From NCBI GenBank assembly GCA_050251055.1, contig JBFWNL010000001.1:715825-779824 (forward strand): a DNA stretch of 64,000 bases, read 5' to 3'. The notes beneath the pieces were generated by a model, which ran no database searches, was not told where the DNA came from, and was given only the letters and a program-made list of their open reading frames with translations. This document shows, in pieces, positions 1-64,000 of this stretch. A program made the position numbers and the translations under genes. The stretch's first letter is position 1. Each line of letters starts with the position of its first letter. The stretch is from Bacteriovoracia bacterium (lineage in GTDB: Bacteria > Bdellovibrionota > UBA1018 > JBFWNL01).

Positions 1-2
1 CT

Positions 3-485
3 CGCGCCGTGCGCCTGCGAGGCGTCCTCAATGACCGGCAGCTTGCCGACGAGCTTGCGCAGGGCCAAGACGTCCACGAAGTTGCCAAAGATATGCACGG
101 GCATGATCGCCTTCGTACGCGGGGTGATCGCGGCCGGAATTTTGGTGATGTCGATGAGATAAGTATTCGGATCCACGTCCACGAAAACAGGCTTCGCACC
201 GGCATCGATGATGGCCGACACGGTCGGGATCGCGGTGTAAGCCGTGGTGATCACTTCGTCGCCCGCGCCGATGCCCAAGGCCATCAGACAGAGCGTGAGG
301 GCATCCGTCGCGTTCGCGACCCCTACCCCGTGCCCGGCGTGCACGTAATCGGCGAATTCGCGCTCGAAGGCCGAGACTTCGGGGCCCAGGATGTAGTTCC
401 CGGAGCACAGCACGCGATCGACGGCGGCATGAATTTCTTTATCGTAACGTTGGTACTGGGGAATCAGGTCGCAGCGTAGAATCAT
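3..485 (-). CDS. DegT/DnrJ/EryC1/StrS PLP sugar aminotransferase (FdtB-like), 3' end cut by window edge
   Basis: Not in the ORF track. Hand translation from ATG at 485 gives MILRCDLIPQY...YILGPEVSAFEREFA...GVANATDALTL...GDEVIT...PVFVDVD...TKAIMPVHIFG...VIEDASQAHG. Confidence 0.92.
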   Translation of the reverse strand, partial: MILRCDLIPQYQRYDKEIHAAVDRVLCSGNYILGPEVSAFEREFADYVHAGHGVGVANATDALTLCLMALGIGAGDEVITTAYTAIPTVSAIIDAGAKPVFVDVDPNTYLIDITKIPAAITPRTKAIMPVHIFGNFVDVLALRKLVGKLPVIEDASQAHGA

Positions 486-507
486 AAAGTTTTCTTTCCC
501 AAGGGTG

Positions 508-1590
508 TTACCCCGACGACTTCGGAGAAACCAGATTTTTGCGGATAGCGCGCCACGTCTTGAGCACGGGGGCCGGCACGATCCGTTTCACCAACCGCGA
601 AGAGACGGGCCAGGCGTGGGAAGCCAGCGTCTCTAGCCACGCCCGCTTCCACGTCCGCCCAATACTTTGACTTAATGAGTCAGGCAATCCCGCCGCGCGG
701 GCCACCCGATCTAGGCGTAACGCTCGTAGCGCCAGGGGAAGCTTGGCCTCGAAGAAAGCCGGATCCCGCAAACTCACGTCGGCGACCGAGCCCAAGGCGA
801 TCTTCATTAAGGAATGCATAATATCGGACGCGAGGGGTTGCACGCGCGGATGCCGAAGCGCCGGTACAGCTTTCCGCACCAGGTTCGTGCCCGCTTGGCG
901 GCGAAGCTCCACATGCTGGTTGGCGAAGGAAAAAGACGTCGCGTGATCGCGGAACCAGGCCTGAGGTTTTTCGAAGTAAACGACCTCATCGACCGCGGTC
1001 GCGGCTTTCAAGAACAGCATGTACTCGCCGAAGAGCCCGCGACCCGCCGGGTGCTCGCTCACGTCTACGTAGCCGCCCAACTCGCGCAGCAGGTCGATCT
1101 CGTAAACCCCCATCGAACCGATCGCGGGAACACGATACGCCAGGGCGTCCGCCGCGAACCGCGCCGCGGGAATCCGGCGATATTCGCCGACTCCTTTCGT
1201 CGCGAGCGCTGGCGCGGGCCCGCCATGCCAAGCCTGGAAATTTCCGTATACGACCCGCGCGCCTTCGGAGATCGCACGGTGGGCGTTGGCCAAGAAAAAA
1301 GGCGCATAGAGATCGTCGTCGGCCAGCCAGGTGAAATACTTCCCCTGCGCGAGCTCGAGCAGGCGATTCATATTCCCCCACTCGCCCAAGTTCTTCGGAT
1401 GATTAATGATCCGAAAACGGTCGTCGCCCACCAGATCCAGGGCTTCAGGGGTCAGCGTGCGCGTGACGAGGTCGTTGCCAATGAGGACTTCGAAGTCCGT
1501 GAAGTTCTGGGCGCGGATCGACGCGATGGTTTCTTTCAAGAGCGCGAGGCGGTCGTAAGTGGTGACGCCGACCGAAAAGAAGGGGCTCAA
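508..1590 (-). CDS. GT2 family glycosyltransferase
   Basis: SVGVTTYDR...IASIRAQNFTDFEVLIGND, GKYFTWLADDD (DxD). TTG start at 1590 overlaps the upstream TGA; ORF track extends to 1626. Confidence 0.88.
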   Translation of the reverse strand: MSPFFSVGVTTYDRLALLKETIASIRAQNFTDFEVLIGNDLVTRTLTPEALDLVGDDRFRIINHPKNLGEWGNMNRLLELAQGKYFTWLADDDLYAPFFLANAHRAISEGARVVYGNFQAWHGGPAPALATKGVGEYRRIPAARFAADALAYRVPAIGSMGVYEIDLLRELGGYVDVSEHPAGRGLFGEYMLFLKAATAVDEVVYFEKPQAWFRDHATSFSFANQHVELRRQAGTNLVRKAVPALRHPRVQPLASDIMHSLMKIALGSVADVSLRDPAFFEAKLPLALRALRLDRVARAAGLPDSLSQSIGRTWKRAWLETLASHAWPVSSRLVKRIVPAPVLKTWRAIRKNLVSPKSSG

Positions 1591-2450
1591 AGCTTGTAGT
1601 TCCACCGGGAGGCGATCTCGCCGCAAACTTCGCGGAAGACCTTCTGGTGCAAGGGACCGAAGTGGTTCTGGTAATCCCCGACCACGCCCTTGCGAAACGC
1701 CACGTTGCCCTTTTCTTCGCTGCCTTTGCGCCGGCCCGTGAGGCTTTCAAACGAAAAAACTTCAATCGCTTCGTCGATCAAGGCGTCGGACGCCTCGAAG
1801 TCGAGGTATTTCAAAATAGATTTCAACGCGGCCTTCGGATCCGAATGCAATGACTCGTAAGTCACTTTGTACGTGATGGAGATCTGTTCCCAAGCCTCAT
1901 AGAACCCGCGCCAGCGCTTCGCCGTCACGTAGGCGTACGCGAGCTTGGAGCGTAAGAGCGACATCTTCAACGCCCGCAGGGGGTTCAAGCGCTCGCGTAG
2001 GCTGGGTCCCGCCACCGCGCCCGGGGCGTCGCGGCCGATCAGCATCGTTTGCGCGCCGGTTTCCACGTCGGTGCCCGTTTCGTTGCGCACGATCGCGCGC
2101 GCCTGGCCCGACACGGCCACGTCGCGCGGATCGCGCGCGAGCAAGATCACCTTATCGGTCAGGCTGAAGTACGGATCGGGAAGCTCGTGGGTCTTGATCA
2201 CCATCGAGTACTTCGTCTTCTCGCGTCCGGGCAGGTTGCCCTGCGTGAGCGCGAGCGCCTTCGCGTTGCTGGAAAAAATAATCCCGCGCAGGAAAGTATA
2301 AGGCTCGATGTAACGCGCGTTTAGGATGTAGCAAAGCATGTAGCTGAGCCATCCCTGTCCGGAGCGGCCAAAGTCGGCGATGAGGATCACGCGGTCGGAA
2401 CCGTTGAGGAAGGGATGCTTGACGTTGCCGGGCTTGTTCTCTCGAGTCAT
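1587..2450 (-). CDS. PAPS-dependent sulfotransferase
   Basis: 5'-PSB-like FGRSGQGWL, IKTH, 3'-PB RDPRDVAVS, YESL and C-terminal FRKGVVGDYQNHF motifs. Confidence 0.87.
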   Translation of the reverse strand: MTRENKPGNVKHPFLNGSDRVILIADFGRSGQGWLSYMLCYILNARYIEPYTFLRGIIFSSNAKALALTQGNLPGREKTKYSMVIKTHELPDPYFSLTDKVILLARDPRDVAVSGQARAIVRNETGTDVETGAQTMLIGRDAPGAVAGPSLRERLNPLRALKMSLLRSKLAYAYVTAKRWRGFYEAWEQISITYKVTYESLHSDPKAALKSILKYLDFEASDALIDEAIEVFSFESLTGRRKGSEEKGNVAFRKGVVGDYQNHFGPLHQKVFREVCGEIASRWNYKL

Positions 2451-2553
2451 AAAGTCTAATAAAAAATGGGTAAAATCAGGGGTTTATGGCGCATCTTAGT
2501 GGGTTTTACCCAGTAAAAACAACACAAAAAAACTGGACTGGGCCAGAATCCGC

Positions 2554-3198
2554 ATGCTACCTCCTAAGCAATCCATGAAACCCGCGATGATGTCCCCTCT
2601 CAAGCTAAACCTCGGTTGCGCATCGCGCCCCCTACCGGGTTACATCAATATCGATCTCGACGACGTCGCGACGATGAAGCGCCGCTACCCCAACATCCAG
2701 ATCCCCGATCTGCCCATTTACCAATACGACATCTTCAAGCTGCCTTACGCCGATGGTACCGTCGACGAGGCCCGCGCCGACGCGTTCATCGAGCATCTCT
2801 CCTTTCTGGAAGAATCCAAGTTCTTCTACGAAATGAAGCGCATCCTCAAGCCCGGCGGCAAACTCTGCTTCTGCGTGCCGGACTTCGAGAAGGCGGTCGA
2901 GCAATGGCTGAAAGCCAAAGACGACTGGAAGGACTTTTACCGGTGCGACGACGAGGCCATCGCCCAGGCGCATTGGTTCGGAAACTATTCCTACACCACG
3001 GAAAACCGCTGGGGATACCTCACCGCTTCCATCTTTGGGCCGCAGAATTCCCCCGGTCAGTTCCATAAGAACGCGTACACCGCGCGGAAAATCCGGGCGA
3101 TCATGAAGAAGCTCGAGTTTAAGGAACCCAGCATCACGCCATCGCGCTGGAAGGGCGATCGCGACCACATGCTCGACGTGGTGGCGGAAAAAGCCTAA
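2554..3198 (+). CDS. Class I SAM-dependent methyltransferase (type 11)
   Basis: LKLNLGC...GYINID, LPYADGTVDE, FIEHL, RILKPGG...VPD; start may be 2575 or 2587. Confidence 0.82.
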   Translation: MLPPKQSMKPAMMSPLKLNLGCASRPLPGYINIDLDDVATMKRRYPNIQIPDLPIYQYDIFKLPYADGTVDEARADAFIEHLSFLEESKFFYEMKRILKPGGKLCFCVPDFEKAVEQWLKAKDDWKDFYRCDDEAIAQAHWFGNYSYTTENRWGYLTASIFGPQNSPGQFHKNAYTARKIRAIMKKLEFKEPSITPSRWKGDRDHMLDVVAEKA

Positions 3199-3215
3199 GG
3201 CCGCCGCCGTATCAG

Positions 3216-4151
3216 TTAAGCGCGCAGTCCCCGCAACAAATCAACCGTATCGGAAATTCCGCGATGGATATCACCTTGGGCGCGGAAGCCCTTCGCTTGG
3301 AAGCGCGCGCACGAAACTTCGTACGAGAGCTGGTTCATGATCTGGGTCTCGACGAAGTTGATCGTCAGGTCCGGTACGAACCCGCGGATCACATCGGTGA
3401 TCTGCCGCACGGTGTAGTTGCCCGTCAGAACGTTATAGATGCGGCGATCGAAGATCCGCTCGCGCAGGATGAGTTCGATCGCGTTCACGGCGTCGCCCAC
3501 GTCCAGGTAAGGCCGCTTCTGGTCATACGCGGTTTTCCAAACCGTAAGTGGCTTACCCGTCACGGCCTGCCAGCAGAACTTATTGACCGCAGTGTGGAAG
3601 CGAATACCCGGCGAGATCCCGAAAATCGTACCGAAGCGGCAGACGATGAAAGGCAGCTCGGCTTTCTTTCCCAGCTCCGCGAGTAGGCGCTCTTCTTTAA
3701 GCTTCGTCTCCGCGTAAGGGCTTTGGGGATTCAGGTCGGACTCGGGACAGTCTTCATCGACCAACTCCGCCGCCGAACCGTAAACACTGGTCGACGAAAG
3801 GTAGAGCAACGGCACGCGCTGGCGCACGCACTCGTCGGCCACGCGCTGGGTGCCATAAAAGTTATTGCGCTCGACCTCGGCCTGGTTTTCGAAGCTGCCC
3901 GCGGCATTCGTGATCGCCGCGAGATGCAGGACAAAGTCAGCGCCCTTCACGAGCGGGCCAAGATCGATCTTCGTGACGTCGCCTTCGGTAAACCGATAGC
4001 GGACGCCTTCCGGTAGGTTGAAAAGCGAGCAGTAGCGCTGCGCCGACATATCATCGATGAGCGTAAGCTCCATCCCGGGAAACCGGGCCGGTAGCTCGCG
4101 AATCACGCGGGAGCCAATGTGCCCCAAGGCTCCGGTAACCAGGATTTTCAC
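3216..4151 (-). CDS. NAD-dependent epimerase/dehydratase (extended SDR)
   Basis: KILVTGALGHIG, HLAA, SSTSVYG, YAETK (YxxxK). Confidence 0.92.
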   Translation of the reverse strand: MKILVTGALGHIGSRVIRELPARFPGMELTLIDDMSAQRYCSLFNLPEGVRYRFTEGDVTKIDLGPLVKGADFVLHLAAITNAAGSFENQAEVERNNFYGTQRVADECVRQRVPLLYLSSTSVYGSAAELVDEDCPESDLNPQSPYAETKLKEERLLAELGKKAELPFIVCRFGTIFGISPGIRFHTAVNKFCWQAVTGKPLTVWKTAYDQKRPYLDVGDAVNAIELILRERIFDRRIYNVLTGNYTVRQITDVIRGFVPDLTINFVETQIMNQLSYEVSCARFQAKGFRAQGDIHRGISDTVDLLRGLRA

Positions 4152-4588
4152 GAGCGCGCTCCCTTCGCCTGCCCGCGGCGCCAGGCCAAGAACCCGTCGT
4201 AGTCCCGCAGGTAGTCAGACTCGTCATAATACTTGTCCGTGAGGACCATCAGCATCGTCCCTTCGTCCAGATAGGTTTGCTCCCCCCACACGGACGGCGG
4301 CAGATAGGCGCCCTGATCGGGCGAATCAAGGCGCAACGTACGCTTCTCTTTTCCGTCGTCGAAAACCAGGTCGCAGCGGCCACGAATGCAAATCAGAAAC
4401 TGCTGGCATTCTTTGTGGGCGTGCTTGCCGCGCAGGGCGCCGCCCGGAGTACCGTAGACGTAGAAAATGCGCTTAATGTCGAACGGGACGTTCCGCAGCT
4501 CCTCAAGCGCCACCAGGTAGCCGTTGGCTTCGGTGCCTATGCGCTTGAAGCGCTCGTGCTTGACGTCTTTTACCGTTTTCAGACCCAC
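4148..4588 (-). CDS. FdtA/QdtA-family cupin, dTDP-6-deoxy-3,4-keto-hexulose isomerase
   Basis: VPFDIKRIFYVYG...RGKHAHK...QFLICIRG, YDESDYLRDY. Confidence 0.9.
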   Translation of the reverse strand: MGLKTVKDVKHERFKRIGTEANGYLVALEELRNVPFDIKRIFYVYGTPGGALRGKHAHKECQQFLICIRGRCDLVFDDGKEKRTLRLDSPDQGAYLPPSVWGEQTYLDEGTMLMVLTDKYYDESDYLRDYDGFLAWRRGQAKGARS

Positions 4589-4609
4589 GCCACCGTCCCT
4601 CTTTGGCCC

Positions 4610-5848
4610 CTAGGCCGTGATGACCTGTACCTTCGGGACATACACGATCCACTTGCCGCCACTTTCCCGAAAGTCCTGCTCCTTGGCCGTAATCTCCTTG
4701 AAGTGGTTCCAGCCAAAGAGCAGCCCGTAGTCGGGATACTGCTCGCGGAACTTCTCGGAAGCCAGGATCGGGATGTGCTTGCCCGGGCTGAACTTACCCT
4801 GCTTGATAGGGGTCGAATCGCCGATGAACTCGATTAGGTCGGGAGTCAAATTGCAGTAGTTGATCACGGTCGTGCTCTTGGAAGTCGCCGCGTAACCGAC
4901 GACGCGTTTGCCCTGCTGCTTGAGATCAACCAGGAGCTGGCGGAGCTCGCGCTTCGACGTCTCGCAGTTCTCACGGAAGCGTTCGTAGGTCTCCGCCTTA
5001 TCGAGGCCGAGCTTCTTCTCAAACTCGACCTGCTCGCGCACGCGCTCGGAAACCGCTTGCACGCCCTTGCGCTTGATCACGTAGCGCATCGAACCCCCAT
5101 GGGTCGTCTGCGGCTCGACGTCCACGATCTCCATGCCGTACTGGCCGAACATGTGGCCGACGGAGGCGACGGAATACAGGAACACGTGCTCGTCGTAAAT
5201 CTGGTCATAGGAAGTCTTCTGGATGACGTCGCCCAGGTACGGGTCTTCGAACATCACGGTGCCGTCCGGCCTCAACAACACGTCAATACCTTCAAGCACC
5301 GAATGAATATAGCCGATGTGGCACATCACGTTCGCCGCCAGGAAGGCGTCCGCTTGCCCATTTTGGCTCACGATCCAGCGCGCGGTCTCGGCGTCGAAGA
5401 AGCGGGAGACGGTGTTTATGCCGCGGCCGATGGCGACGTCGGCGACGTTCTTCGAGGGCTCGATGCCCAGGTGGCGGATCTTCTTCTCGGCGAAGTTCTT
5501 GAGCATCACGCCGTCGTTGCTGCCGATCTCGACCACGAAAGGATCCTTCGCCTCGAGGTAATCCTTCATTACGTGGTCGGCGAACTCCTTGAAGTGGATC
5601 GCCATGTGCTGGGACGTTCCCGAAAAGAACGCATAGTTCTCGTTAAACATGCGTTCGCGGTCCGGTTGCTCCATCAGCTGCACCATCTTGCAGTGTGAAC
5701 AGAAACCCACCTGCATCTCGAAGAAGTACTCGCGAGAGAAATCTTCGGGCTTTAGGAACCCATTAGCGATCGGCTGCTGCCCATAAGAGATGAACGGACT
5801 CACCGGGGCTTTACAGACTAAACATGGTTTTTCTTGCTTCGGATTCAA
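4610..5848 (-). CDS. NDP-hexose C-3 methyltransferase (TcaB9/EvaC-like)
   Basis: N-terminal Zn CxxC...CxxC, EIGSNDG, EDPYLGD..KTSYDQIYDEH, HGGSMR, GYAATSKS, KQGKFSPG.HIPI, WNH. Confidence 0.9.
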   Translation of the reverse strand: MNPKQEKPCLVCKAPVSPFISYGQQPIANGFLKPEDFSREYFFEMQVGFCSHCKMVQLMEQPDRERMFNENYAFFSGTSQHMAIHFKEFADHVMKDYLEAKDPFVVEIGSNDGVMLKNFAEKKIRHLGIEPSKNVADVAIGRGINTVSRFFDAETARWIVSQNGQADAFLAANVMCHIGYIHSVLEGIDVLLRPDGTVMFEDPYLGDVIQKTSYDQIYDEHVFLYSVASVGHMFGQYGMEIVDVEPQTTHGGSMRYVIKRKGVQAVSERVREQVEFEKKLGLDKAETYERFRENCETSKRELRQLLVDLKQQGKRVVGYAATSKSTTVINYCNLTPDLIEFIGDSTPIKQGKFSPGKHIPILASEKFREQYPDYGLLFGWNHFKEITAKEQDFRESGGKWIVYVPKVQVITA

Positions 5849-5883
5849 TTTCCGTCTCCTTCAAATAAAAACTAAGCGCGACG

Positions 5884-7782
5884 TCAACTGCAGCTCCGGC
5901 TGCTGACCTTCGCTAAAATGCCTTCCAAAATTTCCAACGCCTCACGGAACCCTTGTCCGCGGTTCAGGTGCCCTTGCCAAATTTCCGGGATAAAACCGGT
6001 ATCTAGGCGATTCATGATCGCGAACAACGACGCGAAGTCGAGATCGCCTTGGCCGATCTGCACACCCTCGCCGGTCGAACCTTTCGAATCGGAAACATGC
6101 AGATAGGCGATGTGATCCAAGATGCGTTTCGTGAAGTCTTGCATGGAAATGCCGGCGTGGTGGCAGTAAAGGCCGGCGTGGGAGGTGTCGAAGCAAATCC
6201 CCCAACCCATGTCCTTCGCGAACTGGGCGATCTCGCCCGCGTCCATGAACACGGTGTTGTACCACTGACCGCCGAAGTACCAAGGCAGGGGGGGCATGTT
6301 CTCGACCAGGAGTTGCGTGCCCTCCGAAGGCATGGCTTCTAGGTTCTTCTTCAGAAGCTTATACTGATCGGTCTTATTGGATTCGGTCGGTTGGGCAAAA
6401 TGCCCGCCCGGATGCACGACCACGCGCGGACCGCGGGGATCTTTCATGCCCTTGAACTTGGGCGCGAGTTCACGCGCCAAATTCAACGTCCGCTTGAGCA
6501 TTTCGCGGCTGAGCTCGGTGATCGCGGCGTCGCTCGAGGTGAAGTCAATGAGCTGGTCCTTATAATACTCGGGCGCGTGCACGACTAAGTCTTGTTCGAA
6601 CGTTCCCGCCGGTAGCCTATAGTCTTCGAGGTCCCGCCAAGTCAGATGGATCTCCACCAAACCCGGCTTGACGTCCAAGAACTCCTGGAAGTCGTTCAGG
6701 CGCCCCACGATCCCCCACTTCTTGGGAATAGAATAGGTACGCGGCTTCGCGGCCGGTCCGTCGACGACATCCTGCCGGAAAATATAATCGTCCGCCGATA
6801 GGGCGCGATTCAGGGTCTTACCCAGGAAGTAATCAAGATCCATGGGCGAAACGCCCTTGGCCGGCGTCTTCGATGACAGATCGCCCGCCGTCAGCCGGTG
6901 GCCGACGGGCAGGTCCTTCGCCGCGACGAGCGACTTCGCCAAGCTGATGCGGTTATTCTTCTCGCCCTGGTTGTAAACCTTCTCGGCTTTGCCCAGGGAC
7001 TCTTCGGCGACACGGACAGCATCGACCATTTCCTTGAACTCGGTAAAATTGAGCGACGAACGATGATCGGGACCGGACTGGTTGCGGTCACGCGTGATGT
7101 GGCGCTCGATGATGTCGGCGCCCAGGCCCAGCGCGGCCACGGTGGGAACAAAGCCCTGCTCATGGCCGGAATAGCCCACCCGCACGCCCGTGATCTGGCG
7201 AAGCACCGGGATGTAGCGCAGGTTCAGATCGCTGAAGGAAGCGGGATAAGTGCTGTTACAATGCAGGAGCGCGAAATCCGCGCCGCGCGACTTGAGATAT
7301 CCGACGACCTGCTTGATCTCGGCTTCCTCGCTCATCCCGGTCGAGAGGATGATCGGGCGGTTGAACTCCGTGATCTTCTCGAGCAGCGGCCGGTTCGTGA
7401 AGTCGGGCGAACCCACCTTGAAGATCCCCATGCCGATGCCGTTCAGGAACTCGGCCGATTTGACGTCGAACGGCGTCGCAAAGAAATCGATGTCAAAACC
7501 TTTCGCGTACGCGAAGAGCTCCTTCATTTGATCGTAGCTAAGATGCGCCTTACGCAGCTCCGCCAGCAGGTACTGCGTCCCCTGCTCCGCTTTGCGCGAA
7601 TCGGCCAACACCTGCTTGGTATAGAGCGTGTCGAGATCCCGCAACTGGGTCTTCACGGCGTCGGCGCCAGCTTCCGCCGCACCCTTAATCAGCGCCTTGG
7701 CTTCATCCATGCTGCCGTTATGGTTAATTCCAACCTCGGCGATGATGTAGACGCCGCGCTTGGATTTATACCGGGTGCTCAT
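5884..7782 (-). CDS. NeuB-family nonulosonate synthase + SAF domain + C-terminal xylose-isomerase-like TIM barrel
   Basis: IIAEVGINHNG, GADAVKTQ, STGMS, LLHCNSTYPA, GYSGHE, IERHIT; SAF KSLVAAKDL; then VHAPE, VVHPGG, ENMPP, CFDTSH, HVSD, PEIWQGH. Confidence 0.9.
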   Translation of the reverse strand: MSTRYKSKRGVYIIAEVGINHNGSMDEAKALIKGAAEAGADAVKTQLRDLDTLYTKQVLADSRKAEQGTQYLLAELRKAHLSYDQMKELFAYAKGFDIDFFATPFDVKSAEFLNGIGMGIFKVGSPDFTNRPLLEKITEFNRPIILSTGMSEEAEIKQVVGYLKSRGADFALLHCNSTYPASFSDLNLRYIPVLRQITGVRVGYSGHEQGFVPTVAALGLGADIIERHITRDRNQSGPDHRSSLNFTEFKEMVDAVRVAEESLGKAEKVYNQGEKNNRISLAKSLVAAKDLPVGHRLTAGDLSSKTPAKGVSPMDLDYFLGKTLNRALSADDYIFRQDVVDGPAAKPRTYSIPKKWGIVGRLNDFQEFLDVKPGLVEIHLTWRDLEDYRLPAGTFEQDLVVHAPEYYKDQLIDFTSSDAAITELSREMLKRTLNLARELAPKFKGMKDPRGPRVVVHPGGHFAQPTESNKTDQYKLLKKNLEAMPSEGTQLLVENMPPLPWYFGGQWYNTVFMDAGEIAQFAKDMGWGICFDTSHAGLYCHHAGISMQDFTKRILDHIAYLHVSDSKGSTGEGVQIGQGDLDFASLFAIMNRLDTGFIPEIWQGHLNRGQGFREALEILEGILAKVSSRSCS

Positions 7783-8761
7783 GAGCGTAATCCTTTTCCA
7801 AGCCTTGCTGGAACTTCATTTCGAACTGGATCATGCGATCGAGCATCTGCTCCAGATCGACGGTCGGTTTCCAGCCCAGATCCTGGCGGATCTTCGCGCT
7901 CGAGCCGTACACGGCGAGCGGCTCGTGCAACCGGAAGTACCGGGGATCCGCCTGCACGTGTTTCTCGAAATCGAGCCCCAGGCGGCCGAACACGGAGCGC
8001 AGCACGTGCTCGAGCGAGTACGATTGACCAGTGCAGATCAGGTAATCTTCGGGCTTGGCGGCCTTGAGCATGCGCCAGCAGGCATCCACGTAATCGGGCG
8101 CGTAACCAAAATCGCGAATCACGCTCGCATTACCGAACTGCAAGGTCTTTTCCTTGCCGAGCTTGATACGGACGGCGGCGCGGACCGCCTTCTTCGCCGC
8201 GAAGTTCTCGTGACGCCGGGGCGACTCGTGATTGAAGAACACGCCATTCACGGCGAAAAGTCCGTAGTTGCGCCGGTACGACGTCACCATATGGTGCGCG
8301 TAAGCCTTGGTGCAGCCGTACGGGTTATACGGCGCGAGCGGGGTCGCTTCCGTCAGCGGCGTATCGCCCGACGGATAGAAAATCTCGGAGCTCGACGCTT
8401 GGAAGTAGCGGATGGAGCGATCGACCTTCAGGATCGCCTCTAACAAATGCGTGGGAATCACGCCCGAAGCGCGGAAGGTCTCGTCCACCATCTCCCACGA
8501 CTTGCTGACGTAGACCTGCCCGGCGAAATTATAAACCTCGGTAGGCTTCACGGCCGCCAGGATTTCGGCTAGGTGGTGCGTTTCGTAGGACGAGTCCACG
8601 AGCTCGATCTTGCCTTCGAGGTGAGCGATGTTCAGCGAGAACCGGCGCGCAGGATCGCGCGTGATGCCGACGACGCGATAGCCGTTCTTCAGCAGGAGCT
8701 CTGACAGGTACGACCCGTCTTGGCCCGAGATCCCCGTAATGAGCGCGACCGGCTTTGCCAT
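7766..8761 (-). CDS. gmd: GDP-mannose 4,6-dehydratase family
   Basis: ALITGISGQDGSYL, QASSSE, PYGCTK, NHESPRR, RDFGYA; ATG 8761 coupled to upstream TGA. Confidence 0.85.
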   Translation of the reverse strand: MAKPVALITGISGQDGSYLSELLLKNGYRVVGITRDPARRFSLNIAHLEGKIELVDSSYETHHLAEILAAVKPTEVYNFAGQVYVSKSWEMVDETFRASGVIPTHLLEAILKVDRSIRYFQASSSEIFYPSGDTPLTEATPLAPYNPYGCTKAYAHHMVTSYRRNYGLFAVNGVFFNHESPRRHENFAAKKAVRAAVRIKLGKEKTLQFGNASVIRDFGYAPDYVDACWRMLKAAKPEDYLICTGQSYSLEHVLRSVFGRLGLDFEKHVQADPRYFRLHEPLAVYGSSAKIRQDLGWKPTVDLEQMLDRMIQFEMKFQQGLEKDYAHEHPV

Positions 8762-9447
8762 CACCAGGCCGTCCATCCGCCGTCGACGGGATACACACCG
8801 CCGGTGCAGTAAGAGGAGTCTTCCGCGACGAGAAACCGAACCAGGCCGGTGATTTCGTCGGCTTCCGCCATGCGGCCCATGGGCGTGCGCTCCGAATAAG
8901 CGCGCATGAACTTGTCATCCTGCTGATGCCGGATCCCGCCCGGCACGACGCAGTTCACGCGGATCTTCGGCGCCCAGTGCGTGGAGAGGTGCCGCGTGAG
9001 CTGCACGACCGAGGCCTTGGAAATTCCGTAGCCCAGATGCTTCTCGCCATCGTCATAGAGCGTGGGAATCGGCGAAGTCACGCCGTAAACCGAGGAAAAA
9101 TTCACGATCGACCCTTGCTTATTCACCCGGGCGAACTCGCGACAGACCGAAAAGAGCGTGATCACGTTCGTCTCGAAATACTCGCGCAAGCTATCCAGCG
9201 TGATGTCCATCAGGCGCGTAGCCGGGCGCTGTCCGCCCGCCGCCACGTGATCGACCATCGCAAACAAGTTCACGAGCCCATCGGCCGGGTTCGCCGCGAA
9301 CCACTCGCGGACGAACTTCGGATCGCGCAGGTCGTGCCCGAGAGCGAGGTCGAGTGCCAACACTTCGAACTCCGTCGCCAGCTTCGGGGTCAGGGCGCGG
9401 CCCACGATCCCGCGGGAACCGGCGATGATGACGCGTTTTCTCTTCAT
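8761..9447 (-). CDS. Short-chain dehydrogenase/reductase (PtmA-like)
   Basis: AGSRGIVG, SIVNFSSVYG, YGISK, IRVNCVVPGGI, TPMGRMA, VDGGWTAW. Confidence 0.9.
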   Translation of the reverse strand: MKRKRVIIAGSRGIVGRALTPKLATEFEVLALDLALGHDLRDPKFVREWFAANPADGLVNLFAMVDHVAAGGQRPATRLMDITLDSLREYFETNVITLFSVCREFARVNKQGSIVNFSSVYGVTSPIPTLYDDGEKHLGYGISKASVVQLTRHLSTHWAPKIRVNCVVPGGIRHQQDDKFMRAYSERTPMGRMAEADEITGLVRFLVAEDSSYCTGGVYPVDGGWTAW

Positions 9448-10664
9448 TTCCCTTTGAACTTCTTGATCGTCTTACGCAGCACTTCGGCCTTCGTTTCGGC
9501 CAGGCGTACATCGCGATAGTTGGTCTTGAACTGCATCAAGCGCTTCTGGATGCGTTCCGCGACCGGGCAAAGCCCCGGGGCGTAGGAAACATCCTGATAG
9601 ATCTGTGGCATGCGCGAGACAAACTTGCGTTCGGCGATCAGCGGTTCCAAATAAGGCACCGACCAGGCACCGTAGATCCCATCGCCGCCTTCTTGAATGT
9701 AGGCTTTGCGGAAATCCTGCCAGCTCACACCGATCGCTTCTTCGCCGTGATAGACGACGCCGAGCGTGTAGTACGAGTTATGGAAGCCGTCCGGCGTCTT
9801 CTGCGGGACAAGGTAGTCGCATTCCGACATAACATCCATGAAGAGCTTCGCGGATTTGATCCGCAGGTCCACCAAGTATTCCACCTGTTCGAGTTGCGCC
9901 ATCGCGACCGCCGCGCAGAATTCCGGCAGGCGGTAGTTCCAACCCAGCGAATCGTGACGTTTGTAATTCGGGTCTTGGAAGACGTCCTGGTTTAAGCGGG
10001 TGCGGCCTTCGGAAGCACGCAGGTTTTTAAACCCATGCCCGCCGATCTTGCGTACCTTCTCGGCCAGGGCTTCGCTGTCGGTGATGAGCATGCCGCCCTC
10101 ACCGCAGGAAAGATGCTTGGTGTTCTCGAAGCTGAAGCTCGCGAGATCGCCGAACGTGCCGGCCAGCTGGCCCTTGTAGGTACCGAGCACGCACTGGGCG
10201 TTGTCTTCGATCACGGGAATATTATGCTTGCGCGCGATCTTCATGATCGGGTCCATGTCGGCCGGCAATCCGTAGAGCGAGACCGGCATGATGGCCTTGG
10301 TCTTCTTCGTGATCTTGCGCTCGAGATCGGCCGGATCCATGTTGAAGGTTTCCGCATCCACGTCGCAGAACACCGGGACCGCATTCGCGTGGAACGTAGA
10401 AGTGGTGTCCATGATCACGGTCAACGCCGGCGATATGACTTCATCACCCGCTTGCACCCCTACTGCTTCGAGGGCCGCATGCAAGGTAGCCGTGCCGGAG
10501 TTAAACGCCACCGCGTATTTCGTGTTAAATTTTTCGGCGAAAGCCTTTTCCAAAGTCTGCACCCAAGTGCCGCTCGTGGCGGACCAGGATTCGGAGCCCA
10601 ACACCTTCGTCAGGTATTCCAGCTCGTTGCCTAGGTACTTGGAGGGATTTTCAATTTTTTGCAT
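9444..10664 (-). CDS. DegT/DnrJ/EryC1/StrS PLP sugar aminotransferase
   Basis: NSGTATLH, GDEVI, IEDNAQ, SFSFENTKHLSCGEGG (PLP lysine), GWNYRL. Confidence 0.93.
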   Translation of the reverse strand: MQKIENPSKYLGNELEYLTKVLGSESWSATSGTWVQTLEKAFAEKFNTKYAVAFNSGTATLHAALEAVGVQAGDEVISPALTVIMDTTSTFHANAVPVFCDVDAETFNMDPADLERKITKKTKAIMPVSLYGLPADMDPIMKIARKHNIPVIEDNAQCVLGTYKGQLAGTFGDLASFSFENTKHLSCGEGGMLITDSEALAEKVRKIGGHGFKNLRASEGRTRLNQDVFQDPNYKRHDSLGWNYRLPEFCAAVAMAQLEQVEYLVDLRIKSAKLFMDVMSECDYLVPQKTPDGFHNSYYTLGVVYHGEEAIGVSWQDFRKAYIQEGGDGIYGAWSVPYLEPLIAERKFVSRMPQIYQDVSYAPGLCPVAERIQKRLMQFKTNYRDVRLAETKAEVLRKTIKKFKGK

Positions 10665-11427
10665 TCCAGTTCTCCTTCAGGACTAACTTGGTCTTGGCGA
10701 CTTGGTTGTTTTTCCATTGCTCATGGAGATGACGGTTCAAGCCGATCACTTCGGGATGCTGATCCAGGTAAGCCACGATGTCGCGCAACCCGAAAGCGGG
10801 CTTCTGCGGCTTCAGCGCCTTCACGACGGCGTCGAAGAAGCGGAAGTCGTCTTCGTAATCCAGGGTCATGCGGATATCGTCACGGCAGAACACCGGGTCG
10901 GGCTTCTGCAGCAGCTCGTTGCGGAAAAGACCGGTGTCCTTGAAGTACACCCACATCATTTCGGTTTCTTCCGTGGCCTTGATCTCGCAAACCTTCTGGA
11001 GGGCGGCGGCGGAAATTCCGTAAGTGAAAGCGCCGCAAATTACTTCCGGGCTCTCGATGAAGTCGGCACCGGTACGATCGTGCTGATCAAACGCTTGATC
11101 CATGAGTTCGGGCTCGCAAAACAGATCATCGCCGTCGGCGGTTACGAAGAAGTCGACGCCGTTGGCTTTACAGGCCCCGTTCCAGCGCTCGAGCTTGTCC
11201 TTCACGCTGCCTCGAAAAACCCGCACGCCGTTCTTTTCGGCGAGCTGGCAAAGCACGTCGTCTTCCGGCAGCGTCGTCGTGCAAAGAACCACGAAATTCG
11301 CACGCTTGGAGCGTAAGGCCCGTTGCATCACGTATTCGATCGTGGTGAGGCCCATGATCGTCTTCAATGCCTTCTGAGCCAAGCGCGAAGACCCCGTTCT
11401 TACGGTAATAAATATGGCTTTGGTCAC
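10651..11427 (-). CDS. SpsF-like acylneuraminate cytidylyltransferase
   Basis: ITVRTGSSRLAQKAL, FRGSVKDKLER, DGDD, RMTLDYEDD. Confidence 0.88.
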   Translation of the reverse strand: MTKAIFITVRTGSSRLAQKALKTIMGLTTIEYVMQRALRSKRANFVVLCTTTLPEDDVLCQLAEKNGVRVFRGSVKDKLERWNGACKANGVDFFVTADGDDLFCEPELMDQAFDQHDRTGADFIESPEVICGAFTYGISAAALQKVCEIKATEETEMMWVYFKDTGLFRNELLQKPDPVFCRDDIRMTLDYEDDFRFFDAVVKALKPQKPAFGLRDIVAYLDQHPEVIGLNRHLHEQWKNNQVAKTKLVLKENWNAKN

Positions 11428-11555
11428 GGTGAGGTTTTACTCATTTAGCCGAGGAAATGACAACCGTTTTGCATCATTTACAGGCACCGATACTTGACTA
11501 TTTCCATTTAGTAGTTGGCTTGTCCATCGCATTCAGCTAACCCTAAATCATCCCC

Positions 11556-13310
11556 ATGCCACGCATACACGAACTGACTCAGTTTTTAGGTAAAAAGACG
11601 CTTTGGCTCATGGTCATGGGCGTCTTCACCGGCATAACGCTATTTGGCATCGAAATTTTTTTCGCGCAAACGATCGACGTTTTCCTGCAGGCGATTGGCG
11701 GCACGCCGGTCGAGTCGATCGCCCGTTCTTTTCTCATCACCTGGCTCCCCTTAAACGGATTCACGAGCGTCTTGGTGTTACTCGGGACTTTGGGCGCGAT
11801 CCGCGGCCTACTCCAATGCGCGCAAGTTTACTTTCCCAGCCTCACGGCCGAAGAGCAACGCTTCGTCCATCGCGGTCGCGTCTTACACTGGGCCTTTCGC
11901 AGTCATTCCGCCAATAGCGGCGAGATCATGACTTTATTCAGCGATACGACTTCGGGCGCGGCGACCGCGATCTTGAGCGTACAAGCTTTGGCCGCCCTGA
12001 TTCCCGTCGCCCTGCTGCTCTGGGTAGGCTTGCTTCAGATCGCGATGATGCCTACCCTGATCGTCACCGGCTGCTTGGCGCTACTCGCGTTGGGGCTGAA
12101 GGCGCTCGATTCCATCACCCAACGCGCGGGCGTGCAGGTTGCGCGCGAAGGCGCCGCGATCAACGCCAACGTCCTGGCTAATATTAAAAACCTGCTGCTA
12201 ATGCAGATTTACGGGACCGAAGCCAAGGAAGCGAATCGCGTGGAGGCAAGCCTCGCGAACTACTATCGCCACAGTCATCTCCAGCTCGTGCTCATGAGCG
12301 CGAAGTACGCCATCCCGCAGATCTTCGGCGTCGTCCTCATCTGCATCATCACCGCGGCCGCGCTCCAAGGCCCGGATCGTCTACCGGCCGGCGTGCTGAT
12401 CGCCTATTTTTACCTGTTCGTGCGTTTCGTGCAGAACGTTTCGGAAATCCTGCGGCAGCTCTCTTTCATCGAATACTACAAGCCGCACCTCGTCCGCATG
12501 TTCGGCTGGTGGAAACAGAATGGGCAAGCCGCCCAAGCCTTACGGTTGGCGGTCCCATCCGCGCAGGTCCCTCCCCTACTCACCGGCCCGGGCGGCACGG
12601 GTTGGCGCCTTAAAGAGGTCGAGTTCCGCTATCCCGACGCGGCGGCTCCCGTGCTCCAAAAACTTTCGGCGGAGATCGCCCCGGGCGAAACGTTCGTGAT
12701 CGTGGGCCCTTCCGGATCCGGCAAGTCGACGCTCGTGTCTTTGCTTCTAGGTAACCTTCAACCCAGCTCGGGGGATGTGAAACTCGTCGTGAAAGACGAG
12801 AAAGGTACGGAAAACTTCCCGCTCGCCGAGGTGCGTGCTCGTTTCTTAAAAACCGTCGGTTACGTCGGTCCCGAGAGCTTCCTGCTCGCCGGCACAATCC
12901 TGGAAAACCTGACGTATGGTTTGGATCAGATGCCTAACCCCGCGCAGATTGAGCGCGCCCTGCAGACGGCGGAATGCCAATTCGTGTTCGAACTCCCCAA
13001 GGGCACGGCCCATCTGATTTCCGAGCAAGGCCAGGGGTTGTCCGCCGGCCAGAAGCAACGTCTCGCCCTGGCGCGCGCCCTCTTGCGTAATCCCACAACA
13101 CTGATCTTGGACGAGGCGACGGCGAATCTCGATCTCGAGACAGAACAACGGCTCGTGAACACTTTAAAGAAGCTCAAGCACAAGATGACCATCATCGGCG
13201 TCACGCATCGCCAAGCGCTGCTCGAAATCGCCGACCATACGTTGCGTCTGGAAGAATCTACTCAAACAGCGGGTGGCCCGCGGCCACGAATTCCCGCAAA
13301 AACTCTTTAA
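11556..13310 (+). CDS. ABC exporter, fused permease/ATPase (MsbA/PglK-like, possible glycan flippase)
   Basis: N-terminal TM helices; Walker A GPSGSGKST, signature LSAGQKQR, Walker B LILDEAT, H-loop VTH. Confidence 0.92.
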   Translation: MPRIHELTQFLGKKTLWLMVMGVFTGITLFGIEIFFAQTIDVFLQAIGGTPVESIARSFLITWLPLNGFTSVLVLLGTLGAIRGLLQCAQVYFPSLTAEEQRFVHRGRVLHWAFRSHSANSGEIMTLFSDTTSGAATAILSVQALAALIPVALLLWVGLLQIAMMPTLIVTGCLALLALGLKALDSITQRAGVQVAREGAAINANVLANIKNLLLMQIYGTEAKEANRVEASLANYYRHSHLQLVLMSAKYAIPQIFGVVLICIITAAALQGPDRLPAGVLIAYFYLFVRFVQNVSEILRQLSFIEYYKPHLVRMFGWWKQNGQAAQALRLAVPSAQVPPLLTGPGGTGWRLKEVEFRYPDAAAPVLQKLSAEIAPGETFVIVGPSGSGKSTLVSLLLGNLQPSSGDVKLVVKDEKGTENFPLAEVRARFLKTVGYVGPESFLLAGTILENLTYGLDQMPNPAQIERALQTAECQFVFELPKGTAHLISEQGQGLSAGQKQRLALARALLRNPTTLILDEATANLDLETEQRLVNTLKKLKHKMTIIGVTHRQALLEIADHTLRLEESTQTAGGPRPRIPAKTL

Positions 13311-15474
13311 TCGGCGGCGCGACCATGTGGGCCGGCACGCCCGCCGCGCTCAGGATCGCCTCGCGCACCTGGGTCGCGCTCAAAGACTCACGGCGCGAAG
13401 CCGGGTGAGCGCAACTCTCGGTCACTTGCCCACAATCCGCGCAGTAGTAAGCGGCTTCAAATAGGATCGGCTGGATGCCGATGTCGCCTAGTTTACCGAA
13501 AATTTCCTGGGAAGCGTTGGCGGAATAATAATTCCCGACGCCCGTGTGATCGCGGCCCACCACGATGTGGCTGCAGCCGAAGTTCTTGCGGCAGATCGCG
13601 GTGAAGGCGGCTTCGTGCGGGCCCGCGTAGCGCGGATACGTATTGAATACTCCCAAGACCGCCGGATACGGGGCATAGAGATCTTCCTTCAAGGCGACGT
13701 CATACGCGCCCAAGATCGCCGGCGCCGTGAAGTCACCCGCTTTTTTTGGCCCGATCACGGGGCTGATGAAGAGCGCGTCCGCGTTCGCGCGCTTGAGCGC
13801 CTCACGCTGGATAAAGAGATGGCCCGCGTGCACGATGTTGCGGGTATGGAACGCCACGATCGTCCGCCAGCCCATCGTCGAAAAGAGCTTGCGCGACTGG
13901 CGCGGAGTCAGAAAATGCGGGGACGGCGCGGCGGAGCGCTCGAACGCCCGGAAAACCTCGCCGCTGATAATAAACTTACCCTTATCCCGAAAAGCCGTGA
14001 ACCCGGGATGCTTCTGATCGTGGGTACCGAACCAGCGCTCGCCGACGGAGACGAGGTCGATCTCCTCGACGGCCGCGACTTTAAGGTATCCACAGGCACG
14101 CGCTTCCCCGGGCGCCTGGAGCGCAACCCATTGGCCCGCTTTCACCGCCGGCTTATCCACCGACTGCAGGAGAATCGGCATCGTCCAGATCTCGCCGCTC
14201 GCGCAGCGGTTATCGTCGACGACACGCGCGAGCTCGGCCGCGCCCATGAAGTGCTTAATCGGCGAATAGACGCCTTCCACGATCTGCAGGACGTCGAGCG
14301 CCGTGCGCTCATCGATCGCGAGCTTTGGCCAGGTGGCGGCATTCGCCACGGTTTGACCGGGCGGTGTCGGTTGCTCGACCAGCGTTCCTCCGTGGGGCGC
14401 GATCAATCCGCCGTCGGAGCTACTTCGAATGAATTGGAGCGTGGTCTGATCGCTCCCCGCTTGGACTTGACCCGCGTAGCTGCCCACTTCGCGGATCGTC
14501 TGGCGGATCATGCGTACCGATTCGACGGGGTACTTCCCGATCGCGGTTTCGGCGGCGAGCACCAAGCCCGAGGCGCCGTTTAAGAGCGTGTTGGTTACGT
14601 CGTTAATCTCGGCGCGGGTGGGCTGAAGATTGTTGAACATGCTTTCGAGGAGGTTCGTGGCCACATAAGTGGGCGTACCGGCCGCGGTCGCGCATTGAGT
14701 GATGTATTTTTGGGCAAGCCCGATCTTCCAGATGTCCACATCGCGCGAGAGGTCGCCGCGGTCGATGAGAATGGCGTCGCTGACGCCCAAGATCTCGGCC
14801 AAGTTGGCGAGCGCGGCCGTGCTTTCGACCTTTGAAATGATCGTGACGGGACAGCCGAAAAACTCGCGCAGCCACTTCACATCGGCGCCCCGAGAAGCGA
14901 ACGAAAACGCCACGTGTTTTAGCCCGTGCTGCTTGGCAATGGCGAGCGCGGCCCGGTCTTTTTCGGTGAAGGGCGGCAGTTCGACCAGACGGTCCAGGCT
15001 TACCCCTTTGTTGCTGCCCACTAACCCGCCCGCTAGCACGCGGCCGTGCGCTCCTTGAGCATCCACGGCCGTGACTTGAATCACCGCGGAGTTGAAATCC
15101 AGATGCAAGACATCTCCCGCATGCAGGAGCTGCGCGGGATCGATGGGATAAAGCGGGATCACGGAATCGGTGCCGGTTTCTTGCGCGCCGACGAACCGTA
15201 CGCTCGCTCCCCGCCTAAGGGTGGTGGTCCCTTCTCCCATACGGCCGGTACGGATCTGTGCGCCTTCGGTATCCACACAAAGGGGCTTCTTCGTCCACTG
15301 CGAGACGTTGCGGATAATCTCCGGCAGTTTCTCGGCCGGGGTGTGAGACATATTGATGCGAAAGACATCCACCCCTTCGCGATCCATCGCCTCGACTTTA
15401 CGGCGATCCATGGACGCGGGTCCTAGGGTCACCAGCAATTGAATATCGGCGGGCTTTTCTACCGGAAGCTTCAT
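13258..15474 (-). CDS. Pyruvate kinase - sulfate adenylyltransferase (Sat) fusion protein
   Basis: aa ~1-335 PK motifs (TLGPAS, RINMSH, SKVE, RGDL, PTRAE, ETAIGKYP); aa ~357-738 Sat motifs (PHGG, TRN..HAGH, YAGP.EA, KNFGCSH, GRDH.GVG). Confidence 0.9.
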   Translation of the reverse strand: MKLPVEKPADIQLLVTLGPASMDRRKVEAMDREGVDVFRINMSHTPAEKLPEIIRNVSQWTKKPLCVDTEGAQIRTGRMGEGTTTLRRGASVRFVGAQETGTDSVIPLYPIDPAQLLHAGDVLHLDFNSAVIQVTAVDAQGAHGRVLAGGLVGSNKGVSLDRLVELPPFTEKDRAALAIAKQHGLKHVAFSFASRGADVKWLREFFGCPVTIISKVESTAALANLAEILGVSDAILIDRGDLSRDVDIWKIGLAQKYITQCATAAGTPTYVATNLLESMFNNLQPTRAEINDVTNTLLNGASGLVLAAETAIGKYPVESVRMIRQTIREVGSYAGQVQAGSDQTTLQFIRSSSDGGLIAPHGGTLVEQPTPPGQTVANAATWPKLAIDERTALDVLQIVEGVYSPIKHFMGAAELARVVDDNRCASGEIWTMPILLQSVDKPAVKAGQWVALQAPGEARACGYLKVAAVEEIDLVSVGERWFGTHDQKHPGFTAFRDKGKFIISGEVFRAFERSAAPSPHFLTPRQSRKLFSTMGWRTIVAFHTRNIVHAGHLFIQREALKRANADALFISPVIGPKKAGDFTAPAILGAYDVALKEDLYAPYPAVLGVFNTYPRYAGPHEAAFTAICRKNFGCSHIVVGRDHTGVGNYYSANASQEIFGKLGDIGIQPILFEAAYYCADCGQVTESCAHPASRRESLSATQVREAILSAAGVPAHMVAPPIKEFLREFVAAGHPLFE

Positions 15475-16004
15475 ACGAAGGCCTCTCCACCCGAGCCGGT
15501 CGGCACCCGGCTCAACACGTGTTTCACCAAGGCTTGGCCGATCTCTTCACGCGATGTCTTTTCGGTGTCAAAAGTAAACTCCGGATTGGCCGGGACTTCA
15601 AAAGGGTCGTCGATACCGGTGAAATTCTTAATCTCCCCCGCCCGGGCGCGAAGATAAAGCCCTTTAGGGTCCCGCTGCTCACAAACCTCCAATCGGGTGG
15701 CGAGATAAACTTCCGTGAAATCTTTGCACATGCCCCGCACGGCCGCACGCGCTTCGGCATACGGCGAAATAAACGAAGCGACCACCACCACGCCGTGCTT
15801 CTCGAGCATGCTCGCCACGTACCCCGCGTACTTGATGTGCCGGTCGCGGTCAGTGCGCGTAAACGACGTTTCGGGAAACACCGCACGAATGGCATCCCCG
15901 TCGAGGTGCTCCACGCGCAGTCCCTTGTCCTTCAGTTGACCCGTAACATAAGTCGCCAGGGTCGTTTTTCCGGAGCCTGAAAGCCCGGTTAGCCAAACTA
16001 CCAT
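15471..16004 (-). CDS. cysC: Adenylyl-sulfate (APS) kinase
   Basis: WLTGLSGSGKTT, LDGDAIR, FISPY, RDPKGLY, NFTGIDDPFE. Confidence 0.96.
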   Translation of the reverse strand: MVVWLTGLSGSGKTTLATYVTGQLKDKGLRVEHLDGDAIRAVFPETSFTRTDRDRHIKYAGYVASMLEKHGVVVVASFISPYAEARAAVRGMCKDFTEVYLATRLEVCEQRDPKGLYLRARAGEIKNFTGIDDPFEVPANPEFTFDTEKTSREEIGQALVKHVLSRVPTGSGGEAFV

Positions 16005-16092
16005 TGTGGGCGGATATTAGTTTGGCGGCTTCGCCCTCGTCAAGCTTGGAAATCCTTGAGTTTTCCCAGGGTTTCCCAGATGATGACGCTCC

Positions 16093-16620
16093 ATGAAGTT
16101 TATTGAGTCGCCACTCACGGGCGTGTGGACCATCGAAGCCGAGACCTTTCGGGACGAGCGCGGGTCGTTTTCCCAGGTCTTTCTGACCGAGGAGTTCAGG
16201 CAACATAAACTCGAGACCGAGTTCGGCCAGTGGAGCCTTTCGGACAACGAGATCCGGGGAACGCTTCGCGGGATGCACTTCCAGAAACCTCCGTTCGCCC
16301 AGGGCAAGCTGATCCAATGCGTACGTGGGTCTATTTTTGATGTCGCGATCGACTTGCGCGAAGGTTCACCCACTTTCCGAAAGTGGTGGGGAACCGAAAT
16401 CAGCGCGAAGAACAACCGCATGCTGCACATCGCGCCCGGCTTCGCCCATGGTTTCATCACGCTGGAAGATCACACCTGCGTCTACTACCATCTGTCGAAG
16501 ACCTACACGCCCGATAGCCAGAGCGGGATTCGCTGGGATGACCCGAAGATCGGCATCCATTGGCCGCTGAATCCCACGCGTGTTTCGGATCGCGATCGCG
16601 CGTACCCGTTGCTCAAGTAG
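16093..16620 (+). CDS. rfbC: dTDP-4-dehydrorhamnose 3,5-epimerase
   Basis: DERGSF, GTLRGMHFQ, QGKL, DVAIDLREGSPT, GFAHGF, IRWDDP. Confidence 0.95.
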   Translation: MKFIESPLTGVWTIEAETFRDERGSFSQVFLTEEFRQHKLETEFGQWSLSDNEIRGTLRGMHFQKPPFAQGKLIQCVRGSIFDVAIDLREGSPTFRKWWGTEISAKNNRMLHIAPGFAHGFITLEDHTCVYYHLSKTYTPDSQSGIRWDDPKIGIHWPLNPTRVSDRDRAYPLLK

Positions 16621-17830
16621 TTCCGAGTTGATCGATCAGATAGTCGGCGATCGCAAGCGACGCCGTTGCTCCAGGGCTTGGCGCATTCAGTAGATGAAGC
16701 GCGCGCTCGGCTCTTTCGATACGAAAATCTTGAATCAACTGACCGCTCCCATCCATCGCTTGGGCGCGGATGCCGGAGTGCCCGGCTTCCAAATCTTCGG
16801 GTTGGATCTCCGGGACGAGTCGCTGCAACGCCCGACAAAACGCCGACCGACTGAGCGATTGCTTCAGCTCTGAAGCGATCATCGCGCGATGCCGACTGGC
16901 GAACCGGTATAACCCCGAAAAAAAAACCGCCTCTCCGAAATCCGCCAAATTGAAATCGCGCTTCCCGTAGCCTTCCCGCGCGAGCGACAAGATCGCGTTC
17001 GGCCCCGCATCGAGCGATCCGTCGATCCGACGGGTGAAATGCACGCCTAAAAAAGGAAACTTTGGATCTGGCAGTGGATAAAGGAGATGCCTCACCAGAT
17101 GCTTACGCGATTCCTTCACGCGGAAATAATCACCGCGAAACGGGACGATTCGTACCGCGGGCTCCAAGCCCGCCGAACGGGCCACCCGATCACATTGCAA
17201 TCCCGCGCAGTTGATCAGATGCGAAGCGCGAAAATCCCCGCACGTGGTGGCGACTACGTGGCCGTGGCCGGCACCGGGCCGCTCCCGGTGGAAACCACGT
17301 GCTTCGGCGCCGACGATCACCTCGCCCCCGGCCTCGCCGATCTTCTGGGCCAAACGACTCGCGACTTCGCGATAGTCCACGATACCCTCCTCGGGAACGT
17401 GCAGGGCACCCAGTCCCCGAGCGTGGGGTTCGATCTCTCCGATCTCCTCCGCCTGGAGCAGCCGCAAGCCGCGCAGCCCATTCTGCTGACCGCGCTCCAT
17501 CGTCGCGGGCAGGCGGGCTAGCTCTTCGGAGGTCGTGGCTACCATCAGTTTTCCGCAGATTTCGTGGGGAATCGAATTTTCGCGACAGAACTCGACCATC
17601 TGACGGACGCCATTGACGGCGAGCCGGGCCTTTAACGAACCGGGCACATAGGAAAGACCGGCATGGAGCACTCCGCTGTTATGCCCCGTCTGATGTTGGC
17701 CTACTTGAGGTTCTTTTTCGAGGACGCGCACGAAGGTGGCGGGATCACGCCGCTGCAGGCGATAGGCGGTGGCCAAGCCAATGATGCCACCCCCTATAAC
17801 TGCCACCGACCGACTCAAGCGCGTATCCAC
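16613..17830 (-). CDS. lhgO: L-2-hydroxyglutarate oxidase-like FAD oxidoreductase
   Basis: IGGGIIGLA, HQTGHNSGVLHAG, GSLKA, PFRGDY, PFLGVHFT, GPNA, GIRAQA, NAPSPGATAS. Confidence 0.9.
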   Translation of the reverse strand: MDTRLSRSVAVIGGGIIGLATAYRLQRRDPATFVRVLEKEPQVGQHQTGHNSGVLHAGLSYVPGSLKARLAVNGVRQMVEFCRENSIPHEICGKLMVATTSEELARLPATMERGQQNGLRGLRLLQAEEIGEIEPHARGLGALHVPEEGIVDYREVASRLAQKIGEAGGEVIVGAEARGFHRERPGAGHGHVVATTCGDFRASHLINCAGLQCDRVARSAGLEPAVRIVPFRGDYFRVKESRKHLVRHLLYPLPDPKFPFLGVHFTRRIDGSLDAGPNAILSLAREGYGKRDFNLADFGEAVFFSGLYRFASRHRAMIASELKQSLSRSAFCRALQRLVPEIQPEDLEAGHSGIRAQAMDGSGQLIQDFRIERAERALHLLNAPSPGATASLAIADYLIDQLGTT

Positions 17831-18744
17831 TCTTTGATTCGGAATAGGACGTCATGCATTGACCACCCCAGCACGGGGGTAAGGCCAGCGTCGAAAGTTA
17901 GTCGATACCTACGCACCTGAGCGAGAGCGCGCCCCAATGCTTCCAGGTAAGGGGGATAAATAAACTGTTTCGCGCCACCAGGTAATCGGTACCCCTCCGC
18001 CTTCACGAAGCTTCCATCTTTGCGCCAACGAAGTGCGTGAAAATGACAGAATACCACGGCCGTGCCGTCGACGCAGGGCCCTTCGGTTATATCATAGTTA
18101 AAGAAATTCCAAGGCGCTACCCCCCCCCCTAAATGTTGCAAAACGTGCACACCGGGAAAACGCGTCTTCCAGTCGTCTAGGTATTTCTGGTCGCCAAACT
18201 TGCCATCCTCCGCACGGGCAAAACACCACTCAAGACACCGTGCTTTCCACCAGTCTAGTGCGGCTAGACCTCGATCGTCATGACGAAAACCCATGAACTG
18301 CACGCAGTAAACACCGCTGGTCAATGAATGATCGTACTTAGGAGTATAACGATGTTCGGTTAAGAGAACCGAGGAGCCCGACTTAGCGAACTCAACCAAT
18401 AATGGCTCCACCGAAGAAAAGAAAAAGAGATCGGCGTCCAGATAAATCACGGAACCAAGACTCAGCTTACGTAGACAGTGGTCAATAATCGACGGCGTGC
18501 AAGTCCAGCAATACTCCGCCACATTCCGGCCCGACTTCACGCTCAAAAGCTCCGGCGTTTCAAACTCGTTCGCACCCACCGGGGTCACGCCGGGCAGCGG
18601 ATAATGGCTCAAATATTGAAACGATTCGTCATCCAGGCAAAACGCCCAAACGCGGCTTTCGGGAGAATACCGATGCAAGGACTCCATCATCGCGATCGCG
18701 CGCGTGAGGTAAACGGAATTAAACAGCGTACAGAAGTTTTTCAC
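17815..18744 (-). CDS. Putative GT-A fold glycosyltransferase
   Basis: FCTLFNS.YL, EYCWTCTP, YLDADL (DxD), GKFGDQKYLDDW, GGGVAPWN; GTG 18744 overlaps upstream TGA. Confidence 0.82.
   Translation of the reverse strand: MKNFCTLFNSVYLTRAIAMMESLHRYSPESRVWAFCLDDESFQYLSHYPLPGVTPVGANEFETPELLSVKSGRNVAEYCWTCTPSIIDHCLRKLSLGSVIYLDADLFFFSSVEPLLVEFAKSGSSVLLTEHRYTPKYDHSLTSGVYCVQFMGFRHDDRGLAALDWWKARCLEWCFARAEDGKFGDQKYLDDWKTRFPGVHVLQHLGGGVAPWNFFNYDITEGPCVDGTAVVFCHFHALRWRKDGSFVKAEGYRLPGGAKQFIYPPYLEALGRALAQVRRYRLTFDAGLTPVLGWSMHDVLFRIKEWIRA
18120..18129. repeat. C10 homopolymer (G10 on the coding strand) inside a glycosyltransferase
   Basis: ...gctac ccccccccct...; reads TTA GGG GGG GGG GTA on the minus strand. 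Confidence 0.9.
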
Positions 18745-19403
18745 GCGCCCATTTCCAAGTGATAAATCGACGTAATCGCAAGCAACCCCGGGAACTTCTG
18801 CACGAGCCCCTGTTTCCACCCCGTACGCGAACTGCCGAGATGACGGCGATCCAAGATACGCCAACCCTGGGCAGCGACGTAGTCCTCAAAGTCGCGAACG
18901 CCGAGCTGATGGATATGACCGGTGGAATGCCAATCGTAGCCAAAAAGCAAGGGATGCGGCATGCGCCCGTGACAGAGCAGGTCCCACCGATTGGACCAGT
19001 GGCCGAAATTTGGGAAGGAAATGATCTGGCGGCGCGCGACGCGCTTCATTTCGGACATGAGCACTTCCGGGAACATCACCATCTGCACGGTGACGTTGCA
19101 GACCGCGTAGTCGAAAGAACCGGACGTGACATCCTTTAGGGGCTGATCGATCGACCCCTGGTTGACCTGCAGTCCTTTGCGGCGCGCCGACTCCACGCCG
19201 GAAGCCGAGAGCTCGATTCCCTGCCCCGCACACTGCTTCCCGTCGCGCAGCTTCGCCAAGAGCGCGCCGTCACCACAACCCAAGTCCAATACGCGGGCGC
19301 GCGGAGGAACCCAATCGGAGATGACCGGGTACTCGGCCCGGTCGTCGTGCGAGTCAGGTGCGTAAAAATAGTTCCGATTGTCGGTGGAATTCATCGGTGC
19401 CAA
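18741..19403 (-). CDS. MetW-like SAM-dependent methyltransferase
   Basis: RVLDLGCGDG, ISFPNFGHW..R..L...GRMP, HIH. Confidence 0.85.
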   Translation of the reverse strand: MAPMNSTDNRNYFYAPDSHDDRAEYPVISDWVPPRARVLDLGCGDGALLAKLRDGKQCAGQGIELSASGVESARRKGLQVNQGSIDQPLKDVTSGSFDYAVCNVTVQMVMFPEVLMSEMKRVARRQIISFPNFGHWSNRWDLLCHGRMPHPLLFGYDWHSTGHIHQLGVRDFEDYVAAQGWRILDRRHLGSSRTGWKQGLVQKFPGLLAITSIYHLEMGA

Positions 19404-19474
19404 CCAGCCCTAGATACCCAAAAAGCCTTGGGAAAACAATTGACTTCACGCGGCCATGATGATGCTTTTCATTC

Positions 19475-20701
19475 GTGAAGCTCTTGCGCCTTTCCGCCTC
19501 CTATCCTCGCTATTTGGCTAATTTCTACGCCAAGCACGCCGGCCTAGCGGACGCCCCTTATGACACACAAAGTCTTGAACTCGCGAAAGACGCGTTCGGC
19601 TGGGCAGACTTTTGGACGAACAGCCTGCCCAAGCACGGGTACGAAGTTTTGGAAATCGTGGCCAACGCCCAGTTCGCACAAAGGGCCTGGGCACGCGAAT
19701 ACGTGCCTCGGTTAGCGGACGCATCGACGCTTACCATAGCGACTGAACAGGTAAAACAGGTTCGACCCGACATACTTTGGATCTGCGACGTCGAGTTTTT
19801 CGGTACCGATTGGGTGCGCGAGATCCGCGCGGCCTGTCCATCCATTCAACTCGCCATCGCCTGGATGGGAACGCCCGCATACGAGGGAATTGCCGGGCTC
19901 GATGCGTTCGATGGGATTCTCTCGTGCGTGCCCGAGATCGTGACCGACCTCCGGAAGCGGGGACACCGCTCCGATCATCTTCACCATGCTTTCGACGCCC
20001 GTATCTACGACCGCACCCACGCGAACGCGGAAGGCAGCCTGCCGCTCACGTTCGTCGGCCAAGTCCATCGTGAAAAGGGCTTTCACCTGCGGCGCGAAGA
20101 ACTCCTGCTCAAACTCGTGAATCAAGTCCCGCTGCAGCTCTATAGTCCGTCTTCCCAAGTGAACCTGAAAGACATTGCCAAGGCCTACGTGAAGCAAGCC
20201 GCCTACGCCAGCGCCCAAGCACTGCAAAGCCTCGGCGTCTCCAAAGATCGCGTCGCCCTCCTGCCAGGCTTGAAGAACATCGCGCACCGGTCGTCCAAGC
20301 CTCTCGTCCCCGTAGACCTTCGTCTGTTGAGATTCCTGCGCCCGGGTGTATTCGGGCTCGAGATGTTCCAGATTTTGCGGAACTCGCTCGTCTCGTTGAA
20401 CGTGCACATCGACGCTTCGCCGCGCTCCGCTTCCAATATGCGGCTTTTCGAAGCCACCGGCATGGGCTCGTGCCTACTGACAGAGTGGCGAGAAAACCTA
20501 GGTGAGCTATTCACGTTAGATACGGAAGTCGTGACTTACCGTTCGCCCGAAGAATGCCGCGAAAAAGCGCGCTGGCTCATAGACCATCCGCAGGATGCGA
20601 CTCGCATCGGCGAAGCCGGGCGTAAGCGCACGCTCACCGCGCACCAGTTCCAGCATCGCGCCCCGCGTCTGGATCAAATTCTGAAACAATGGCTCCCTTA
20701 G
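19475..20701 (+). CDS. CgeB-like GT-B glycosyltransferase
   Basis: FVGQ, VFGLEMFQIL, LNVHID, NMRLFEATGMG, F....EVVTY, IGEAGRKRTL..H. Confidence 0.85.
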   Translation: MKLLRLSASYPRYLANFYAKHAGLADAPYDTQSLELAKDAFGWADFWTNSLPKHGYEVLEIVANAQFAQRAWAREYVPRLADASTLTIATEQVKQVRPDILWICDVEFFGTDWVREIRAACPSIQLAIAWMGTPAYEGIAGLDAFDGILSCVPEIVTDLRKRGHRSDHLHHAFDARIYDRTHANAEGSLPLTFVGQVHREKGFHLRREELLLKLVNQVPLQLYSPSSQVNLKDIAKAYVKQAAYASAQALQSLGVSKDRVALLPGLKNIAHRSSKPLVPVDLRLLRFLRPGVFGLEMFQILRNSLVSLNVHIDASPRSASNMRLFEATGMGSCLLTEWRENLGELFTLDTEVVTYRSPEECREKARWLIDHPQDATRIGEAGRKRTLTAHQFQHRAPRLDQILKQWLP

Positions 20702-22344
20702 GCACCTTTCTACTCATGACGATCGTCACCGCAGGATTCGCCTTCTCCTTTTGGGGCTGGGGAGCCGGGGCCGCACGCGGGTTGAAGCTCCCTTCGTATG
20801 TGGAGGGCCTGCTCGGGATTTTTGTCGTCGGATTTATCACCTTGTTTTTGAATTTTTTTATCCCGATCTCGCCCTTCATCTCGTCAGCAATCACCGCCGT
20901 GGGGGCGGGCTCTGGAATCTTGGTGCTGAAAAAGTCCGGTCCAAAGGCGCGCTCTGGATACGGGACGGAGTTCGCGTACGTTGGATTTTTCTTGCTCGTT
21001 TTCTTGGCTTGGTCGCAGGCTTCAGCCGTCGTGTACGACACCGGGCTCTACCATTTGCCGATCTTGAAGTGGAAGCAGGACTTCGCGACCCCGCTCGGCG
21101 TCGTACATCTGCATAGCCGGCTTGCCACCAACTCGGTCTGGTTCGCGGCCGCGGCTTCCACCTTGCTTCCCGACCTGGGTGTGGATCCGGCGTTCTGCCT
21201 CAACATCCTCTTCGCCGCGTTCACCGCGCGCCTTCTGTTGCTCGCGTCCCCGAACGACGGGACCATTATCAGCTTTTGGCTAGGTGGACTAATGCTCCTC
21301 TGTCTCGTCCTCTTCAATGGCCCGCTCGCTTTCGTAGGCTCCGTCTCCAACGACTTACCCACGAATTTACTTCCGTTGATCTGCGTCTTTTTAGCTGTGC
21401 GCAGCTGGGAACAACGGCGCTATGATCCCGCACTTCCGCTCTTTGCGGTTTTAAGCACCACGATCAAGGCCTCCGGAGCCTTGAACGTTTTGATTTGCCT
21501 CCCCCCACTCGTTTTGCTCGGCATGAATGCGGTGAAAGCCACCCTCGCTTCCCAAATCTGGCGAACCCTCGCGTTCCTGGGCGGCTGCTTGATCCTGTGG
21601 TGCACATACGGAATCCTCACTTCGGGCTGCCTCGTCTATCCGTTCTCGGGCACTTGTCTCTACGCCCTACCCTGGAGCGCCACGCCCGCCGACGTCGCCG
21701 GCGAAATGGGGGCGATCAAAGCCTGGGCCCGCTCGCCGTTTGGTCACCCCGACGTCGTGCTAAAAGACTGGGCTTGGCTGCCCGCTTGGTGGGCGAGCTT
21801 CAATGATCTTCCTTTGATTCGAGCTACAGCTATCTTGGGGGTAGTAGGCGCCTTGGGCATACTGGCGAAGAGCCTGCTTCGTAAGGCGCCCTTCCCGCGA
21901 TTGATTTTGGGATTGGGTGTGGCGCTCGTGGTGCCGCTCGCCGCCTGGTTCATCTCGGCGCCCGACCCACGCTTTGCCTTTGGGTATTTCCTAGCGCTCG
22001 GCTGCTTGCCGGCCGCCTGGGTTTTCGCGAAAACCGCGGGCAAGCGGCTCGCCTACTATGCTCCGCTCGGGATCCTCGCGATCTGTGCCCTGACCGGCCT
22101 CACCAAGTTGAATCGCGCATGGCCGACCCAACTCAAAAGCGCGACTTTGCCCCTAGCCGCCCACGACGGCACTCAGGGCAAAGTCTCCCTCATGAAAGCC
22201 GGGGGAATCGAGCTCAAACAACCTGTAGGAACCGATCAATGCTGGATGCAAACGCCCCCGTGCACGCCCTACGTACGCAAGGGGTGGACCGGGGTGATGC
22301 ACGGGTATCACATGATTTTCACCCGCGTCGAACCCGCGATCTGA
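20689..22344 (+). CDS. Polytopic membrane protein (LIC_10190-like, possible GT-C)
   Basis: Many TM segments; YDTGLYHLP, PLG..HLHSRLA.NS, SGCLVYP, WF..APDPRF, QCW...PPC. Confidence 0.7.
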   Translation: MAPLGTFLLMTIVTAGFAFSFWGWGAGAARGLKLPSYVEGLLGIFVVGFITLFLNFFIPISPFISSAITAVGAGSGILVLKKSGPKARSGYGTEFAYVGFFLLVFLAWSQASAVVYDTGLYHLPILKWKQDFATPLGVVHLHSRLATNSVWFAAAASTLLPDLGVDPAFCLNILFAAFTARLLLLASPNDGTIISFWLGGLMLLCLVLFNGPLAFVGSVSNDLPTNLLPLICVFLAVRSWEQRRYDPALPLFAVLSTTIKASGALNVLICLPPLVLLGMNAVKATLASQIWRTLAFLGGCLILWCTYGILTSGCLVYPFSGTCLYALPWSATPADVAGEMGAIKAWARSPFGHPDVVLKDWAWLPAWWASFNDLPLIRATAILGVVGALGILAKSLLRKAPFPRLILGLGVALVVPLAAWFISAPDPRFAFGYFLALGCLPAAWVFAKTAGKRLAYYAPLGILAICALTGLTKLNRAWPTQLKSATLPLAAHDGTQGKVSLMKAGGIELKQPVGTDQCWMQTPPCTPYVRKGWTGVMHGYHMIFTRVEPAI

Positions 22345-22364
22345 TCTTCGTTCTATGGTTCCGG

Positions 22365-23312
22365 TTAATGTTTCGGCAAAATCGCGGCGTACTCGGCCCA
22401 AAATTCGGCGGGGAAAGCTCGCCGCAAATTTTCCGTTCCCGCCGACGGGGGAGCGGGATTCGCCGCCGCGGAGTTTCCCCAAGTGACCGGACAGGGCGGC
22501 AGAGCCATCGCGCGCACGAGGAGCATCTCGTTCACGAACTCCACCCACTCCCGAACGCTGCAGACCACCCCGGTCGGGCGGACCACCTGCGTACCACCCC
22601 GGTCAAAATCACGCGCGGCCTGAATGTATCCGCGAGCAAGGTCCGCCACCGATAGATTGTGCATCGTCGCCTGCGGTGCTTCGACTTTCAAAACCGCATC
22701 CGCCGCGGAGCTGGCTTGGGCGATGCGGATCATTTGCGGAATCAGACGATCATCATTCTCGAGCGGGCCCACCGGATTCGGAATGATCACTTTCGAGAGG
22801 GTGAGTTCGGGAGCACTCAGTTTTTGCAGCTCGTGCCAAACCCGCTGCTTGCTCAGCGCATAAGGCGTGGGAGTACCGGTCGCCCCCGACTCCTCCGGTT
22901 CAATCGCCGTGCCCGAGTAGATGATCCCTTTAGCCGGGACCGCCTTCAACGCCCGCACCAAGCCACCCAAGGGGGGGATCCCGACCGCATCCGCCCGGGC
23001 GACGTCATAGTCAGGCCGCCGGAACTTCTCCATGAAGTGGTGGTGATGAATCCAAATCGCCGGTTGGTTTTCCTGCACCCAACGGGCGAAATCGCCCCGC
23101 TCGGCCACTAGTCCGTAGTGGACCGTCCCGTACCGAGAGAATACGTCGAGCCGCGCCTGCTTCAGACCCAGGTAAGCCGCTTTAGGTTCCGAACAAAGAC
23201 CCGCTACCTCGTACCCTTCCTCCTTCAAAGCACGTGCGATCCACACCGCTGAAAAGGAGGAAGCGGCGGTGATCGCAACGAGCTTGGAGCGTGGATTCGA
23301 CCGGGTCGTCAT
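22365..23312 (-). CDS. Divergent NAD-dependent epimerase/dehydratase
   Basis: AITAASSFSAVW (degenerate Rossmann), PYALSK (YxxxK), IPNPVGPLE; ATG at 23312. Confidence 0.7.
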   Translation of the reverse strand: MTTRSNPRSKLVAITAASSFSAVWIARALKEEGYEVAGLCSEPKAAYLGLKQARLDVFSRYGTVHYGLVAERGDFARWVQENQPAIWIHHHHFMEKFRRPDYDVARADAVGIPPLGGLVRALKAVPAKGIIYSGTAIEPEESGATGTPTPYALSKQRVWHELQKLSAPELTLSKVIIPNPVGPLENDDRLIPQMIRIAQASSAADAVLKVEAPQATMHNLSVADLARGYIQAARDFDRGGTQVVRPTGVVCSVREWVEFVNEMLLVRAMALPPCPVTWGNSAAANPAPPSAGTENLRRAFPAEFWAEYAAILPKH

Positions 23313-23431
23313 GACTAAGTTAGTCGCATCTTTTGCTTGCAGTTTCAATCGGTTCGACAGCGGAGGTGGCGCCACGCAGCAACTCGGATTGCATCGCGAC
23401 AAGAGTCTTGAGGGGGCGCCCCCAAGAAGGT

Positions 23432-24058
23432 ATGACCGTTTTTATGGAGCCACTCTCGAACTGCATGACCCCGGAGGTCATCGCCAAGATCAACCATTTC
23501 ATCGACGAGAACTTCCCTTATCAGGACGCCAAGTTCGTGTTCCAGGACCCAAAATTCCGCGATTTTTTCGTGGCGAATATCTCGCCCGAAATCCGCGCTT
23601 ACATTAAACCCGAGAGTTACATCGTTCTTCGCATGATCAAGCCCCGGGGCGGGGTCCATGCGTACGATTTCCATTTCGACAACTACGCTCAGACTATCCT
23701 CGTGCCGCTCATGACGCCCGATGCGCATCAAAACGGGGACCTCTTGCTTCGGCACCATACACGCGGAGCCCCACGCTTTATTCTGATGCATATCTGGCAG
23801 AAGTTTCTTTTCCAAAACACCCTGGCCCTGAAGCTCTGGTCCTGGCTCGCCACGAAGGAACGTTTCTTTCGCCGGGTCCGGGTAAAGCCGGGAAGCGCGC
23901 TCGTATTCGACGGCTCCCGATCGCTCCACGGAAACATGCCAGTGCAGGCGGGAGAGCGGCGATCGGTGCTGATCCATAACCAGAAATTGTTCAGCGGGTC
24001 GAAAGCCGTGGAATGGATCGAAGGCTATAGCCAGTATCGCAAACAGAAGGCCCAATAA
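23432..24058 (+). CDS. Putative 2OG-Fe(II) dioxygenase-fold protein
   Basis: HFD (HxD), GDL, PGSALVFDG.RSLHGN (distal His), R.S.L; SD-like aagaagg before ATG 23432. Confidence 0.6.
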   Translation: MTVFMEPLSNCMTPEVIAKINHFIDENFPYQDAKFVFQDPKFRDFFVANISPEIRAYIKPESYIVLRMIKPRGGVHAYDFHFDNYAQTILVPLMTPDAHQNGDLLLRHHTRGAPRFILMHIWQKFLFQNTLALKLWSWLATKERFFRRVRVKPGSALVFDGSRSLHGNMPVQAGERRSVLIHNQKLFSGSKAVEWIEGYSQYRKQKAQ

Positions 24059-24064
24059 CCCGCT

Positions 24065-25063
24065 ATGTCCGAGCAACTTACTTGTTTTCCATCCACTCAG
24101 CAGGTAAAGAAAGGCATGTCTTTGCCCCTGGAATCCCAGGCAGATTACAGTGACGTCGCGGTCCTGCTTCCCTGCTACAATGAGGAAATCACCATCGCCA
24201 AGGTCGTCGCCGATTTCCGCACACACCTTCCGGGCGCCAAGATCTACGTCTTTGACAATAATTCCAACGACCGTACCTCCGAGCGCGCGCGCGGAGCCGG
24301 CGCGACCGTCGTCCCTTCTCCGAAGCAGGGCAAGGGATGCGTCGTACGTCACATGTTCGATACGGTGGAAGCGACGATCTACCTCATGGCCGACGGCGAT
24401 GACACTTATCCAGCTAAGTCGGCCCCCCAGCTGATCCAGGAATGCCGCGGCGGCGTGGATATGGTGGTGGGCATTCGCATGGAGTCGTACGACCAGTCCG
24501 CCTCCCGTCGTTTCCACAAATTCGGAAATCACTTAGTGGCGCGCCTGATCTCTTTGTCCTTCTCGACGAAAGTCACGGACGTGCTGTCGGGCTTCCGTGC
24601 GTTCTCGCGGTCATTCGTGAAGTCCGTACCGCTCGTGTCGGTGGGATTCACGATCGAAACCGAGATGACGATGCAAGCGGTGGCGAAGGGATTTTCGCTT
24701 CGGGAAATTCCCATCGAATACGGCGCCCGTCCCGAAGGCAGCTTTTCTAAACTTCGTACTTACAGCGACGGCACAATCGTGCTCGCCACCATCGTCGATA
24801 TTTTCAAGAACTATAAACCACTCACCTTCTTCGGGGGACTCTGCGTCCTGCTCGGCGTGATTTCTGCGATCGTTGGCTCAGCCCCGGTTATGGACTTCTT
24901 CACCACGGGGGTAGTGGTGCACGTTCCACGCGCAGTGCTCGCCGCCGCGCTGGCTATCATGGCCATGCTCTCGCTGGGCATCGGCCTTATCTTGGACTCT
25001 ACCTGCAAATACCACCACGAGACGTTTACGCTCTGGCGTCGCGTCCTCACCCAAAGCAAATGA
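24065..25063 (+). CDS. GT2 DPM1/GtrB-like polyprenol-phosphate glycosyltransferase with two C-terminal TM helices
   Basis: LLPCYNEE, FDNNSND, QGKG, DGDDTY, DVLSGFRAFSR, GFTIETE, RPEGSFSKL. Confidence 0.9.
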   Translation: MSEQLTCFPSTQQVKKGMSLPLESQADYSDVAVLLPCYNEEITIAKVVADFRTHLPGAKIYVFDNNSNDRTSERARGAGATVVPSPKQGKGCVVRHMFDTVEATIYLMADGDDTYPAKSAPQLIQECRGGVDMVVGIRMESYDQSASRRFHKFGNHLVARLISLSFSTKVTDVLSGFRAFSRSFVKSVPLVSVGFTIETEMTMQAVAKGFSLREIPIEYGARPEGSFSKLRTYSDGTIVLATIVDIFKNYKPLTFFGGLCVLLGVISAIVGSAPVMDFFTTGVVVHVPRAVLAAALAIMAMLSLGIGLILDSTCKYHHETFTLWRRVLTQSK

Positions 25064-25746
25064 AACCAGAAGCATACACGGGCGTAGAAAACCTAGAAAC
25101 AATGTCACTGGCGGTGAACTATAACCAGTTTCTCGTTTCCGAAATCCTTCGCCACGGCCACTCGGCAACCACGTCCTTGGACTTCGGCGCCGGCACGGGC
25201 ACCTTTTCTGGGGCCTTAAGTCGCCACGGCCTGAAAGTGACCTGTTTGGAGCCAGATGAAGAGCTGAGCCGCCGCCTGCGTGCCCAGGGCATGGCCGTCT
25301 GCTCGCGAGTCGAGGATCTCCCCGCCGGACATTTCGACTTCGTTTACTCATTGAACGTGCTGGAGCACATCGAGCACGATCTCGAGGCGCTCCGCCAGCT
25401 CAAGAGCCGCCTCAAGCCGGGCGGTACGTTCTACTTCTACGTACCGGCCTTCAACGTGCTTTTCTCGAGCATGGACCGCAAAGTGGGCCACTTCCGCCGC
25501 TACACCAAAAGTGGCCTCATTCGCGTGGCCACCGAAGCGGGGCTTAAGGTGGAACGCGCGGGTTACGTGGACTCCGTCGGCTTTTTGGTCGCGTTGCTTT
25601 TCCGCTTCATCGGCAATGACGACGGCGAAATCAATCCTGGCATGCTGAAAATCTACGACCGCTTCGTGTTTCCCGTCAGCCGGGTGCTCGACTTCTTGTG
25701 CCGGCCGTTCTTCGGCAAGAATGTATATATTTCTGGAAAAATCTAA
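25060..25746 (+). CDS. Class I SAM-dependent methyltransferase
   Basis: LDFGAGTG, NVLEHIEHD, LKPGG, VPA, D..VGHFRRY. Confidence 0.88.
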   Translation: MKPEAYTGVENLETMSLAVNYNQFLVSEILRHGHSATTSLDFGAGTGTFSGALSRHGLKVTCLEPDEELSRRLRAQGMAVCSRVEDLPAGHFDFVYSLNVLEHIEHDLEALRQLKSRLKPGGTFYFYVPAFNVLFSSMDRKVGHFRRYTKSGLIRVATEAGLKVERAGYVDSVGFLVALLFRFIGNDDGEINPGMLKIYDRFVFPVSRVLDFLCRPFFGKNVYISGKI

Positions 25747-25755
25747 AGGCCGCGT

Positions 25756-27288
25756 CTAAAGGTCAGGCTTCAACCGGACTTCGAGCCCGCAATGGCGCAC
25801 CGGAACCATACCGTTCGTCGGCGGCTGGTCGGAGATCGCGAATTCTCCGTTTAACTGCGTAATGTATTGGACTTTGCCAGGTTCCGCCGCTGGCCACCCA
25901 CAACGTTTCAATTCGCGGCCGAGATCGACCACGATGTTCATCGGCTGCTCCCAACCGTATTCGCGACCGGTGAAGACGTACGGACGCAGCTCCCCGCTCC
26001 AAGGCAGGCACGCCTTCCCGGCCGGGCTGGCCGTCGCTTCATACTTCATCACGAATTCTCCGGCGTACTCGTGCGTCCGATGCAAGATGCGGCCGCAGTA
26101 CGCGAGGAGACCAACGATCGCCAAAGCCTGCGCCCCGCGCAGGAGCAGCGGATGGGAAACGCGTGCGCGGACCAGTTCGACCACTCCGTACAGGCCGAGG
26201 AGCACGAAGAACGCGCGCACGAAGACGAGATAAAGGAACATGCGCTGGATGAAATGGTATTTATACAGAATCACCGCCACGGCAGTGGCGGCAAAAACTC
26301 CGATAAAGAACCAAGAAAGCGCGCCCAAGGCGAAGAGCTGGCGTTCCCTAGCGTTCCAGCTCGAACGCCGGCGAAAAAGCACGCACACATACGCCATGCC
26401 CGCCACCAAGAGGAGGTTGAAAGGCATTGCAAACAATCCGTCTTGCCAGAGCAGGCTGCGCACGGAGTGGATTTGATCCCAGTTCAGCGGGCCGGCCGCC
26501 GAACCGGCGCAGAAACCCGCGTGGCGCGAATAAAAGAGGCCGATGGCGGCAAAAATGGCGCCAGAGATTCCGAAGTATCGGAAGGCTTTGCGTCCGCCGG
26601 AGCCATCCATCACGAGTGAAAGCATTCCGAGTACGAAACAGCACACTCCTACCTGCATCCAGCCGGGGTTGGACGTGAAAGTCAGCAGAAAGCTTGCACC
26701 CGCAAACCAGAGCTTATCTCCACGAGTGATCTCGCCCCAGGACTTCCGGCTAAGACGCACCGTCAGCGCAACTACGAGCATGAAGAACCCCATCCACAGG
26801 GAGTAAGGACGGGTCTCGGTCGTGTAAAAGTGAAAGATCATTCGCTGCCCTACCAGCGCGAGCGCGAATAGCCCGTAAGACCAGCCTAGCAAAGTTGCGC
26901 CGACATAGACCACAGAGGCCATTGCCACGAAGCCCGCCGCGAGCGGTTCTATGCGGTAAGTGAGCAGAATCGAGTCGTCGAAGTCGCGGGTGCCATGCGA
27001 GACCGCGCGCTGGATGATGTGATGGAGCGGCGGAACGTTGCACGCGTTGGGGGCGCCACGGACAAAAAATTTGGAATACGGGTACGCGCAGGTATCGTAA
27101 ATTTCGAAACCCTCGTCCTGCCAAAAGGGCTTGTGCTGCGCGATTCGGGCTTCCTGATAGCTGAGTACGGTCAACATGATCAGAGTGAGGACGCAGAAGA
27201 CTGCCGATCGTCGGGACAACCTGAGCTTCGAAATCATAGATATCCGATCTTTACTAGAAAAACTCAGGCGTGGGTACTGGTTGCTCAA
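25756..27288 (-). CDS. Polytopic membrane protein, GT-C/ArnT-PMT-like
   Basis: FWQDE after first TM, PPLHH, ETRPYSL, about ten TM segments, periplasmic C-terminus. Confidence 0.65.
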   Translation of the reverse strand: MSNQYPRLSFSSKDRISMISKLRLSRRSAVFCVLTLIMLTVLSYQEARIAQHKPFWQDEGFEIYDTCAYPYSKFFVRGAPNACNVPPLHHIIQRAVSHGTRDFDDSILLTYRIEPLAAGFVAMASVVYVGATLLGWSYGLFALALVGQRMIFHFYTTETRPYSLWMGFFMLVVALTVRLSRKSWGEITRGDKLWFAGASFLLTFTSNPGWMQVGVCCFVLGMLSLVMDGSGGRKAFRYFGISGAIFAAIGLFYSRHAGFCAGSAAGPLNWDQIHSVRSLLWQDGLFAMPFNLLLVAGMAYVCVLFRRRSSWNARERQLFALGALSWFFIGVFAATAVAVILYKYHFIQRMFLYLVFVRAFFVLLGLYGVVELVRARVSHPLLLRGAQALAIVGLLAYCGRILHRTHEYAGEFVMKYEATASPAGKACLPWSGELRPYVFTGREYGWEQPMNIVVDLGRELKRCGWPAAEPGKVQYITQLNGEFAISDQPPTNGMVPVRHCGLEVRLKPDL

Positions 27289-27470
27289 ATCTGCGTAAAA
27301 TTACCTTAAGCGCGCAACTCAGCGCGGCATGCCGTACCAATCCTTTGAAAACCCTTTCGAAAAACACCTAACAAGCTGCAATCATGGTCTGGTGCACCGC
27401 TTGATTGGGCACCGGCCAGGCTATAGGATGCGAACGACGGTTTCGTGCTAGGTCTATTGGAGAACACCCA

Positions 27471-30400
27471 CTAGCTTAACGGAGTAACCCTAAAATCGAT
27501 TTGCGGTCTAGGGTGCCGATGAAGTGCCCGTAAGAAAGCCGTTGCCTTTTCAATATCGGTAATCAACGCGCAACCGAATTGAACCGCCGTCCGGCGCACC
27601 AGAACGTCCCGGCGGATTTCCGAAGGATCGAAGTTCTTCGGCACATTGATAACCAGATCTACTTGCTTCTTCTGGATGATCTGCCCGGCGTCGATTTCCC
27701 CCGGGCGGCCCTCCCCTGGCCAGGGAACGCTCATCACCTCATAACCTTCACCCTTAAGATGCCGGGCGGTGCCCGGGGTAGCGTAGATTTTGACGTCCAG
27801 TTTCCTGAGAATCTCCATCACCGACAGGAACTTCCGCTTCTCCTCCGCCGTACCCGAGCTCACCAGCACTCCTACTTTGGGCCTCCGGATGCCGGTCGCC
27901 TGCAATGCCAATAAGAGCGCTTCATCCAAATCAGCGCCTACGCAACCCACCTCGCCAGTAGAAGTCATTTCGACGCCCAGAACGGGATCGGCTCCGGCTA
28001 AACGATTGAAGCTGAACATCGCAGCCTTCACCCCAATCCGTTCGGACTTCGTGGGCGGCACGGCTGGGGACCTTCCGATCAGGACATCGGTCGCGTACTG
28101 CGCTAACGGAATTTGCGTCACCTTGGAAACGAACGGAAAGGACCGCGAAGCGCGGGCATTGCATTCAATGACCAAAAGTTCGCCGGCTTTGTGCATGAAC
28201 TGGATATTAAACGGCCCGTTCAGCCGAAGCTGCGCGCAAATACGCTCGCCCGCGTCTAAAATCCGCACACGCGTCGCTGGGTCTATCTTCTGCGGAGGCA
28301 GAACCAGGGTCGCGTCGCCCGAGTGAATACCTGCGTTCTCGATATGTTCACTGACCACGGCGGCGATCATGCGTCCGCTCTGTGCGACGCCATCTAACTC
28401 GAGCTCGATGGCGTCGGTAATGAATTCGGACACCACCACGGGATGCTCGGCGGAAACATCCGCAGCAAGCGAAAGCGCCCGCTCCAACGACGGCCAGTCG
28501 TAGACCACGTTCATCGCGGCGCCGGAAAGCACGAAGCTCGGACGCACGATGACGGGGAAACCGGCCTTATCGATAAATGGCTTGATGTCGTTCAGCTGGG
28601 CCGCCGAGATCCAACGAGGCTGACGAACTTCGGCCTTATCCAGGATATCGGAAAAGATCTGACGGTCCTCCGCCCGGCGAATGGTCTCAGAGTCGTGACC
28701 CAGTATGCGAATCCCCGCAGCCGTCAACGAAGCAGCCAGGCGGTTCGGCAGCTGGCCGCCCATGGAAACCACCACTCCAGTCGGGGTTTCCAGATCAGCG
28801 ACATCCAGCACGCGCTCGAAGCTCACCTCGTCGAAGTAGAGGCGGTCAGAGCTGTTGTGGTCCGTCGAGACGGTTTCCGGGTTACAATTGAGAACCACAC
28901 TGCGCCAGCCCTCCGCGCGAAGTCTCTGTGAGCACTCCACCGCACACCAGTCGAACTCCACGCTGGTGCCGATACGATAGGTACCGCTGCCGAGTACCAA
29001 CGCGGTCTCAGACTTGCCGTCGGACGCCACCAGGTCATTGAATTGTCCCCCGTACGTCAGATAAAGGTAGTTCGACGTCGAAGGATACTCGGCCGCGGTG
29101 GTATCGATTTTCTTCACGACCGGCGCGACACCCAAAGCTTTGCGGCGCCGGCGCAAAATCAAGGATGCCTCCCGGATCTCGGTTTCGGTTGGCATGTCCG
29201 GGCCGGTGCGGAGATAAATCCCGGCTATCTGCTCGTCGCTGAAACCCGCAGATTTCCAGCAGCGCCATTGGTCGGGTGTGACCCCGACGAAATCCAGAGC
29301 GAGGTCACCCGTCACCCGCAATGCTTGGAGATCCCGTTCGATCGCCACGATTTTTTCCAGCGAAGCCAGGAACCATTTGTCGATTCGAGTGAGCTCGAAT
29401 ATCTCTTCGCGCGGATACCCGGCCCTGAAGGCTTGCATCAGCTCCAGCAGACGATTGTCCGTCGCGATCTTCAGGCTCGCGAAAAGCTCTCCGCGCTCCT
29501 TAAATTTCTGCGGCAAACTGAGGCCTTCGGGGCGCTCGGTGACCATGCGAAAGGCTTTCTGCAAGGTCTCCGGAAACGACCGACCGATGGCCATGACTTC
29601 GCCGACGGATTTCATCGCGGAACCGATCGTGCGGTCGGCGCCCCTAAACTTCACTAGGTCCCACCGGGGGATCTTGACGGCAATGTAATCCAGCGCGGGC
29701 TCGTAGAATGCCTTAGTCACGCCCGTGACCGGATTGGTCAACTCGAGTAAGGTATGGCCCAACACGACTTTTGCCGCGATCGCGGCGATGGGATAGCCGG
29801 TCGCCTTGCTCGCGAGCGCGCTCGAACGGGACAGCCGTGCGTTCACTTCGATGACGAAAAATTCCGACGAATCGGGGCTGAGCGCGTATTGAACGTTGCA
29901 CTCACCCAGGATCTCGAGGTGCTCGGCGATACGGAAGGCCGCGTTCCGCAGGCGTTGATACTCCTCATCGTCGAGGGTCTGACTTGGGGCCACGACGATG
30001 GAGTCGCCGGTGTGGATCCCCATCGGGTCGAAGTTCTCCATGTTGCAGATCGCGATCGTGTTACCGGCTGTGTCGCGCATGATCTCGTATTCGATTTCCT
30101 TCCACCCACGCAGCGATTTCTCGATCAAGACCTGGGGCGAGGACGCGAGCGCGCTCTCCACGAGGCGGCGAAGCTGCGTTTCGTCTTCCGCAAACCCGCT
30201 GCCTAACCCACCCAAGGCGAAGGCCGCTCGGCAAATCACCGGAAACCCGATGGCGCGTCCGGCGTCCAGTGCCTGATCGACCTCGGTGACGACCGCGCTG
30301 GGTGGCACCGGGATCTCGATCTCGCGCATGGCTTTCGCGAAGAGATCCCGGTCCTCCGTGATGCGTAGGGACCCGAGATCCGTGCCCAGATTGCGCAAGT

Positions 30401-30752
30401 TATAGCGAGAAAACATCCCTTGTTCTTCCATCTTAATGGCGCAATTAAGGGCCGTCTGGCCGCCAAAACCGGCGACGACAGCGTCCGGTTTCTCGGCCTG
30501 GATCACCTTCTCGACCCATTCCGGTTCAACGGGGTAAAGATAGACTTTGGTATGAGGGCGCTGGTTCGTCTGCACCGTGGCGATATTCGGGTTCACGATC
30601 ACCACGTCGATGCTCTCTTCGTGAAATGACTTCAGTGCTTGCGTGCCGGAGTAATCAAACTCCCCGGCTTGCCCGATGGAAAGCCCGCCGGAGCCTAAGA
30701 GCAGGACCTTAGGCCTTCGTCCGAGCTCAAGGAGCCAAGGATGCGCGGGCAT
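27471..30752 (-). CDS. carB: Carbamoyl-phosphate synthase large subunit
   Basis: [53 protein letters not shown], second ATP-grasp, MGS domain; ATG 30752 follows gagga. Confidence 0.96.
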   Translation of the reverse strand: [1093 protein letters not shown]

Positions 30753-31860
30753 GCGTCCTCGCTTCTTCAACAAAATCCCGGACAATCCACTCCGTGTCGC
30801 GAGGGCCGCCGGCCGCCTCCGGATGGAACTGCACCGACCGGAACGGCTTGGTGCGATGCTTAATGCCTTCGATGGTCCCGTCGTTTACGTTCTCAAACCA
30901 GGTTTCCCATTCGGAGGTCGCAGAAGTGTGCTCGATAACAAAGCCATGATTCTGGCTGGTCATGAACCCACGGTCCGTGCCGGTAAGCCGCACGGGCTGG
31001 TTGTGGCTGCGATGCCCATAAGGCATACGAACCGCACGTCCGCCGGACGCGAGCGCCATGATTTGATGGCCTAGGCAAATCCCGAGTACGGGACGTGTCC
31101 CGCTCAGCAAAACCCGAACCCGAGCGACGAGATCGCCCGTTTTCACCGGATCCCCGGGCCCGTTGCTCAGTATCCAAGCATCGCAGTCGACCGTACTGAA
31201 GTCGGTGTCCCACGGTAGCAGCTCGATTTCGCAGTCGGCCTGGCTCAAGAGCTGGCGGACGATGTTCCACTTCACGCCACAGTCTATTACCGCGAGCTTC
31301 AAGTTCCCGCTGCCTAAACGTACGCGATCTTTTCGCGACACGGAAGGGAGCAGATTGGTGCCCGTCGGATTGTAAAAACCGTCGCGGGAATAAAAAGCCG
31401 TCGCTTCGGTAGCGCCTTCCGGCTCGATCCGCGCCAACACGGTCCCTTGGCCGCGGATGATATGAACAAGCTGGCGCGTATCTACGCCCACAATCCCGGG
31501 ACAATTCTGGGACCGGAGCCATTCGTCCAGCGACTCCAAGCTGCGCCAATGAAAGGCGTCCGTGCAGTCGCCATGCACGACGACCGCGGACGCGTGGATG
31601 CGCTCGCTCTCGAATGCCCGTGATCCGGTTAAGCCGGTATTTTCGGGGACCCCGTAGTTACCGATCATCGGATAGGCAAATACGAGTACCTGGCCGTAAT
31701 AAGAAGGGTCGGTGAGGGTTTCCGCATAACCCACCATGCCGGTCGTAAAAACAAGCTCCCCGCTGGAACGCAAAGGCGCACCGATACTCCAGCCCTCAAA
31801 GGAGTCCCCCGTGGCCAAAGTCAGTCGGCAGGGGCTACGTTTTAGCGAATCTCGTTGCAT
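30727..31860 (-). CDS. carA: Carbamoyl-phosphate synthase small (glutaminase) subunit
   Basis: GELVFTTGMVGY, TDPSY, GNYG, LSNGPGDP, GICLGHQ, SQNHGF, QFHPE. Confidence 0.96.
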   Translation of the reverse strand: MQRDSLKRSPCRLTLATGDSFEGWSIGAPLRSSGELVFTTGMVGYAETLTDPSYYGQVLVFAYPMIGNYGVPENTGLTGSRAFESERIHASAVVVHGDCTDAFHWRSLESLDEWLRSQNCPGIVGVDTRQLVHIIRGQGTVLARIEPEGATEATAFYSRDGFYNPTGTNLLPSVSRKDRVRLGSGNLKLAVIDCGVKWNIVRQLLSQADCEIELLPWDTDFSTVDCDAWILSNGPGDPVKTGDLVARVRVLLSGTRPVLGICLGHQIMALASGGRAVRMPYGHRSHNQPVRLTGTDRGFMTSQNHGFVIEHTSATSEWETWFENVNDGTIEGIKHRTKPFRSVQFHPEAAGGPRDTEWIVRDFVEEARTHARASLAP

Positions 31861-31953
31861 TAAGGTCTCGGAAAAATCTCGAATTTTTTGTGACCCCCAT
31901 AACTATCTTCGGTCGTGGTGGAGCACAAGCGTTATTGATTATGACACTCCGCG

Positions 31954-31959
31954 TATAAT
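31954..31959 (+). promoter_or_regulatory. Candidate sigma70 -10 box for the carbamoyltransferase operon
   Basis: Perfect TATAAT in the AT-rich divergent intergenic region about 60 nt upstream of ATG 32019; -35 is weak. Confidence 0.45.
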
Positions 31960-32018
31960 ACACGATCGGGCGCGCTTTTTTGTGGTCGTGGCCCGGGAGA
32001 CTCTTTATATATAAGCCC

Positions 32019-32198
32019 ATGGTTATGGACGTATTTACCGGGATTTTCTTCTACCTCGTTGTCACGCCCCTAGCCCTGCTTATAAAGCTCTTTCGCCGGG
32101 ATCCCTTGAAGTTGAAGTTCGACCCGACGGCGGCCAGCTATTGGATCGAGAGGAAGAGCGGAGAACCGAACCCGGAGTCGATGGGTAAGCAGTTCTAA
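32019..32198 (+). CDS. SxtJ-like small membrane protein
   Basis: FFYLVVTPLALL.K...RDPLKL......SYWIER.......M.KQF, directly upstream of the carbamoyltransferase. Confidence 0.75.
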   Translation: MVMDVFTGIFFYLVVTPLALLIKLFRRDPLKLKFDPTAASYWIERKSGEPNPESMGKQF

Positions 32199-32200
32199 CG

Positions 32201-34036
32201 ATGAAAATTATCGGAATCTCTGCCTTTTATCACGATAGTGCAGCGGCCCTGATCAAGGACGGCGAGATCATCGCGGCCGCCCAGGAAGAGCGCTTCACGC
32301 GCAAGAAACACGACGCGGGTTTCCCAAGCCACGCCCTCGAGTATTGCCTTGCCGAAGGCAAGCTACGACTGGAAGAAATCGACTACGTGGCTTTCTACGA
32401 CAAACCGCTCCTCAAGTTCGGCCGCCTCTTTCAGACGTACTTGGCCTTCGCGCCTCGCGGTTACGTTTCGTTCCGCAAAGCCATGCCGCTCTGGATGGGC
32501 GAGAAGGTCTTTCAGAAGAAGATGATCCAGGACGAGTTCGCGCGCCGGGCGCCTAAGCTGGACGTCGAAAAGAAACTCCTGTTTTCCGAGCATCACCTCA
32601 GCCACGCCGCGAGCGCCTATTACCCGTCTCCCTTCGACGACGCAATCATCCTAACGATGGACGGCGTGGGGGAATGGGCCACGACCTCGTTAGGCCGCGG
32701 CACCGGAAATAAGATCGAGATCTCCAAGGAGATCCATTTCCCACATTCACTGGGCCTGCTCTATTCGGCGTTCACTTATTACACCGGCTTCAAAGTGAAC
32801 TCTGGCGAGTACAAAGTCATGGGGCTCGCGCCTTACGGCGAGCCTAAGTACGCTCAGAAGATCTTCGATCACCTGATGGATCTGAAGTCGGACGGCTCGT
32901 TCCGGTTGAACCAGGAGTATTTCGACTATTGCACCGGCCTACGCATGACGAACGAAAAGTTCGAACAACTCTTCGGCTTGCCCACCCGTAAGTCGGAAGA
33001 CCGGCTGAACCAGGAACACATGGATCTAGCGGCCTCCGTTCAACACGTGACGGAAGAAGTGGTCTTGCGCCTCACCCGCACGGCGGCCAAGGAAACCGGC
33101 GTCGCGAACCTGTGCTTGGCCGGCGGCGTGGCGCTGAACTGCGTGGCCAACGGAAAAGTCCTGCGCGACGGAAAGTTCAAAAATGTTTGGATTCAACCCG
33201 CGGCCGGTGACGCCGGCGGAGCGCTGGGTGCCGCGCTCGCCGCCCATCACCTGTACTTGAAACAGCCCCGCAAGAGCGATGGCCCCCTGGACCGGATGCG
33301 CGGATCTTACCTCGGACCGGAGTTCGCTCAAGCCGATATCGAACGGCGACTCAAAGAAGTGGGCGCGAAGTTCAAGGTCCTGAATGAATCGGAAATCATC
33401 GAAGCCTCGGCCCAGGCTTTGGCGGATGAAAAAGCCATCGGTTGGTTCCAAGGACGCATGGAGTTCGGCCCGCGCGCGCTGGGCGGACGCTCGATCATCG
33501 CGGATGCCCGCTCGCCGAAGATGCAATCGGTCTTGAACCTGAAAGTGAAATACCGCGAGTCGTTCCGCCCGTTCGCGCCGTCCGTCTTGCGCGAAGACGT
33601 GGCCGATTGGTTCGAGATGGATTGCGACAGCCCGTACATGCTGCTCGTCGCCGACGTGAAAAAAGCGCGCCGCCGGGCCATGACGGAGGCGGAGCAGAAG
33701 CTCTTCGGCATAGCCAAGCTCAACGTGCCCCGCTCCGATGTTCCGGCCGTGACCCACGTGGACTATTCGGCGCGCGTGCAGACGGTGCACAAACAGACGA
33801 ATGGCCGTTACCACGCCCTGATTTCATCGTTTAAAAAGAAAACGGGCTGCCCGGTGATCGTGAACACGAGCTTCAACGTTCGCGGCGAACCCATCGTTTG
33901 CACCCCGGAGGACGCCTTCCGCTGCTTCATGGGCAGCGAAATCGATACCCTCGTGGTGGGCAACTGCTTCCTTTCGAAAGAAGACCAAGACCCCGCATTG
34001 AAGTTGAACTACAAGGACGCCTTCGAGCTCGATTAG
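32201..34036 (+). CDS. O-carbamoyltransferase (NodU/CmcH/SxtI family)
   Basis: GISAFYHDSAA, QEERFTRKKHD, HHLSHAASA, DGVGE, EYKVMGLAPYG, GGVALNC, EFGPRALG.RS, FRPFAP, NTSFN. Confidence 0.96.
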   Translation: MKIIGISAFYHDSAAALIKDGEIIAAAQEERFTRKKHDAGFPSHALEYCLAEGKLRLEEIDYVAFYDKPLLKFGRLFQTYLAFAPRGYVSFRKAMPLWMGEKVFQKKMIQDEFARRAPKLDVEKKLLFSEHHLSHAASAYYPSPFDDAIILTMDGVGEWATTSLGRGTGNKIEISKEIHFPHSLGLLYSAFTYYTGFKVNSGEYKVMGLAPYGEPKYAQKIFDHLMDLKSDGSFRLNQEYFDYCTGLRMTNEKFEQLFGLPTRKSEDRLNQEHMDLAASVQHVTEEVVLRLTRTAAKETGVANLCLAGGVALNCVANGKVLRDGKFKNVWIQPAAGDAGGALGAALAAHHLYLKQPRKSDGPLDRMRGSYLGPEFAQADIERRLKEVGAKFKVLNESEIIEASAQALADEKAIGWFQGRMEFGPRALGGRSIIADARSPKMQSVLNLKVKYRESFRPFAPSVLREDVADWFEMDCDSPYMLLVADVKKARRRAMTEAEQKLFGIAKLNVPRSDVPAVTHVDYSARVQTVHKQTNGRYHALISSFKKKTGCPVIVNTSFNVRGEPIVCTPEDAFRCFMGSEIDTLVVGNCFLSKEDQDPALKLNYKDAFELD

Positions 34037-34057
34037 TCCTGAATTGGGAGAGTATGC

Positions 34058-35050
34058 ATGCTTGGAATGAATGAAACGCGAAATATCCTGATCGTAGGTA
34101 ACGGCCCGATGGCCCAGGAGTATGCGAAGGTATTCCGGGACGGCCTGAAATACACGTTCGATGTCGCGGGCCGCAACCGCGAAAACGTCCAGAAGTTCGC
34201 GAAAGCGGAGCGCGCCGGCCAAGCCTTCCTCATCGAAGAGCTTTCGCCGCAAATTCTCGCCAAGTACGATTTCGCGGTTTCCACCACGTCCCCGGACAGC
34301 CTCGAATACGTGACCGAGAAGCTGATCAAAAACGGGATTAAAGCGATCCTGGTGGAAAAACCGGCCGCCCTGAGCCCGGCCGGCTCGGCCAGCTTGGCCC
34401 GGATGATGAAGGAAAAGTTCGTATTCGCGCGCGTGGCCTACAACCGCCGCTACTACCGTTCGGTACAGAAGCTGAAGCATATTTTGCGCGAAGAAACCCC
34501 GATGTGCGCGCACTTCGACTTCACGGAGCTGTCCCGCCAGATCAAAGTGGGGCGTACGCAGGCAACCACCGAGCGCTGGGCGATCGCGAACTCCTGCCAC
34601 ATCATCGACACCGTGACTTTCCTGCTGGGTCAGTTCCAGATCGAGCATCTCCACGTCTCCGGTCAGAACGAGCTCGACTGGCATCCGGCCAGCTCGAATT
34701 TCGTCGGGTCCGGAAAATGCGGCACAACCCCGGTCTCTTACTCAACGAGCTGGCTCTGCCCGGGCCGCTGGAGCATCGAAATCATGACCAAGCAAGGCCG
34801 CTACAAGCTTTCGCCCATCGAGCGCCTACAGGTCATGCGCCACGATTCGTTCGAGTGGAAGGAAGTCGACGCCGGCTACGACATCGACATTCAATACAAG
34901 CCGGGCCTGATGGAAGTCGTCCGGTCGTTCGATCAGGCGCGACTGAAAAACGACCCCACGGGCGGTTCCGAAGTCTGTGAGCTTCCAGACCTCTCGCAGA
35001 ACGCGAAAATCGCGGAACTCGTCTCGAAGATCGTGGGCTACCCAGTATGA
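34058..35050 (+). CDS. Gfo/Idh/MocA family oxidoreductase
   Basis: LIVGNGPMA, ILVEKP, VAYNRR, NSCHIID, KPG. Confidence 0.85.
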   Translation: MLGMNETRNILIVGNGPMAQEYAKVFRDGLKYTFDVAGRNRENVQKFAKAERAGQAFLIEELSPQILAKYDFAVSTTSPDSLEYVTEKLIKNGIKAILVEKPAALSPAGSASLARMMKEKFVFARVAYNRRYYRSVQKLKHILREETPMCAHFDFTELSRQIKVGRTQATTERWAIANSCHIIDTVTFLLGQFQIEHLHVSGQNELDWHPASSNFVGSGKCGTTPVSYSTSWLCPGRWSIEIMTKQGRYKLSPIERLQVMRHDSFEWKEVDAGYDIDIQYKPGLMEVVRSFDQARLKNDPTGGSEVCELPDLSQNAKIAELVSKIVGYPV

Positions 35051-36027
35051 AGACCGTCGCCATCATCGGCTGCGGGAACATCGGTTATCGGCACTTTCAG
35101 GCGACCTGCAACACCCCCGCCGTCGGCCAAGTCGTCGTGGTGGAACCCGATCAAGCCCGGCTGGAGACGGCGGTCAAGGACGTGGAGAAGCACTCGCCCT
35201 CCCTTCGCATCTCGGCTTTCCCGTCGATCGAAAAAGCGGTCGCGGAAGTGAAAGCGGTGGACTGCGTGATCAGCGCGCTCACCACCGACATCCAGACGCG
35301 GCTCATGCCCCAAATCCTCGCCTTTGATTGCCGGCATTACCTGTTTGAGAAGCCATTCGCGCAGAGCAAGGCCTTGATGAACGAACTCTGTGGACAGGTC
35401 GCCAAGAAAACTGAGCTCTCGAACGCCTACGTGAATTGCTCTCGGAACCTCTGGGACGGCTATCAGCGCATACGGAACTGGATCGGGACCGACCGGTCCA
35501 GAACCTCATTTCACATGGACGTCATCGGGAACCTTTGGGGACTCGGCTGCAATACCGTGCACTTCCTGGAATACTTTCGGTACATGACGGGCGCGCAGAC
35601 CTTGAAGTCGGTTTCCACGCAACTCCTGAGTTCCCCTTACGGGAACAAGCGGGGCGCTCAGTACGAAGAGTTCGTCGGCACCGCCGCCTTCGCGAACGAG
35701 CTCGGGGACACGATTCAGATCACTTCGGGCGCGGCGATCGATAAACCCACCGGGATCTTCGTCACCTTCAAGGAGAAGGCGAACGACCTGCTACGCTTCG
35801 CGCTCGACGAAGACAAGGGCATGCTGTTCGACTTCACGGAAGGCAAGCGCACCGCTTTCGATCCGCTCTACGTAAGCAAGAGCACACGGCTCTTCCTGGA
35901 GAAACTCTTTCAGAATCCGTCCACGGCGATGGCGATTCCGAACTTGAACCAGGCGAAGCTCGTGCACTTCGCCTTCTTCGATGCGCTACACGCGGCGACC
36001 AAACGTGATCACTTCGCGATCACCTGA
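35047..36027 (+). CDS. Gfo/Idh/MocA family oxidoreductase
   Basis: IIGCGNIGYRH, LFEKP, YVN, WGLGCN.VHF, KR..Y.EF.G. Confidence 0.82.
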   Translation: MKTVAIIGCGNIGYRHFQATCNTPAVGQVVVVEPDQARLETAVKDVEKHSPSLRISAFPSIEKAVAEVKAVDCVISALTTDIQTRLMPQILAFDCRHYLFEKPFAQSKALMNELCGQVAKKTELSNAYVNCSRNLWDGYQRIRNWIGTDRSRTSFHMDVIGNLWGLGCNTVHFLEYFRYMTGAQTLKSVSTQLLSSPYGNKRGAQYEEFVGTAAFANELGDTIQITSGAAIDKPTGIFVTFKEKANDLLRFALDEDKGMLFDFTEGKRTAFDPLYVSKSTRLFLEKLFQNPSTAMAIPNLNQAKLVHFAFFDALHAATKRDHFAIT

Positions 36028-36891
36028 GTGAGGCCTAGGATGTCCGGTTACCAATGCCGCTTCTGTGAATCCAACCTGCAACTCACCGGCGACTTTTGCG
36101 GAGATCGACCCGAGATCGCCATCGGGAAGTGCGCGGCCTGCGGGCTCGTGCAAACGGTGACCGATACGCACATCTCCGTGCAGGACTACGCTTCGGACAC
36201 CCATTTCCCGCCGGATATGACCGCGATCCGCGGGCGCGAACTGCGATGGAATCAAAAGCGCGTGAAGCTATTGAAACAGCACCTGCCCGGGATTGAATCG
36301 CGAAAGATTCTCGACTTCGGCTGTGGCACCGGGGGATTCCTGGAGCAGGCGGAGCAGGCTCGCTTTAACGTGATTGGGTTCGACGTTTCGGCGCGAGTGG
36401 CCCGCGAGCACGGCCAGCGGGGCTGGAAATGCGTGAGCGACTTCGCGGAGATCGATGGCGACGTGGATGTGGTCGCGCTTTTTCACGTTCTGGAACATCT
36501 CCCTATGCCTTGGGAAAATCTGGCCGCCCTAAGGAAATCTTTCCCGAACGCCAAGACGTACGTGCTCGAAGTGCCCAACACGGAAGAGGCGCTTAACTCC
36601 GTGTTCGGGAACGCGGCTTACCGTCGGAATCATTTCTGCCACGACCACCTTTACTATTTTTCGGAAAAGACCTTCAAGGCGACGATCGAACGGGCCGGCT
36701 TGCGCATCCAGTTCTTCACCCAAACCCAACGCTACACTCTCGCCAACAACTTGGGTTGGCTGGCCAATAACAAGGGCGGGGCCCAGAACGTTTGGACGAT
36801 GTTCAATGGTGACGCGCTAAACGACGCGTACGAGAAGGTCTTGGCCGAACATGGGGTGGGCGACTCGCTTTTCGCGATCTGCTCCGTCTAG
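36028..36891 (+). CDS. Class I SAM-dependent methyltransferase with N-terminal Zn motif
   Basis: CRFC...CAACGL, ILDFGCGTG, FHVLEHL, EVPN, HLYYF. Confidence 0.88.
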   Translation: MRPRMSGYQCRFCESNLQLTGDFCGDRPEIAIGKCAACGLVQTVTDTHISVQDYASDTHFPPDMTAIRGRELRWNQKRVKLLKQHLPGIESRKILDFGCGTGGFLEQAEQARFNVIGFDVSARVAREHGQRGWKCVSDFAEIDGDVDVVALFHVLEHLPMPWENLAALRKSFPNAKTYVLEVPNTEEALNSVFGNAAYRRNHFCHDHLYYFSEKTFKATIERAGLRIQFFTQTQRYTLANNLGWLANNKGGAQNVWTMFNGDALNDAYEKVLAEHGVGDSLFAICSV

Positions 36892-38000
36892 TTTTTCCGT
36901 CGATAATTCTCGAAAAGCGCGTCCCCGAAATTCTCCGCAAGCCGCTTCATCCCGGCGGGTGAGAAGTGGATTGAATCGACGAAATATTCCTTGTCCATCG
37001 TGAAGGACCGCGCCTGGTCCACGAAATCCACGCCCAATTCTTCAGCGATCTCCTGCCGATGCCGGTTCTGGATGCGAACGCCTTCACCGAACTTATCGGC
37101 GACCGGATTTTTCTGGTAATTATAGTGGACGAACGATCCAATCAGCACTTCGATTCCGTAATGCCGGGCCAGCACGACGATGTGCTTCAAGATGTCCTTC
37201 TCGACGCCTAGATCCTGGAACTCGCGATCGTAGTCGGGTTCGGTGGCCGTGATCATACGCAGGACGTCGTTGCGCACGTTTCCGGTACCAAAAATCCGAT
37301 CCTTCGTGCTCTCGTACGCGTGTAAAAAAGGGATCTTCGGCAAACGGGCGCTCAATCGGATTTTGGCCAGGACTTCCCCCAGGTTTTTCCGACTGTGGGA
37401 ATAATCCGTGTGAAAGGACGGCGTAAGATACAGATGGAGATCATTGAAGCCATGGTAAAGCACGATGTAGTCCGGCTTGAGCGGCAGGACGTTCAAAGTG
37501 AAGTTAATAAAAATATCCGGACTGGTCCAGCCGCCGATCCCGCAATTGAGGACCTCTATTTCGCGGTCAATCCCCGCCGCTTTGAACTTGGCCTGGAGAT
37601 GCGCCTCTAGGAGCGCAGGGTACGTGTAGTCGCGTTCGTCGTCTGCGATATTGTTGGCGGTCGTGGATGCCCCAATGCAGGCAACGCGCAACGTACGGGG
37701 ATCTTTCTGGGGCGAAAAATCCTTTCCGAAGTGGCCTAGATTGTTCAGACGCAGGGGTTGCTTGAAGGAGCTGAACCGATGGTAATGAAGCTCGTAAGGT
37801 AGCTTCTGATTACGATCGATGACGGTGTTTCGCTTATACGCGAAGCTCAAATAAGGGTGGCTGACCACGTACATCTTCTTCCACGGCAGCTTGAACGAGA
37901 CGTGGTAGTCGTGACCGTGTTTGCGTCGATAATTAAGTCGAAAGATGATTTCGATGAGGACAATGGCGACCAATCCGGCCGCTAGGAAAGAAAGCATCAC
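36888..38000 (-). CDS. SGNH/GDSL hydrolase-family protein with N-terminal TM anchor
   Basis: CIGASTT (block I), NCGIGG (II), YHGFND (III), DSIH (V). Confidence 0.85.
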   Translation of the reverse strand: MMLSFLAAGLVAIVLIEIIFRLNYRRKHGHDYHVSFKLPWKKMYVVSHPYLSFAYKRNTVIDRNQKLPYELHYHRFSSFKQPLRLNNLGHFGKDFSPQKDPRTLRVACIGASTTANNIADDERDYTYPALLEAHLQAKFKAAGIDREIEVLNCGIGGWTSPDIFINFTLNVLPLKPDYIVLYHGFNDLHLYLTPSFHTDYSHSRKNLGEVLAKIRLSARLPKIPFLHAYESTKDRIFGTGNVRNDVLRMITATEPDYDREFQDLGVEKDILKHIVVLARHYGIEVLIGSFVHYNYQKNPVADKFGEGVRIQNRHRQEIAEELGVDFVDQARSFTMDKEYFVDSIHFSPAGMKRLAENFGDALFENYRRKN

Positions 38001-38003
38001 CCA

Positions 38004-38120
38004 TTACCACATGGGATAGATGGTTTCTTTAGGGAGCTTGCCGTCTTTTTTCTGGGCCTTGCGCGGTCCCCAAAACTTCAGCGCCGAAACCAAGCGCAAT
38101 ATCAGATCTAAAAGCTTCAT
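38004..38120 (-). CDS. Small basic 38-aa protein ending IYPMW
   Basis: ATG 38120 lies 7 nt after TATAGT; stop is 3 nt before the SGNH gene; fills an otherwise empty gap. Confidence 0.55.
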   Translation of the reverse strand: MKLLDLILRLVSALKFWGPRKAQKKDGKLPKETIYPMW

Positions 38121-38145
38121 GCGCCCGACTATAATCCAAAAAGCT

Positions 38146-40065
38146 TTAGATTTCTTCTCTTTTTGTGGGGCCTTTTCCCCTGGAATGCAGGGCTTCATCG
38201 ATGGCCTGGGCGATCCGTCGGGCGCTTTGTCCATCTAACGCATGCCGGGCCTTAATGATGGCTGCCCGCTGCTTTTCGATCATTTGTTTCCGGAAAGCTT
38301 CGTCGCCGATCAGGGAGGTCAATCCCTTCTCCAACTCGTCGTAGGTATGGACGTTCAAAATGGCACCGTGGAAGAACTCGGCCGCCTTCTCATGAGGCTC
38401 GTTGGACGAAACAATGACTTTATCTTTGCCGAACAGGACCGCTTCGAAAGTGACGGAAGAAAACCGGTCGACGATGCAGGCATCCGCGTAGTTCAGGATA
38501 TGGGGCGTCGTTTTGGAGCCACCCAAGACCTTGAATTGAACTTCCGGCCCGATCTCACGCACAAGATTTTCAATGAACGCCACGTTCGTTTCGTTGGGAT
38601 GAAGTTTTACGATAATGAACGCATCGAGCTTCCGCGCGAGCCGGCAGAGCTGGGTCAAAAATTCGCGGTGCTCATTGCGGTCGGGCCCTTCGCGATCGGT
38701 CAGAAAGCCAGCGATGACGAACTTCCGGGTAGGCCGGGAGATTCCCAACGCCGCGGCGGAATCCTGCCGGGAGTGGGACGCCTTGAACTGGGTGATCTTG
38801 TCGAAGCGGGCCATGCCGGTGATGATCATTTTTTTCGGGTCCACGCCGGAGAGGGCCCAACGATCCCGAACGGCCTCGCCGTTCATCAAAAAGAGATCCA
38901 CTTTGGAATAACTGGCAAAAGCAAAGTACCGCACGTCGGCGTGATGAAACTGCACCATCAAGGGCCTTTCAATAGCGACCTCCTGGTGAAAGAGACAATT
39001 CAGCTCATTCCCCTCGGTTCCGGCCTTAATGGCTACGGGCCGATACTTTTTCAGGAGTTTCTGGATCGCGTACCACCGGGTGAGCCGGCGGAAGCAAGTC
39101 CAGGAAAAGAGGAGATCCAGTTGGGGATCGATCAGGGGAATGATTCCCGCGCCCTGCGCTCGCAGCTTGCCTTGCGCCTCTCGGTAATACGCAGGCTTCA
39201 ATTTCCACCAGTTCCGATAGGTTCGCAGCGTTAAGGAAAGCGCTTGGGCGATATCCGCGAGGGATACATGGTAATCAATGCTTTCTATCGGGTGAGGGGC
39301 TTTCGCCATTTCCCGGTAGTTCTCGTCGATGCCCAGGCACACCCCGACGGGGAGATAACCCAGGCTGGCCACCTCGTTCATAACCGGAAGCAAGGTCTCC
39401 GAGAAGACATCCGTTCGCGAATCCGTCACAAAGAAGAGCGCCGGCTTTTCCGAAGGCAGGGTCCGAACCGGAACGCTTTTCAATCGAAGCGCATCCACGG
39501 TTCTTCTCGCGGCGGACCGGAACAGTCGCGACCGCGGATACTGAAACCGGGTTTGCGTCGTACTCCCCTGAAAGAAAGTCTCAAAAGCCTGCTCGGCCAC
39601 GTTTCGTTCCCCACTACGGATCAGGGTCGCGATCCTTGAACCTCCGGGGACCGTAAGAGAGCCGAAGAACCGGTAGTATCGGACCGCGTCGTAAATCATA
39701 TCGGTCAGTTCAGATGGATACGGCTCCACAAACAACGCGTTCCTTAGCGCCGGATCTTGCCCCGCAGCCAGTCTACGGCAAAGCTGGCTTAGCTCGTCCA
39801 TGATCGCCTTGGTTCCTTGAACTTCCGGCGAATCTTGGGAAGGGTATTCGTCGGCGAAGGCCAGGGGCGCGGCGACCGAATTTTCCAGAATGAAGATTTG
39901 ACCAAAGAGCTGACGAATCTCATCCGAGAGGGGTAGGCTCTTCCGCACGATCAATTCAGATTTTTGCCCTAGAGAGTGGGGGTTGGCTTGGATGAACTTC
40001 CGAATCGGGCCGGGGGATGCGCCAAAATAGGCGAAGAGCTGGGTGGCGCCAGAATCCATTTCCAA
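38146..40065 (-). CDS. GT-B-fold surface-carbohydrate protein (capsule/sialyltransferase-like C-terminus)
   Basis: QFHH, D...NGE, ITGMARFD, VKLHPNE, SSVTFEAVLFGK, DGQSARRI. Confidence 0.65.
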   Translation of the reverse strand: MEMDSGATQLFAYFGASPGPIRKFIQANPHSLGQKSELIVRKSLPLSDEIRQLFGQIFILENSVAAPLAFADEYPSQDSPEVQGTKAIMDELSQLCRRLAAGQDPALRNALFVEPYPSELTDMIYDAVRYYRFFGSLTVPGGSRIATLIRSGERNVAEQAFETFFQGSTTQTRFQYPRSRLFRSAARRTVDALRLKSVPVRTLPSEKPALFFVTDSRTDVFSETLLPVMNEVASLGYLPVGVCLGIDENYREMAKAPHPIESIDYHVSLADIAQALSLTLRTYRNWWKLKPAYYREAQGKLRAQGAGIIPLIDPQLDLLFSWTCFRRLTRWYAIQKLLKKYRPVAIKAGTEGNELNCLFHQEVAIERPLMVQFHHADVRYFAFASYSKVDLFLMNGEAVRDRWALSGVDPKKMIITGMARFDKITQFKASHSRQDSAAALGISRPTRKFVIAGFLTDREGPDRNEHREFLTQLCRLARKLDAFIIVKLHPNETNVAFIENLVREIGPEVQFKVLGGSKTTPHILNYADACIVDRFSSVTFEAVLFGKDKVIVSSNEPHEKAAEFFHGAILNVHTYDELEKGLTSLIGDEAFRKQMIEKQRAAIIKARHALDGQSARRIAQAIDEALHSRGKGPTKREEI

Positions 40066-40181
40066 TCAATAACATCAAATACTTAGTGCGTCATTTCTGA
40101 AGTTCGAGAGCCGCCTTCACTTTTAAGCCAGGACTACCGAACCAATTGAAATTGTAAGCAAAAGATGCGACTAACTTATCC

Positions 40182-41132
40182 ATGACGACATCGCTGCATA
40201 AGGATGCCCCTGTCTTCGTGGCCGGACATCGAGGCCTGGTCGGATCTGCCGTAGTCCGTCGCCTGCAAGCGGCCGGCTATTCAAATCTCTTACTTAGATC
40301 CCGCGCCGAACTCGACCTTTTAGACCAGGCGGCGGTGCATGCGTTCTTCAAAGAACAGCGCCCCACCTACGTCGTGCTCGCAGCCGCAAAAGTGGGCGGC
40401 ATCCACGCGAACAATACTTTTCCCGCCGACTTCCTCTACGAAAATCTCGTCACGGCCGGTAACGTAATCCACGCCGCCGCCGAAGCGGGCACCGAGAAAC
40501 TCCTTTTCTTGGGTAGCTCCTGCATCTACCCGAAGCTCGCGACGCAGCCTCTGCGCGAAGACAGCTTGCTCACCGGCCCGCTGGAGCCAACCAACGAAGG
40601 CTACGCGCTTGCCAAAATCGTGGGTCTCAAGCTCTGCCAGATGTACCAGCGGCAATACAAAAAGCGTTTTATCTCTTGCATGCCGACGAATCTGTACGGA
40701 CCAAACGACAACTTCCACCCGGATCACTCGCACGTCATTCCGGGGATGCTCCGCCGCTTCCACGAAGCGAAGATCCAGAAGCGTCCGGAAGTCGTGATCT
40801 GGGGAACGGGTACGCCGAAGCGTGAATTCCTCTACGTCGACGACTTGGCCGAAGCGATCCAGCTCCTGCTCGAAACCTACGAAGGCACGGATACGATCAA
40901 CGTCGGCACCGGCGAAGACGGCACCATTCGCGAGCTCGCTGAAACCGTCGCGCGCGTCGTGGGTTACGAAGGCAAGATCGTGACCGACCCGTCGAAGCCC
41001 GACGGGACGCCCCGCAAAGTGCTCGATGTTTCTAGAATCAATGGACTGGGCTGGAAAGCGCGCCACGATCTCGCGACCGGCCTACGGCTCACTTACGAAT
41101 GGGCACTCTCCCAAGGCATGTTTCAAACATAA
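40182..41132 (+). CDS. fcl: GDP-L-fucose synthase
   Basis: [67 protein letters not shown]. Confidence 0.96.
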
Positions 41133-41144
41133 GGAGACACAAAA

Positions 41145-42485
41145 TTGAATAGCACCGAAATCGGCTCGATCGTCCTTACCCTAAGCGTACTGATCGCCAG
41201 CGTGCACGTCCTTGGCTACGTTTTCGAAAAATTCCGGCAACCTCGCCTCATCGGTGAAATCGTCGCTGGCATCCTGTTCGGACCTTTCGTGTTGAGCCAC
41301 CTCGCCCCCGGCATTGCGCAGCGGCTTTTCGGCGGTGGCATCCCGGGGCCCAACAAGATCGATATCGTCTTGGGCTTTATGTACTGGATCGGTCTCTTCC
41401 TACTCATGTTCATTTCCGGCAGCGAAACACGCCGCCTGATGGCGCGCGAAAACCATCGGCAGACCGCGTGGCTTTTAGGCGTCGGCACCCCCCTCCCCTT
41501 CTGTTTGGTCTTGGGTCTAGGCGCTTTCCTGCCCCTGGAAACGATCACCGGTACGGCGGGTCAGCAAACTTCCGCTTTGCTGGTGCTGGCCATCGCCGTG
41601 GCCGTGACTTCGATTCCAGTCATTTCCCGCATCTTTTACGACCTAGGCATTCTGCATACGCGCTTCGCGAGCCTCATCTTAGGCTCGGCGGTACTGGAAG
41701 ACATCGCGCTCTGGGGCGTCCTAGCCGTGGCGACCAGCATCGCCGCCACCGCGACGCTCGCGCAAGAGACCGTCGTGAAGGATATCACCGCCCACGTCGG
41801 CGCGGCCTTCCTTTATATGGGAATCGGTTTAACCTTGGCCCCGTGGCTCTTGCGCAAACTACACCCGCAGCGTTTGAACCTACTAGTTAAAGCGTCGCCC
41901 GTGGGTTACGTGTTTTTCATTCTATTCTTGTATGCCGCGCTCGCGGCCCTCATGGACGTGAACCTCGTATTCGCGGCATTCCTGGCTGGGTTCGGCCTGG
42001 TGGGTGGCGTCGGCGGACACGAGCGGAAGCGCTTCTCCGAGCAGTTGGATTCCATCGCAAACGTTGCACGGGCCGTCTTCATCCCGGTTTATTTCTTTAT
42101 CGTGGGTTACAAGCTAGTCTTGGGCAAAGGCTTCTCGCTGCCGATGCTGGCTACCTTCCTGGTGGCCTCATCACTCATCTCGTTGATTTGCACGGGCCTG
42201 GCCGCGCACCTCGCGGGCTTCCGCAAGCTCGACATCGTGAACCTGGCCGTGACGACCAACGCACGCGGTGGTCCCGGGATCGTGCTCGCCAGCGTGGCTT
42301 ACGATGCGGGCATTATCAATGCGCCCTTTTACACGACGCTCGTGTTGAGCGCGGTGCTGACTTCGCAAGCAGCGGGAGTTTGGCTGCGGTATGTGCTGAC
42401 GCGCGGCTGGCCGCTGCTTTCATCGCATCCAGATGAGACTTGGGATGTCACCCATCCGGCGCGGGCGATTGGGCAGAAAGCATAG
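41145..42485 (+). CDS. Cation:proton antiporter (CPA2)
   Basis: QPRLIGEIVAGILFGP, TSIPVISRI, EDI, FIPVYF, NARG; about 12 TM segments. Confidence 0.85.
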   Translation: MNSTEIGSIVLTLSVLIASVHVLGYVFEKFRQPRLIGEIVAGILFGPFVLSHLAPGIAQRLFGGGIPGPNKIDIVLGFMYWIGLFLLMFISGSETRRLMARENHRQTAWLLGVGTPLPFCLVLGLGAFLPLETITGTAGQQTSALLVLAIAVAVTSIPVISRIFYDLGILHTRFASLILGSAVLEDIALWGVLAVATSIAATATLAQETVVKDITAHVGAAFLYMGIGLTLAPWLLRKLHPQRLNLLVKASPVGYVFFILFLYAALAALMDVNLVFAAFLAGFGLVGGVGGHERKRFSEQLDSIANVARAVFIPVYFFIVGYKLVLGKGFSLPMLATFLVASSLISLICTGLAAHLAGFRKLDIVNLAVTTNARGGPGIVLASVAYDAGIINAPFYTTLVLSAVLTSQAAGVWLRYVLTRGWPLLSSHPDETWDVTHPARAIGQKA

Positions 42486-42492
42486 ATAGGTG

Positions 42493-42526
42493 AGCCGCTG
42501 GCTTTTTATAAAAAAGGTCGACGGCT
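42493..42526. terminator. Hairpin between convergent genes
   Basis: agccg..cttttt / aaaaag..cggct imperfect inverted repeat 8 nt after the antiporter stop. Confidence 0.45.
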
Positions 42527-42635
42527 TCCCAAAGCCCCTTGATTCAATGAGCACTTACAGACTGGTAGGCATGACAACTCGTGGTCTTCAAACCGTCCAC
42601 GCTTCCGAAAACAGCCTTTGTTTTTAGATTGATTC

Positions 42636-43382
42636 TCAGGCCATCGAAGAAACAGAGGTGTGCTTGCGCTTGTCTTTCTTATTTGCCTTGCCCTTGCGCA
42701 CCTCACCCCAGTAAAGCTTCAGAAACGCGATGCCGGTTTGCAGGCTTGGCGAGCCTTCGCGGTTATCGATGCGCGAAGCTTCATACGTAGGGAACTCCAC
42801 AATCTTGAGGCCTAACTTGAAAGCCCGAATAGAGCTTTGATACTCGATCGTGTACCCTGGGCCATCGAGCTCAAGCTGCGCCCAGGCTTTCTTTGTAATG
42901 GCGCGGAAGCCATTAATCGTGTCGGTAACATACCCCCCGCGCAGCGTAGGGCCCAGGTTCCAGGTCACGTTCGCCATGAGCGTGAAGGCGTTGTTCGCCC
43001 ACTTACGCAGCGGAAAAAGCAGCTCGTCTTCCTCGTTATGCGCGCCCTTCACCATGCGGGTGCCGATCACGATATCGCCGCCACCTTCCAGATGCGGACG
43101 GAACTTCGGGATGTCGGCGGCGTCTTCGTTGCCGTCGGGGCTGTAGAAAATCAAGGCGTCGCCGGTGGCGCGGCGGAACGCCTCGCGAAAGGCTTCGCCG
43201 CGGCCGCGCACGGTCTGTGGATAAACGGTGACGCCATTTTCACGTAAGAATTCGATCGTACCGTCGGTGCTGCCCCCATCGATGGCAAAAACCTCATCCA
43301 CCGCGTTACGCGGAATCTTCGCGAAAACCTCGCGCAGGCCGACGATTTCATTCAAAGTCAAGATAACGAGGGAAATTTTCAT
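42636..43382 (-). CDS. GT2 DPM1-like glycosyltransferase
   Basis: VILTLNE, IDGGSTDGT, GRG.A, GD.....PDG, IGTR, TD..NGFRA. Confidence 0.88.
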   Translation of the reverse strand: MKISLVILTLNEIVGLREVFAKIPRNAVDEVFAIDGGSTDGTIEFLRENGVTVYPQTVRGRGEAFREAFRRATGDALIFYSPDGNEDAADIPKFRPHLEGGGDIVIGTRMVKGAHNEEDELLFPLRKWANNAFTLMANVTWNLGPTLRGGYVTDTINGFRAITKKAWAQLELDGPGYTIEYQSSIRAFKLGLKIVEFPTYEASRIDNREGSPSLQTGIAFLKLYWGEVRKGKANKKDKRKHTSVSSMA

Positions 43383-45310
43383 TTATGGGGTCCCGTCGCG
43401 CCGGGGAGCTGTTTATTACCACCGGTCGGCAAGGCGCGGTTACGGCCGCCGGAGTGCTGAAATAGAATACGCGCGAAAGAAAGCGCGCTGAGTACGCGGT
43501 TGCGACGACGGCGTGCCTGGATGGCTTTGCGCTCGAGCGTGGGGCATTCACTGAACTGATTGCCGTTCTGCAACGCCTTCACCGTCATCTCGAACATGGC
43601 GTTCTCGCCGCCCTCATGGAGATTAAGCTTCGAAATCGCCGTCTTCTTGAACCCCCGGAAGAGATTGTTGCAGTCGCTGACATTGGCGTTGAAAAGCACG
43701 CTCAGCAGGAACGAGAAAAAACGATTCCCCACCGAACGATAGAGCGCGTTTTTCTCGGACTCACGCGCGCCGCCCGGCATGAAACGGCTGGCGATCACGA
43801 GCGCATGACCTTGCTTCAAGCGAATAAGCAAACGCGGAATATCCTCGGGACTGTCGGCGCCGTCGCCACCAAACACGACGACATTCTCGCACTCGGTCGT
43901 CGCGACCGCACGGCGCAAGAGCTCGCCCTTGCCTTCGCTGCGGCCCGGAGTACCGCGTACGACGCGAAAACCGCGTTTAGCAAAAGCCGTACAGGCTTCC
44001 TCATCGGCGCGGTCGTTGCCGCCTTCGACGAAAACCAAATCCTGGAAGCTCGCCACCGGCAACGCGTCCAGCATCATCTGCGCCGCGCGGCCATCACCCT
44101 TGGACATAACAATCAAGGCCGCCTTCTCCTGCGCCACCGATTCCTGGGCGAAGTAAGAGTGAAACACGTCTACGATGTATTCCCGCTCGATCTCGGTGAT
44201 GTTCTGATGGCAGCCGAAGTAAAAACCGCTCTCGTTCACCCACTTGGCGACCGGGAAATCTTCCTCACGCACGCCGAGCAGCTCCTTATAAAAAGGCTGG
44301 TTGATCAGCGGGAGCATGTCGCGCGTTTCAATTCCATGCGACTCGAGGTAACTCACCAAGCCGCGCTTCTGATCCTTCCGCACCACTATCGGGAACATCA
44401 TGAATGCATGGCCCGCGCCCTCGCGTAGAGCCGGCAGCTGGATGTGCTTTTCGAGCGGCCTGAGCTTCTGCAAGAAATACTGGGCATTATCCCAGCGTTT
44501 GCGCATCATCTGCTCGTGATCTTCGAATTCAGCCAGCCCCAACGCGCCTTCCATTTCGGTGACGCGATAGCTGTAGCCCATCTGCACAAAAGAGAAGCGG
44601 CGCTGGATGATGAGCTCCATCTCTTCTTTCGATTTGTTCTTGTCGTCGTCGATGCTGATGTAAATCGAATCGCGGCCGTGATTCATTAAAGAGCGCAGCT
44701 GCACGGCCAAGTCCGGATCGTTCGTGGTGCAAAGCCCGCCCACCCCCGTCGTCAGAATATGCGCAACGTAAGTGGAGAAGCAACCGACGTCGCTCATTGC
44801 TCCGACCGACTTGCCGTTGAGCTTCGTAAACATCGTCTCGCACGAATCTTCGATCATGCGCAGGTTATGCTTCTTGGCGATGGCGCCGATGCGCTCCATA
44901 TCGCAGGGATGCCCGAAGAGGTGAACGGGAATAATGCAACGGGTGCGCGGCGTGATCGCGGCTTCGATCAAGTCGGGATTCAATTCGTAGTAGACGGGAT
45001 CCACATCTACGAAGACAGGCTTCATCCCATTTTGCAACACGACATTGGAGGTCGCGATGAAGGTGACGGCCGGGACGATAACCTCGTCGCCGTCCTTCCA
45101 GCCGTAGCGATTCTTCAGAGCGGCGAGCGCGATCTGCAGGCTGCTCGTGCCGCTGTTCGTCATAACCGCAAATCGGCAGTCATGCGCTGCCGCAAAAAGG
45201 CGTTCAAATTTCTGGGTGAAATAACCGTAAGAGAGGCGCTCGGAGTTGAGGACCTCATTCACGTATTTACGTGATTTTTCAGTGATTTTGAAGGTTCCGA
45301 CGCCAATCAT
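43379..45310 (-). CDS. DegT-family aminotransferase fused to a C-terminal DPM1-like GT2 domain
   Basis: NSGTSSL, IEDSCE, FSTYVAHILTTGVGG, NHGR; after ~aa 395 GKG, DGAD, VIASRF..GG, GNRFF, SDCNN.FRG. Confidence 0.88.
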   Translation of the reverse strand: MIGVGTFKITEKSRKYVNEVLNSERLSYGYFTQKFERLFAAAHDCRFAVMTNSGTSSLQIALAALKNRYGWKDGDEVIVPAVTFIATSNVVLQNGMKPVFVDVDPVYYELNPDLIEAAITPRTRCIIPVHLFGHPCDMERIGAIAKKHNLRMIEDSCETMFTKLNGKSVGAMSDVGCFSTYVAHILTTGVGGLCTTNDPDLAVQLRSLMNHGRDSIYISIDDDKNKSKEEMELIIQRRFSFVQMGYSYRVTEMEGALGLAEFEDHEQMMRKRWDNAQYFLQKLRPLEKHIQLPALREGAGHAFMMFPIVVRKDQKRGLVSYLESHGIETRDMLPLINQPFYKELLGVREEDFPVAKWVNESGFYFGCHQNITEIEREYIVDVFHSYFAQESVAQEKAALIVMSKGDGRAAQMMLDALPVASFQDLVFVEGGNDRADEEACTAFAKRGFRVVRGTPGRSEGKGELLRRAVATTECENVVVFGGDGADSPEDIPRLLIRLKQGHALVIASRFMPGGARESEKNALYRSVGNRFFSFLLSVLFNANVSDCNNLFRGFKKTAISKLNLHEGGENAMFEMTVKALQNGNQFSECPTLERKAIQARRRRNRVLSALSFARILFQHSGGRNRALPTGGNKQLPGATGPHK

Positions 45311-45367
45311 AGGGGCCCCACAGCTATACCCCCAACGGGAGGCCTTCGACAAGGCTATTCCGAGACA

Positions 45368-45409
45368 CCCGTAGACCTGTCCCTTCGCGAGGAAATCCAG
45401 GTCTACGGG
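45368..45409. terminator. Perfect 12-bp inverted repeat, probable terminator of the 45437-46030 gene
   Basis: cccgtagacctg (45368-45379) / caggtctacggg (45398-45409). Confidence 0.6.
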
Positions 45410-45436
45410 GCACTACTAAAATACTAACTTTTAAAA

Positions 45437-46030
45437 TCAGTGCTGCCCTTGACACACCAAAGAAAAGGGCTCGTCTGCGGAGCTACCGCCGACCGTCGTC
45501 GTTAGCACGGTGATCGAGTTCGCCGAGTTGACCTTACAGGCAACAACAATAGCTGCGTCACGATTTACTGAGCAGGTGCAAACCGGCTTCGCTGAAAAGT
45601 AGCCGCTCACCAAGTTAACCGTATAGTTGCCGGTGCTGTTATGATTTACATCATCAACCCAAGAATCCGCCGCAGGGCCACTGGAATTGAACTGGCCACA
45701 CGGTGTAGAAGTACATCCAGTAACATCAGTCCCGGCCCCGATGACGATTCTTTCTGACCGCTCCGATGTACCCACACTCGTCACCGCCGACGTTCCGGTT
45801 GGAGGAGATAGGGTCAACGTATTGTTAAGGTGATCAATCCCCTTAAACTGCCCCGAACCCACGTCATAATAAATCTGCCCCGCGAACGTATAAGGCAAGC
45901 TTGCACCACTCGGCAGGCTCGGCGCACCAAAGTCATAGGTTCCTAACATAGATTCCGCACTTGCATTGACCGACAGCAACAAAACAAAACAAGACAACGA
46001 CAGACGCATAGGTTTCAAATATCCTTTCAA
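45437..46030 (-). CDS. Secreted hypothetical protein, Ser/Thr/Cys-rich, fibre/adhesin-tip-like
   Basis: Signal peptide ending NASA; beta-rich; CTSTPC, TGNY.V....YFS..PVC; visibly lower GC. Confidence 0.6.
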   Translation of the reverse strand: MKGYLKPMRLSLSCFVLLLSVNASAESMLGTYDFGAPSLPSGASLPYTFAGQIYYDVGSGQFKGIDHLNNTLTLSPPTGTSAVTSVGTSERSERIVIGAGTDVTGCTSTPCGQFNSSGPAADSWVDDVNHNSTGNYTVNLVSGYFSAKPVCTCSVNRDAAIVVACKVNSANSITVLTTTVGGSSADEPFSLVCQGQH

Positions 46031-46152
46031 TTTATTTGTTTTTGAAACGAGTCACCAGTCTGGGGACGCGGTCCGCGTCAGTGCCACCTAAGATAATTTA
46101 TTCAAAATGGATTTGATTAACGCCAAGCAGATGTGACGGACCGGAGAAAAAC

Positions 46153-47883
46153 TCAATCCCCTCGCCGCCCCGCCAACTCCAAAGCCGTCCGACCGTGCTC
46201 GTCCCTCAGCCGGGGATCGGCGCCCTTGCCGATCAGGAAATTCAAGAAGTCCGCCGGCGCACGCGCGGCCACCGCGTAATGCAAAACACTGCGGCCATTG
46301 CGATCCCGGTCGCGGGCGGAAATGCCCGCCTTGAGCGCATCCGAAACGAGCAGCTGCACGGCAGGCGAAAGTCGTCCGCGGCGCGTGCTCTCTCCCTCTT
46401 CGCCCGAGCCCGCGGCAATATCCAAAATCAGCATCGCGGCGTTGCGACCGCGGCGGTCACGCCCTTGCATTTCCAGCTTAGGTAGGGCCAAGAAATATTT
46501 CAAAACATCATCGCCGCCCCAACCCACGTCCGCCCCGCTGAGATCGAGTCGATGCCGCTCGATCGCGCGGAAAAACGGGGTCAACCCCTCGGCGTCGATC
46601 ACGGCGGTCGGCGAGGCGCCGTTGGTCACGAGGTATTTCACGAGATCCAGCTCTCCCAAGCGAACGGCTTCGTGCAAGAGCGTCTCGCCACGTTCGTTCT
46701 TGGCGCTTAGGCGCGCGCCCTTTTTCAGCCAGAACTTCAGCACGGGCTCCCGCACCGAAAACTCGAGCCGGGCGGCCCCGGCCGCGAATAGGCTGCGATC
46801 GCGTAGGGTCTGCGGCATCCCATCCCAAAAAAGTTTCTCGACCAGCTCCAAGGACCCCAGCTGCGAAGCGAACCCCGCCGGGGGCAGCCCGGTCTGCTGG
46901 TTCACGACGTCACGCTTGGATCCCAGCTTCAATAGCTCGTCTACCACGACCGGACGGAAGTTCTCATTCGCGACGAACCCGCGGATGGCGGCATCGATGG
47001 TGCTCTTGCCGTGGGCGTCGAGCTTGCCGCCGTTTTGCAAAAGGAGCCGCAGCACTTCCAGATTGCCCAGGTAAGCCGCGAGGTCGACCGGCGATTCGGC
47101 CTGGTTGGGCTCGGGCCCCATCATCCCCACCGTGTTCACATCGACGTGCTCGTCCAGGCAGAACTGCACGAGACTGGGAGAATTCATCTGAATGGCCTTG
47201 CCCAAAAGCTTGGTGCGCGCTTCCAACCCCGCAAATGGAAAGAGCACCTGGAGCATGTCGACCCGCTGTTCGTTGGCGGCGAGCAACACGAGCTTTTCCC
47301 GGCGAGATTGATCGAGGTACTTCAACTGCGCGTGCTGCTTCACCCCAGCCAAGTCGCCGTTTTCAATGGCGGCCTCGACCAAAAGCTCGACCTCGGCACC
47401 CATTCCCTCTTTGTACTCGGCGATCCAACCCGGGACGAAGTAGACCGAAACAAAAATAATGGTGAGGGCCGAGGGGATCGTGAAAACCCGCAGGGGCGTA
47501 TGAAGCAGGTGATGGTCAATGGCCGGATCCGAGCGTTTGGCCAGAAAATAGAAAACGATGCTTAGAACCCCGAGCAGGAGCGAGACGATCAGGCCCTCGC
47601 CCCCGCGGCCAAAGCTTAAGACGTGCAGAAAATGAATGTGCACGGCCAACGCCAAAAATCCCAGGGCCGCGAACTCGTAGCGATACCCCAGGCGCTTTTT
47701 CATCTGTCGCAGGGAGATCAGCGTCGAACCCAAGCCCAGCGCATAGGTATAGCTAAGGAGCATGCCGGCCGCCACCGTCGGATCGAACGAAGCCACGAGC
47801 TCCTGCTGCGAAGGAATCTGCAGCAGCAGAAAGATAAAGCCGCACAAAAGCGTGAAGGCGACCGATACAGAAAAATAAACCAT
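46153..47883 (-). CDS. Ankyrin-repeat protein with N-terminal TM region
   Basis: About five TM segments, then GETLLHEAV..G..DLVKYLV..GA, GRSVLHYAV, GADP...D..GRTAL. Confidence 0.85.
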   Translation of the reverse strand: MVYFSVSVAFTLLCGFIFLLLQIPSQQELVASFDPTVAAGMLLSYTYALGLGSTLISLRQMKKRLGYRYEFAALGFLALAVHIHFLHVLSFGRGGEGLIVSLLLGVLSIVFYFLAKRSDPAIDHHLLHTPLRVFTIPSALTIIFVSVYFVPGWIAEYKEGMGAEVELLVEAAIENGDLAGVKQHAQLKYLDQSRREKLVLLAANEQRVDMLQVLFPFAGLEARTKLLGKAIQMNSPSLVQFCLDEHVDVNTVGMMGPEPNQAESPVDLAAYLGNLEVLRLLLQNGGKLDAHGKSTIDAAIRGFVANENFRPVVVDELLKLGSKRDVVNQQTGLPPAGFASQLGSLELVEKLFWDGMPQTLRDRSLFAAGAARLEFSVREPVLKFWLKKGARLSAKNERGETLLHEAVRLGELDLVKYLVTNGASPTAVIDAEGLTPFFRAIERHRLDLSGADVGWGGDDVLKYFLALPKLEMQGRDRRGRNAAMLILDIAAGSGEEGESTRRGRLSPAVQLLVSDALKAGISARDRDRNGRSVLHYAVAARAPADFLNFLIGKGADPRLRDEHGRTALELAGRRGD

Positions 47884-47980
47884 TCCCGCGGGAGTCTAAC
47901 AAAAAAGATATGAGATCGCACGAAGCCTGTGTAGGATGATCGAGAGAACGGCCAAAAACCACCGGGAGGCCCCGCGAGCC

Positions 47981-49327
47981 ATGAGCGCGCCGATTCCACC
48001 AAACCCCACGCCTACGCCTCGGCACAAAGCCATCGTCGAGAGCTTCCGCGAATCGTGGCCCGGGCTTCACAAGGACGCCCGGGTGGAAATCTTTCGCCGC
48101 CTCACCCGCCTCGAAGCCGAAGACCTGTTTCTCAGCCTAGCCGCCAACGACCAAGCCGAGATCTTCCACGACATGCCCGAGAGCGAACGCCGCTCGTGGT
48201 TACGCATGCTCGAGCCCGACGACGCGGCCGATCTCATCCAACAACTCCCACCCGATGAGCGCGACCAGGCATTCAAGCTGCTCGACGTATCCGCCCGCAA
48301 CGAAGTTTCGGCGCTGATGGCCTACGAAGAAGACGCCGCGGGCGGTCTCATGAACCCCCGTTTCGCGCGCCTACGGCCGGAAATGCGGGTGGACGAAGCG
48401 ATCTCTTACCTACGCGCCCAGGCCAAGAGCCAGGTGGAAAATCTGTATACCGCCTATGTGCTAGACTCCCAGCAGCATTTGATGGGAGTGGTTTCGTTCC
48501 GGGACCTTTTTCGAGCCTCCCCCGATAAGTCCGTGAACGAAATCATGGAAAAGCAGGTGATGAAGATCCCCGACGACATGGACCAGGAAGAGGTCAGTCG
48601 TCACTTTTCCAAGCACAACCTCACCATCATGCCCGTGGTCGATAAGGAAAATAAAATGAAGGGCGTGGTCACGATCGACGACATCGTCGGCGTCGTGCAG
48701 GAAGAGGCCACGGAGGACATCCATAAGTTAGGCGGTATGGAGGTGCTCGAAGCGCCGTACCTCAACATCGGGTTCTTTAAGATGATCCAGAAGCGGGCGG
48801 GCTGGCTGACGATCCTATTCCTGGGCGAAATGCTCACGGCCGCCGCGATGGGCTATTACGAAAAAGAAATCGAGCGCGCGGTGGTCTTGGCGCTCTTCAT
48901 TCCGCTCATTATCAGTAGCGGCGGCAACTCGGGCTCGCAAGCCACGACCCTCATTATTCGCTCGCTCGCCCTGGGCGAGGTGAAGCTGCGGGACTGGTGG
49001 CGAGTGCTGCGCCGGGAGCTGGCTTCTGGCCTTACCCTGGGGTTGATTCTAGGCGCGATCGGCCTCATGAAAATCGTCTTTTGGCCCTCGAGCGAAAAGC
49101 TTTACGGCGAACATTATAAGATGTTGGGCTGCGCCGTCGGGGCTAGCCTCCTGGGGGTGGTGCTTTGGGGTACCGTTGTGGGATCGATGCTTCCCTTCTT
49201 GCTTCGTCGACTCGGGCTAGATCCCGCTAGCGCCTCTGCCCCATTTGTCGCAACCCTCGTGGACGTGACTGGGTTAGTGATCTATTTCTCCGTGGCGAGT
49301 CTCTTTCTGCATGGGGCGATGATCTGA
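47981..49327 (+). CDS. mgtE: Magnesium transporter MgtE
   Basis: DDAAD, AGGLM, CBS pair, EEATEDI, GGNSGSQA, DPA.AS.PFVATLVDVTG. Confidence 0.96.
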   Translation: MSAPIPPNPTPTPRHKAIVESFRESWPGLHKDARVEIFRRLTRLEAEDLFLSLAANDQAEIFHDMPESERRSWLRMLEPDDAADLIQQLPPDERDQAFKLLDVSARNEVSALMAYEEDAAGGLMNPRFARLRPEMRVDEAISYLRAQAKSQVENLYTAYVLDSQQHLMGVVSFRDLFRASPDKSVNEIMEKQVMKIPDDMDQEEVSRHFSKHNLTIMPVVDKENKMKGVVTIDDIVGVVQEEATEDIHKLGGMEVLEAPYLNIGFFKMIQKRAGWLTILFLGEMLTAAAMGYYEKEIERAVVLALFIPLIISSGGNSGSQATTLIIRSLALGEVKLRDWWRVLRRELASGLTLGLILGAIGLMKIVFWPSSEKLYGEHYKMLGCAVGASLLGVVLWGTVVGSMLPFLLRRLGLDPASASAPFVATLVDVTGLVIYFSVASLFLHGAMI

Positions 49328-49418
49328 TTTCTGACTAAAATAGTCTGTTTTCAGCTAATCTCAGCCATTCGCACCCCTCTATTGACATGATGCATCGTTT
49401 AAAATACCGCTATGCGTT

Positions 49419-50960
49419 ATGGGTCTGATCTTTCGCTGGGTAGTGGTGGCGCTTGCACTAGAACTGATGCCGGTCGTGGCTTATTCGCACGACGGCACCG
49501 AACCCGCGGAACCCGCCCCCGACCGCTTAGTCGCCATCGGCGACACGCACGGTGATTTCGACACGATCATAAAACTCCTGCAAGCCCCCGCGGTGGGAAT
49601 CCTGGATAAAGACCTTCGCTGGGCGGGCCAACGCACGCACCTAGTAGTCACAGGCGACATGCTCGATCGCGGATCCCGCGGCTTTGACATCATTAAGCTC
49701 TTCATGCGGCTGGAGCGCGAAGCCGCCCGTGCCGGCGGCAAGGTGACCGTGCTTTTGGGCAATCACGAAGTGATGAACCTCACCGGCTTCTATCGCGACG
49801 TGTATCCCGACGAATACGGGCGCTTCGCTGGCGAAGAGAGCAGCGGACTCCGGCGCGAAACCACCCAGGCCCTCAAGGAATTCCTCACCACGCCTCGGCC
49901 CGAACTTGCCGAGAAGAAAATGTACGAAAAGATGTACATGGACATCGTCAAAGGCGGTGCCCCTACGAAGCGTGATGACAGCGACGACGAGGAAGGCTGG
50001 TTCGACTCCCTCGTCACCCGCGTGTTCGTCGGTCGCGCCAGCTCCAAGCAAAAACCCACTAAGGAAGAAGCCGAACGCCAGATCCAGGAAACGATTGATC
50101 GCGGCTTCGCTCGGCGCTTCCCGCCCGGCTACTTCGCACGCCACCGTCAGCTCAGCCTTCAGCACGAAATCGGCCGCTGGCTACTTTCGCGCAAGGGTAT
50201 CGCGCGCATCGGCAGCACGCTATTCATGCACGGCGGGCTCTCGCTGGAATGGTCGCGCACGCCGTTCGCTGAACTCGAGCGACGCTTCAGCGATGAGCTC
50301 GTGGAATTCAAGAACCTGGTCGCTCGTTTAGAAAAACTGGGGCTCTATCGCTCGGAGCTAGGCTACGACGTACTCAGCCAGCTCTTGAACGCCGAGCTGC
50401 GGAAGGCCGGCCCGAAACCACCCACCCTCGTCAGCCCGAGCGGCAAAGAGATTGGCGCGCCGATCGTGGTGCCCGCTCCCGAGCGTGAGGTGATCCAGAT
50501 CGCCCGCAGGATCCGCGAAATCGAAACCGGCCCTGGCTTCGACTACGGTGGCATCCTTTGGTATCGCGGTTGGGCCACCGGCTCCCAAGGCCGCAGCGAA
50601 GAAGCGCAAGTCGACGAGATGCTGGCGAATCAGAAAGCGAAGCGGATGGTCGTCGGTCACACCGTGACGCAATCCAAGCGGATTGAAGCCCGCTTTAACC
50701 AAAAAGTCTGGCTCATCGACGTGGGAATGAACCACGCCTTCTACCAGGGACAACCGGAAGCGCTCGAGATCCTCCAGGACACCGAGATCCGCGTGCTGCC
50801 GCTCGAAGGCCCGGCGTATGCCGTGGGGGAGAAACCCACCGCGCCTAAGTCGATATATTCCGCGCCCTCGAAGGAACCGGCTCGCTTACCACCGGTCGTG
50901 GTGCCACCGCCGAAGTACCCGGTGGACGACTCGCCGCCTTCGCCACACGGACGGTCATAA
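49419..50960 (+). CDS. Secreted metallophosphoesterase (Shewanella-like phosphatase, Shelph)
   Basis: Signal peptide; GDTHG, GDMLDRG, LGNHE, FMHGG, LWYRG, VVGHT, IDVG; Pro-rich tail. Confidence 0.88.
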   Translation: MGLIFRWVVVALALELMPVVAYSHDGTEPAEPAPDRLVAIGDTHGDFDTIIKLLQAPAVGILDKDLRWAGQRTHLVVTGDMLDRGSRGFDIIKLFMRLEREAARAGGKVTVLLGNHEVMNLTGFYRDVYPDEYGRFAGEESSGLRRETTQALKEFLTTPRPELAEKKMYEKMYMDIVKGGAPTKRDDSDDEEGWFDSLVTRVFVGRASSKQKPTKEEAERQIQETIDRGFARRFPPGYFARHRQLSLQHEIGRWLLSRKGIARIGSTLFMHGGLSLEWSRTPFAELERRFSDELVEFKNLVARLEKLGLYRSELGYDVLSQLLNAELRKAGPKPPTLVSPSGKEIGAPIVVPAPEREVIQIARRIREIETGPGFDYGGILWYRGWATGSQGRSEEAQVDEMLANQKAKRMVVGHTVTQSKRIEARFNQKVWLIDVGMNHAFYQGQPEALEILQDTEIRVLPLEGPAYAVGEKPTAPKSIYSAPSKEPARLPPVVVPPPKYPVDDSPPSPHGRS

Positions 50961-50994
50961 ACGGACGAGGCACATAGTTCACAGGGGTTAACAG

Positions 50995-52881
50995 ATGATT
51001 ACGGGACGGCAGAAAAGAATAACGGCATGGGTCACTTGGCTCGCGATCGCGACGACGCCGCCGTGGACCCCCGCGGTCGCGGCAAGCGACGACAACGAAC
51101 GCGTGGAGCCCTTCGCCTCGCAACCGCAAAAAGTCTATGAAGACATGGTGCTCGTGCCGGCACCGAAGCCGTTTCTAATCGACATCTTCGAAGGCAATAA
51201 AAACGGCAGCACCACCGATGACGAAAAACCCTACAACCTGCAGACCGTGGAAGCCGCGGCCGCCACTTGCGCCCAGATGGGTAAAAGATTGCCGACCCAG
51301 GCGGAATGGCTCGCCGCCGCCAGCGCCCTTGGCAAGAACAGAAAATACACCCTTGTCGGGGACAAGCTCACTCCGCCCTCCCGCGGCGAATGGGCGGTGA
51401 ATATCAAGGGCCCAGAAAGCTACGGCACGCGCGACTGGCCTAAGCTCGGCATCGACGCCATCGGCACGGTCGGCATGACGGGGAACCGCCCCGAATGGGT
51501 GTCCGACGGCCCCGCCCCCACCCAGTGCGGCGGCGGATATGAAGTGAGCGATCCCTCGGACGTGGAACTCAGCCGCATCTGTAGCACCCGAGCGGAAGGC
51601 CGCTGGCGCCGCCGCCAGCTCACCGGCACCGTCCGGTGCGTGGTGGATTACCAGCCCGGCGATCCGGTGGAAGTGCGCTACACGTCGTTCGTCAACGGCA
51701 AGCTCAAGGACTACGTGACCCAAAACACCCCGGCGGTGGTACCCGCGCCGGAGGTACTAGGACCCTACGACAAAATCAGAACCGCCTGCGAGCAGGCGGT
51801 CGCGAACCCCAACCAGGTGTCTTGGCGGGGGCCGTTAAAAGACGGCTTCGATGGCACCCAGCTTTACTACGCCTTAGTGGAAGTCGTGCACGCGAGCAAT
51901 CCGCTCGGCATCCGCTACTTCGACTGCCGTTATTTCGGCGCCACGGGCGTGCGTAAACTTCCTCGCAACCACGACCCCATGGCTTTCATGCAGGTCACCC
52001 TGAACGCGAAAACCTGGGACGCCTGGCTGCAAATCCCGATATTCCGGGATCACTCGTACGGGGACTGGATCGATTTCGAGCGGGAGATCCTCGAGTCCCT
52101 GAGCTGGAAAGGCCTGCAGCTCCCCGCCGAGTACCGCGAATTCCAGCGCCTGATCGATCAGGACCTGGTTCAGGAAGCCATCTGGGAGCTCACGGACGCG
52201 GGCGATACCCAAATCTCCGCCAAGCTCCGCAAGGCCCTACGACGGGATCTGACTTCTGCGAAGATTGCTTCCGAATCGAACTTCACCGCCAACGGTGGGG
52301 TAGCAATAAAATCCAAGCTGCAGCTCGAATCTGGCTTGGCGGCGATCTTTAAGGCCCAGAACGCCGGTTACGATCACTACCCCAGCGAAGTAGCGGTATC
52401 CCTGATCGACGAGATGCTGGGGATGAATTTCGTGCCCATGGCGGTGATTCGCCAGAACTCCACCGGCGTAGAGGGCTCAGCCGCTTACTTCGTAAAGAAC
52501 GGAGATACCGCTGGCAATACCGGCCGTACCACCAAGATCTCTATGCTCGTCGTGCTCGATAACCTGATCAATAACCCGGATCGGCACCAGGGGAATTACA
52601 TGTGGATCGACCACATCCAAAAACAAATTGCCATCGACCACAACCGCGCGTTCGAGGTCTACCGGGAATACAGCGCCTATGCGTACGGAACTATCACCTC
52701 CATCCCTAGCCGGGATCTGCATCAGCGACTGAAGGACCTGACCCCCGAGATCATCGACAGCCGCTTCGCGACCCTTCTGCCTTCGGCTTTTCGGGAGCGC
52801 TTCAAAGCGAATCGCACGCAGGTTTTGGCTACGTTCGATGCCTTAGTGCAAAGAAACGGCAGTCGCGCTTACGAGAAGTGA
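50995..52881 (+). CDS. Secreted protein: FGE-sulfatase-like domain + PI4K-II/Fam20-like kinase domain
   Basis: Probable signal peptide; A...C...GKRLPT.AEW..AA and MTGN..EWV; C-terminal AIFK, EVAV..ID..LG...VP, D..INN.DRH.GN, AIDHN.AF. Confidence 0.75.
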   Translation: MITGRQKRITAWVTWLAIATTPPWTPAVAASDDNERVEPFASQPQKVYEDMVLVPAPKPFLIDIFEGNKNGSTTDDEKPYNLQTVEAAAATCAQMGKRLPTQAEWLAAASALGKNRKYTLVGDKLTPPSRGEWAVNIKGPESYGTRDWPKLGIDAIGTVGMTGNRPEWVSDGPAPTQCGGGYEVSDPSDVELSRICSTRAEGRWRRRQLTGTVRCVVDYQPGDPVEVRYTSFVNGKLKDYVTQNTPAVVPAPEVLGPYDKIRTACEQAVANPNQVSWRGPLKDGFDGTQLYYALVEVVHASNPLGIRYFDCRYFGATGVRKLPRNHDPMAFMQVTLNAKTWDAWLQIPIFRDHSYGDWIDFEREILESLSWKGLQLPAEYREFQRLIDQDLVQEAIWELTDAGDTQISAKLRKALRRDLTSAKIASESNFTANGGVAIKSKLQLESGLAAIFKAQNAGYDHYPSEVAVSLIDEMLGMNFVPMAVIRQNSTGVEGSAAYFVKNGDTAGNTGRTTKISMLVVLDNLINNPDRHQGNYMWIDHIQKQIAIDHNRAFEVYREYSAYAYGTITSIPSRDLHQRLKDLTPEIIDSRFATLLPSAFRERFKANRTQVLATFDALVQRNGSRAYEK

Positions 52882-52970
52882 ACTTTCCGGTTCCTGGCCA
52901 GGCGTCTAAAACTTGCGCAGCTTTACATTCATAAATACTTATAAGCCGTTGTTATTAATGGATAATCATC

Positions 52971-52986
52971 TGGTTCAAGTCTTGCT
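52971..52986 (+). promoter_or_regulatory. Candidate sigma54 (-24/-12) promoter
   Basis: TGGTTCAAGTCTTGCT has correct GG-N10-GC spacing, 18 nt before ATG 53005, after an AT-rich tract. Confidence 0.45.
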
Positions 52987-53004
52987 CTAACTCTGGGTGG
53001 GTTT

Positions 53005-55779
53005 ATGGCCTCTTGGATGACGACCGTGTGGTCGAAGATTCAGTTCGGTGTTTTTACGGCGGTGCTATTTGTAGCGGCAGGCACCGACGCGCGTGCGGCA
53101 GGAGACCTCACCGATAAAGAAATCCAAACCCTCCGAAGCGAAATCCAAACCCTGCTGCAAAAACGCCCTCCGCCGAACGGAAAGGCATTGGCGGAAGCCC
53201 TGGACGCCCTTTACGTCCCAAAATACATGAAACTTACCCAGCCGGAGTTCAACTCGGTGCTAGGCGCGCTCGCGATCGAAGAGCTCACCCGGCAGCTCGA
53301 AGACATCGACGGTCGTTATCTGAAATTTCTCCGGGCGGGGACCCAGCGAGAGCTCCATGAGGTCATGGCCCGGATCGAAGCCTTTGGACAAGCCGTGGAT
53401 TTACGCCTCCCCCTCCCCACTCATCGTTACCTGCGAAGCGGGCGACCGGAGCGCTTCTGTCGCCTCACCCTGCGACTGCTCCCTTCCTCACTCTCACCTG
53501 CCCACGAGTTGCGGGTGATGGAAACGCTCGTAGTCACCCACCAGCTCACCCGTCATGATGGGGGATGGACCGCGGATGGGGTCGAAAAACTCTTGCAGCA
53601 GGTCCACGCGAGCTTGCGCCGGGCCTACTGGGCGTCGTGGCGCCCTTTCCTAGCCAACGAGGCGAATCGCCCGAGCGCGCTTCGGTCCCGGGCATTTCCC
53701 GTAGGCTCGGCCATGCTGATCCACGATCACGATGCATCGGAGTTACTCGATTGGCAGGTGGGTTGGACGGGCAACGATACCGCCGTCAAGGCCCGTCAGG
53801 AAGTGCAAGCAGCCGCCGAAAGCTTGGTGCACGCGCTGGGCAGTCCCGCGATCATACGGCACCCGCGAATCGTGTCTTTGCTTCAGGACGTGGCTCGCCT
53901 GCGGGATAACGCCGGGGTCACGGCCGAAGAACTGCTAGGCCAGATCCTCGCCCCCATGGACGCCCGAGACGTGCTGGCAATCGAAAGAAAATTTGCTCCT
54001 GGGCTGACCCAAGATTTGAATTGGATGTCCCAACGCGCGCTCCGGCGCCTCACCCAGGCCGACGGCGTCGCGCCAGCGCCTCCCCTCGCGCCCGAGCACG
54101 CAATTCTAACCGCTGGCCTAAAATGGCACGCCAAGAAACGGCTCAACGAGGACGAACTCGCGCTCTACCAGGCCCTCCGCGGCCAGGGCGACGACCCGAT
54201 CGCGGCCCTAAACAAGCATTTAGGGTATTTAGGTAACTTCCGGCACCGCCAGTTCGCGATACTCGAAGCAGGCCTTTACTCGGCCAGGCCCCAGGTGGAA
54301 ACCGAGGCCGAAGGACTCGCCTTCGCCGACTTCTTAGCCAACCAGCGCGACATAAAATTAGGCGATCCCGCCCGCCCGGGGGCCTTCAGCGTCGCTGCCA
54401 ACGAAGCGTTGATTCGTCGAGTCTGGTGCCCCGAGGATTGGGGGATTACCGAAATCGACACCGAAGGGGGCCGGGCGAAATACGCCACGATCCTAATGCG
54501 GCTTCGCCGGGTACAGTTCCTGCTCCCCCACGCGGAAGATGCCTTGCGGGCAAAGATTGGGTACGAAGATCCAGAGGTGTTCAACGAACTCCTGAAAAGC
54601 GCCGAATTTCGCGCCGAGCTTGCCACCACGATCCGCGCGATGGCCACGGGATTCGCAATTTCTCGCGCCGAAATGCTGGCCGTGTTGGACCGCCCGGAAA
54701 TCCAGGCCCTCGTCTTTAAGGACGAAAAATCCCAGGCCTGGTTTGCCGCCCTGAACCAGAATGCCGTGGCTAACCCACTTCCCGTGCTGGAGCCGGAGGA
54801 TGCTTTCTGGGTATGGATGCCGTTTTTTTGGGAACGGGCGCAGTCGGCCGAGCAACGCGCGCGCTTGGTGAAGTTCACTACCGGGCGCCTTCGCTGGCAA
54901 CACTACCGCCCGAACAAACAACACTGGGTTCGGTACCTCGAGAGTACGCCCACTTTGCTCCACCCCCAAACCGCCGATCCGGTCCGGGTGCTCGCGGACT
55001 TACAGATCCTGAGCAGCATGAGCTACTTCAACGAACCGCTAGAAGAACTAGCGTTACGGCACCTGCCCAGCCTCGTTTGGCTACGATTCCATCACCCGCT
55101 CGTGGAAGCTCGTACCATCGTGAGAAAAATCCTGGACAAGGCGCTCATCGACGAAGCCTATGCGCCCGCCGGTATCGATCTTGGCCGATACGAGACCGAG
55201 CGGCTGGAGGAGCTGGATCGCCTGACCGAGCTTGACGAGGTCATCCGCTTTAACCCCCGATCGGCGCGGGAGCGCCAGAAATGGGAAACCGCGGTCCTCG
55301 CGCGCGCCGAAAAATTTCGCGAAAGCGGCCACTACTGGTTCTTGAAGTTCATCGCTCGCCCCGAACCTGCCCAAGCCTCGGATAGTCCCGCCGTGAAAAA
55401 ATTCATCGGCAGCTTGCTGGCGAAGATTGGTGACTTTGAATCGTTCCTCGGGATCGACGGCGACCCAAAAAATCCGAGTTCCCTAAAAATTGATCTGAGT
55501 GGCTCCGGTACTTATAGGAGCCTGAATGCGACGAAGGTACTGACTCTGCTCATAGATTTCGCCAACGACGAAGCCTTCCATGCGGAAGAGCTACTGGCTT
55601 ACGTAAAAAAGCACGAAGAGATCCTCCTCTACATTGCGGCCGATCCGACGCTTTCCCCACCCAATCTCGGGGAAGCCCTCGAAAAACTGGGGCTCACCCT
55701 CCGGCCGGCTGATCTAAAGCAAGTCCAGCAGAAGCTACAAGAAGAGCAAAACTACCGCGACGCCTGCGAGCGCGACTAA
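53005..55779 (+). CDS. Large secreted hypothetical protein (924 aa, helical)
   Basis: Long ORF, signal peptide ending ARA, no recognisable motif. Confidence 0.75.
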   Translation: MASWMTTVWSKIQFGVFTAVLFVAAGTDARAAGDLTDKEIQTLRSEIQTLLQKRPPPNGKALAEALDALYVPKYMKLTQPEFNSVLGALAIEELTRQLEDIDGRYLKFLRAGTQRELHEVMARIEAFGQAVDLRLPLPTHRYLRSGRPERFCRLTLRLLPSSLSPAHELRVMETLVVTHQLTRHDGGWTADGVEKLLQQVHASLRRAYWASWRPFLANEANRPSALRSRAFPVGSAMLIHDHDASELLDWQVGWTGNDTAVKARQEVQAAAESLVHALGSPAIIRHPRIVSLLQDVARLRDNAGVTAEELLGQILAPMDARDVLAIERKFAPGLTQDLNWMSQRALRRLTQADGVAPAPPLAPEHAILTAGLKWHAKKRLNEDELALYQALRGQGDDPIAALNKHLGYLGNFRHRQFAILEAGLYSARPQVETEAEGLAFADFLANQRDIKLGDPARPGAFSVAANEALIRRVWCPEDWGITEIDTEGGRAKYATILMRLRRVQFLLPHAEDALRAKIGYEDPEVFNELLKSAEFRAELATTIRAMATGFAISRAEMLAVLDRPEIQALVFKDEKSQAWFAALNQNAVANPLPVLEPEDAFWVWMPFFWERAQSAEQRARLVKFTTGRLRWQHYRPNKQHWVRYLESTPTLLHPQTADPVRVLADLQILSSMSYFNEPLEELALRHLPSLVWLRFHHPLVEARTIVRKILDKALIDEAYAPAGIDLGRYETERLEELDRLTELDEVIRFNPRSARERQKWETAVLARAEKFRESGHYWFLKFIARPEPAQASDSPAVKKFIGSLLAKIGDFESFLGIDGDPKNPSSLKIDLSGSGTYRSLNATKVLTLLIDFANDEAFHAEELLAYVKKHEEILLYIAADPTLSPPNLGEALEKLGLTLRPADLKQVQQKLQEEQNYRDACERD

Positions 55780-57695
55780 GGGCGTCCGAAGGTGGTTTTT
55801 CCCGGTACCCGATGCACGGCCGTGGTCGGCATGCGTTCGCGTCGGTCATTCCCCACGCCTTCGTACTCCCAGCGCAAGGAGCCTAGGTTTTGGGGCGAAG
55901 GCACGGTCTTCGCGTCAGTCACGAGCAGCTTGTAGCCGAAATCCCAGCCCAGCGGCAGGCTGATCGAGCCCACCCACTTACCGCCGAAGATTTCCTCGCG
56001 GTAAGTGAAGAGTTCCACCGCGCCGCCCTGATTAGCATTGAGCTGGGGCACCCAAGCCCAAACGCGCTGACCATCGCCGAACTTCGCCGGCACCCCTTCG
56101 GCCGATAGAATCAGGGAAGCCTTCGCTCCCGGCTGCCATTTCGAGCTCTCGCTCGCGGCGCAGGCGGTGACCTGCCCCATGAGGGCGTTCAGGCACGTCG
56201 TGTGCTTCACGACGAAATCCAGATCGTCCTTCCAACCCGGGTGTTCGGGATCTTGGCGATACCGATAGACAAAGAGCTCGGACATTACTTCTCGCAGGTA
56301 AATCGAAGCCACGTCGCGATTCTTGATCACGAGCAGGTTCTCGTCGTTCTTGGTCATGGCGCCAGCCGACCAGTTGGCCGAACCGTTGACGAGCACCAAT
56401 CCCTTCGGCGTACCGATCACCGCGAACTTGTTATGCACGCATCCGTAAGCGGTGGTGATCTCGTTCTTCAAGATGGTGAGTGATTTATCACTCACGCCCG
56501 CTTCCTCGCCGCGCGTAACGCCCAGCTCGGCGAGTTTTCCCAGCTGCTGCTGGAAGTTTGGATCGGCTTCCCGACCCGCGTCGAAGAAGACCCGCAGGCG
56601 CACGCCCGCTTTTTTCATCTGAATGAGCGTGTCCGTGAGGCGGGTGTTGGTAATGAAATTAGTGGAGATATACGCGAACGATCTCGCGGGTTCCGCCAAG
56701 GTCGCGGACAACTGCTGCGCGATTGCGCCTTCGACATCGTCTTCCGGGCTAAAGTAAGCAGCGACCTCCTGGTTTTCCTGCGCCTTCAGCTGGTCGGGCC
56801 GGGCCTGGGCGGTGGAGGTCCCGTCCACAAAGCGCTCGCGCTTCCCCACCTGCTCGGCCAGCTGCACGTAACGGGCGTCGTTCACGCACTCGGCAAGATT
56901 CTTGAGCCGGCTTTGGTTGAATTGATTGAGCACGCCCATTCCGGGCATGGTTTTCTTCGGGTCTTTGGGATCGACCTGAACCGTTAGCTTCTGGCAGCCC
57001 GGTTGTGCGGTCACGACCGTCTTCGGTAAGCCTCCCGTGGTAACGTATTCGGTAAAACCAGCGTCCCACTTTTCGTTGCCGGTGCCGCACGCTGCGGTAG
57101 GGGTGGCAAAGAGCGCGCAGGCGATCTGCGAAACGTCGCGTAGCTCATCAAGCTCATCGGAAAATTTTTGGATCGTCTGCGCGTCGCGAATCGCGAGCAC
57201 GTTTTCGTAGTTCGCCACCAACCCCGAGTAGGTGAAGTTGGCCGAGCCCATCAGCAAGATCTCGCCATCAATAATGATGATCTTATTGTGCATCTGAGGA
57301 TTTCCGCCTCGCATCACCGGAATGAGGTGGCGCGTGACGTTTGGCTGAGATGCTAGCGCGCCGTAAACTGGCGAAACGTCGCCCGAGCTCGCCCGCGCGT
57401 GGTCGAAGTCGAGCAGAAACTCAATCTTCACTCCGCGCTTGGCGGCGGACTTCAGGATTTCCGAGAAATGCCGCACGTCCATGTTGTAGGTCGCGATGCG
57501 GATGGATTTCTTGGCGTTCGCTAAGTAATGGCCGACCGCCTGAATGGGCATGTCCGCCGGAGCGAAATAAGCGCAGTACTTGCTGCTGGCGGTGCAAGTA
57601 CCCGCGAAGTGCGCAGGCAAGGGCGCGGCCATCGCCGACGTTACGAATGAAAACCCAATCGAGGCCAACCCAGCGAGAGGAAAACGGTAGTTCAT
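55776..57695 (-). CDS. Secreted phospholipase D superfamily protein with CBM20-like C-terminal domain
   Basis: Signal peptide ending AMA; HNKIIIID..GSANFT and HNKFAVIG..GSANWS; tail W.....LP.G..F.YK...WE..G.GNDR. Confidence 0.85.
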   Translation of the reverse strand: MNYRFPLAGLASIGFSFVTSAMAAPLPAHFAGTCTASSKYCAYFAPADMPIQAVGHYLANAKKSIRIATYNMDVRHFSEILKSAAKRGVKIEFLLDFDHARASSGDVSPVYGALASQPNVTRHLIPVMRGGNPQMHNKIIIIDGEILLMGSANFTYSGLVANYENVLAIRDAQTIQKFSDELDELRDVSQIACALFATPTAACGTGNEKWDAGFTEYVTTGGLPKTVVTAQPGCQKLTVQVDPKDPKKTMPGMGVLNQFNQSRLKNLAECVNDARYVQLAEQVGKRERFVDGTSTAQARPDQLKAQENQEVAAYFSPEDDVEGAIAQQLSATLAEPARSFAYISTNFITNTRLTDTLIQMKKAGVRLRVFFDAGREADPNFQQQLGKLAELGVTRGEEAGVSDKSLTILKNEITTAYGCVHNKFAVIGTPKGLVLVNGSANWSAGAMTKNDENLLVIKNRDVASIYLREVMSELFVYRYRQDPEHPGWKDDLDFVVKHTTCLNALMGQVTACAASESSKWQPGAKASLILSAEGVPAKFGDGQRVWAWVPQLNANQGGAVELFTYREEIFGGKWVGSISLPLGWDFGYKLLVTDAKTVPSPQNLGSLRWEYEGVGNDRRERMPTTAVHRVPGKTTFGRP

Positions 57696-57805
57696 GCGTC
57701 GGAGATACCCGAGAATTCAAAATAACGCAATGCATTGATATTTCTTCCTTTTTGCCCCTATCCTCCTGAAATAAAGAGAAAATAACGACTCGCTTGCGGG
57801 TACGG

Positions 57806-57834
57806 TTGACGCGAGAGAACACCCGCGATAACTA
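57806..57834 (+). promoter_or_regulatory. Sigma70 promoter for tRNA-Val
   Basis: TTGACG-17 nt-TAACTA, 25 nt upstream of the tRNA. Confidence 0.55.
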
Positions 57835-57859
57835 GACCTCGCCGATTCATTTTTAATGT

Positions 57860-57934
57860 TGGAGTGTAGCTCAGCGGCAGAGCACGCCCTTCACACGGGC
57901 GGGGTCGTAGGTTCAATCCCTATCACTCCAACCA
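57860..57934 (+). tRNA. tRNA-Val (anticodon CAC)
   Basis: Acceptor TGGAGTG/CACTCCA, D-arm GCTC/GAGC, anticodon stem CGCCC/GGGCG with loop TTCACAC, T-loop TTCAATC, encoded CCA. Confidence 0.96.
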
Positions 57935-58045
57935 TTTTTCCCCTCCCCTCAGAAAACGCCTAGAAAACGGATTCCCTTCTCGATATCCCCGGAAATTAGC
58001 GGCTTTTTATGGATCCTGAGAAAATCAGCTCAGGGGAACCGAAAA

Positions 58046-59164
58046 ATGAAGTACGTAATCGCAAACCAGTCGGGAATGTCCTTACTGGAAACGATGGTGG
58101 TCGGATCCATCTTGATCTCCATGGGACTCATCACCTCGTCCTTGGTCATGACCGGCGTCAAGAGCGGACGACACGTGGCTACGGTCTCCGATCTAAACAC
58201 GTTGAAGTACCAGCTACGCGCGTTGGTCAACAAAGACGCGCTCTGCGCTACCGCCTTCAAAACCGCGAACGGGGCATTGCAGTTTCAACCCAGTGCGAAC
58301 CCCCAAACTCCCATCAGCATCACTCTATCCGCCATCAAATCTTGGGGAGGGGAAACCATCCTCGCGGCTCCGGGAAAGAAAATCCAAGGGGCGAAAATCA
58401 CCTCCCTCCAACTGACTCAATCTCCCGTCGCTCCCGAGATGGTCGCGAATCCCAGTAATCCCAGCCAGCTTTTCATATCGACGATGGTCGCCTTGAGCGT
58501 CTCGCTTCAAACGGAACCCGGTCAAAACCTGGGCGCGCCCTACTCGACGATCGAGGTCCCATTTCAGTTGGTGGTCAACCCAGCCAACGGATACCAAGTC
58601 GTGGGCTGCTCCTTGGACGCCCAGTGGCCGGGGGCTTTCGTGCCCGTTCCCGTCGCGAGCTGCCCCTCCGGAAAAGTGGTCACGGGCTTGGGTCCGGGCG
58701 GAAATCCAATCTGCGCGTTTCCCGTGCCCGCCACCAGCTGCGCCTCGGGCACCGTGGTCACTGGACTCAATGCCAATGGTAGCCCCATCTGCGCAAACCC
58801 GCCCTCACCTCCTAACCCGGAAGTCTACGCCAGCGCATGCGCCGACTCTATCATCCTGGGAGCCTCCAGTACGACCATGTGTTGCCGAATGAACCGAAAC
58901 ACCGGGTCGGCCCAATGCAAGACGGGAAACATCAATCAAGGGGGCTACACCTCCTTGCCCGATCCCTTTCCTACCAGCACCACGGGAAACTACTCCCTGC
59001 AATGCATCGGAGGCGTCGACCCATCGCTCAGCCCACCCAATCCCCTGCTTTTTAAATGTTGCCGGACGAATAACACGAGTGGCGTCACTGCCTGCAAGTC
59101 GCTCACGACGGGGTACAGTGGCTACACTTGGGCCACGGCGGCGGGAGGAAACTTCAGTTTCTAA
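58046..59164 (+). CDS. Type IV pilin/pseudopilin-like protein with Cys-rich C-terminal repeats
   Basis: Class III signal NQSG|MSLLE plus hydrophobic helix; two 26-aa C.SG.VVTGL...G.PIC repeats. Confidence 0.85.
   Translation: MKYVIANQSGMSLLETMVVGSILISMGLITSSLVMTGVKSGRHVATVSDLNTLKYQLRALVNKDALCATAFKTANGALQFQPSANPQTPISITLSAIKSWGGETILAAPGKKIQGAKITSLQLTQSPVAPEMVANPSNPSQLFISTMVALSVSLQTEPGQNLGAPYSTIEVPFQLVVNPANGYQVVGCSLDAQWPGAFVPVPVASCPSGKVVTGLGPGGNPICAFPVPATSCASGTVVTGLNANGSPICANPPSPPNPEVYASACADSIILGASSTTMCCRMNRNTGSAQCKTGNINQGGYTSLPDPFPTSTTGNYSLQCIGGVDPSLSPPNPLLFKCCRTNNTSGVTACKSLTTGYSGYTWATAAGGNFSF
58643..58798 (+). repeat. Two imperfect 78-nt (26-aa) tandem repeats in the pilin-like gene
   Basis: PVPVASCPSGKVVTGLGPGGNPICAF / PVPATSCASGTVVTGLNANGSPICAN. 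Confidence 0.85.
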
Positions 59165-59229
59165 CGCCCCGTCATCGCCACCGCGTTAGGTCTTCCCTCT
59201 TTTTTTATGAACTGATAGCCTAGGCCATC

Positions 59230-60669
59230 ATGAAATCTCTCTTGGATTCGGCGCAAAAAGCCGTCGGCAGCCAGGCGCAGTGGACGGGCATCCGCTGGCT
59301 CAGTGAAACGACTACCCTTCGCCAGTTCCGCGACGGAAAACCCCAGACTAACCGTAGCGATCACAGCCAGGGCGTGATGGTGGAGGTCCTGGCCGAAGGA
59401 ATGTTCGCCTACGCGTCGACTCCGCAAGCCACTCCCGCAGGCGTGGCCCAGGCGGCAAAGCAGGCGCTCGCGCAGGCCCAACGCGCGGCGCGCTTCAAAG
59501 TATTTGATTTCAACGCCCGCATGCGCCCGGCCTCGCGCGGACGTTACCAGTCGCCCGTGCGCACGCCGTTCGGATCCGTCGAGGTCGCGGCCGTCTGCGA
59601 CCATCTCAAGCAAGCCTGCGAGACGCTGAAGCGCTCGCCAAAAATCATCAAGACGGAGGCCGCGGTTCGCTTGGTCGAAACGCAGATCAAGATGTACTCC
59701 AGCGCGGGCGCGGAACTAGAACAAGAATTCTCTCTCATCTCGACCGATTACAACGCCACCGCCCAGGATGCGGCCGTCATCCAGACCCGCACCGACAACG
59801 GGATGCTCGCGCGCAGCTACCAATCCGGCTTGGAAATGCTGTTTGACCCTGGCACGCAGGAACGACTACAACGGATCGCCGAGCAGGCGCTCGAACTCGT
59901 GGCCGCGCCGGAGTGCCCGACGCAAACGACGTCGCTGGTACTGATGCCCGATCAGATGATGCTGCAGATTCACGAAAGCATCGGGCACCCGCTCGAGATC
60001 GATCGTATCTTAGGCGACGAGCGCAACTACGCCGGCTGGAGCTTCGTGAAGCCAGAGGATTTCGGGAAACTGATCTACGGTTCGCCGTTAATGAACGTAA
60101 CTTTCGACCCCACCCTCGCCCACGAGTTCGCCAGTTACGCGTTCGACGACGCGGGGGAACCGGCCAAGCGTACGCTCCTCATTGAAAAAGGGATTCTCAA
60201 ACGCGGGCTGGGGGGACTAGAAAGCCAGGCGCGCTCGAACCTCGAAGGGGTGGCGAACTTCCGATCGGCGTCTTGGAACCGCGCGCCAATCGACCGCATG
60301 GCCAATCTCAATTTGGAAGCCGGCGACGCCTCCTTCGACGACATCATTACTTCGGTGGAAGACGGCGTGCTCATGGAGTCCAACCGCTCGTGGTCGATCG
60401 ATGACTTCCGCAACAAATTCCAGTTCGGTTGTGAGTACGGCCGACGCATTCGCCAGGGAAAACTCGCCGAAGTCGTGCGAAACCCCAACTACCGGGGCGT
60501 CACGAACCCCTTCTGGAGGAGCCTAAAGCGCGTCGGCAACGAAGCCACTCGGCAAGCCTACGGCACGCCTTACTGCGGCAAGGGAGAACCCAATCAAATC
60601 ATCCGCGTCGGGCACGCTTCGCCGGTGTGCTTGTTTAAGAACATCGAAGTCTTCGGGGGTGCCTCGTGA
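59230..60669 (+). CDS. tldD: TldD-family metalloprotease subunit
   Basis: HESIGHPLEIDR (HExxGH), FDD.G, RMANL, CGKGEP.Q. Confidence 0.9.
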   Translation: MKSLLDSAQKAVGSQAQWTGIRWLSETTTLRQFRDGKPQTNRSDHSQGVMVEVLAEGMFAYASTPQATPAGVAQAAKQALAQAQRAARFKVFDFNARMRPASRGRYQSPVRTPFGSVEVAAVCDHLKQACETLKRSPKIIKTEAAVRLVETQIKMYSSAGAELEQEFSLISTDYNATAQDAAVIQTRTDNGMLARSYQSGLEMLFDPGTQERLQRIAEQALELVAAPECPTQTTSLVLMPDQMMLQIHESIGHPLEIDRILGDERNYAGWSFVKPEDFGKLIYGSPLMNVTFDPTLAHEFASYAFDDAGEPAKRTLLIEKGILKRGLGGLESQARSNLEGVANFRSASWNRAPIDRMANLNLEAGDASFDDIITSVEDGVLMESNRSWSIDDFRNKFQFGCEYGRRIRQGKLAEVVRNPNYRGVTNPFWRSLKRVGNEATRQAYGTPYCGKGEPNQIIRVGHASPVCLFKNIEVFGGAS

Positions 60670-62012
60670 TCACGCGTGAGTACTTCCAGAAAATCTGCGA
60701 AACGCTTTTTAGCGAACGCCCGGCCCGGGAGCACCTCACGATGGAGCTCACCGCCGAAGCCAGCCAGTTTTGCCGCATCAACGCGGCCAAGATTCGGCAG
60801 CTCGGTACGGTCGCCGACGCGCTCTACGCCGTCCAACTTACCCAAGAAGGAACCAGCGCCGGTCAGCACCGCCAGGGCACGGCCTCGTTCACCTTGACCG
60901 GAGAAATAGAATCCGATCTCGTCCAAGCCCGTGCGGTCACCGCACGACTTCGCAGTGAGGTGGCCCAGCTGCCACCCGACCCGTTCTGCGAGGTCCCCAA
61001 GAACCACGGACATTCCAACTCCACGCGCACTGGCCACCTTTTACGCCCGGACGAAGCCGCGGAAGCGCTGGTGAAACCCGCGCAAGGCGTCGACCTAGCC
61101 GGTATCTACGCCGCCGGCGCCGTGATCCGCGCGAACGCAAACTCCACCGGCCAGTTTCATTGGTTTAGCACCGACAACTTCGTCTTCGACTACTCCATTT
61201 ACACGGCAAACCAAAAGGCGCTGAAAGGCTCCTTCGCCGGACAGCACTGGGATAGCGACACCTACGCCCTAGAGATGCGAAACGCCGCCGAAAGATCCCA
61301 CGCGCTCGCGCAGGCGCCCAAGAAGCTGAGTCCGGGTGCCTACCGTACCTACCTTGCGCCTGCCTGCTTCAGCGAACTCTTACCGATGTTCTCTTGGGGA
61401 TGCATCGGCGAGGCCTCGCTCCGGCAAGGGGATAGTCCCCTGCTACAGGTCCGCCAAGGGCGCCAACAATTCTCCCCGAAGTTCACCCTGTCCGAGGATT
61501 TCCGCGGCGGGGAAGTACCACGCTTTAATGACAAAGGAGAAGTGGCGCCCGAGTACCTCGCCCTCATCGCCGAGGGCGAGCTCAAGAACACCCTCGTAAG
61601 CTCGCGGACCGCGCTCGAATACGGCCTAACGGGAAATGGCGCGGGCACGAGCGAAGGATTGCGGGCGCCAGCCGTGGCGGGAGGATCGCTACCGGAGGGG
61701 GACGCGGTGCGGGCCCTTGGCACTGGCCTTTACCTTTCCAACCTGCACTACCTAAACTGGAGCGATCGTCTGCACGGACGCATCACCGGCATGACCCGTT
61801 ACGCCTGCTTCTGGGTGGAGAACGGGAAGCTGCAATCCCCGATCGAGAATCTACGCTTCGATGACAGCATCTTCAGCCTGTTCGGAACCGCGCTAGAAGA
61901 CCTCACCCGCGAATGCACACCGCTCACCAGCACGGACACCTACGGGTTCCGATCCCTGGGCGTGGCGAACGCCCCGGGCGTGCTATTAAAGCAGATGACT
62001 TTTACTCTTTAA
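60666..62012 (+). CDS. TldE/PmbA-family subunit
   Basis: Overlaps the tldD stop; PG.YR.YL.P, NLHYLN, TGMTR...FWVENG, NLRF; no HExxH. Confidence 0.88.
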   Translation: MITREYFQKICETLFSERPAREHLTMELTAEASQFCRINAAKIRQLGTVADALYAVQLTQEGTSAGQHRQGTASFTLTGEIESDLVQARAVTARLRSEVAQLPPDPFCEVPKNHGHSNSTRTGHLLRPDEAAEALVKPAQGVDLAGIYAAGAVIRANANSTGQFHWFSTDNFVFDYSIYTANQKALKGSFAGQHWDSDTYALEMRNAAERSHALAQAPKKLSPGAYRTYLAPACFSELLPMFSWGCIGEASLRQGDSPLLQVRQGRQQFSPKFTLSEDFRGGEVPRFNDKGEVAPEYLALIAEGELKNTLVSSRTALEYGLTGNGAGTSEGLRAPAVAGGSLPEGDAVRALGTGLYLSNLHYLNWSDRLHGRITGMTRYACFWVENGKLQSPIENLRFDDSIFSLFGTALEDLTRECTPLTSTDTYGFRSLGVANAPGVLLKQMTFTL

Positions 62013-62018
62013 GGGCGA

Positions 62019-62726
62019 TTACTGGGCGGCGGCTACGGCGCCGCTGGCGGCAAGTACGCGTCTCAGCAGCCGCTGCTCGTCTTCGGCCTGCTCGAGCTTC
62101 GCGGCCAACTCGTCGGATTGCTGGGTGAGATCCGCGAGCTTCGCCAGATCGGCGGTGTTTTGGGCGGCATCGGACCCATCGGTGGCCATGACCTTCGCGG
62201 GTTTCGTCGGAGACGCGATGTCCCGCGCGATTTTCTGTAGAGCCGCCATCTCCGTAGCGACTTTCGCGCGGGTTTCCGTCCAAGCGACGATATCGCGCTC
62301 AGTGGCGCCCAGGCGCTGCTGGACCTTCGTCACGGAATAAACTTTGTCGTCCACCATCTTTTCGAAAAATTTCACTTCGATCTCAAGCTCGCGCATGCCG
62401 ACGTTCACGGCTTGCAGCTGCTTTTCGTACTGGGCGTGCACTTCCTGCGACATGACTTCTTTTTGGCCCTTGGTGGTTTGCCCGCTTTCGCTCACCCAGC
62501 AGTCGTCGCAGGCTTCTTTCGCGGCAGAGAGCCGCGCGGTCAGCTTCGCGCGCTGCGCTTGACCGGCCGTGAGATCGGACTTCGCGTCGATCAATTGGGT
62601 ACGGATAAATTCTTTGATGTCGTCTTTTGCTTCGTCGGCCGCTCGGGCGCTCACGCTCAAACCGAGCACCAAGCCCAGCGTGCAAACGACAACCGCAAAA
62701 CTCTCGCGAAAAATCTGACGGCTCAT
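62019..62726 (-). CDS. Secreted coiled-coil hypothetical protein
   Basis: SD aaggag, signal peptide ending ARA, heptad A/E/K/Q-rich, one CxxC. Confidence 0.75.
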   Translation of the reverse strand: MSRQIFRESFAVVVCTLGLVLGLSVSARAADEAKDDIKEFIRTQLIDAKSDLTAGQAQRAKLTARLSAAKEACDDCWVSESGQTTKGQKEVMSQEVHAQYEKQLQAVNVGMRELEIEVKFFEKMVDDKVYSVTKVQQRLGATERDIVAWTETRAKVATEMAALQKIARDIASPTKPAKVMATDGSDAAQNTADLAKLADLTQQSDELAAKLEQAEDEQRLLRRVLAASGAVAAAQ

Positions 62727-62900
62727 ACCTCACTCCTTATTCAACCTGTCTCATCGGCACAAATCCACAGAAATTTAGTCCGTCAAAACCTTGACTCGCG
62801 CGGAGAATAAAGCTTGGACTTTCGGGACACATGCTAAACTGAAAACGAGGGGTAAAGGTAGTGAAGCTATAGAACCGGTCCATCCGGAAAGGGGCATACC

Positions 62901-63647
62901 ATGCGCTATTTCATCTTTACGCTAACGATACTTTGTTCACTCACCGCCGCGGCGGCCGATATGCGCGGCATCAACATTTCCACCGGCGTCGTCTACCAAA
63001 CCGGCGGCGATTCTATCCTAGGCAATCCGGGAGCCCTCTTGGGATCTCCGAAGGAAATCGACGCAAGCTACGCCACCGGCGGTGGCAGTAACCAGATCGA
63101 CGGCAGCTTCTCGGGAAGCTCTTCGAGCGTCGGTTACGGCCTGGGGTACCACACCAACGCTTCCACGGCTTACGGCGGACTGGGCTTCGGCAGCGCCCGC
63201 TTCGGCATTGGCGCCAGCGCGGGCTACAATCTTTCAGCTTCGAGCTTAGGCGCGAACATCGGTATCCAATATGGCGGATCGCAAGGCTTCGGCATCGGCG
63301 CCGCGGTTTACGATATCACCGGCGGGTTCAACACCTACTCGATTGGCCTAGGCTTCCGCAAACCAGGCGGTCTCCAGTTTGAACTCGATTACGTGGCCGC
63401 GAGCACCAGCGTCGACGTGCTCGGAACCACCGTCACGGCGAGCACCACCTCCATCGCGCCCGGGATTGCCTTTCAACTGGGACAAGCGGTGAGTCTCATG
63501 GCCGGCTATTCGGCGCTAACTTCTAACCTGGGCGGCGGCACCTTTCGCGCGGGCTTCAACGCCTGGCTCGGATCGAAGTTTGCCTTGTACTTCTTGTACA
63601 AGGCCAGTGGCTATGACTACACCGGCGGCTTGAGAATCAAGCTATAA
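62901..63647 (+). CDS. Outer-membrane beta-barrel-like protein
   Basis: Signal peptide, Gly/aromatic alternating strands, C-terminal YTGGLRIKL. Confidence 0.7.
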   Translation: MRYFIFTLTILCSLTAAAADMRGINISTGVVYQTGGDSILGNPGALLGSPKEIDASYATGGGSNQIDGSFSGSSSSVGYGLGYHTNASTAYGGLGFGSARFGIGASAGYNLSASSLGANIGIQYGGSQGFGIGAAVYDITGGFNTYSIGLGFRKPGGLQFELDYVAASTSVDVLGTTVTASTTSIAPGIAFQLGQAVSLMAGYSALTSNLGGGTFRAGFNAWLGSKFALYFLYKASGYDYTGGLRIKL

Positions 63648-63662
63648 GCCGCGCCTTTGCCA

Positions 63663-63998
63663 CTACCTAGCTGATTTGAATAACTTTGGAAACAAGGGCA
63701 CCGCCAGCAGTGCGAGCACCGGTACGCCCGCAAAGCACACCACGATGAAGGCCCCGGCGGGCAGGTCCCAGGCGTAACTCAGCGACATGCCGACTAGGCT
63801 CAGCGCTAGCCCCAGCATCCAGCCGAAGATCAGCCGCGCCCGAATCGTCGTGAAAAAAAGCGTGCTGACCACGGCCGGTACGATCAGGTAGGCAAAAACC
63901 TGAAGCACCCCCGCCATACTGACGGAGGACGTGATCACGACGCCAAATAGCGCGTAGAACACGAAGTCCCAAAGCGCGTGGCGCTGCGTGCTTTTACC
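63663..63998 (-). CDS. Metal (Zn/Mn/Fe) ABC transporter permease, 5' end outside window
   Basis: LWDFVFYALFG..ITSSV..AGVL.VF.YLIVPA, SY..DLPAGA; frame open to the window edge. Confidence 0.85.
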   Translation of the reverse strand, partial: GKSTQRHALWDFVFYALFGVVITSSVSMAGVLQVFAYLIVPAVVSTLFFTTIRARLIFGWMLGLALSLVGMSLSYAWDLPAGAFIVVCFAGVPVLALLAVPLFPKLFKSAR

Positions 63999-64000
63999 GA

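What the first reader, a model, noticed from the sequence alone, without database searches (positions are those of the whole stretch)
13258..16004. Pyruvate kinase-ATP sulfurylase fusion coupled to cysC: candidate natural ATP-recycling PAPS factory
Seen: one 738-aa ORF has PK barrel motifs and then, where the PK C-terminal allosteric domain normally sits, a Sat domain with PHGG, TRN/HxxH, GRDH and a Cys/His Zn knuckle. Its start overlaps the cysC stop by 4 nt. Known: Sat and CysC each consume ATP, CysC releases ADP, PK makes ATP from ADP and PEP, and the Sat step is thermodynamically unfavourable. The familiar Sat fusion partner is APS kinase, not PK. Inference: an unregulated PK recycles ADP locally to drive PAPS supply for the sulfotransferase at 1587-2450. 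The PK motifs deviate from consensus (DTEGAQIR, IDRGDL, ATNLLESM), which suggests a specialised subfamily.
Basis: partly seen in the sequence, partly recalled or inferred. Interest (0 to 1): 0.85.

Follow-up and report, generated by a model that had tools for sequence, protein, structure and literature searches.

The report
Pyruvate kinase fused to ATP sulfurylase
One gene joins a pyruvate kinase that lacks its regulatory domain to the enzyme that activates sulfate, and sits with the next enzyme of that pathway in a sugar-sulfation gene cluster; it probably uses phosphoenolpyruvate to keep ATP supplied for making the cell's sulfate donor.

Summary
Window 13258-15474 (-) is one 738-aa ORF. It has a pyruvate kinase (PK) barrel at residues 12-320, no PK_C domain, then PUA_2 and a complete ATP-sulfurylase (Sat) domain. 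Its ATG overlaps the cysC stop as ATGA.

It is not an assembly artefact. All 119 other listed homologues share the architecture, and so do the 80 best of 527 related loci in species genomes from many phyla. Contigs from two runs bridge the junction.

Both halves keep their catalytic motifs. The PK half belongs to a distinct clade of C-domain-less PKs. This clade occurs in several forms:
- alone, next to sulfotransferases
- fused to Sat
- fused to Sat plus APS kinase, in both domain orders
- fused to APS kinase alone

The window's genome has a separate canonical PK. It has no other Sat or APS kinase, no CysD/CysH family member, and a single Sulfotransfer_1 gene, which lies in this cluster.

Best reading: a PAPS-supply module in which the PK turns the ADP released by CysC back into ATP. 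This rests on comparative genomics and has not been assayed. Five literature searches found no description of the fusion.

The parts
15471..16004 (-). cysC, adenylyl-sulfate (APS) kinase, 177 aa; first gene of the two-gene unit
   Evidence: Pfam APS_kinase 173.2 bits. NCBIfam TIGR00455 187 bits, above its 138.7 cut-off. It is the only APS_kinase match in the genome.
15471..15474 (-). ATGA overlap of the cysC stop and the PK-Sat start, suggesting translational coupling
   Evidence: Read directly from the sequence.
13258..15474 (-). PK-Sat fusion ORF, 738 aa (P0001)
   Evidence: ORF list and translation. AlphaFold2 model has mean pLDDT 89.0 and pTM 0.74. No PDB entry covers both halves; TM normalised by the query is 0.49 or less.
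14515..15441 (-). Pyruvate kinase barrel (A and B domains), residues 12-320, without the C-terminal allosteric domain
   Evidence: PF00224 200.1 bits, profile positions 5-328 of 328. R39 N41 S43 H44 D68 R75 K156 K215 E217 D241 T273 E309 are invariant in the fusions and in the genome's canonical PK. It belongs to a clade separated from canonical PKs by a branch with SH-aLRT 97.
14404..14514 (-). Helical linker, residues 321-357, in the place where PK_C normally begins
   Evidence: Model helices 316-339 and 342-350, pLDDT 73-87. No Pfam hit.
13954..14403 (-). PUA_2 domain, the N-terminal domain of ATP sulfurylase, residues 358-507
   Evidence: PF14306 96.9 bits. Aligns with 8a8d and 1v47.
13291..13911 (-). 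ATP-sulfurylase catalytic domain, residues 522-728, with HTRN, HAGH, VGRDHTG and a Cys/His cluster
   Evidence: PF01747 208.2 bits, profile positions 5-211 of 212. End-to-end alignment to the solved enzymes 8a8d (231 bits) and 1v47 (225 bits). Foldseek TM 0.93 and 0.92 normalised by the target. It is the only ATP-sulfurylase match in the genome.
1587..2450 (-). Sulfotransferase, 287 aa, the presumed user of PAPS
   Evidence: PF00685 63.8 bits. It is the only Sulfotransfer_1 match in the genome. Translation.
508..27288 (.). Surrounding glycan or nonulosonic-acid biosynthesis cluster: GT2, methyltransferases, epimerases/dehydratases, NeuB, DegT aminotransferase, CMP-sugar cytidylyltransferase, ABC exporter, RmlC-like epimerase and further GTs
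   Evidence: Pfam scans. The same gene families recur beside the fusion in other genomes.

Best explanation
The ORF encodes a real bifunctional enzyme. Its C-terminal half is a catalytic ATP sulfurylase (ATP + sulfate gives APS + PPi). The translationally coupled CysC phosphorylates APS to PAPS and releases ADP. The N-terminal half is a catalytically competent pyruvate kinase that has lost the allosteric C domain. It uses PEP to turn that ADP back into ATP.

The net reaction becomes ATP + PEP + sulfate giving PAPS + pyruvate + PPi. ADP is kept low at the APS kinase, which is otherwise trapped in a dead-end enzyme-ADP-APS complex. The PAPS feeds the sulfotransferase of the same glycan cluster.

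Shown here: the architecture, motif conservation, family distribution, gene neighbourhoods, and the absence of any other sulfate-activation or sulfate-reduction genes in this genome. Inferred: that the PK is active on ADP and PEP, that its role is ATP recycling for this pathway, and any physical hand-over between the active sites.
For: 1. Real protein. All 119 other listed homologues (42-53% identity, 84-100% coverage) carry PK + PUA_2 + ATP-sulfurylase. The 80 best of 527 related loci in species genomes match the query from residue 14 or earlier to residue 726 or later. Contigs of two runs bridge the junction.

2. Both halves look active. The PK substrate and metal positions are invariant across the fusions and the canonical PK. 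The Sat half aligns end to end with two solved active enzymes and keeps HXXH and the GRD loop.

3. Link to APS kinase. A CysC homologue lies in the flanks of 43 of 80 loci, and in 35 of them within 100 bp on the same strand. In 35 of the 37 remaining genomes a strong APS kinase lies elsewhere. Of 268 proteins, 8 carry an APS kinase domain: 4 as PK-Sat-APSK, 2 as APSK-PK-Sat, and 2 as PK-APSK without any Sat. The two PK-APSK proteins sit in different parts of the PK tree.

4. Link to sulfation. Sulfotransferase-type neighbours occur in 31 of 79 loci, plus 4 more once cluster c33 was scanned. CysQ-type PAP phosphatase occurs in 8 loci. Stand-alone members of the same PK clade have a sulfotransferase within five ORFs in 16 of 34 loci, and any of sulfotransferase, CysC or CysQ in 21 of 34.

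5. This genome (93.5% complete). It has a separate canonical PK with a C-terminal extension (353 bits, 505-aa ORF). It has one Sat, one APS kinase, no PAPS_reduct family member (so no CysD or CysH), and one Sulfotransfer_1 gene, which lies in this cluster. The pair therefore has no evident use other than PAPS for sulfation.

6. Biochemical rationale. In vitro PAPS synthesis needed PK/PEP regeneration. Without it ADP accumulated and PAPS was nearly absent, which the authors ascribe to the dead-end enzyme-ADP-APS complex of APS kinase (PMC9885120, passages read).
Against: - No enzymatic, expression or structural data exist. No RNA run was listed.
- The PK half deviates at positions near the nucleotide and monovalent-cation site: DTEGAQIR against the canonical D(T/L)xGP(E/K)IR. 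It has neither the E117 nor the K117 signature described for K+-dependent and K+-independent PKs (abstracts in the listing), so its cofactor needs and acceptor specificity are unknown.
- The Sat half has H in place of the sulfate-contacting Gln of QXRN in 153 of 154 fused proteins. The effect is unknown.
- 37 of 80 loci have no cysC in the flanks. Two of those genomes show no convincing APS kinase at all: G014 has none and G001 only a marginal hit. Both are metagenome-assembled genomes of unknown completeness.
- In 21 of 50 fusion-bearing genomes no PK_C was found. There the fused PK may simply be the housekeeping PK.
- A cell's bulk ATP/ADP ratio might make local recycling unnecessary. The benefit is argued from in vitro work only.
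Confidence: 0.62

Rival explanations
1. The PK half is active but is not dedicated to the pathway. It is ordinary glycolytic pyruvate kinase that happens to be fused to Sat. In small genomes it would be the only PK, and the fusion would serve co-regulation or stoichiometry without ADP recycling for CysC.
For: No PK_C domain was found in 21 of 50 fusion-bearing genomes, including nine genomes of 0.5-1.0 Mb. Public sources name many members simply 'pyruvate kinase'.
Against: The window's genome and 29 of 50 others keep a canonical PK as well. The same PK clade is found unfused beside sulfotransferases and fused to APS kinase alone. A housekeeping role does not predict either. The absences are in metagenome-assembled genomes of unknown completeness.
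Confidence: 0.12
2. The PK half is a non-catalytic or regulatory module: a PEP sensor, or an oligomerisation scaffold that replaces other Sat assembly domains. Only the Sat half does chemistry.
For: Pathway enzymes have been recruited as regulatory domains before. One example is the APS-kinase-like C-terminal domain of fungal ATP sulfurylase (1i2d and 1m8p appear among the hits; its regulatory role is recalled, not tested here). The PK lacks its own allosteric domain.
Against: All substrate, metal and catalytic positions shared with canonical PKs are invariant in 30 fusions at 42-53% identity to the window's protein. They are also kept in the stand-alone and variable-tail forms. Where one half decays it is the Sat half: HTRN, HXXH and GRD are lost in P0125, P0154, P0185, P0220 and others while the PK motifs stay.
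Confidence: 0.08
3. The PK half is a phosphotransferase with a changed acceptor or donor: another nucleotide of the pathway, or another NDP. On this reading it would not regenerate ATP from ADP.
For: There are family-specific substitutions next to the nucleotide and cation site (T-E-G-A-Q in place of T/L-x-G-P-E/K, ATNLLESM, LAAETA), conserved across the clade.
Against: The residues that bind PEP or pyruvate and Mg are unchanged, and the B-domain NK motif is invariant. APS kinase is present in 78 of 80 genomes examined (43 in the flanks; 35 elsewhere), so no missing kinase step needs filling. PK chemistry acts on a terminal phosphate, not on a ribose hydroxyl (established knowledge).
Confidence: 0.08
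4. The fusion is an assembly or gene-calling artefact: two adjacent genes joined in error.
For: None was found. The window comes from a metagenome-type assembly, and the two runs that hold it may be its source.
Against: The same uninterrupted architecture appears in all 119 other listed protein clusters and in 79 of 80 independent loci with ORFs of 655-959 aa. The exception is L078, where my ORF caller found no single ORF. Two Logan contigs cross the junction with zero differences. The model is confident across the linker.
Confidence: 0.01

Closest known systems
Bifunctional ATP sulfurylase/APS kinase (PAPS synthase type; NCBIfam NF004040; solved example 2gks)
   Same: Both fuse consecutive or cooperating enzymes of sulfate activation, with the same Sat fold and PUA_2 + catalytic-domain layout. 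Some relatives of the window's protein carry an APS kinase domain as well (P0002, P0206, P0222, P0228, P0024, P0114).
   Different: Here the fused partner is a pyruvate kinase barrel, and APS kinase is a separate, overlapping gene. The protein scores 171.6 bits against a cut-off of 669 for NF004040. The Sat motif is HTRN, not QXRN.
Canonical pyruvate kinase (PF00224 + PF02887; TIGR01064)
   Same: Full A/B barrel with all shared catalytic positions. Foldseek rmsd is 3.3 A over 342 columns to PKM2 chain 3u2z_B.
   Different: There is no C-terminal allosteric domain, and the score is below the TIGR01064 cut-off (242.6 against 306.4). It forms a separate clade (SH-aLRT 97). It has the signature T-E-G-A-Q where K+-dependent PKs have T113/K114/E117 and K+-independent ones L113/Q114/K117 (abstract of PMC8835810 in the listing). 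The genome's own canonical PK reads DLQGPKIR.
Short, C-domain-less pyruvate kinases (NCBIfam NF005234, 352-position model)
   Same: These are PKs that end after the barrel. The window's PK half matches positions 3-333 of 352.
   Different: The score is 143.5 bits against a cut-off of 564, so it is not that family. The clade described here is tied to sulfation genes.
CysDN, the GTPase-coupled ATP sulfurylase of many bacteria
   Same: The logic is the same: the unfavourable APS-forming step is attached to an energy-delivering partner and often to APS kinase (CysNC). APS-kinase matches in open frames of roughly 630-700 aa, the length expected of CysNC, occur in many of the same genomes.
   Different: The protein families are unrelated (CysD is PAPS_reduct-like, CysN a GTPase). 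The window's genome has no PAPS_reduct member. Coupling in CysDN is mechanistic GTP hydrolysis. Here it would be substrate recycling.
Laboratory PAPS synthesis with PK/PEP ATP regeneration
   Same: The same set of activities is used (Sat + APS kinase + PK + PEP), and the stated purpose is the same: remove ADP and restore ATP (PMC9885120, passages read).
   Different: That is an engineered mixture of separate enzymes. This is a natural single polypeptide and operon whose activity has not been tested.

Membership tests
Pyruvate kinase (EC 2.7.1.40; PF00224/TIGR01064) | Barrel (A+B) domain recognised by the family model | tested here: met
   PF00224 200.1 bits against a cut-off of 30, profile positions 5-328 of 328.
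Pyruvate kinase (EC 2.7.1.40; PF00224/TIGR01064) | Full-length equivalog score (TIGR01064 cut-off 306.4) | tested here: not met
   242.6 bits. Only profile positions 5-339 of 476 are matched because the C domain is missing.
Pyruvate kinase (EC 2.7.1.40; PF00224/TIGR01064) | C-terminal allosteric domain PK_C (PF02887) | tested here: not met
   No PF02887 hit. Residues 358-728 are PUA_2 + ATP-sulfurylase.
Pyruvate kinase (EC 2.7.1.40; PF00224/TIGR01064) | Conserved PEP, Mg and nucleotide-binding and catalytic residues (rabbit-muscle R72, N74, S76, D112, R119, K206, K269, E271, D295, T327, E363; numbering recalled, not from a call) | tested here: met
   R39 N41 S43 H44 D68 R75 K156 K215 E217 D241 T273 E309 are invariant in 11 fusions plus the genome's canonical PK, and in 30 fusions.
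Pyruvate kinase (EC 2.7.1.40; PF00224/TIGR01064) | Monovalent-cation signature: E117 with T113/K114/T120, or K117 with L113/Q114/(L,I,V)120 | tested here: not met
   The window reads D-T-E-G-A-Q-I-R-T, that is T113/E114/Q117/T120. The T/S-E-A/S-Q form dominates the clade. The signature definition comes from the abstract of PMC8835810 (listing).
Pyruvate kinase (EC 2.7.1.40; PF00224/TIGR01064) | PEP + ADP to pyruvate + ATP activity | not testable with these tools
   Needs an enzyme assay.
ATP sulfurylase / sulfate adenylyltransferase (PF01747, PF14306) | PUA_2 + catalytic domain recognised by the family models, and the fold | tested here: met
   PF01747 208.2 bits and PF14306 96.9 bits. TM 0.93 to 8a8d_A and 0.92 to 1v47_B, normalised by the target.
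ATP sulfurylase / sulfate adenylyltransferase (PF01747, PF14306) | Curated NCBIfam cut-offs (NF003166 387; TIGR00339 322.95) | tested here: not met
   318.1 and 247.2 bits. It is a divergent subfamily.
ATP sulfurylase / sulfate adenylyltransferase (PF01747, PF14306) | QXRN motif (motif list from PMC6607087, passages read) | tested here: not met
   HTRN at 543-546. R and N are kept, and Q is replaced by H. H is found in 153 of 154 fused proteins. Unfused Sat genes beside stand-alone short PKs read FQTRNP.
ATP sulfurylase / sulfate adenylyltransferase (PF01747, PF14306) | HXXH motif | tested here: met
   HAGH at 549-552. H549 and H552 are invariant in 30 fusions.
ATP sulfurylase / sulfate adenylyltransferase (PF01747, PF14306) | GRD loop (VGRDHAG) | tested here: met
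   VGRDHTG at 639-645. G640 R641 D642 H643 G645 are invariant. The A-to-T change is present in 143 of 161 proteins.
ATP sulfurylase / sulfate adenylyltransferase (PF01747, PF14306) | PFR motif | tested here: not met
   The window reads PILFE where 8a8d reads PIFFR. The solved T. thermophilus enzyme 1v47 also lacks it at this place (alignment).
APS kinase (CysC; PF01583/TIGR00455), for the upstream gene | Family model above the curated cut-off, and a P-loop | tested here: met
   TIGR00455 187 bits against 138.7. PF01583 173.2 bits. GLSGSGKTT is at the N-terminus.
Bifunctional Sat/APS kinase (NF004040) | Sat and APS kinase on one polypeptide | tested here: not met
   The window's protein has no APS kinase domain and scores 171.6 against 669. 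Six relatives do carry one alongside PK and Sat.

The most novel reading that the evidence does not exclude
The fusion marks an undescribed, widespread class of sulfation-dedicated pyruvate kinases. In this class the Sat-derived C-terminal module has taken the place of the PK allosteric domain. PEP would be spent only when sulfate activation is running, and ATP made on the PK would be handed directly to Sat and CysC in one assembly. That amounts to PEP-driven sulfate activation, largely uncoupled from the cell's adenylate pool. Relatives in which the Sat-like part has lost HXXH and the GRD loop while the PK stays intact would then be pure regulator forms of the same device.
Probability: 0.2. 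Interest if true: 0.85.

Novelty: new variant of a known kind. Interest (0 to 1): 0.68.

Why it matters
Sulfate activation is energetically uphill. Known solutions are pyrophosphatase, fusion to APS kinase, and the CysN GTPase. A pyruvate kinase built into the pathway would be a fourth, unreported solution, and it is widespread among uncultured bacteria, including small-genome Patescibacteria.

It would also define a functionally specialised PK clade, which bears on genome annotation: these genes are now named 'pyruvate kinase' or 'sulfate adenylyltransferase' at random, and they may be miscounted as glycolytic PK in metabolic reconstructions.

On the practical side, PAPS supply is the cost bottleneck of enzymatic sulfation of glycosaminoglycans and drugs. 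Natural single-chain PK-Sat and PK-Sat-APS-kinase enzymes are ready candidates for PEP-driven PAPS generation.

Tried and rejected
- Assembly artefact: rejected.
- Dead PK or dead Sat half: rejected at motif level for the window's protein. Relatives with a decayed Sat half do exist.
- PK replaces a missing APS kinase: rejected. APS kinase is adjacent in the window, and it is present in the flanks or elsewhere in 78 of 80 genomes.
- Physical complex of PK-Sat with CysC: one complex-prediction job gave 'no answer' (score 0.00). This is neither support nor evidence against.
- Expression: no RNA holder was listed for the stretch, so nothing can be said on expression.
- Promoter and terminator scan of 12900-16700: one promoter-like site at 16043-16014 (-), just upstream of cysC. 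One site found against 1.2 expected by chance is no evidence.
- Literature: five searches found no paper on a PK-ATP-sulfurylase fusion. From I opened only PMC10839748 (passages). Its terms were unrelated to a fusion. The other listed papers were judged by title and abstract only. Subscription journals and supplements were not searchable.
- Residue numbers of rabbit PK: looked for in PMC8835810 and PMC4284704 and not found, so that numbering is recalled.
- No formal background rate for 'sulfotransferase within five ORFs of a random gene' was computed. The only indication is that PF00685 rings in 2 of 14 control genomes.
- The tree is the quick IQ-TREE result. The careful search did not finish. 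For that tree I kept every fourth fusion plus P0001. I dropped rows whose PK match did not span HMM positions 12 or lower to 315 or higher, and short rows that end in PHG(G/S), which are cut fusions.
- ORFs in loci were called with my own longest-non-overlapping-ORF script, so some neighbours are mis-called. For example, L018's cysC is seen by tblastn and missed.
Full report
**What is there**

Window 13258-15474 on the minus strand is one open frame of 738 codons. Pfam finds three domains:
- a complete pyruvate kinase (PK) barrel at residues 12-320 (200.1 bits, profile positions 5-328 of 328)
- a PUA_2 domain at 358-507 (96.9 bits)
- a complete ATP-sulfurylase (Sat) catalytic domain at 522-728 (208.2 bits, profile positions 5-211 of 212)

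There is no PK_C domain. The Sat module occupies the place of the PK allosteric domain.

The gene upstream, 15471-16004 (-), is APS kinase (APS_kinase 173.2 bits; TIGR00455 187 bits against a cut-off of 138.7). The strand reads GTA TGA AGC, so the cysC stop and the fusion's start share ATGA. The gene at 1587-2450 (-) is a Sulfotransfer_1 member.

**Is it real**

All 119 other proteins listed by the homology search share PK + PUA_2 + ATP-sulfurylase. They show 42-53% identity and 84-100% coverage, and most are 711-782 aa long.

A scan of one genome per species (185,579 species) gave 569 pattern matches. Of these, 527 encode a relative. The best 80 all match the query from residue 14 or earlier to residue 726 or later. 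With my ORF caller, 79 of these 80 loci give one ORF of 655-959 aa over the match. Two long ones, L037 and L065, carry only the same three domains behind an upstream extension.

The records are named as Patescibacteria, Bacteroidota/Ignavibacteria, Planctomycetota, Omnitrophota, Verrucomicrobiota, Alpha- and Deltaproteobacteria, Bdellovibrionota, Marinimicrobia, Chloroflexi, Actinobacteria, Elusimicrobia, Acidobacteria and one Woesearchaeota. All are metagenome-assembled or single-cell genomes.

Logan contigs of two landfill-metagenome runs cross the domain junction and the cysC overlap with no difference. They may be the source samples. The ESM Atlas lists 10 of 30 nearest clusters with the same three families.

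**Are the halves competent**

I aligned 11 fusions with the genome's own canonical PK, a 505-aa protein that is 28% identical. The positions that bind PEP, Mg and nucleotide are invariant: R39, N41, S43, H44, D68, R75, K156, K215, E217, D241, T273, E309. They stay invariant in 30 fusions. Their equivalence to rabbit-muscle R72 ... E363 is my recollection.

- DTEGAQIRTG, against DLQGPKIRVG in the canonical paralogue
- ATNLLESM
- VLAAETA

The position that decides K+ dependence (E117 or K117, abstracts in the listing) is Q here, so cation behaviour cannot be predicted.

The Sat half aligns end to end with the solved enzymes of Methanothermococcus thermolithotrophicus (8a8d, 231 bits) and Thermus thermophilus (1v47, 225 bits). 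Four motifs are listed for ATP sulfurylases (PMC6607087, passages):
- HXXH is present as HAGH.
- The GRD loop is present as VGRDHTG.
- QXRN reads HTRN.
- PFR reads PILFE, and the T. thermophilus enzyme also lacks it.

The Q-to-H change is found in 153 of 154 fused proteins. Unfused Sat genes that sit beside stand-alone short PKs read FQTRNP. Its consequence is unknown.

The AlphaFold2 model is confident (mean pLDDT 89.0, pTM 0.74). Foldseek finds Sat structures for one half (TM 0.93 by target) and PK structures for the other. No entry covers both.

**A sulfation-linked PK clade**

An exhaustive search with the PK half alone gave 13,821 hits. The top 150 mix fusions of about 730 aa, proteins of 324-358 aa that end right after the barrel, and forms with other tails.

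In a quick maximum-likelihood tree of 107 PK regions, a branch with SH-aLRT 97 separates two groups:
- 10 canonical PKs plus two odd rows
- 95 short, fused and variable-tail rows

The window's protein lies in a 100%-supported clade of 31 rows, 30 of them full fusions. Elsewhere the fused and unfused forms interleave. Well-supported branches force at least 8 changes of the fusion label, so fusion or fission happened repeatedly.

A metagenome scan with the stand-alone forms returned 80 loci. Of these, 34 have a PK ORF of 410 aa or less. Their neighbours within five ORFs:

| Neighbour | Loci of 34 |
|---|---|
| Sulfotransferase-type | 16 |
| CysC | 6 |
| CysQ | 2 |
| TauE | 4 |
| Any of sulfotransferase, CysC, CysQ | 21 |

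Many of these contigs are very short. In L150 a canonical Sat lies directly upstream of the short PK. In L100, L102, L105, L113 and L126 separate Sat and CysC genes lie a few kb away.

**Fusions as a Rosetta stone**

Of 268 proteins of this set, 8 carry an APS kinase domain (Pfam confirms the PK-APS-kinase pair):
- 4 are PK-Sat-APS kinase: P0002, P0206, P0222, P0228.
- 2 are APS kinase-PK-Sat: P0024, P0114.
- 2 are PK-APS kinase without any Sat: P0184 (505 aa, APS_kinase 147.8 bits) and P0240 (533 aa, 167.7 bits).

The last two lie in different parts of the PK tree. A PK joined directly to the one enzyme of the pathway that releases ADP is the strongest single argument for ADP recycling.

**Neighbourhoods of the fusions**

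A CysC homologue lies in the flanks of 43 of 80 loci. In 35 it is within 100 bp on the same strand: 31 downstream and 4 upstream, as in the window. Of the 37 genomes without one in the flanks, 35 have a strong APS kinase elsewhere, one has a marginal hit and one has none.

Recurrent neighbour families within five ORFs:

| Family | Loci |
|---|---|
| CysC | 38 |
| Sulfotransferase types | 31, plus 4 |
| GT1/GT4 | 19 |
| NDP-sugar dehydratase/epimerase | 18 |
| DegT aminotransferase | 16 |
| CMP-sugar cytidylyltransferase | 9 |
| UDP-GlcNAc 2-epimerase | 9 |
| NeuB | 8 |
| ABC exporter | 8 |
| CysQ-type phosphatase | 8 |
| TauE | 6 |
| Sulfatase | 5 |

The window's cluster has the same composition.

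**This genome**

The assembly is 3.77 Mb and 93.5% complete. It holds:
- a second, canonical PK (353 bits)
- one Sat, which is this one
- one APS kinase, which is this one
- no PAPS_reduct family member, so neither CysD nor CysH
- one Sulfotransfer_1 gene, in this cluster
- one inositol-monophosphatase/CysQ-family gene elsewhere

Sulfate activation here therefore appears to serve only PAPS-dependent sulfation.

**Mechanism proposed**

Sat makes APS. CysC makes PAPS and ADP. The PK half converts ADP and PEP to ATP and pyruvate. This halves the net ATP cost and, more importantly, keeps ADP away from APS kinase.

In laboratory PAPS synthesis exactly this addition (PK + PEP) was needed. Without it ADP accumulated and hardly any PAPS formed, which was ascribed to the dead-end enzyme-ADP-APS complex (PMC9885120, passages).

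Loss of the allosteric C domain would free the PK from glycolytic effectors. All of this is inference from sequence, context and published biochemistry of the separate enzymes. My confidence is about 0.6.

**Evidence against, and open points**

- The acceptor specificity and cation need of the deviant PK site are unknown.
- The effect of H in QXRN is unknown.
- 21 of 50 fusion-bearing genomes show no PK_C, nine of them genomes of 0.5-1.0 Mb. There the fused PK may double as the only PK, or these genomes may be incomplete.
- A complex prediction with CysC gave no answer (listed under Tried and rejected only).
- No RNA data were available.

**Side branch**

Several relatives keep an intact PK but carry a decayed Sat-like tail: P0125, P0154, P0185, P0220, P0135 and P0160. 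The ATP-sulfurylase profile is matched only to about position 120 of 212, at 25-45 bits, and HTRN, HXXH and GRD are lost. Others carry PUA_2 only, and one carries a CBS domain.

This shows that the PK is the constant element of the clade. It also suggests that the Sat-derived module can act non-catalytically, which underlies the more novel reading that it gates the PK.

**Novelty**

Five full-text searches found no paper describing a PK-ATP-sulfurylase fusion or a sulfation-linked PK. Public sources name these proteins 'pyruvate kinase' or 'sulfate adenylyltransferase'. I rate it a new variant of known kinds: known enzymes, a new architecture and a new functional coupling, widespread but uncharacterised.

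Noticed in passing
P0184 (505 aa) and P0240 (533 aa): Two-domain fusions of the short PK directly to APS kinase, with no Sat part (Pfam APS_kinase 147.8 and 167.7 bits). They lie in different parts of the PK tree, so they probably arose independently.
   Followed up: partly
P0125, P0154, P0185, P0220, P0135, P0160, P0128, P0136, P0142: Relatives with an intact PK barrel and a decayed Sat-like tail. The ATP-sulfurylase profile is matched only to about position 120 of 212, or only PUA_2 is found, and the HTRN, HXXH and GRD motifs are lost. These may be pseudo-enzyme regulatory domains. P0143 carries a CBS domain after the PK.
   Followed up: partly
Genomes G038, G040, G042, G044, G046, G047, G049, G050, G051 and 12 others: 21 of 50 genomes that carry the fusion show no PK_C domain anywhere. 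Nine of them are genomes of 0.5-1.0 Mb. The fused PK may be their only pyruvate kinase. Completeness is unknown.
   Followed up: no
window 5884-7782 (-): A 632-aa protein joins NeuB (sialic or nonulosonic acid synthase, with a SAF domain) to a xylose-isomerase-like TIM barrel (AP_endonuc_2). This is an unusual NeuB fusion in the same cluster.
   Followed up: no
window 27471-34036: Carbamoyl-phosphate synthase large and small chains (27471-30785 and 30727-31860, both minus strand) are followed by a carbamoyltransferase (32201-34036, plus strand), directly beside the glycan cluster. This may indicate glycan carbamoylation.
   Followed up: no
window 13258-13310: The 3' ends of the convergent ABC exporter gene (11556-13310, +) and the PK-Sat gene (13258-15474, -) overlap by 53 nt.
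   Followed up: no
L050:12166-14382 (+): The gene after the fusion in this locus encodes a 738-aa protein. It has an N-terminal APS kinase domain (132.4 bits) and about 580 further residues without any Pfam match.
   Followed up: no
ESM Atlas, structure row 5: A cluster of 61 proteins (881 aa, mostly Chloroflexota) joins ATP sulfurylase to a type I phosphodiesterase/nucleotide pyrophosphatase domain. This is another Sat fusion, possibly to a product-removing partner.
   Followed up: no
G000, whole genome: No PAPS_reduct family member (CysD, CysH) was found in a 93.5% complete genome. The organism probably cannot assimilate sulfate reductively and must take up reduced sulfur.
   Followed up: partly
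L044, L067, L075, L077, L079: In five alphaproteobacterial loci the gene directly downstream of the fusion is a sulfatase (PF00884 132.9 bits for the one representative scanned, L067). It lies on the opposite strand in four of the five and on the same strand in L044.
   Followed up: no
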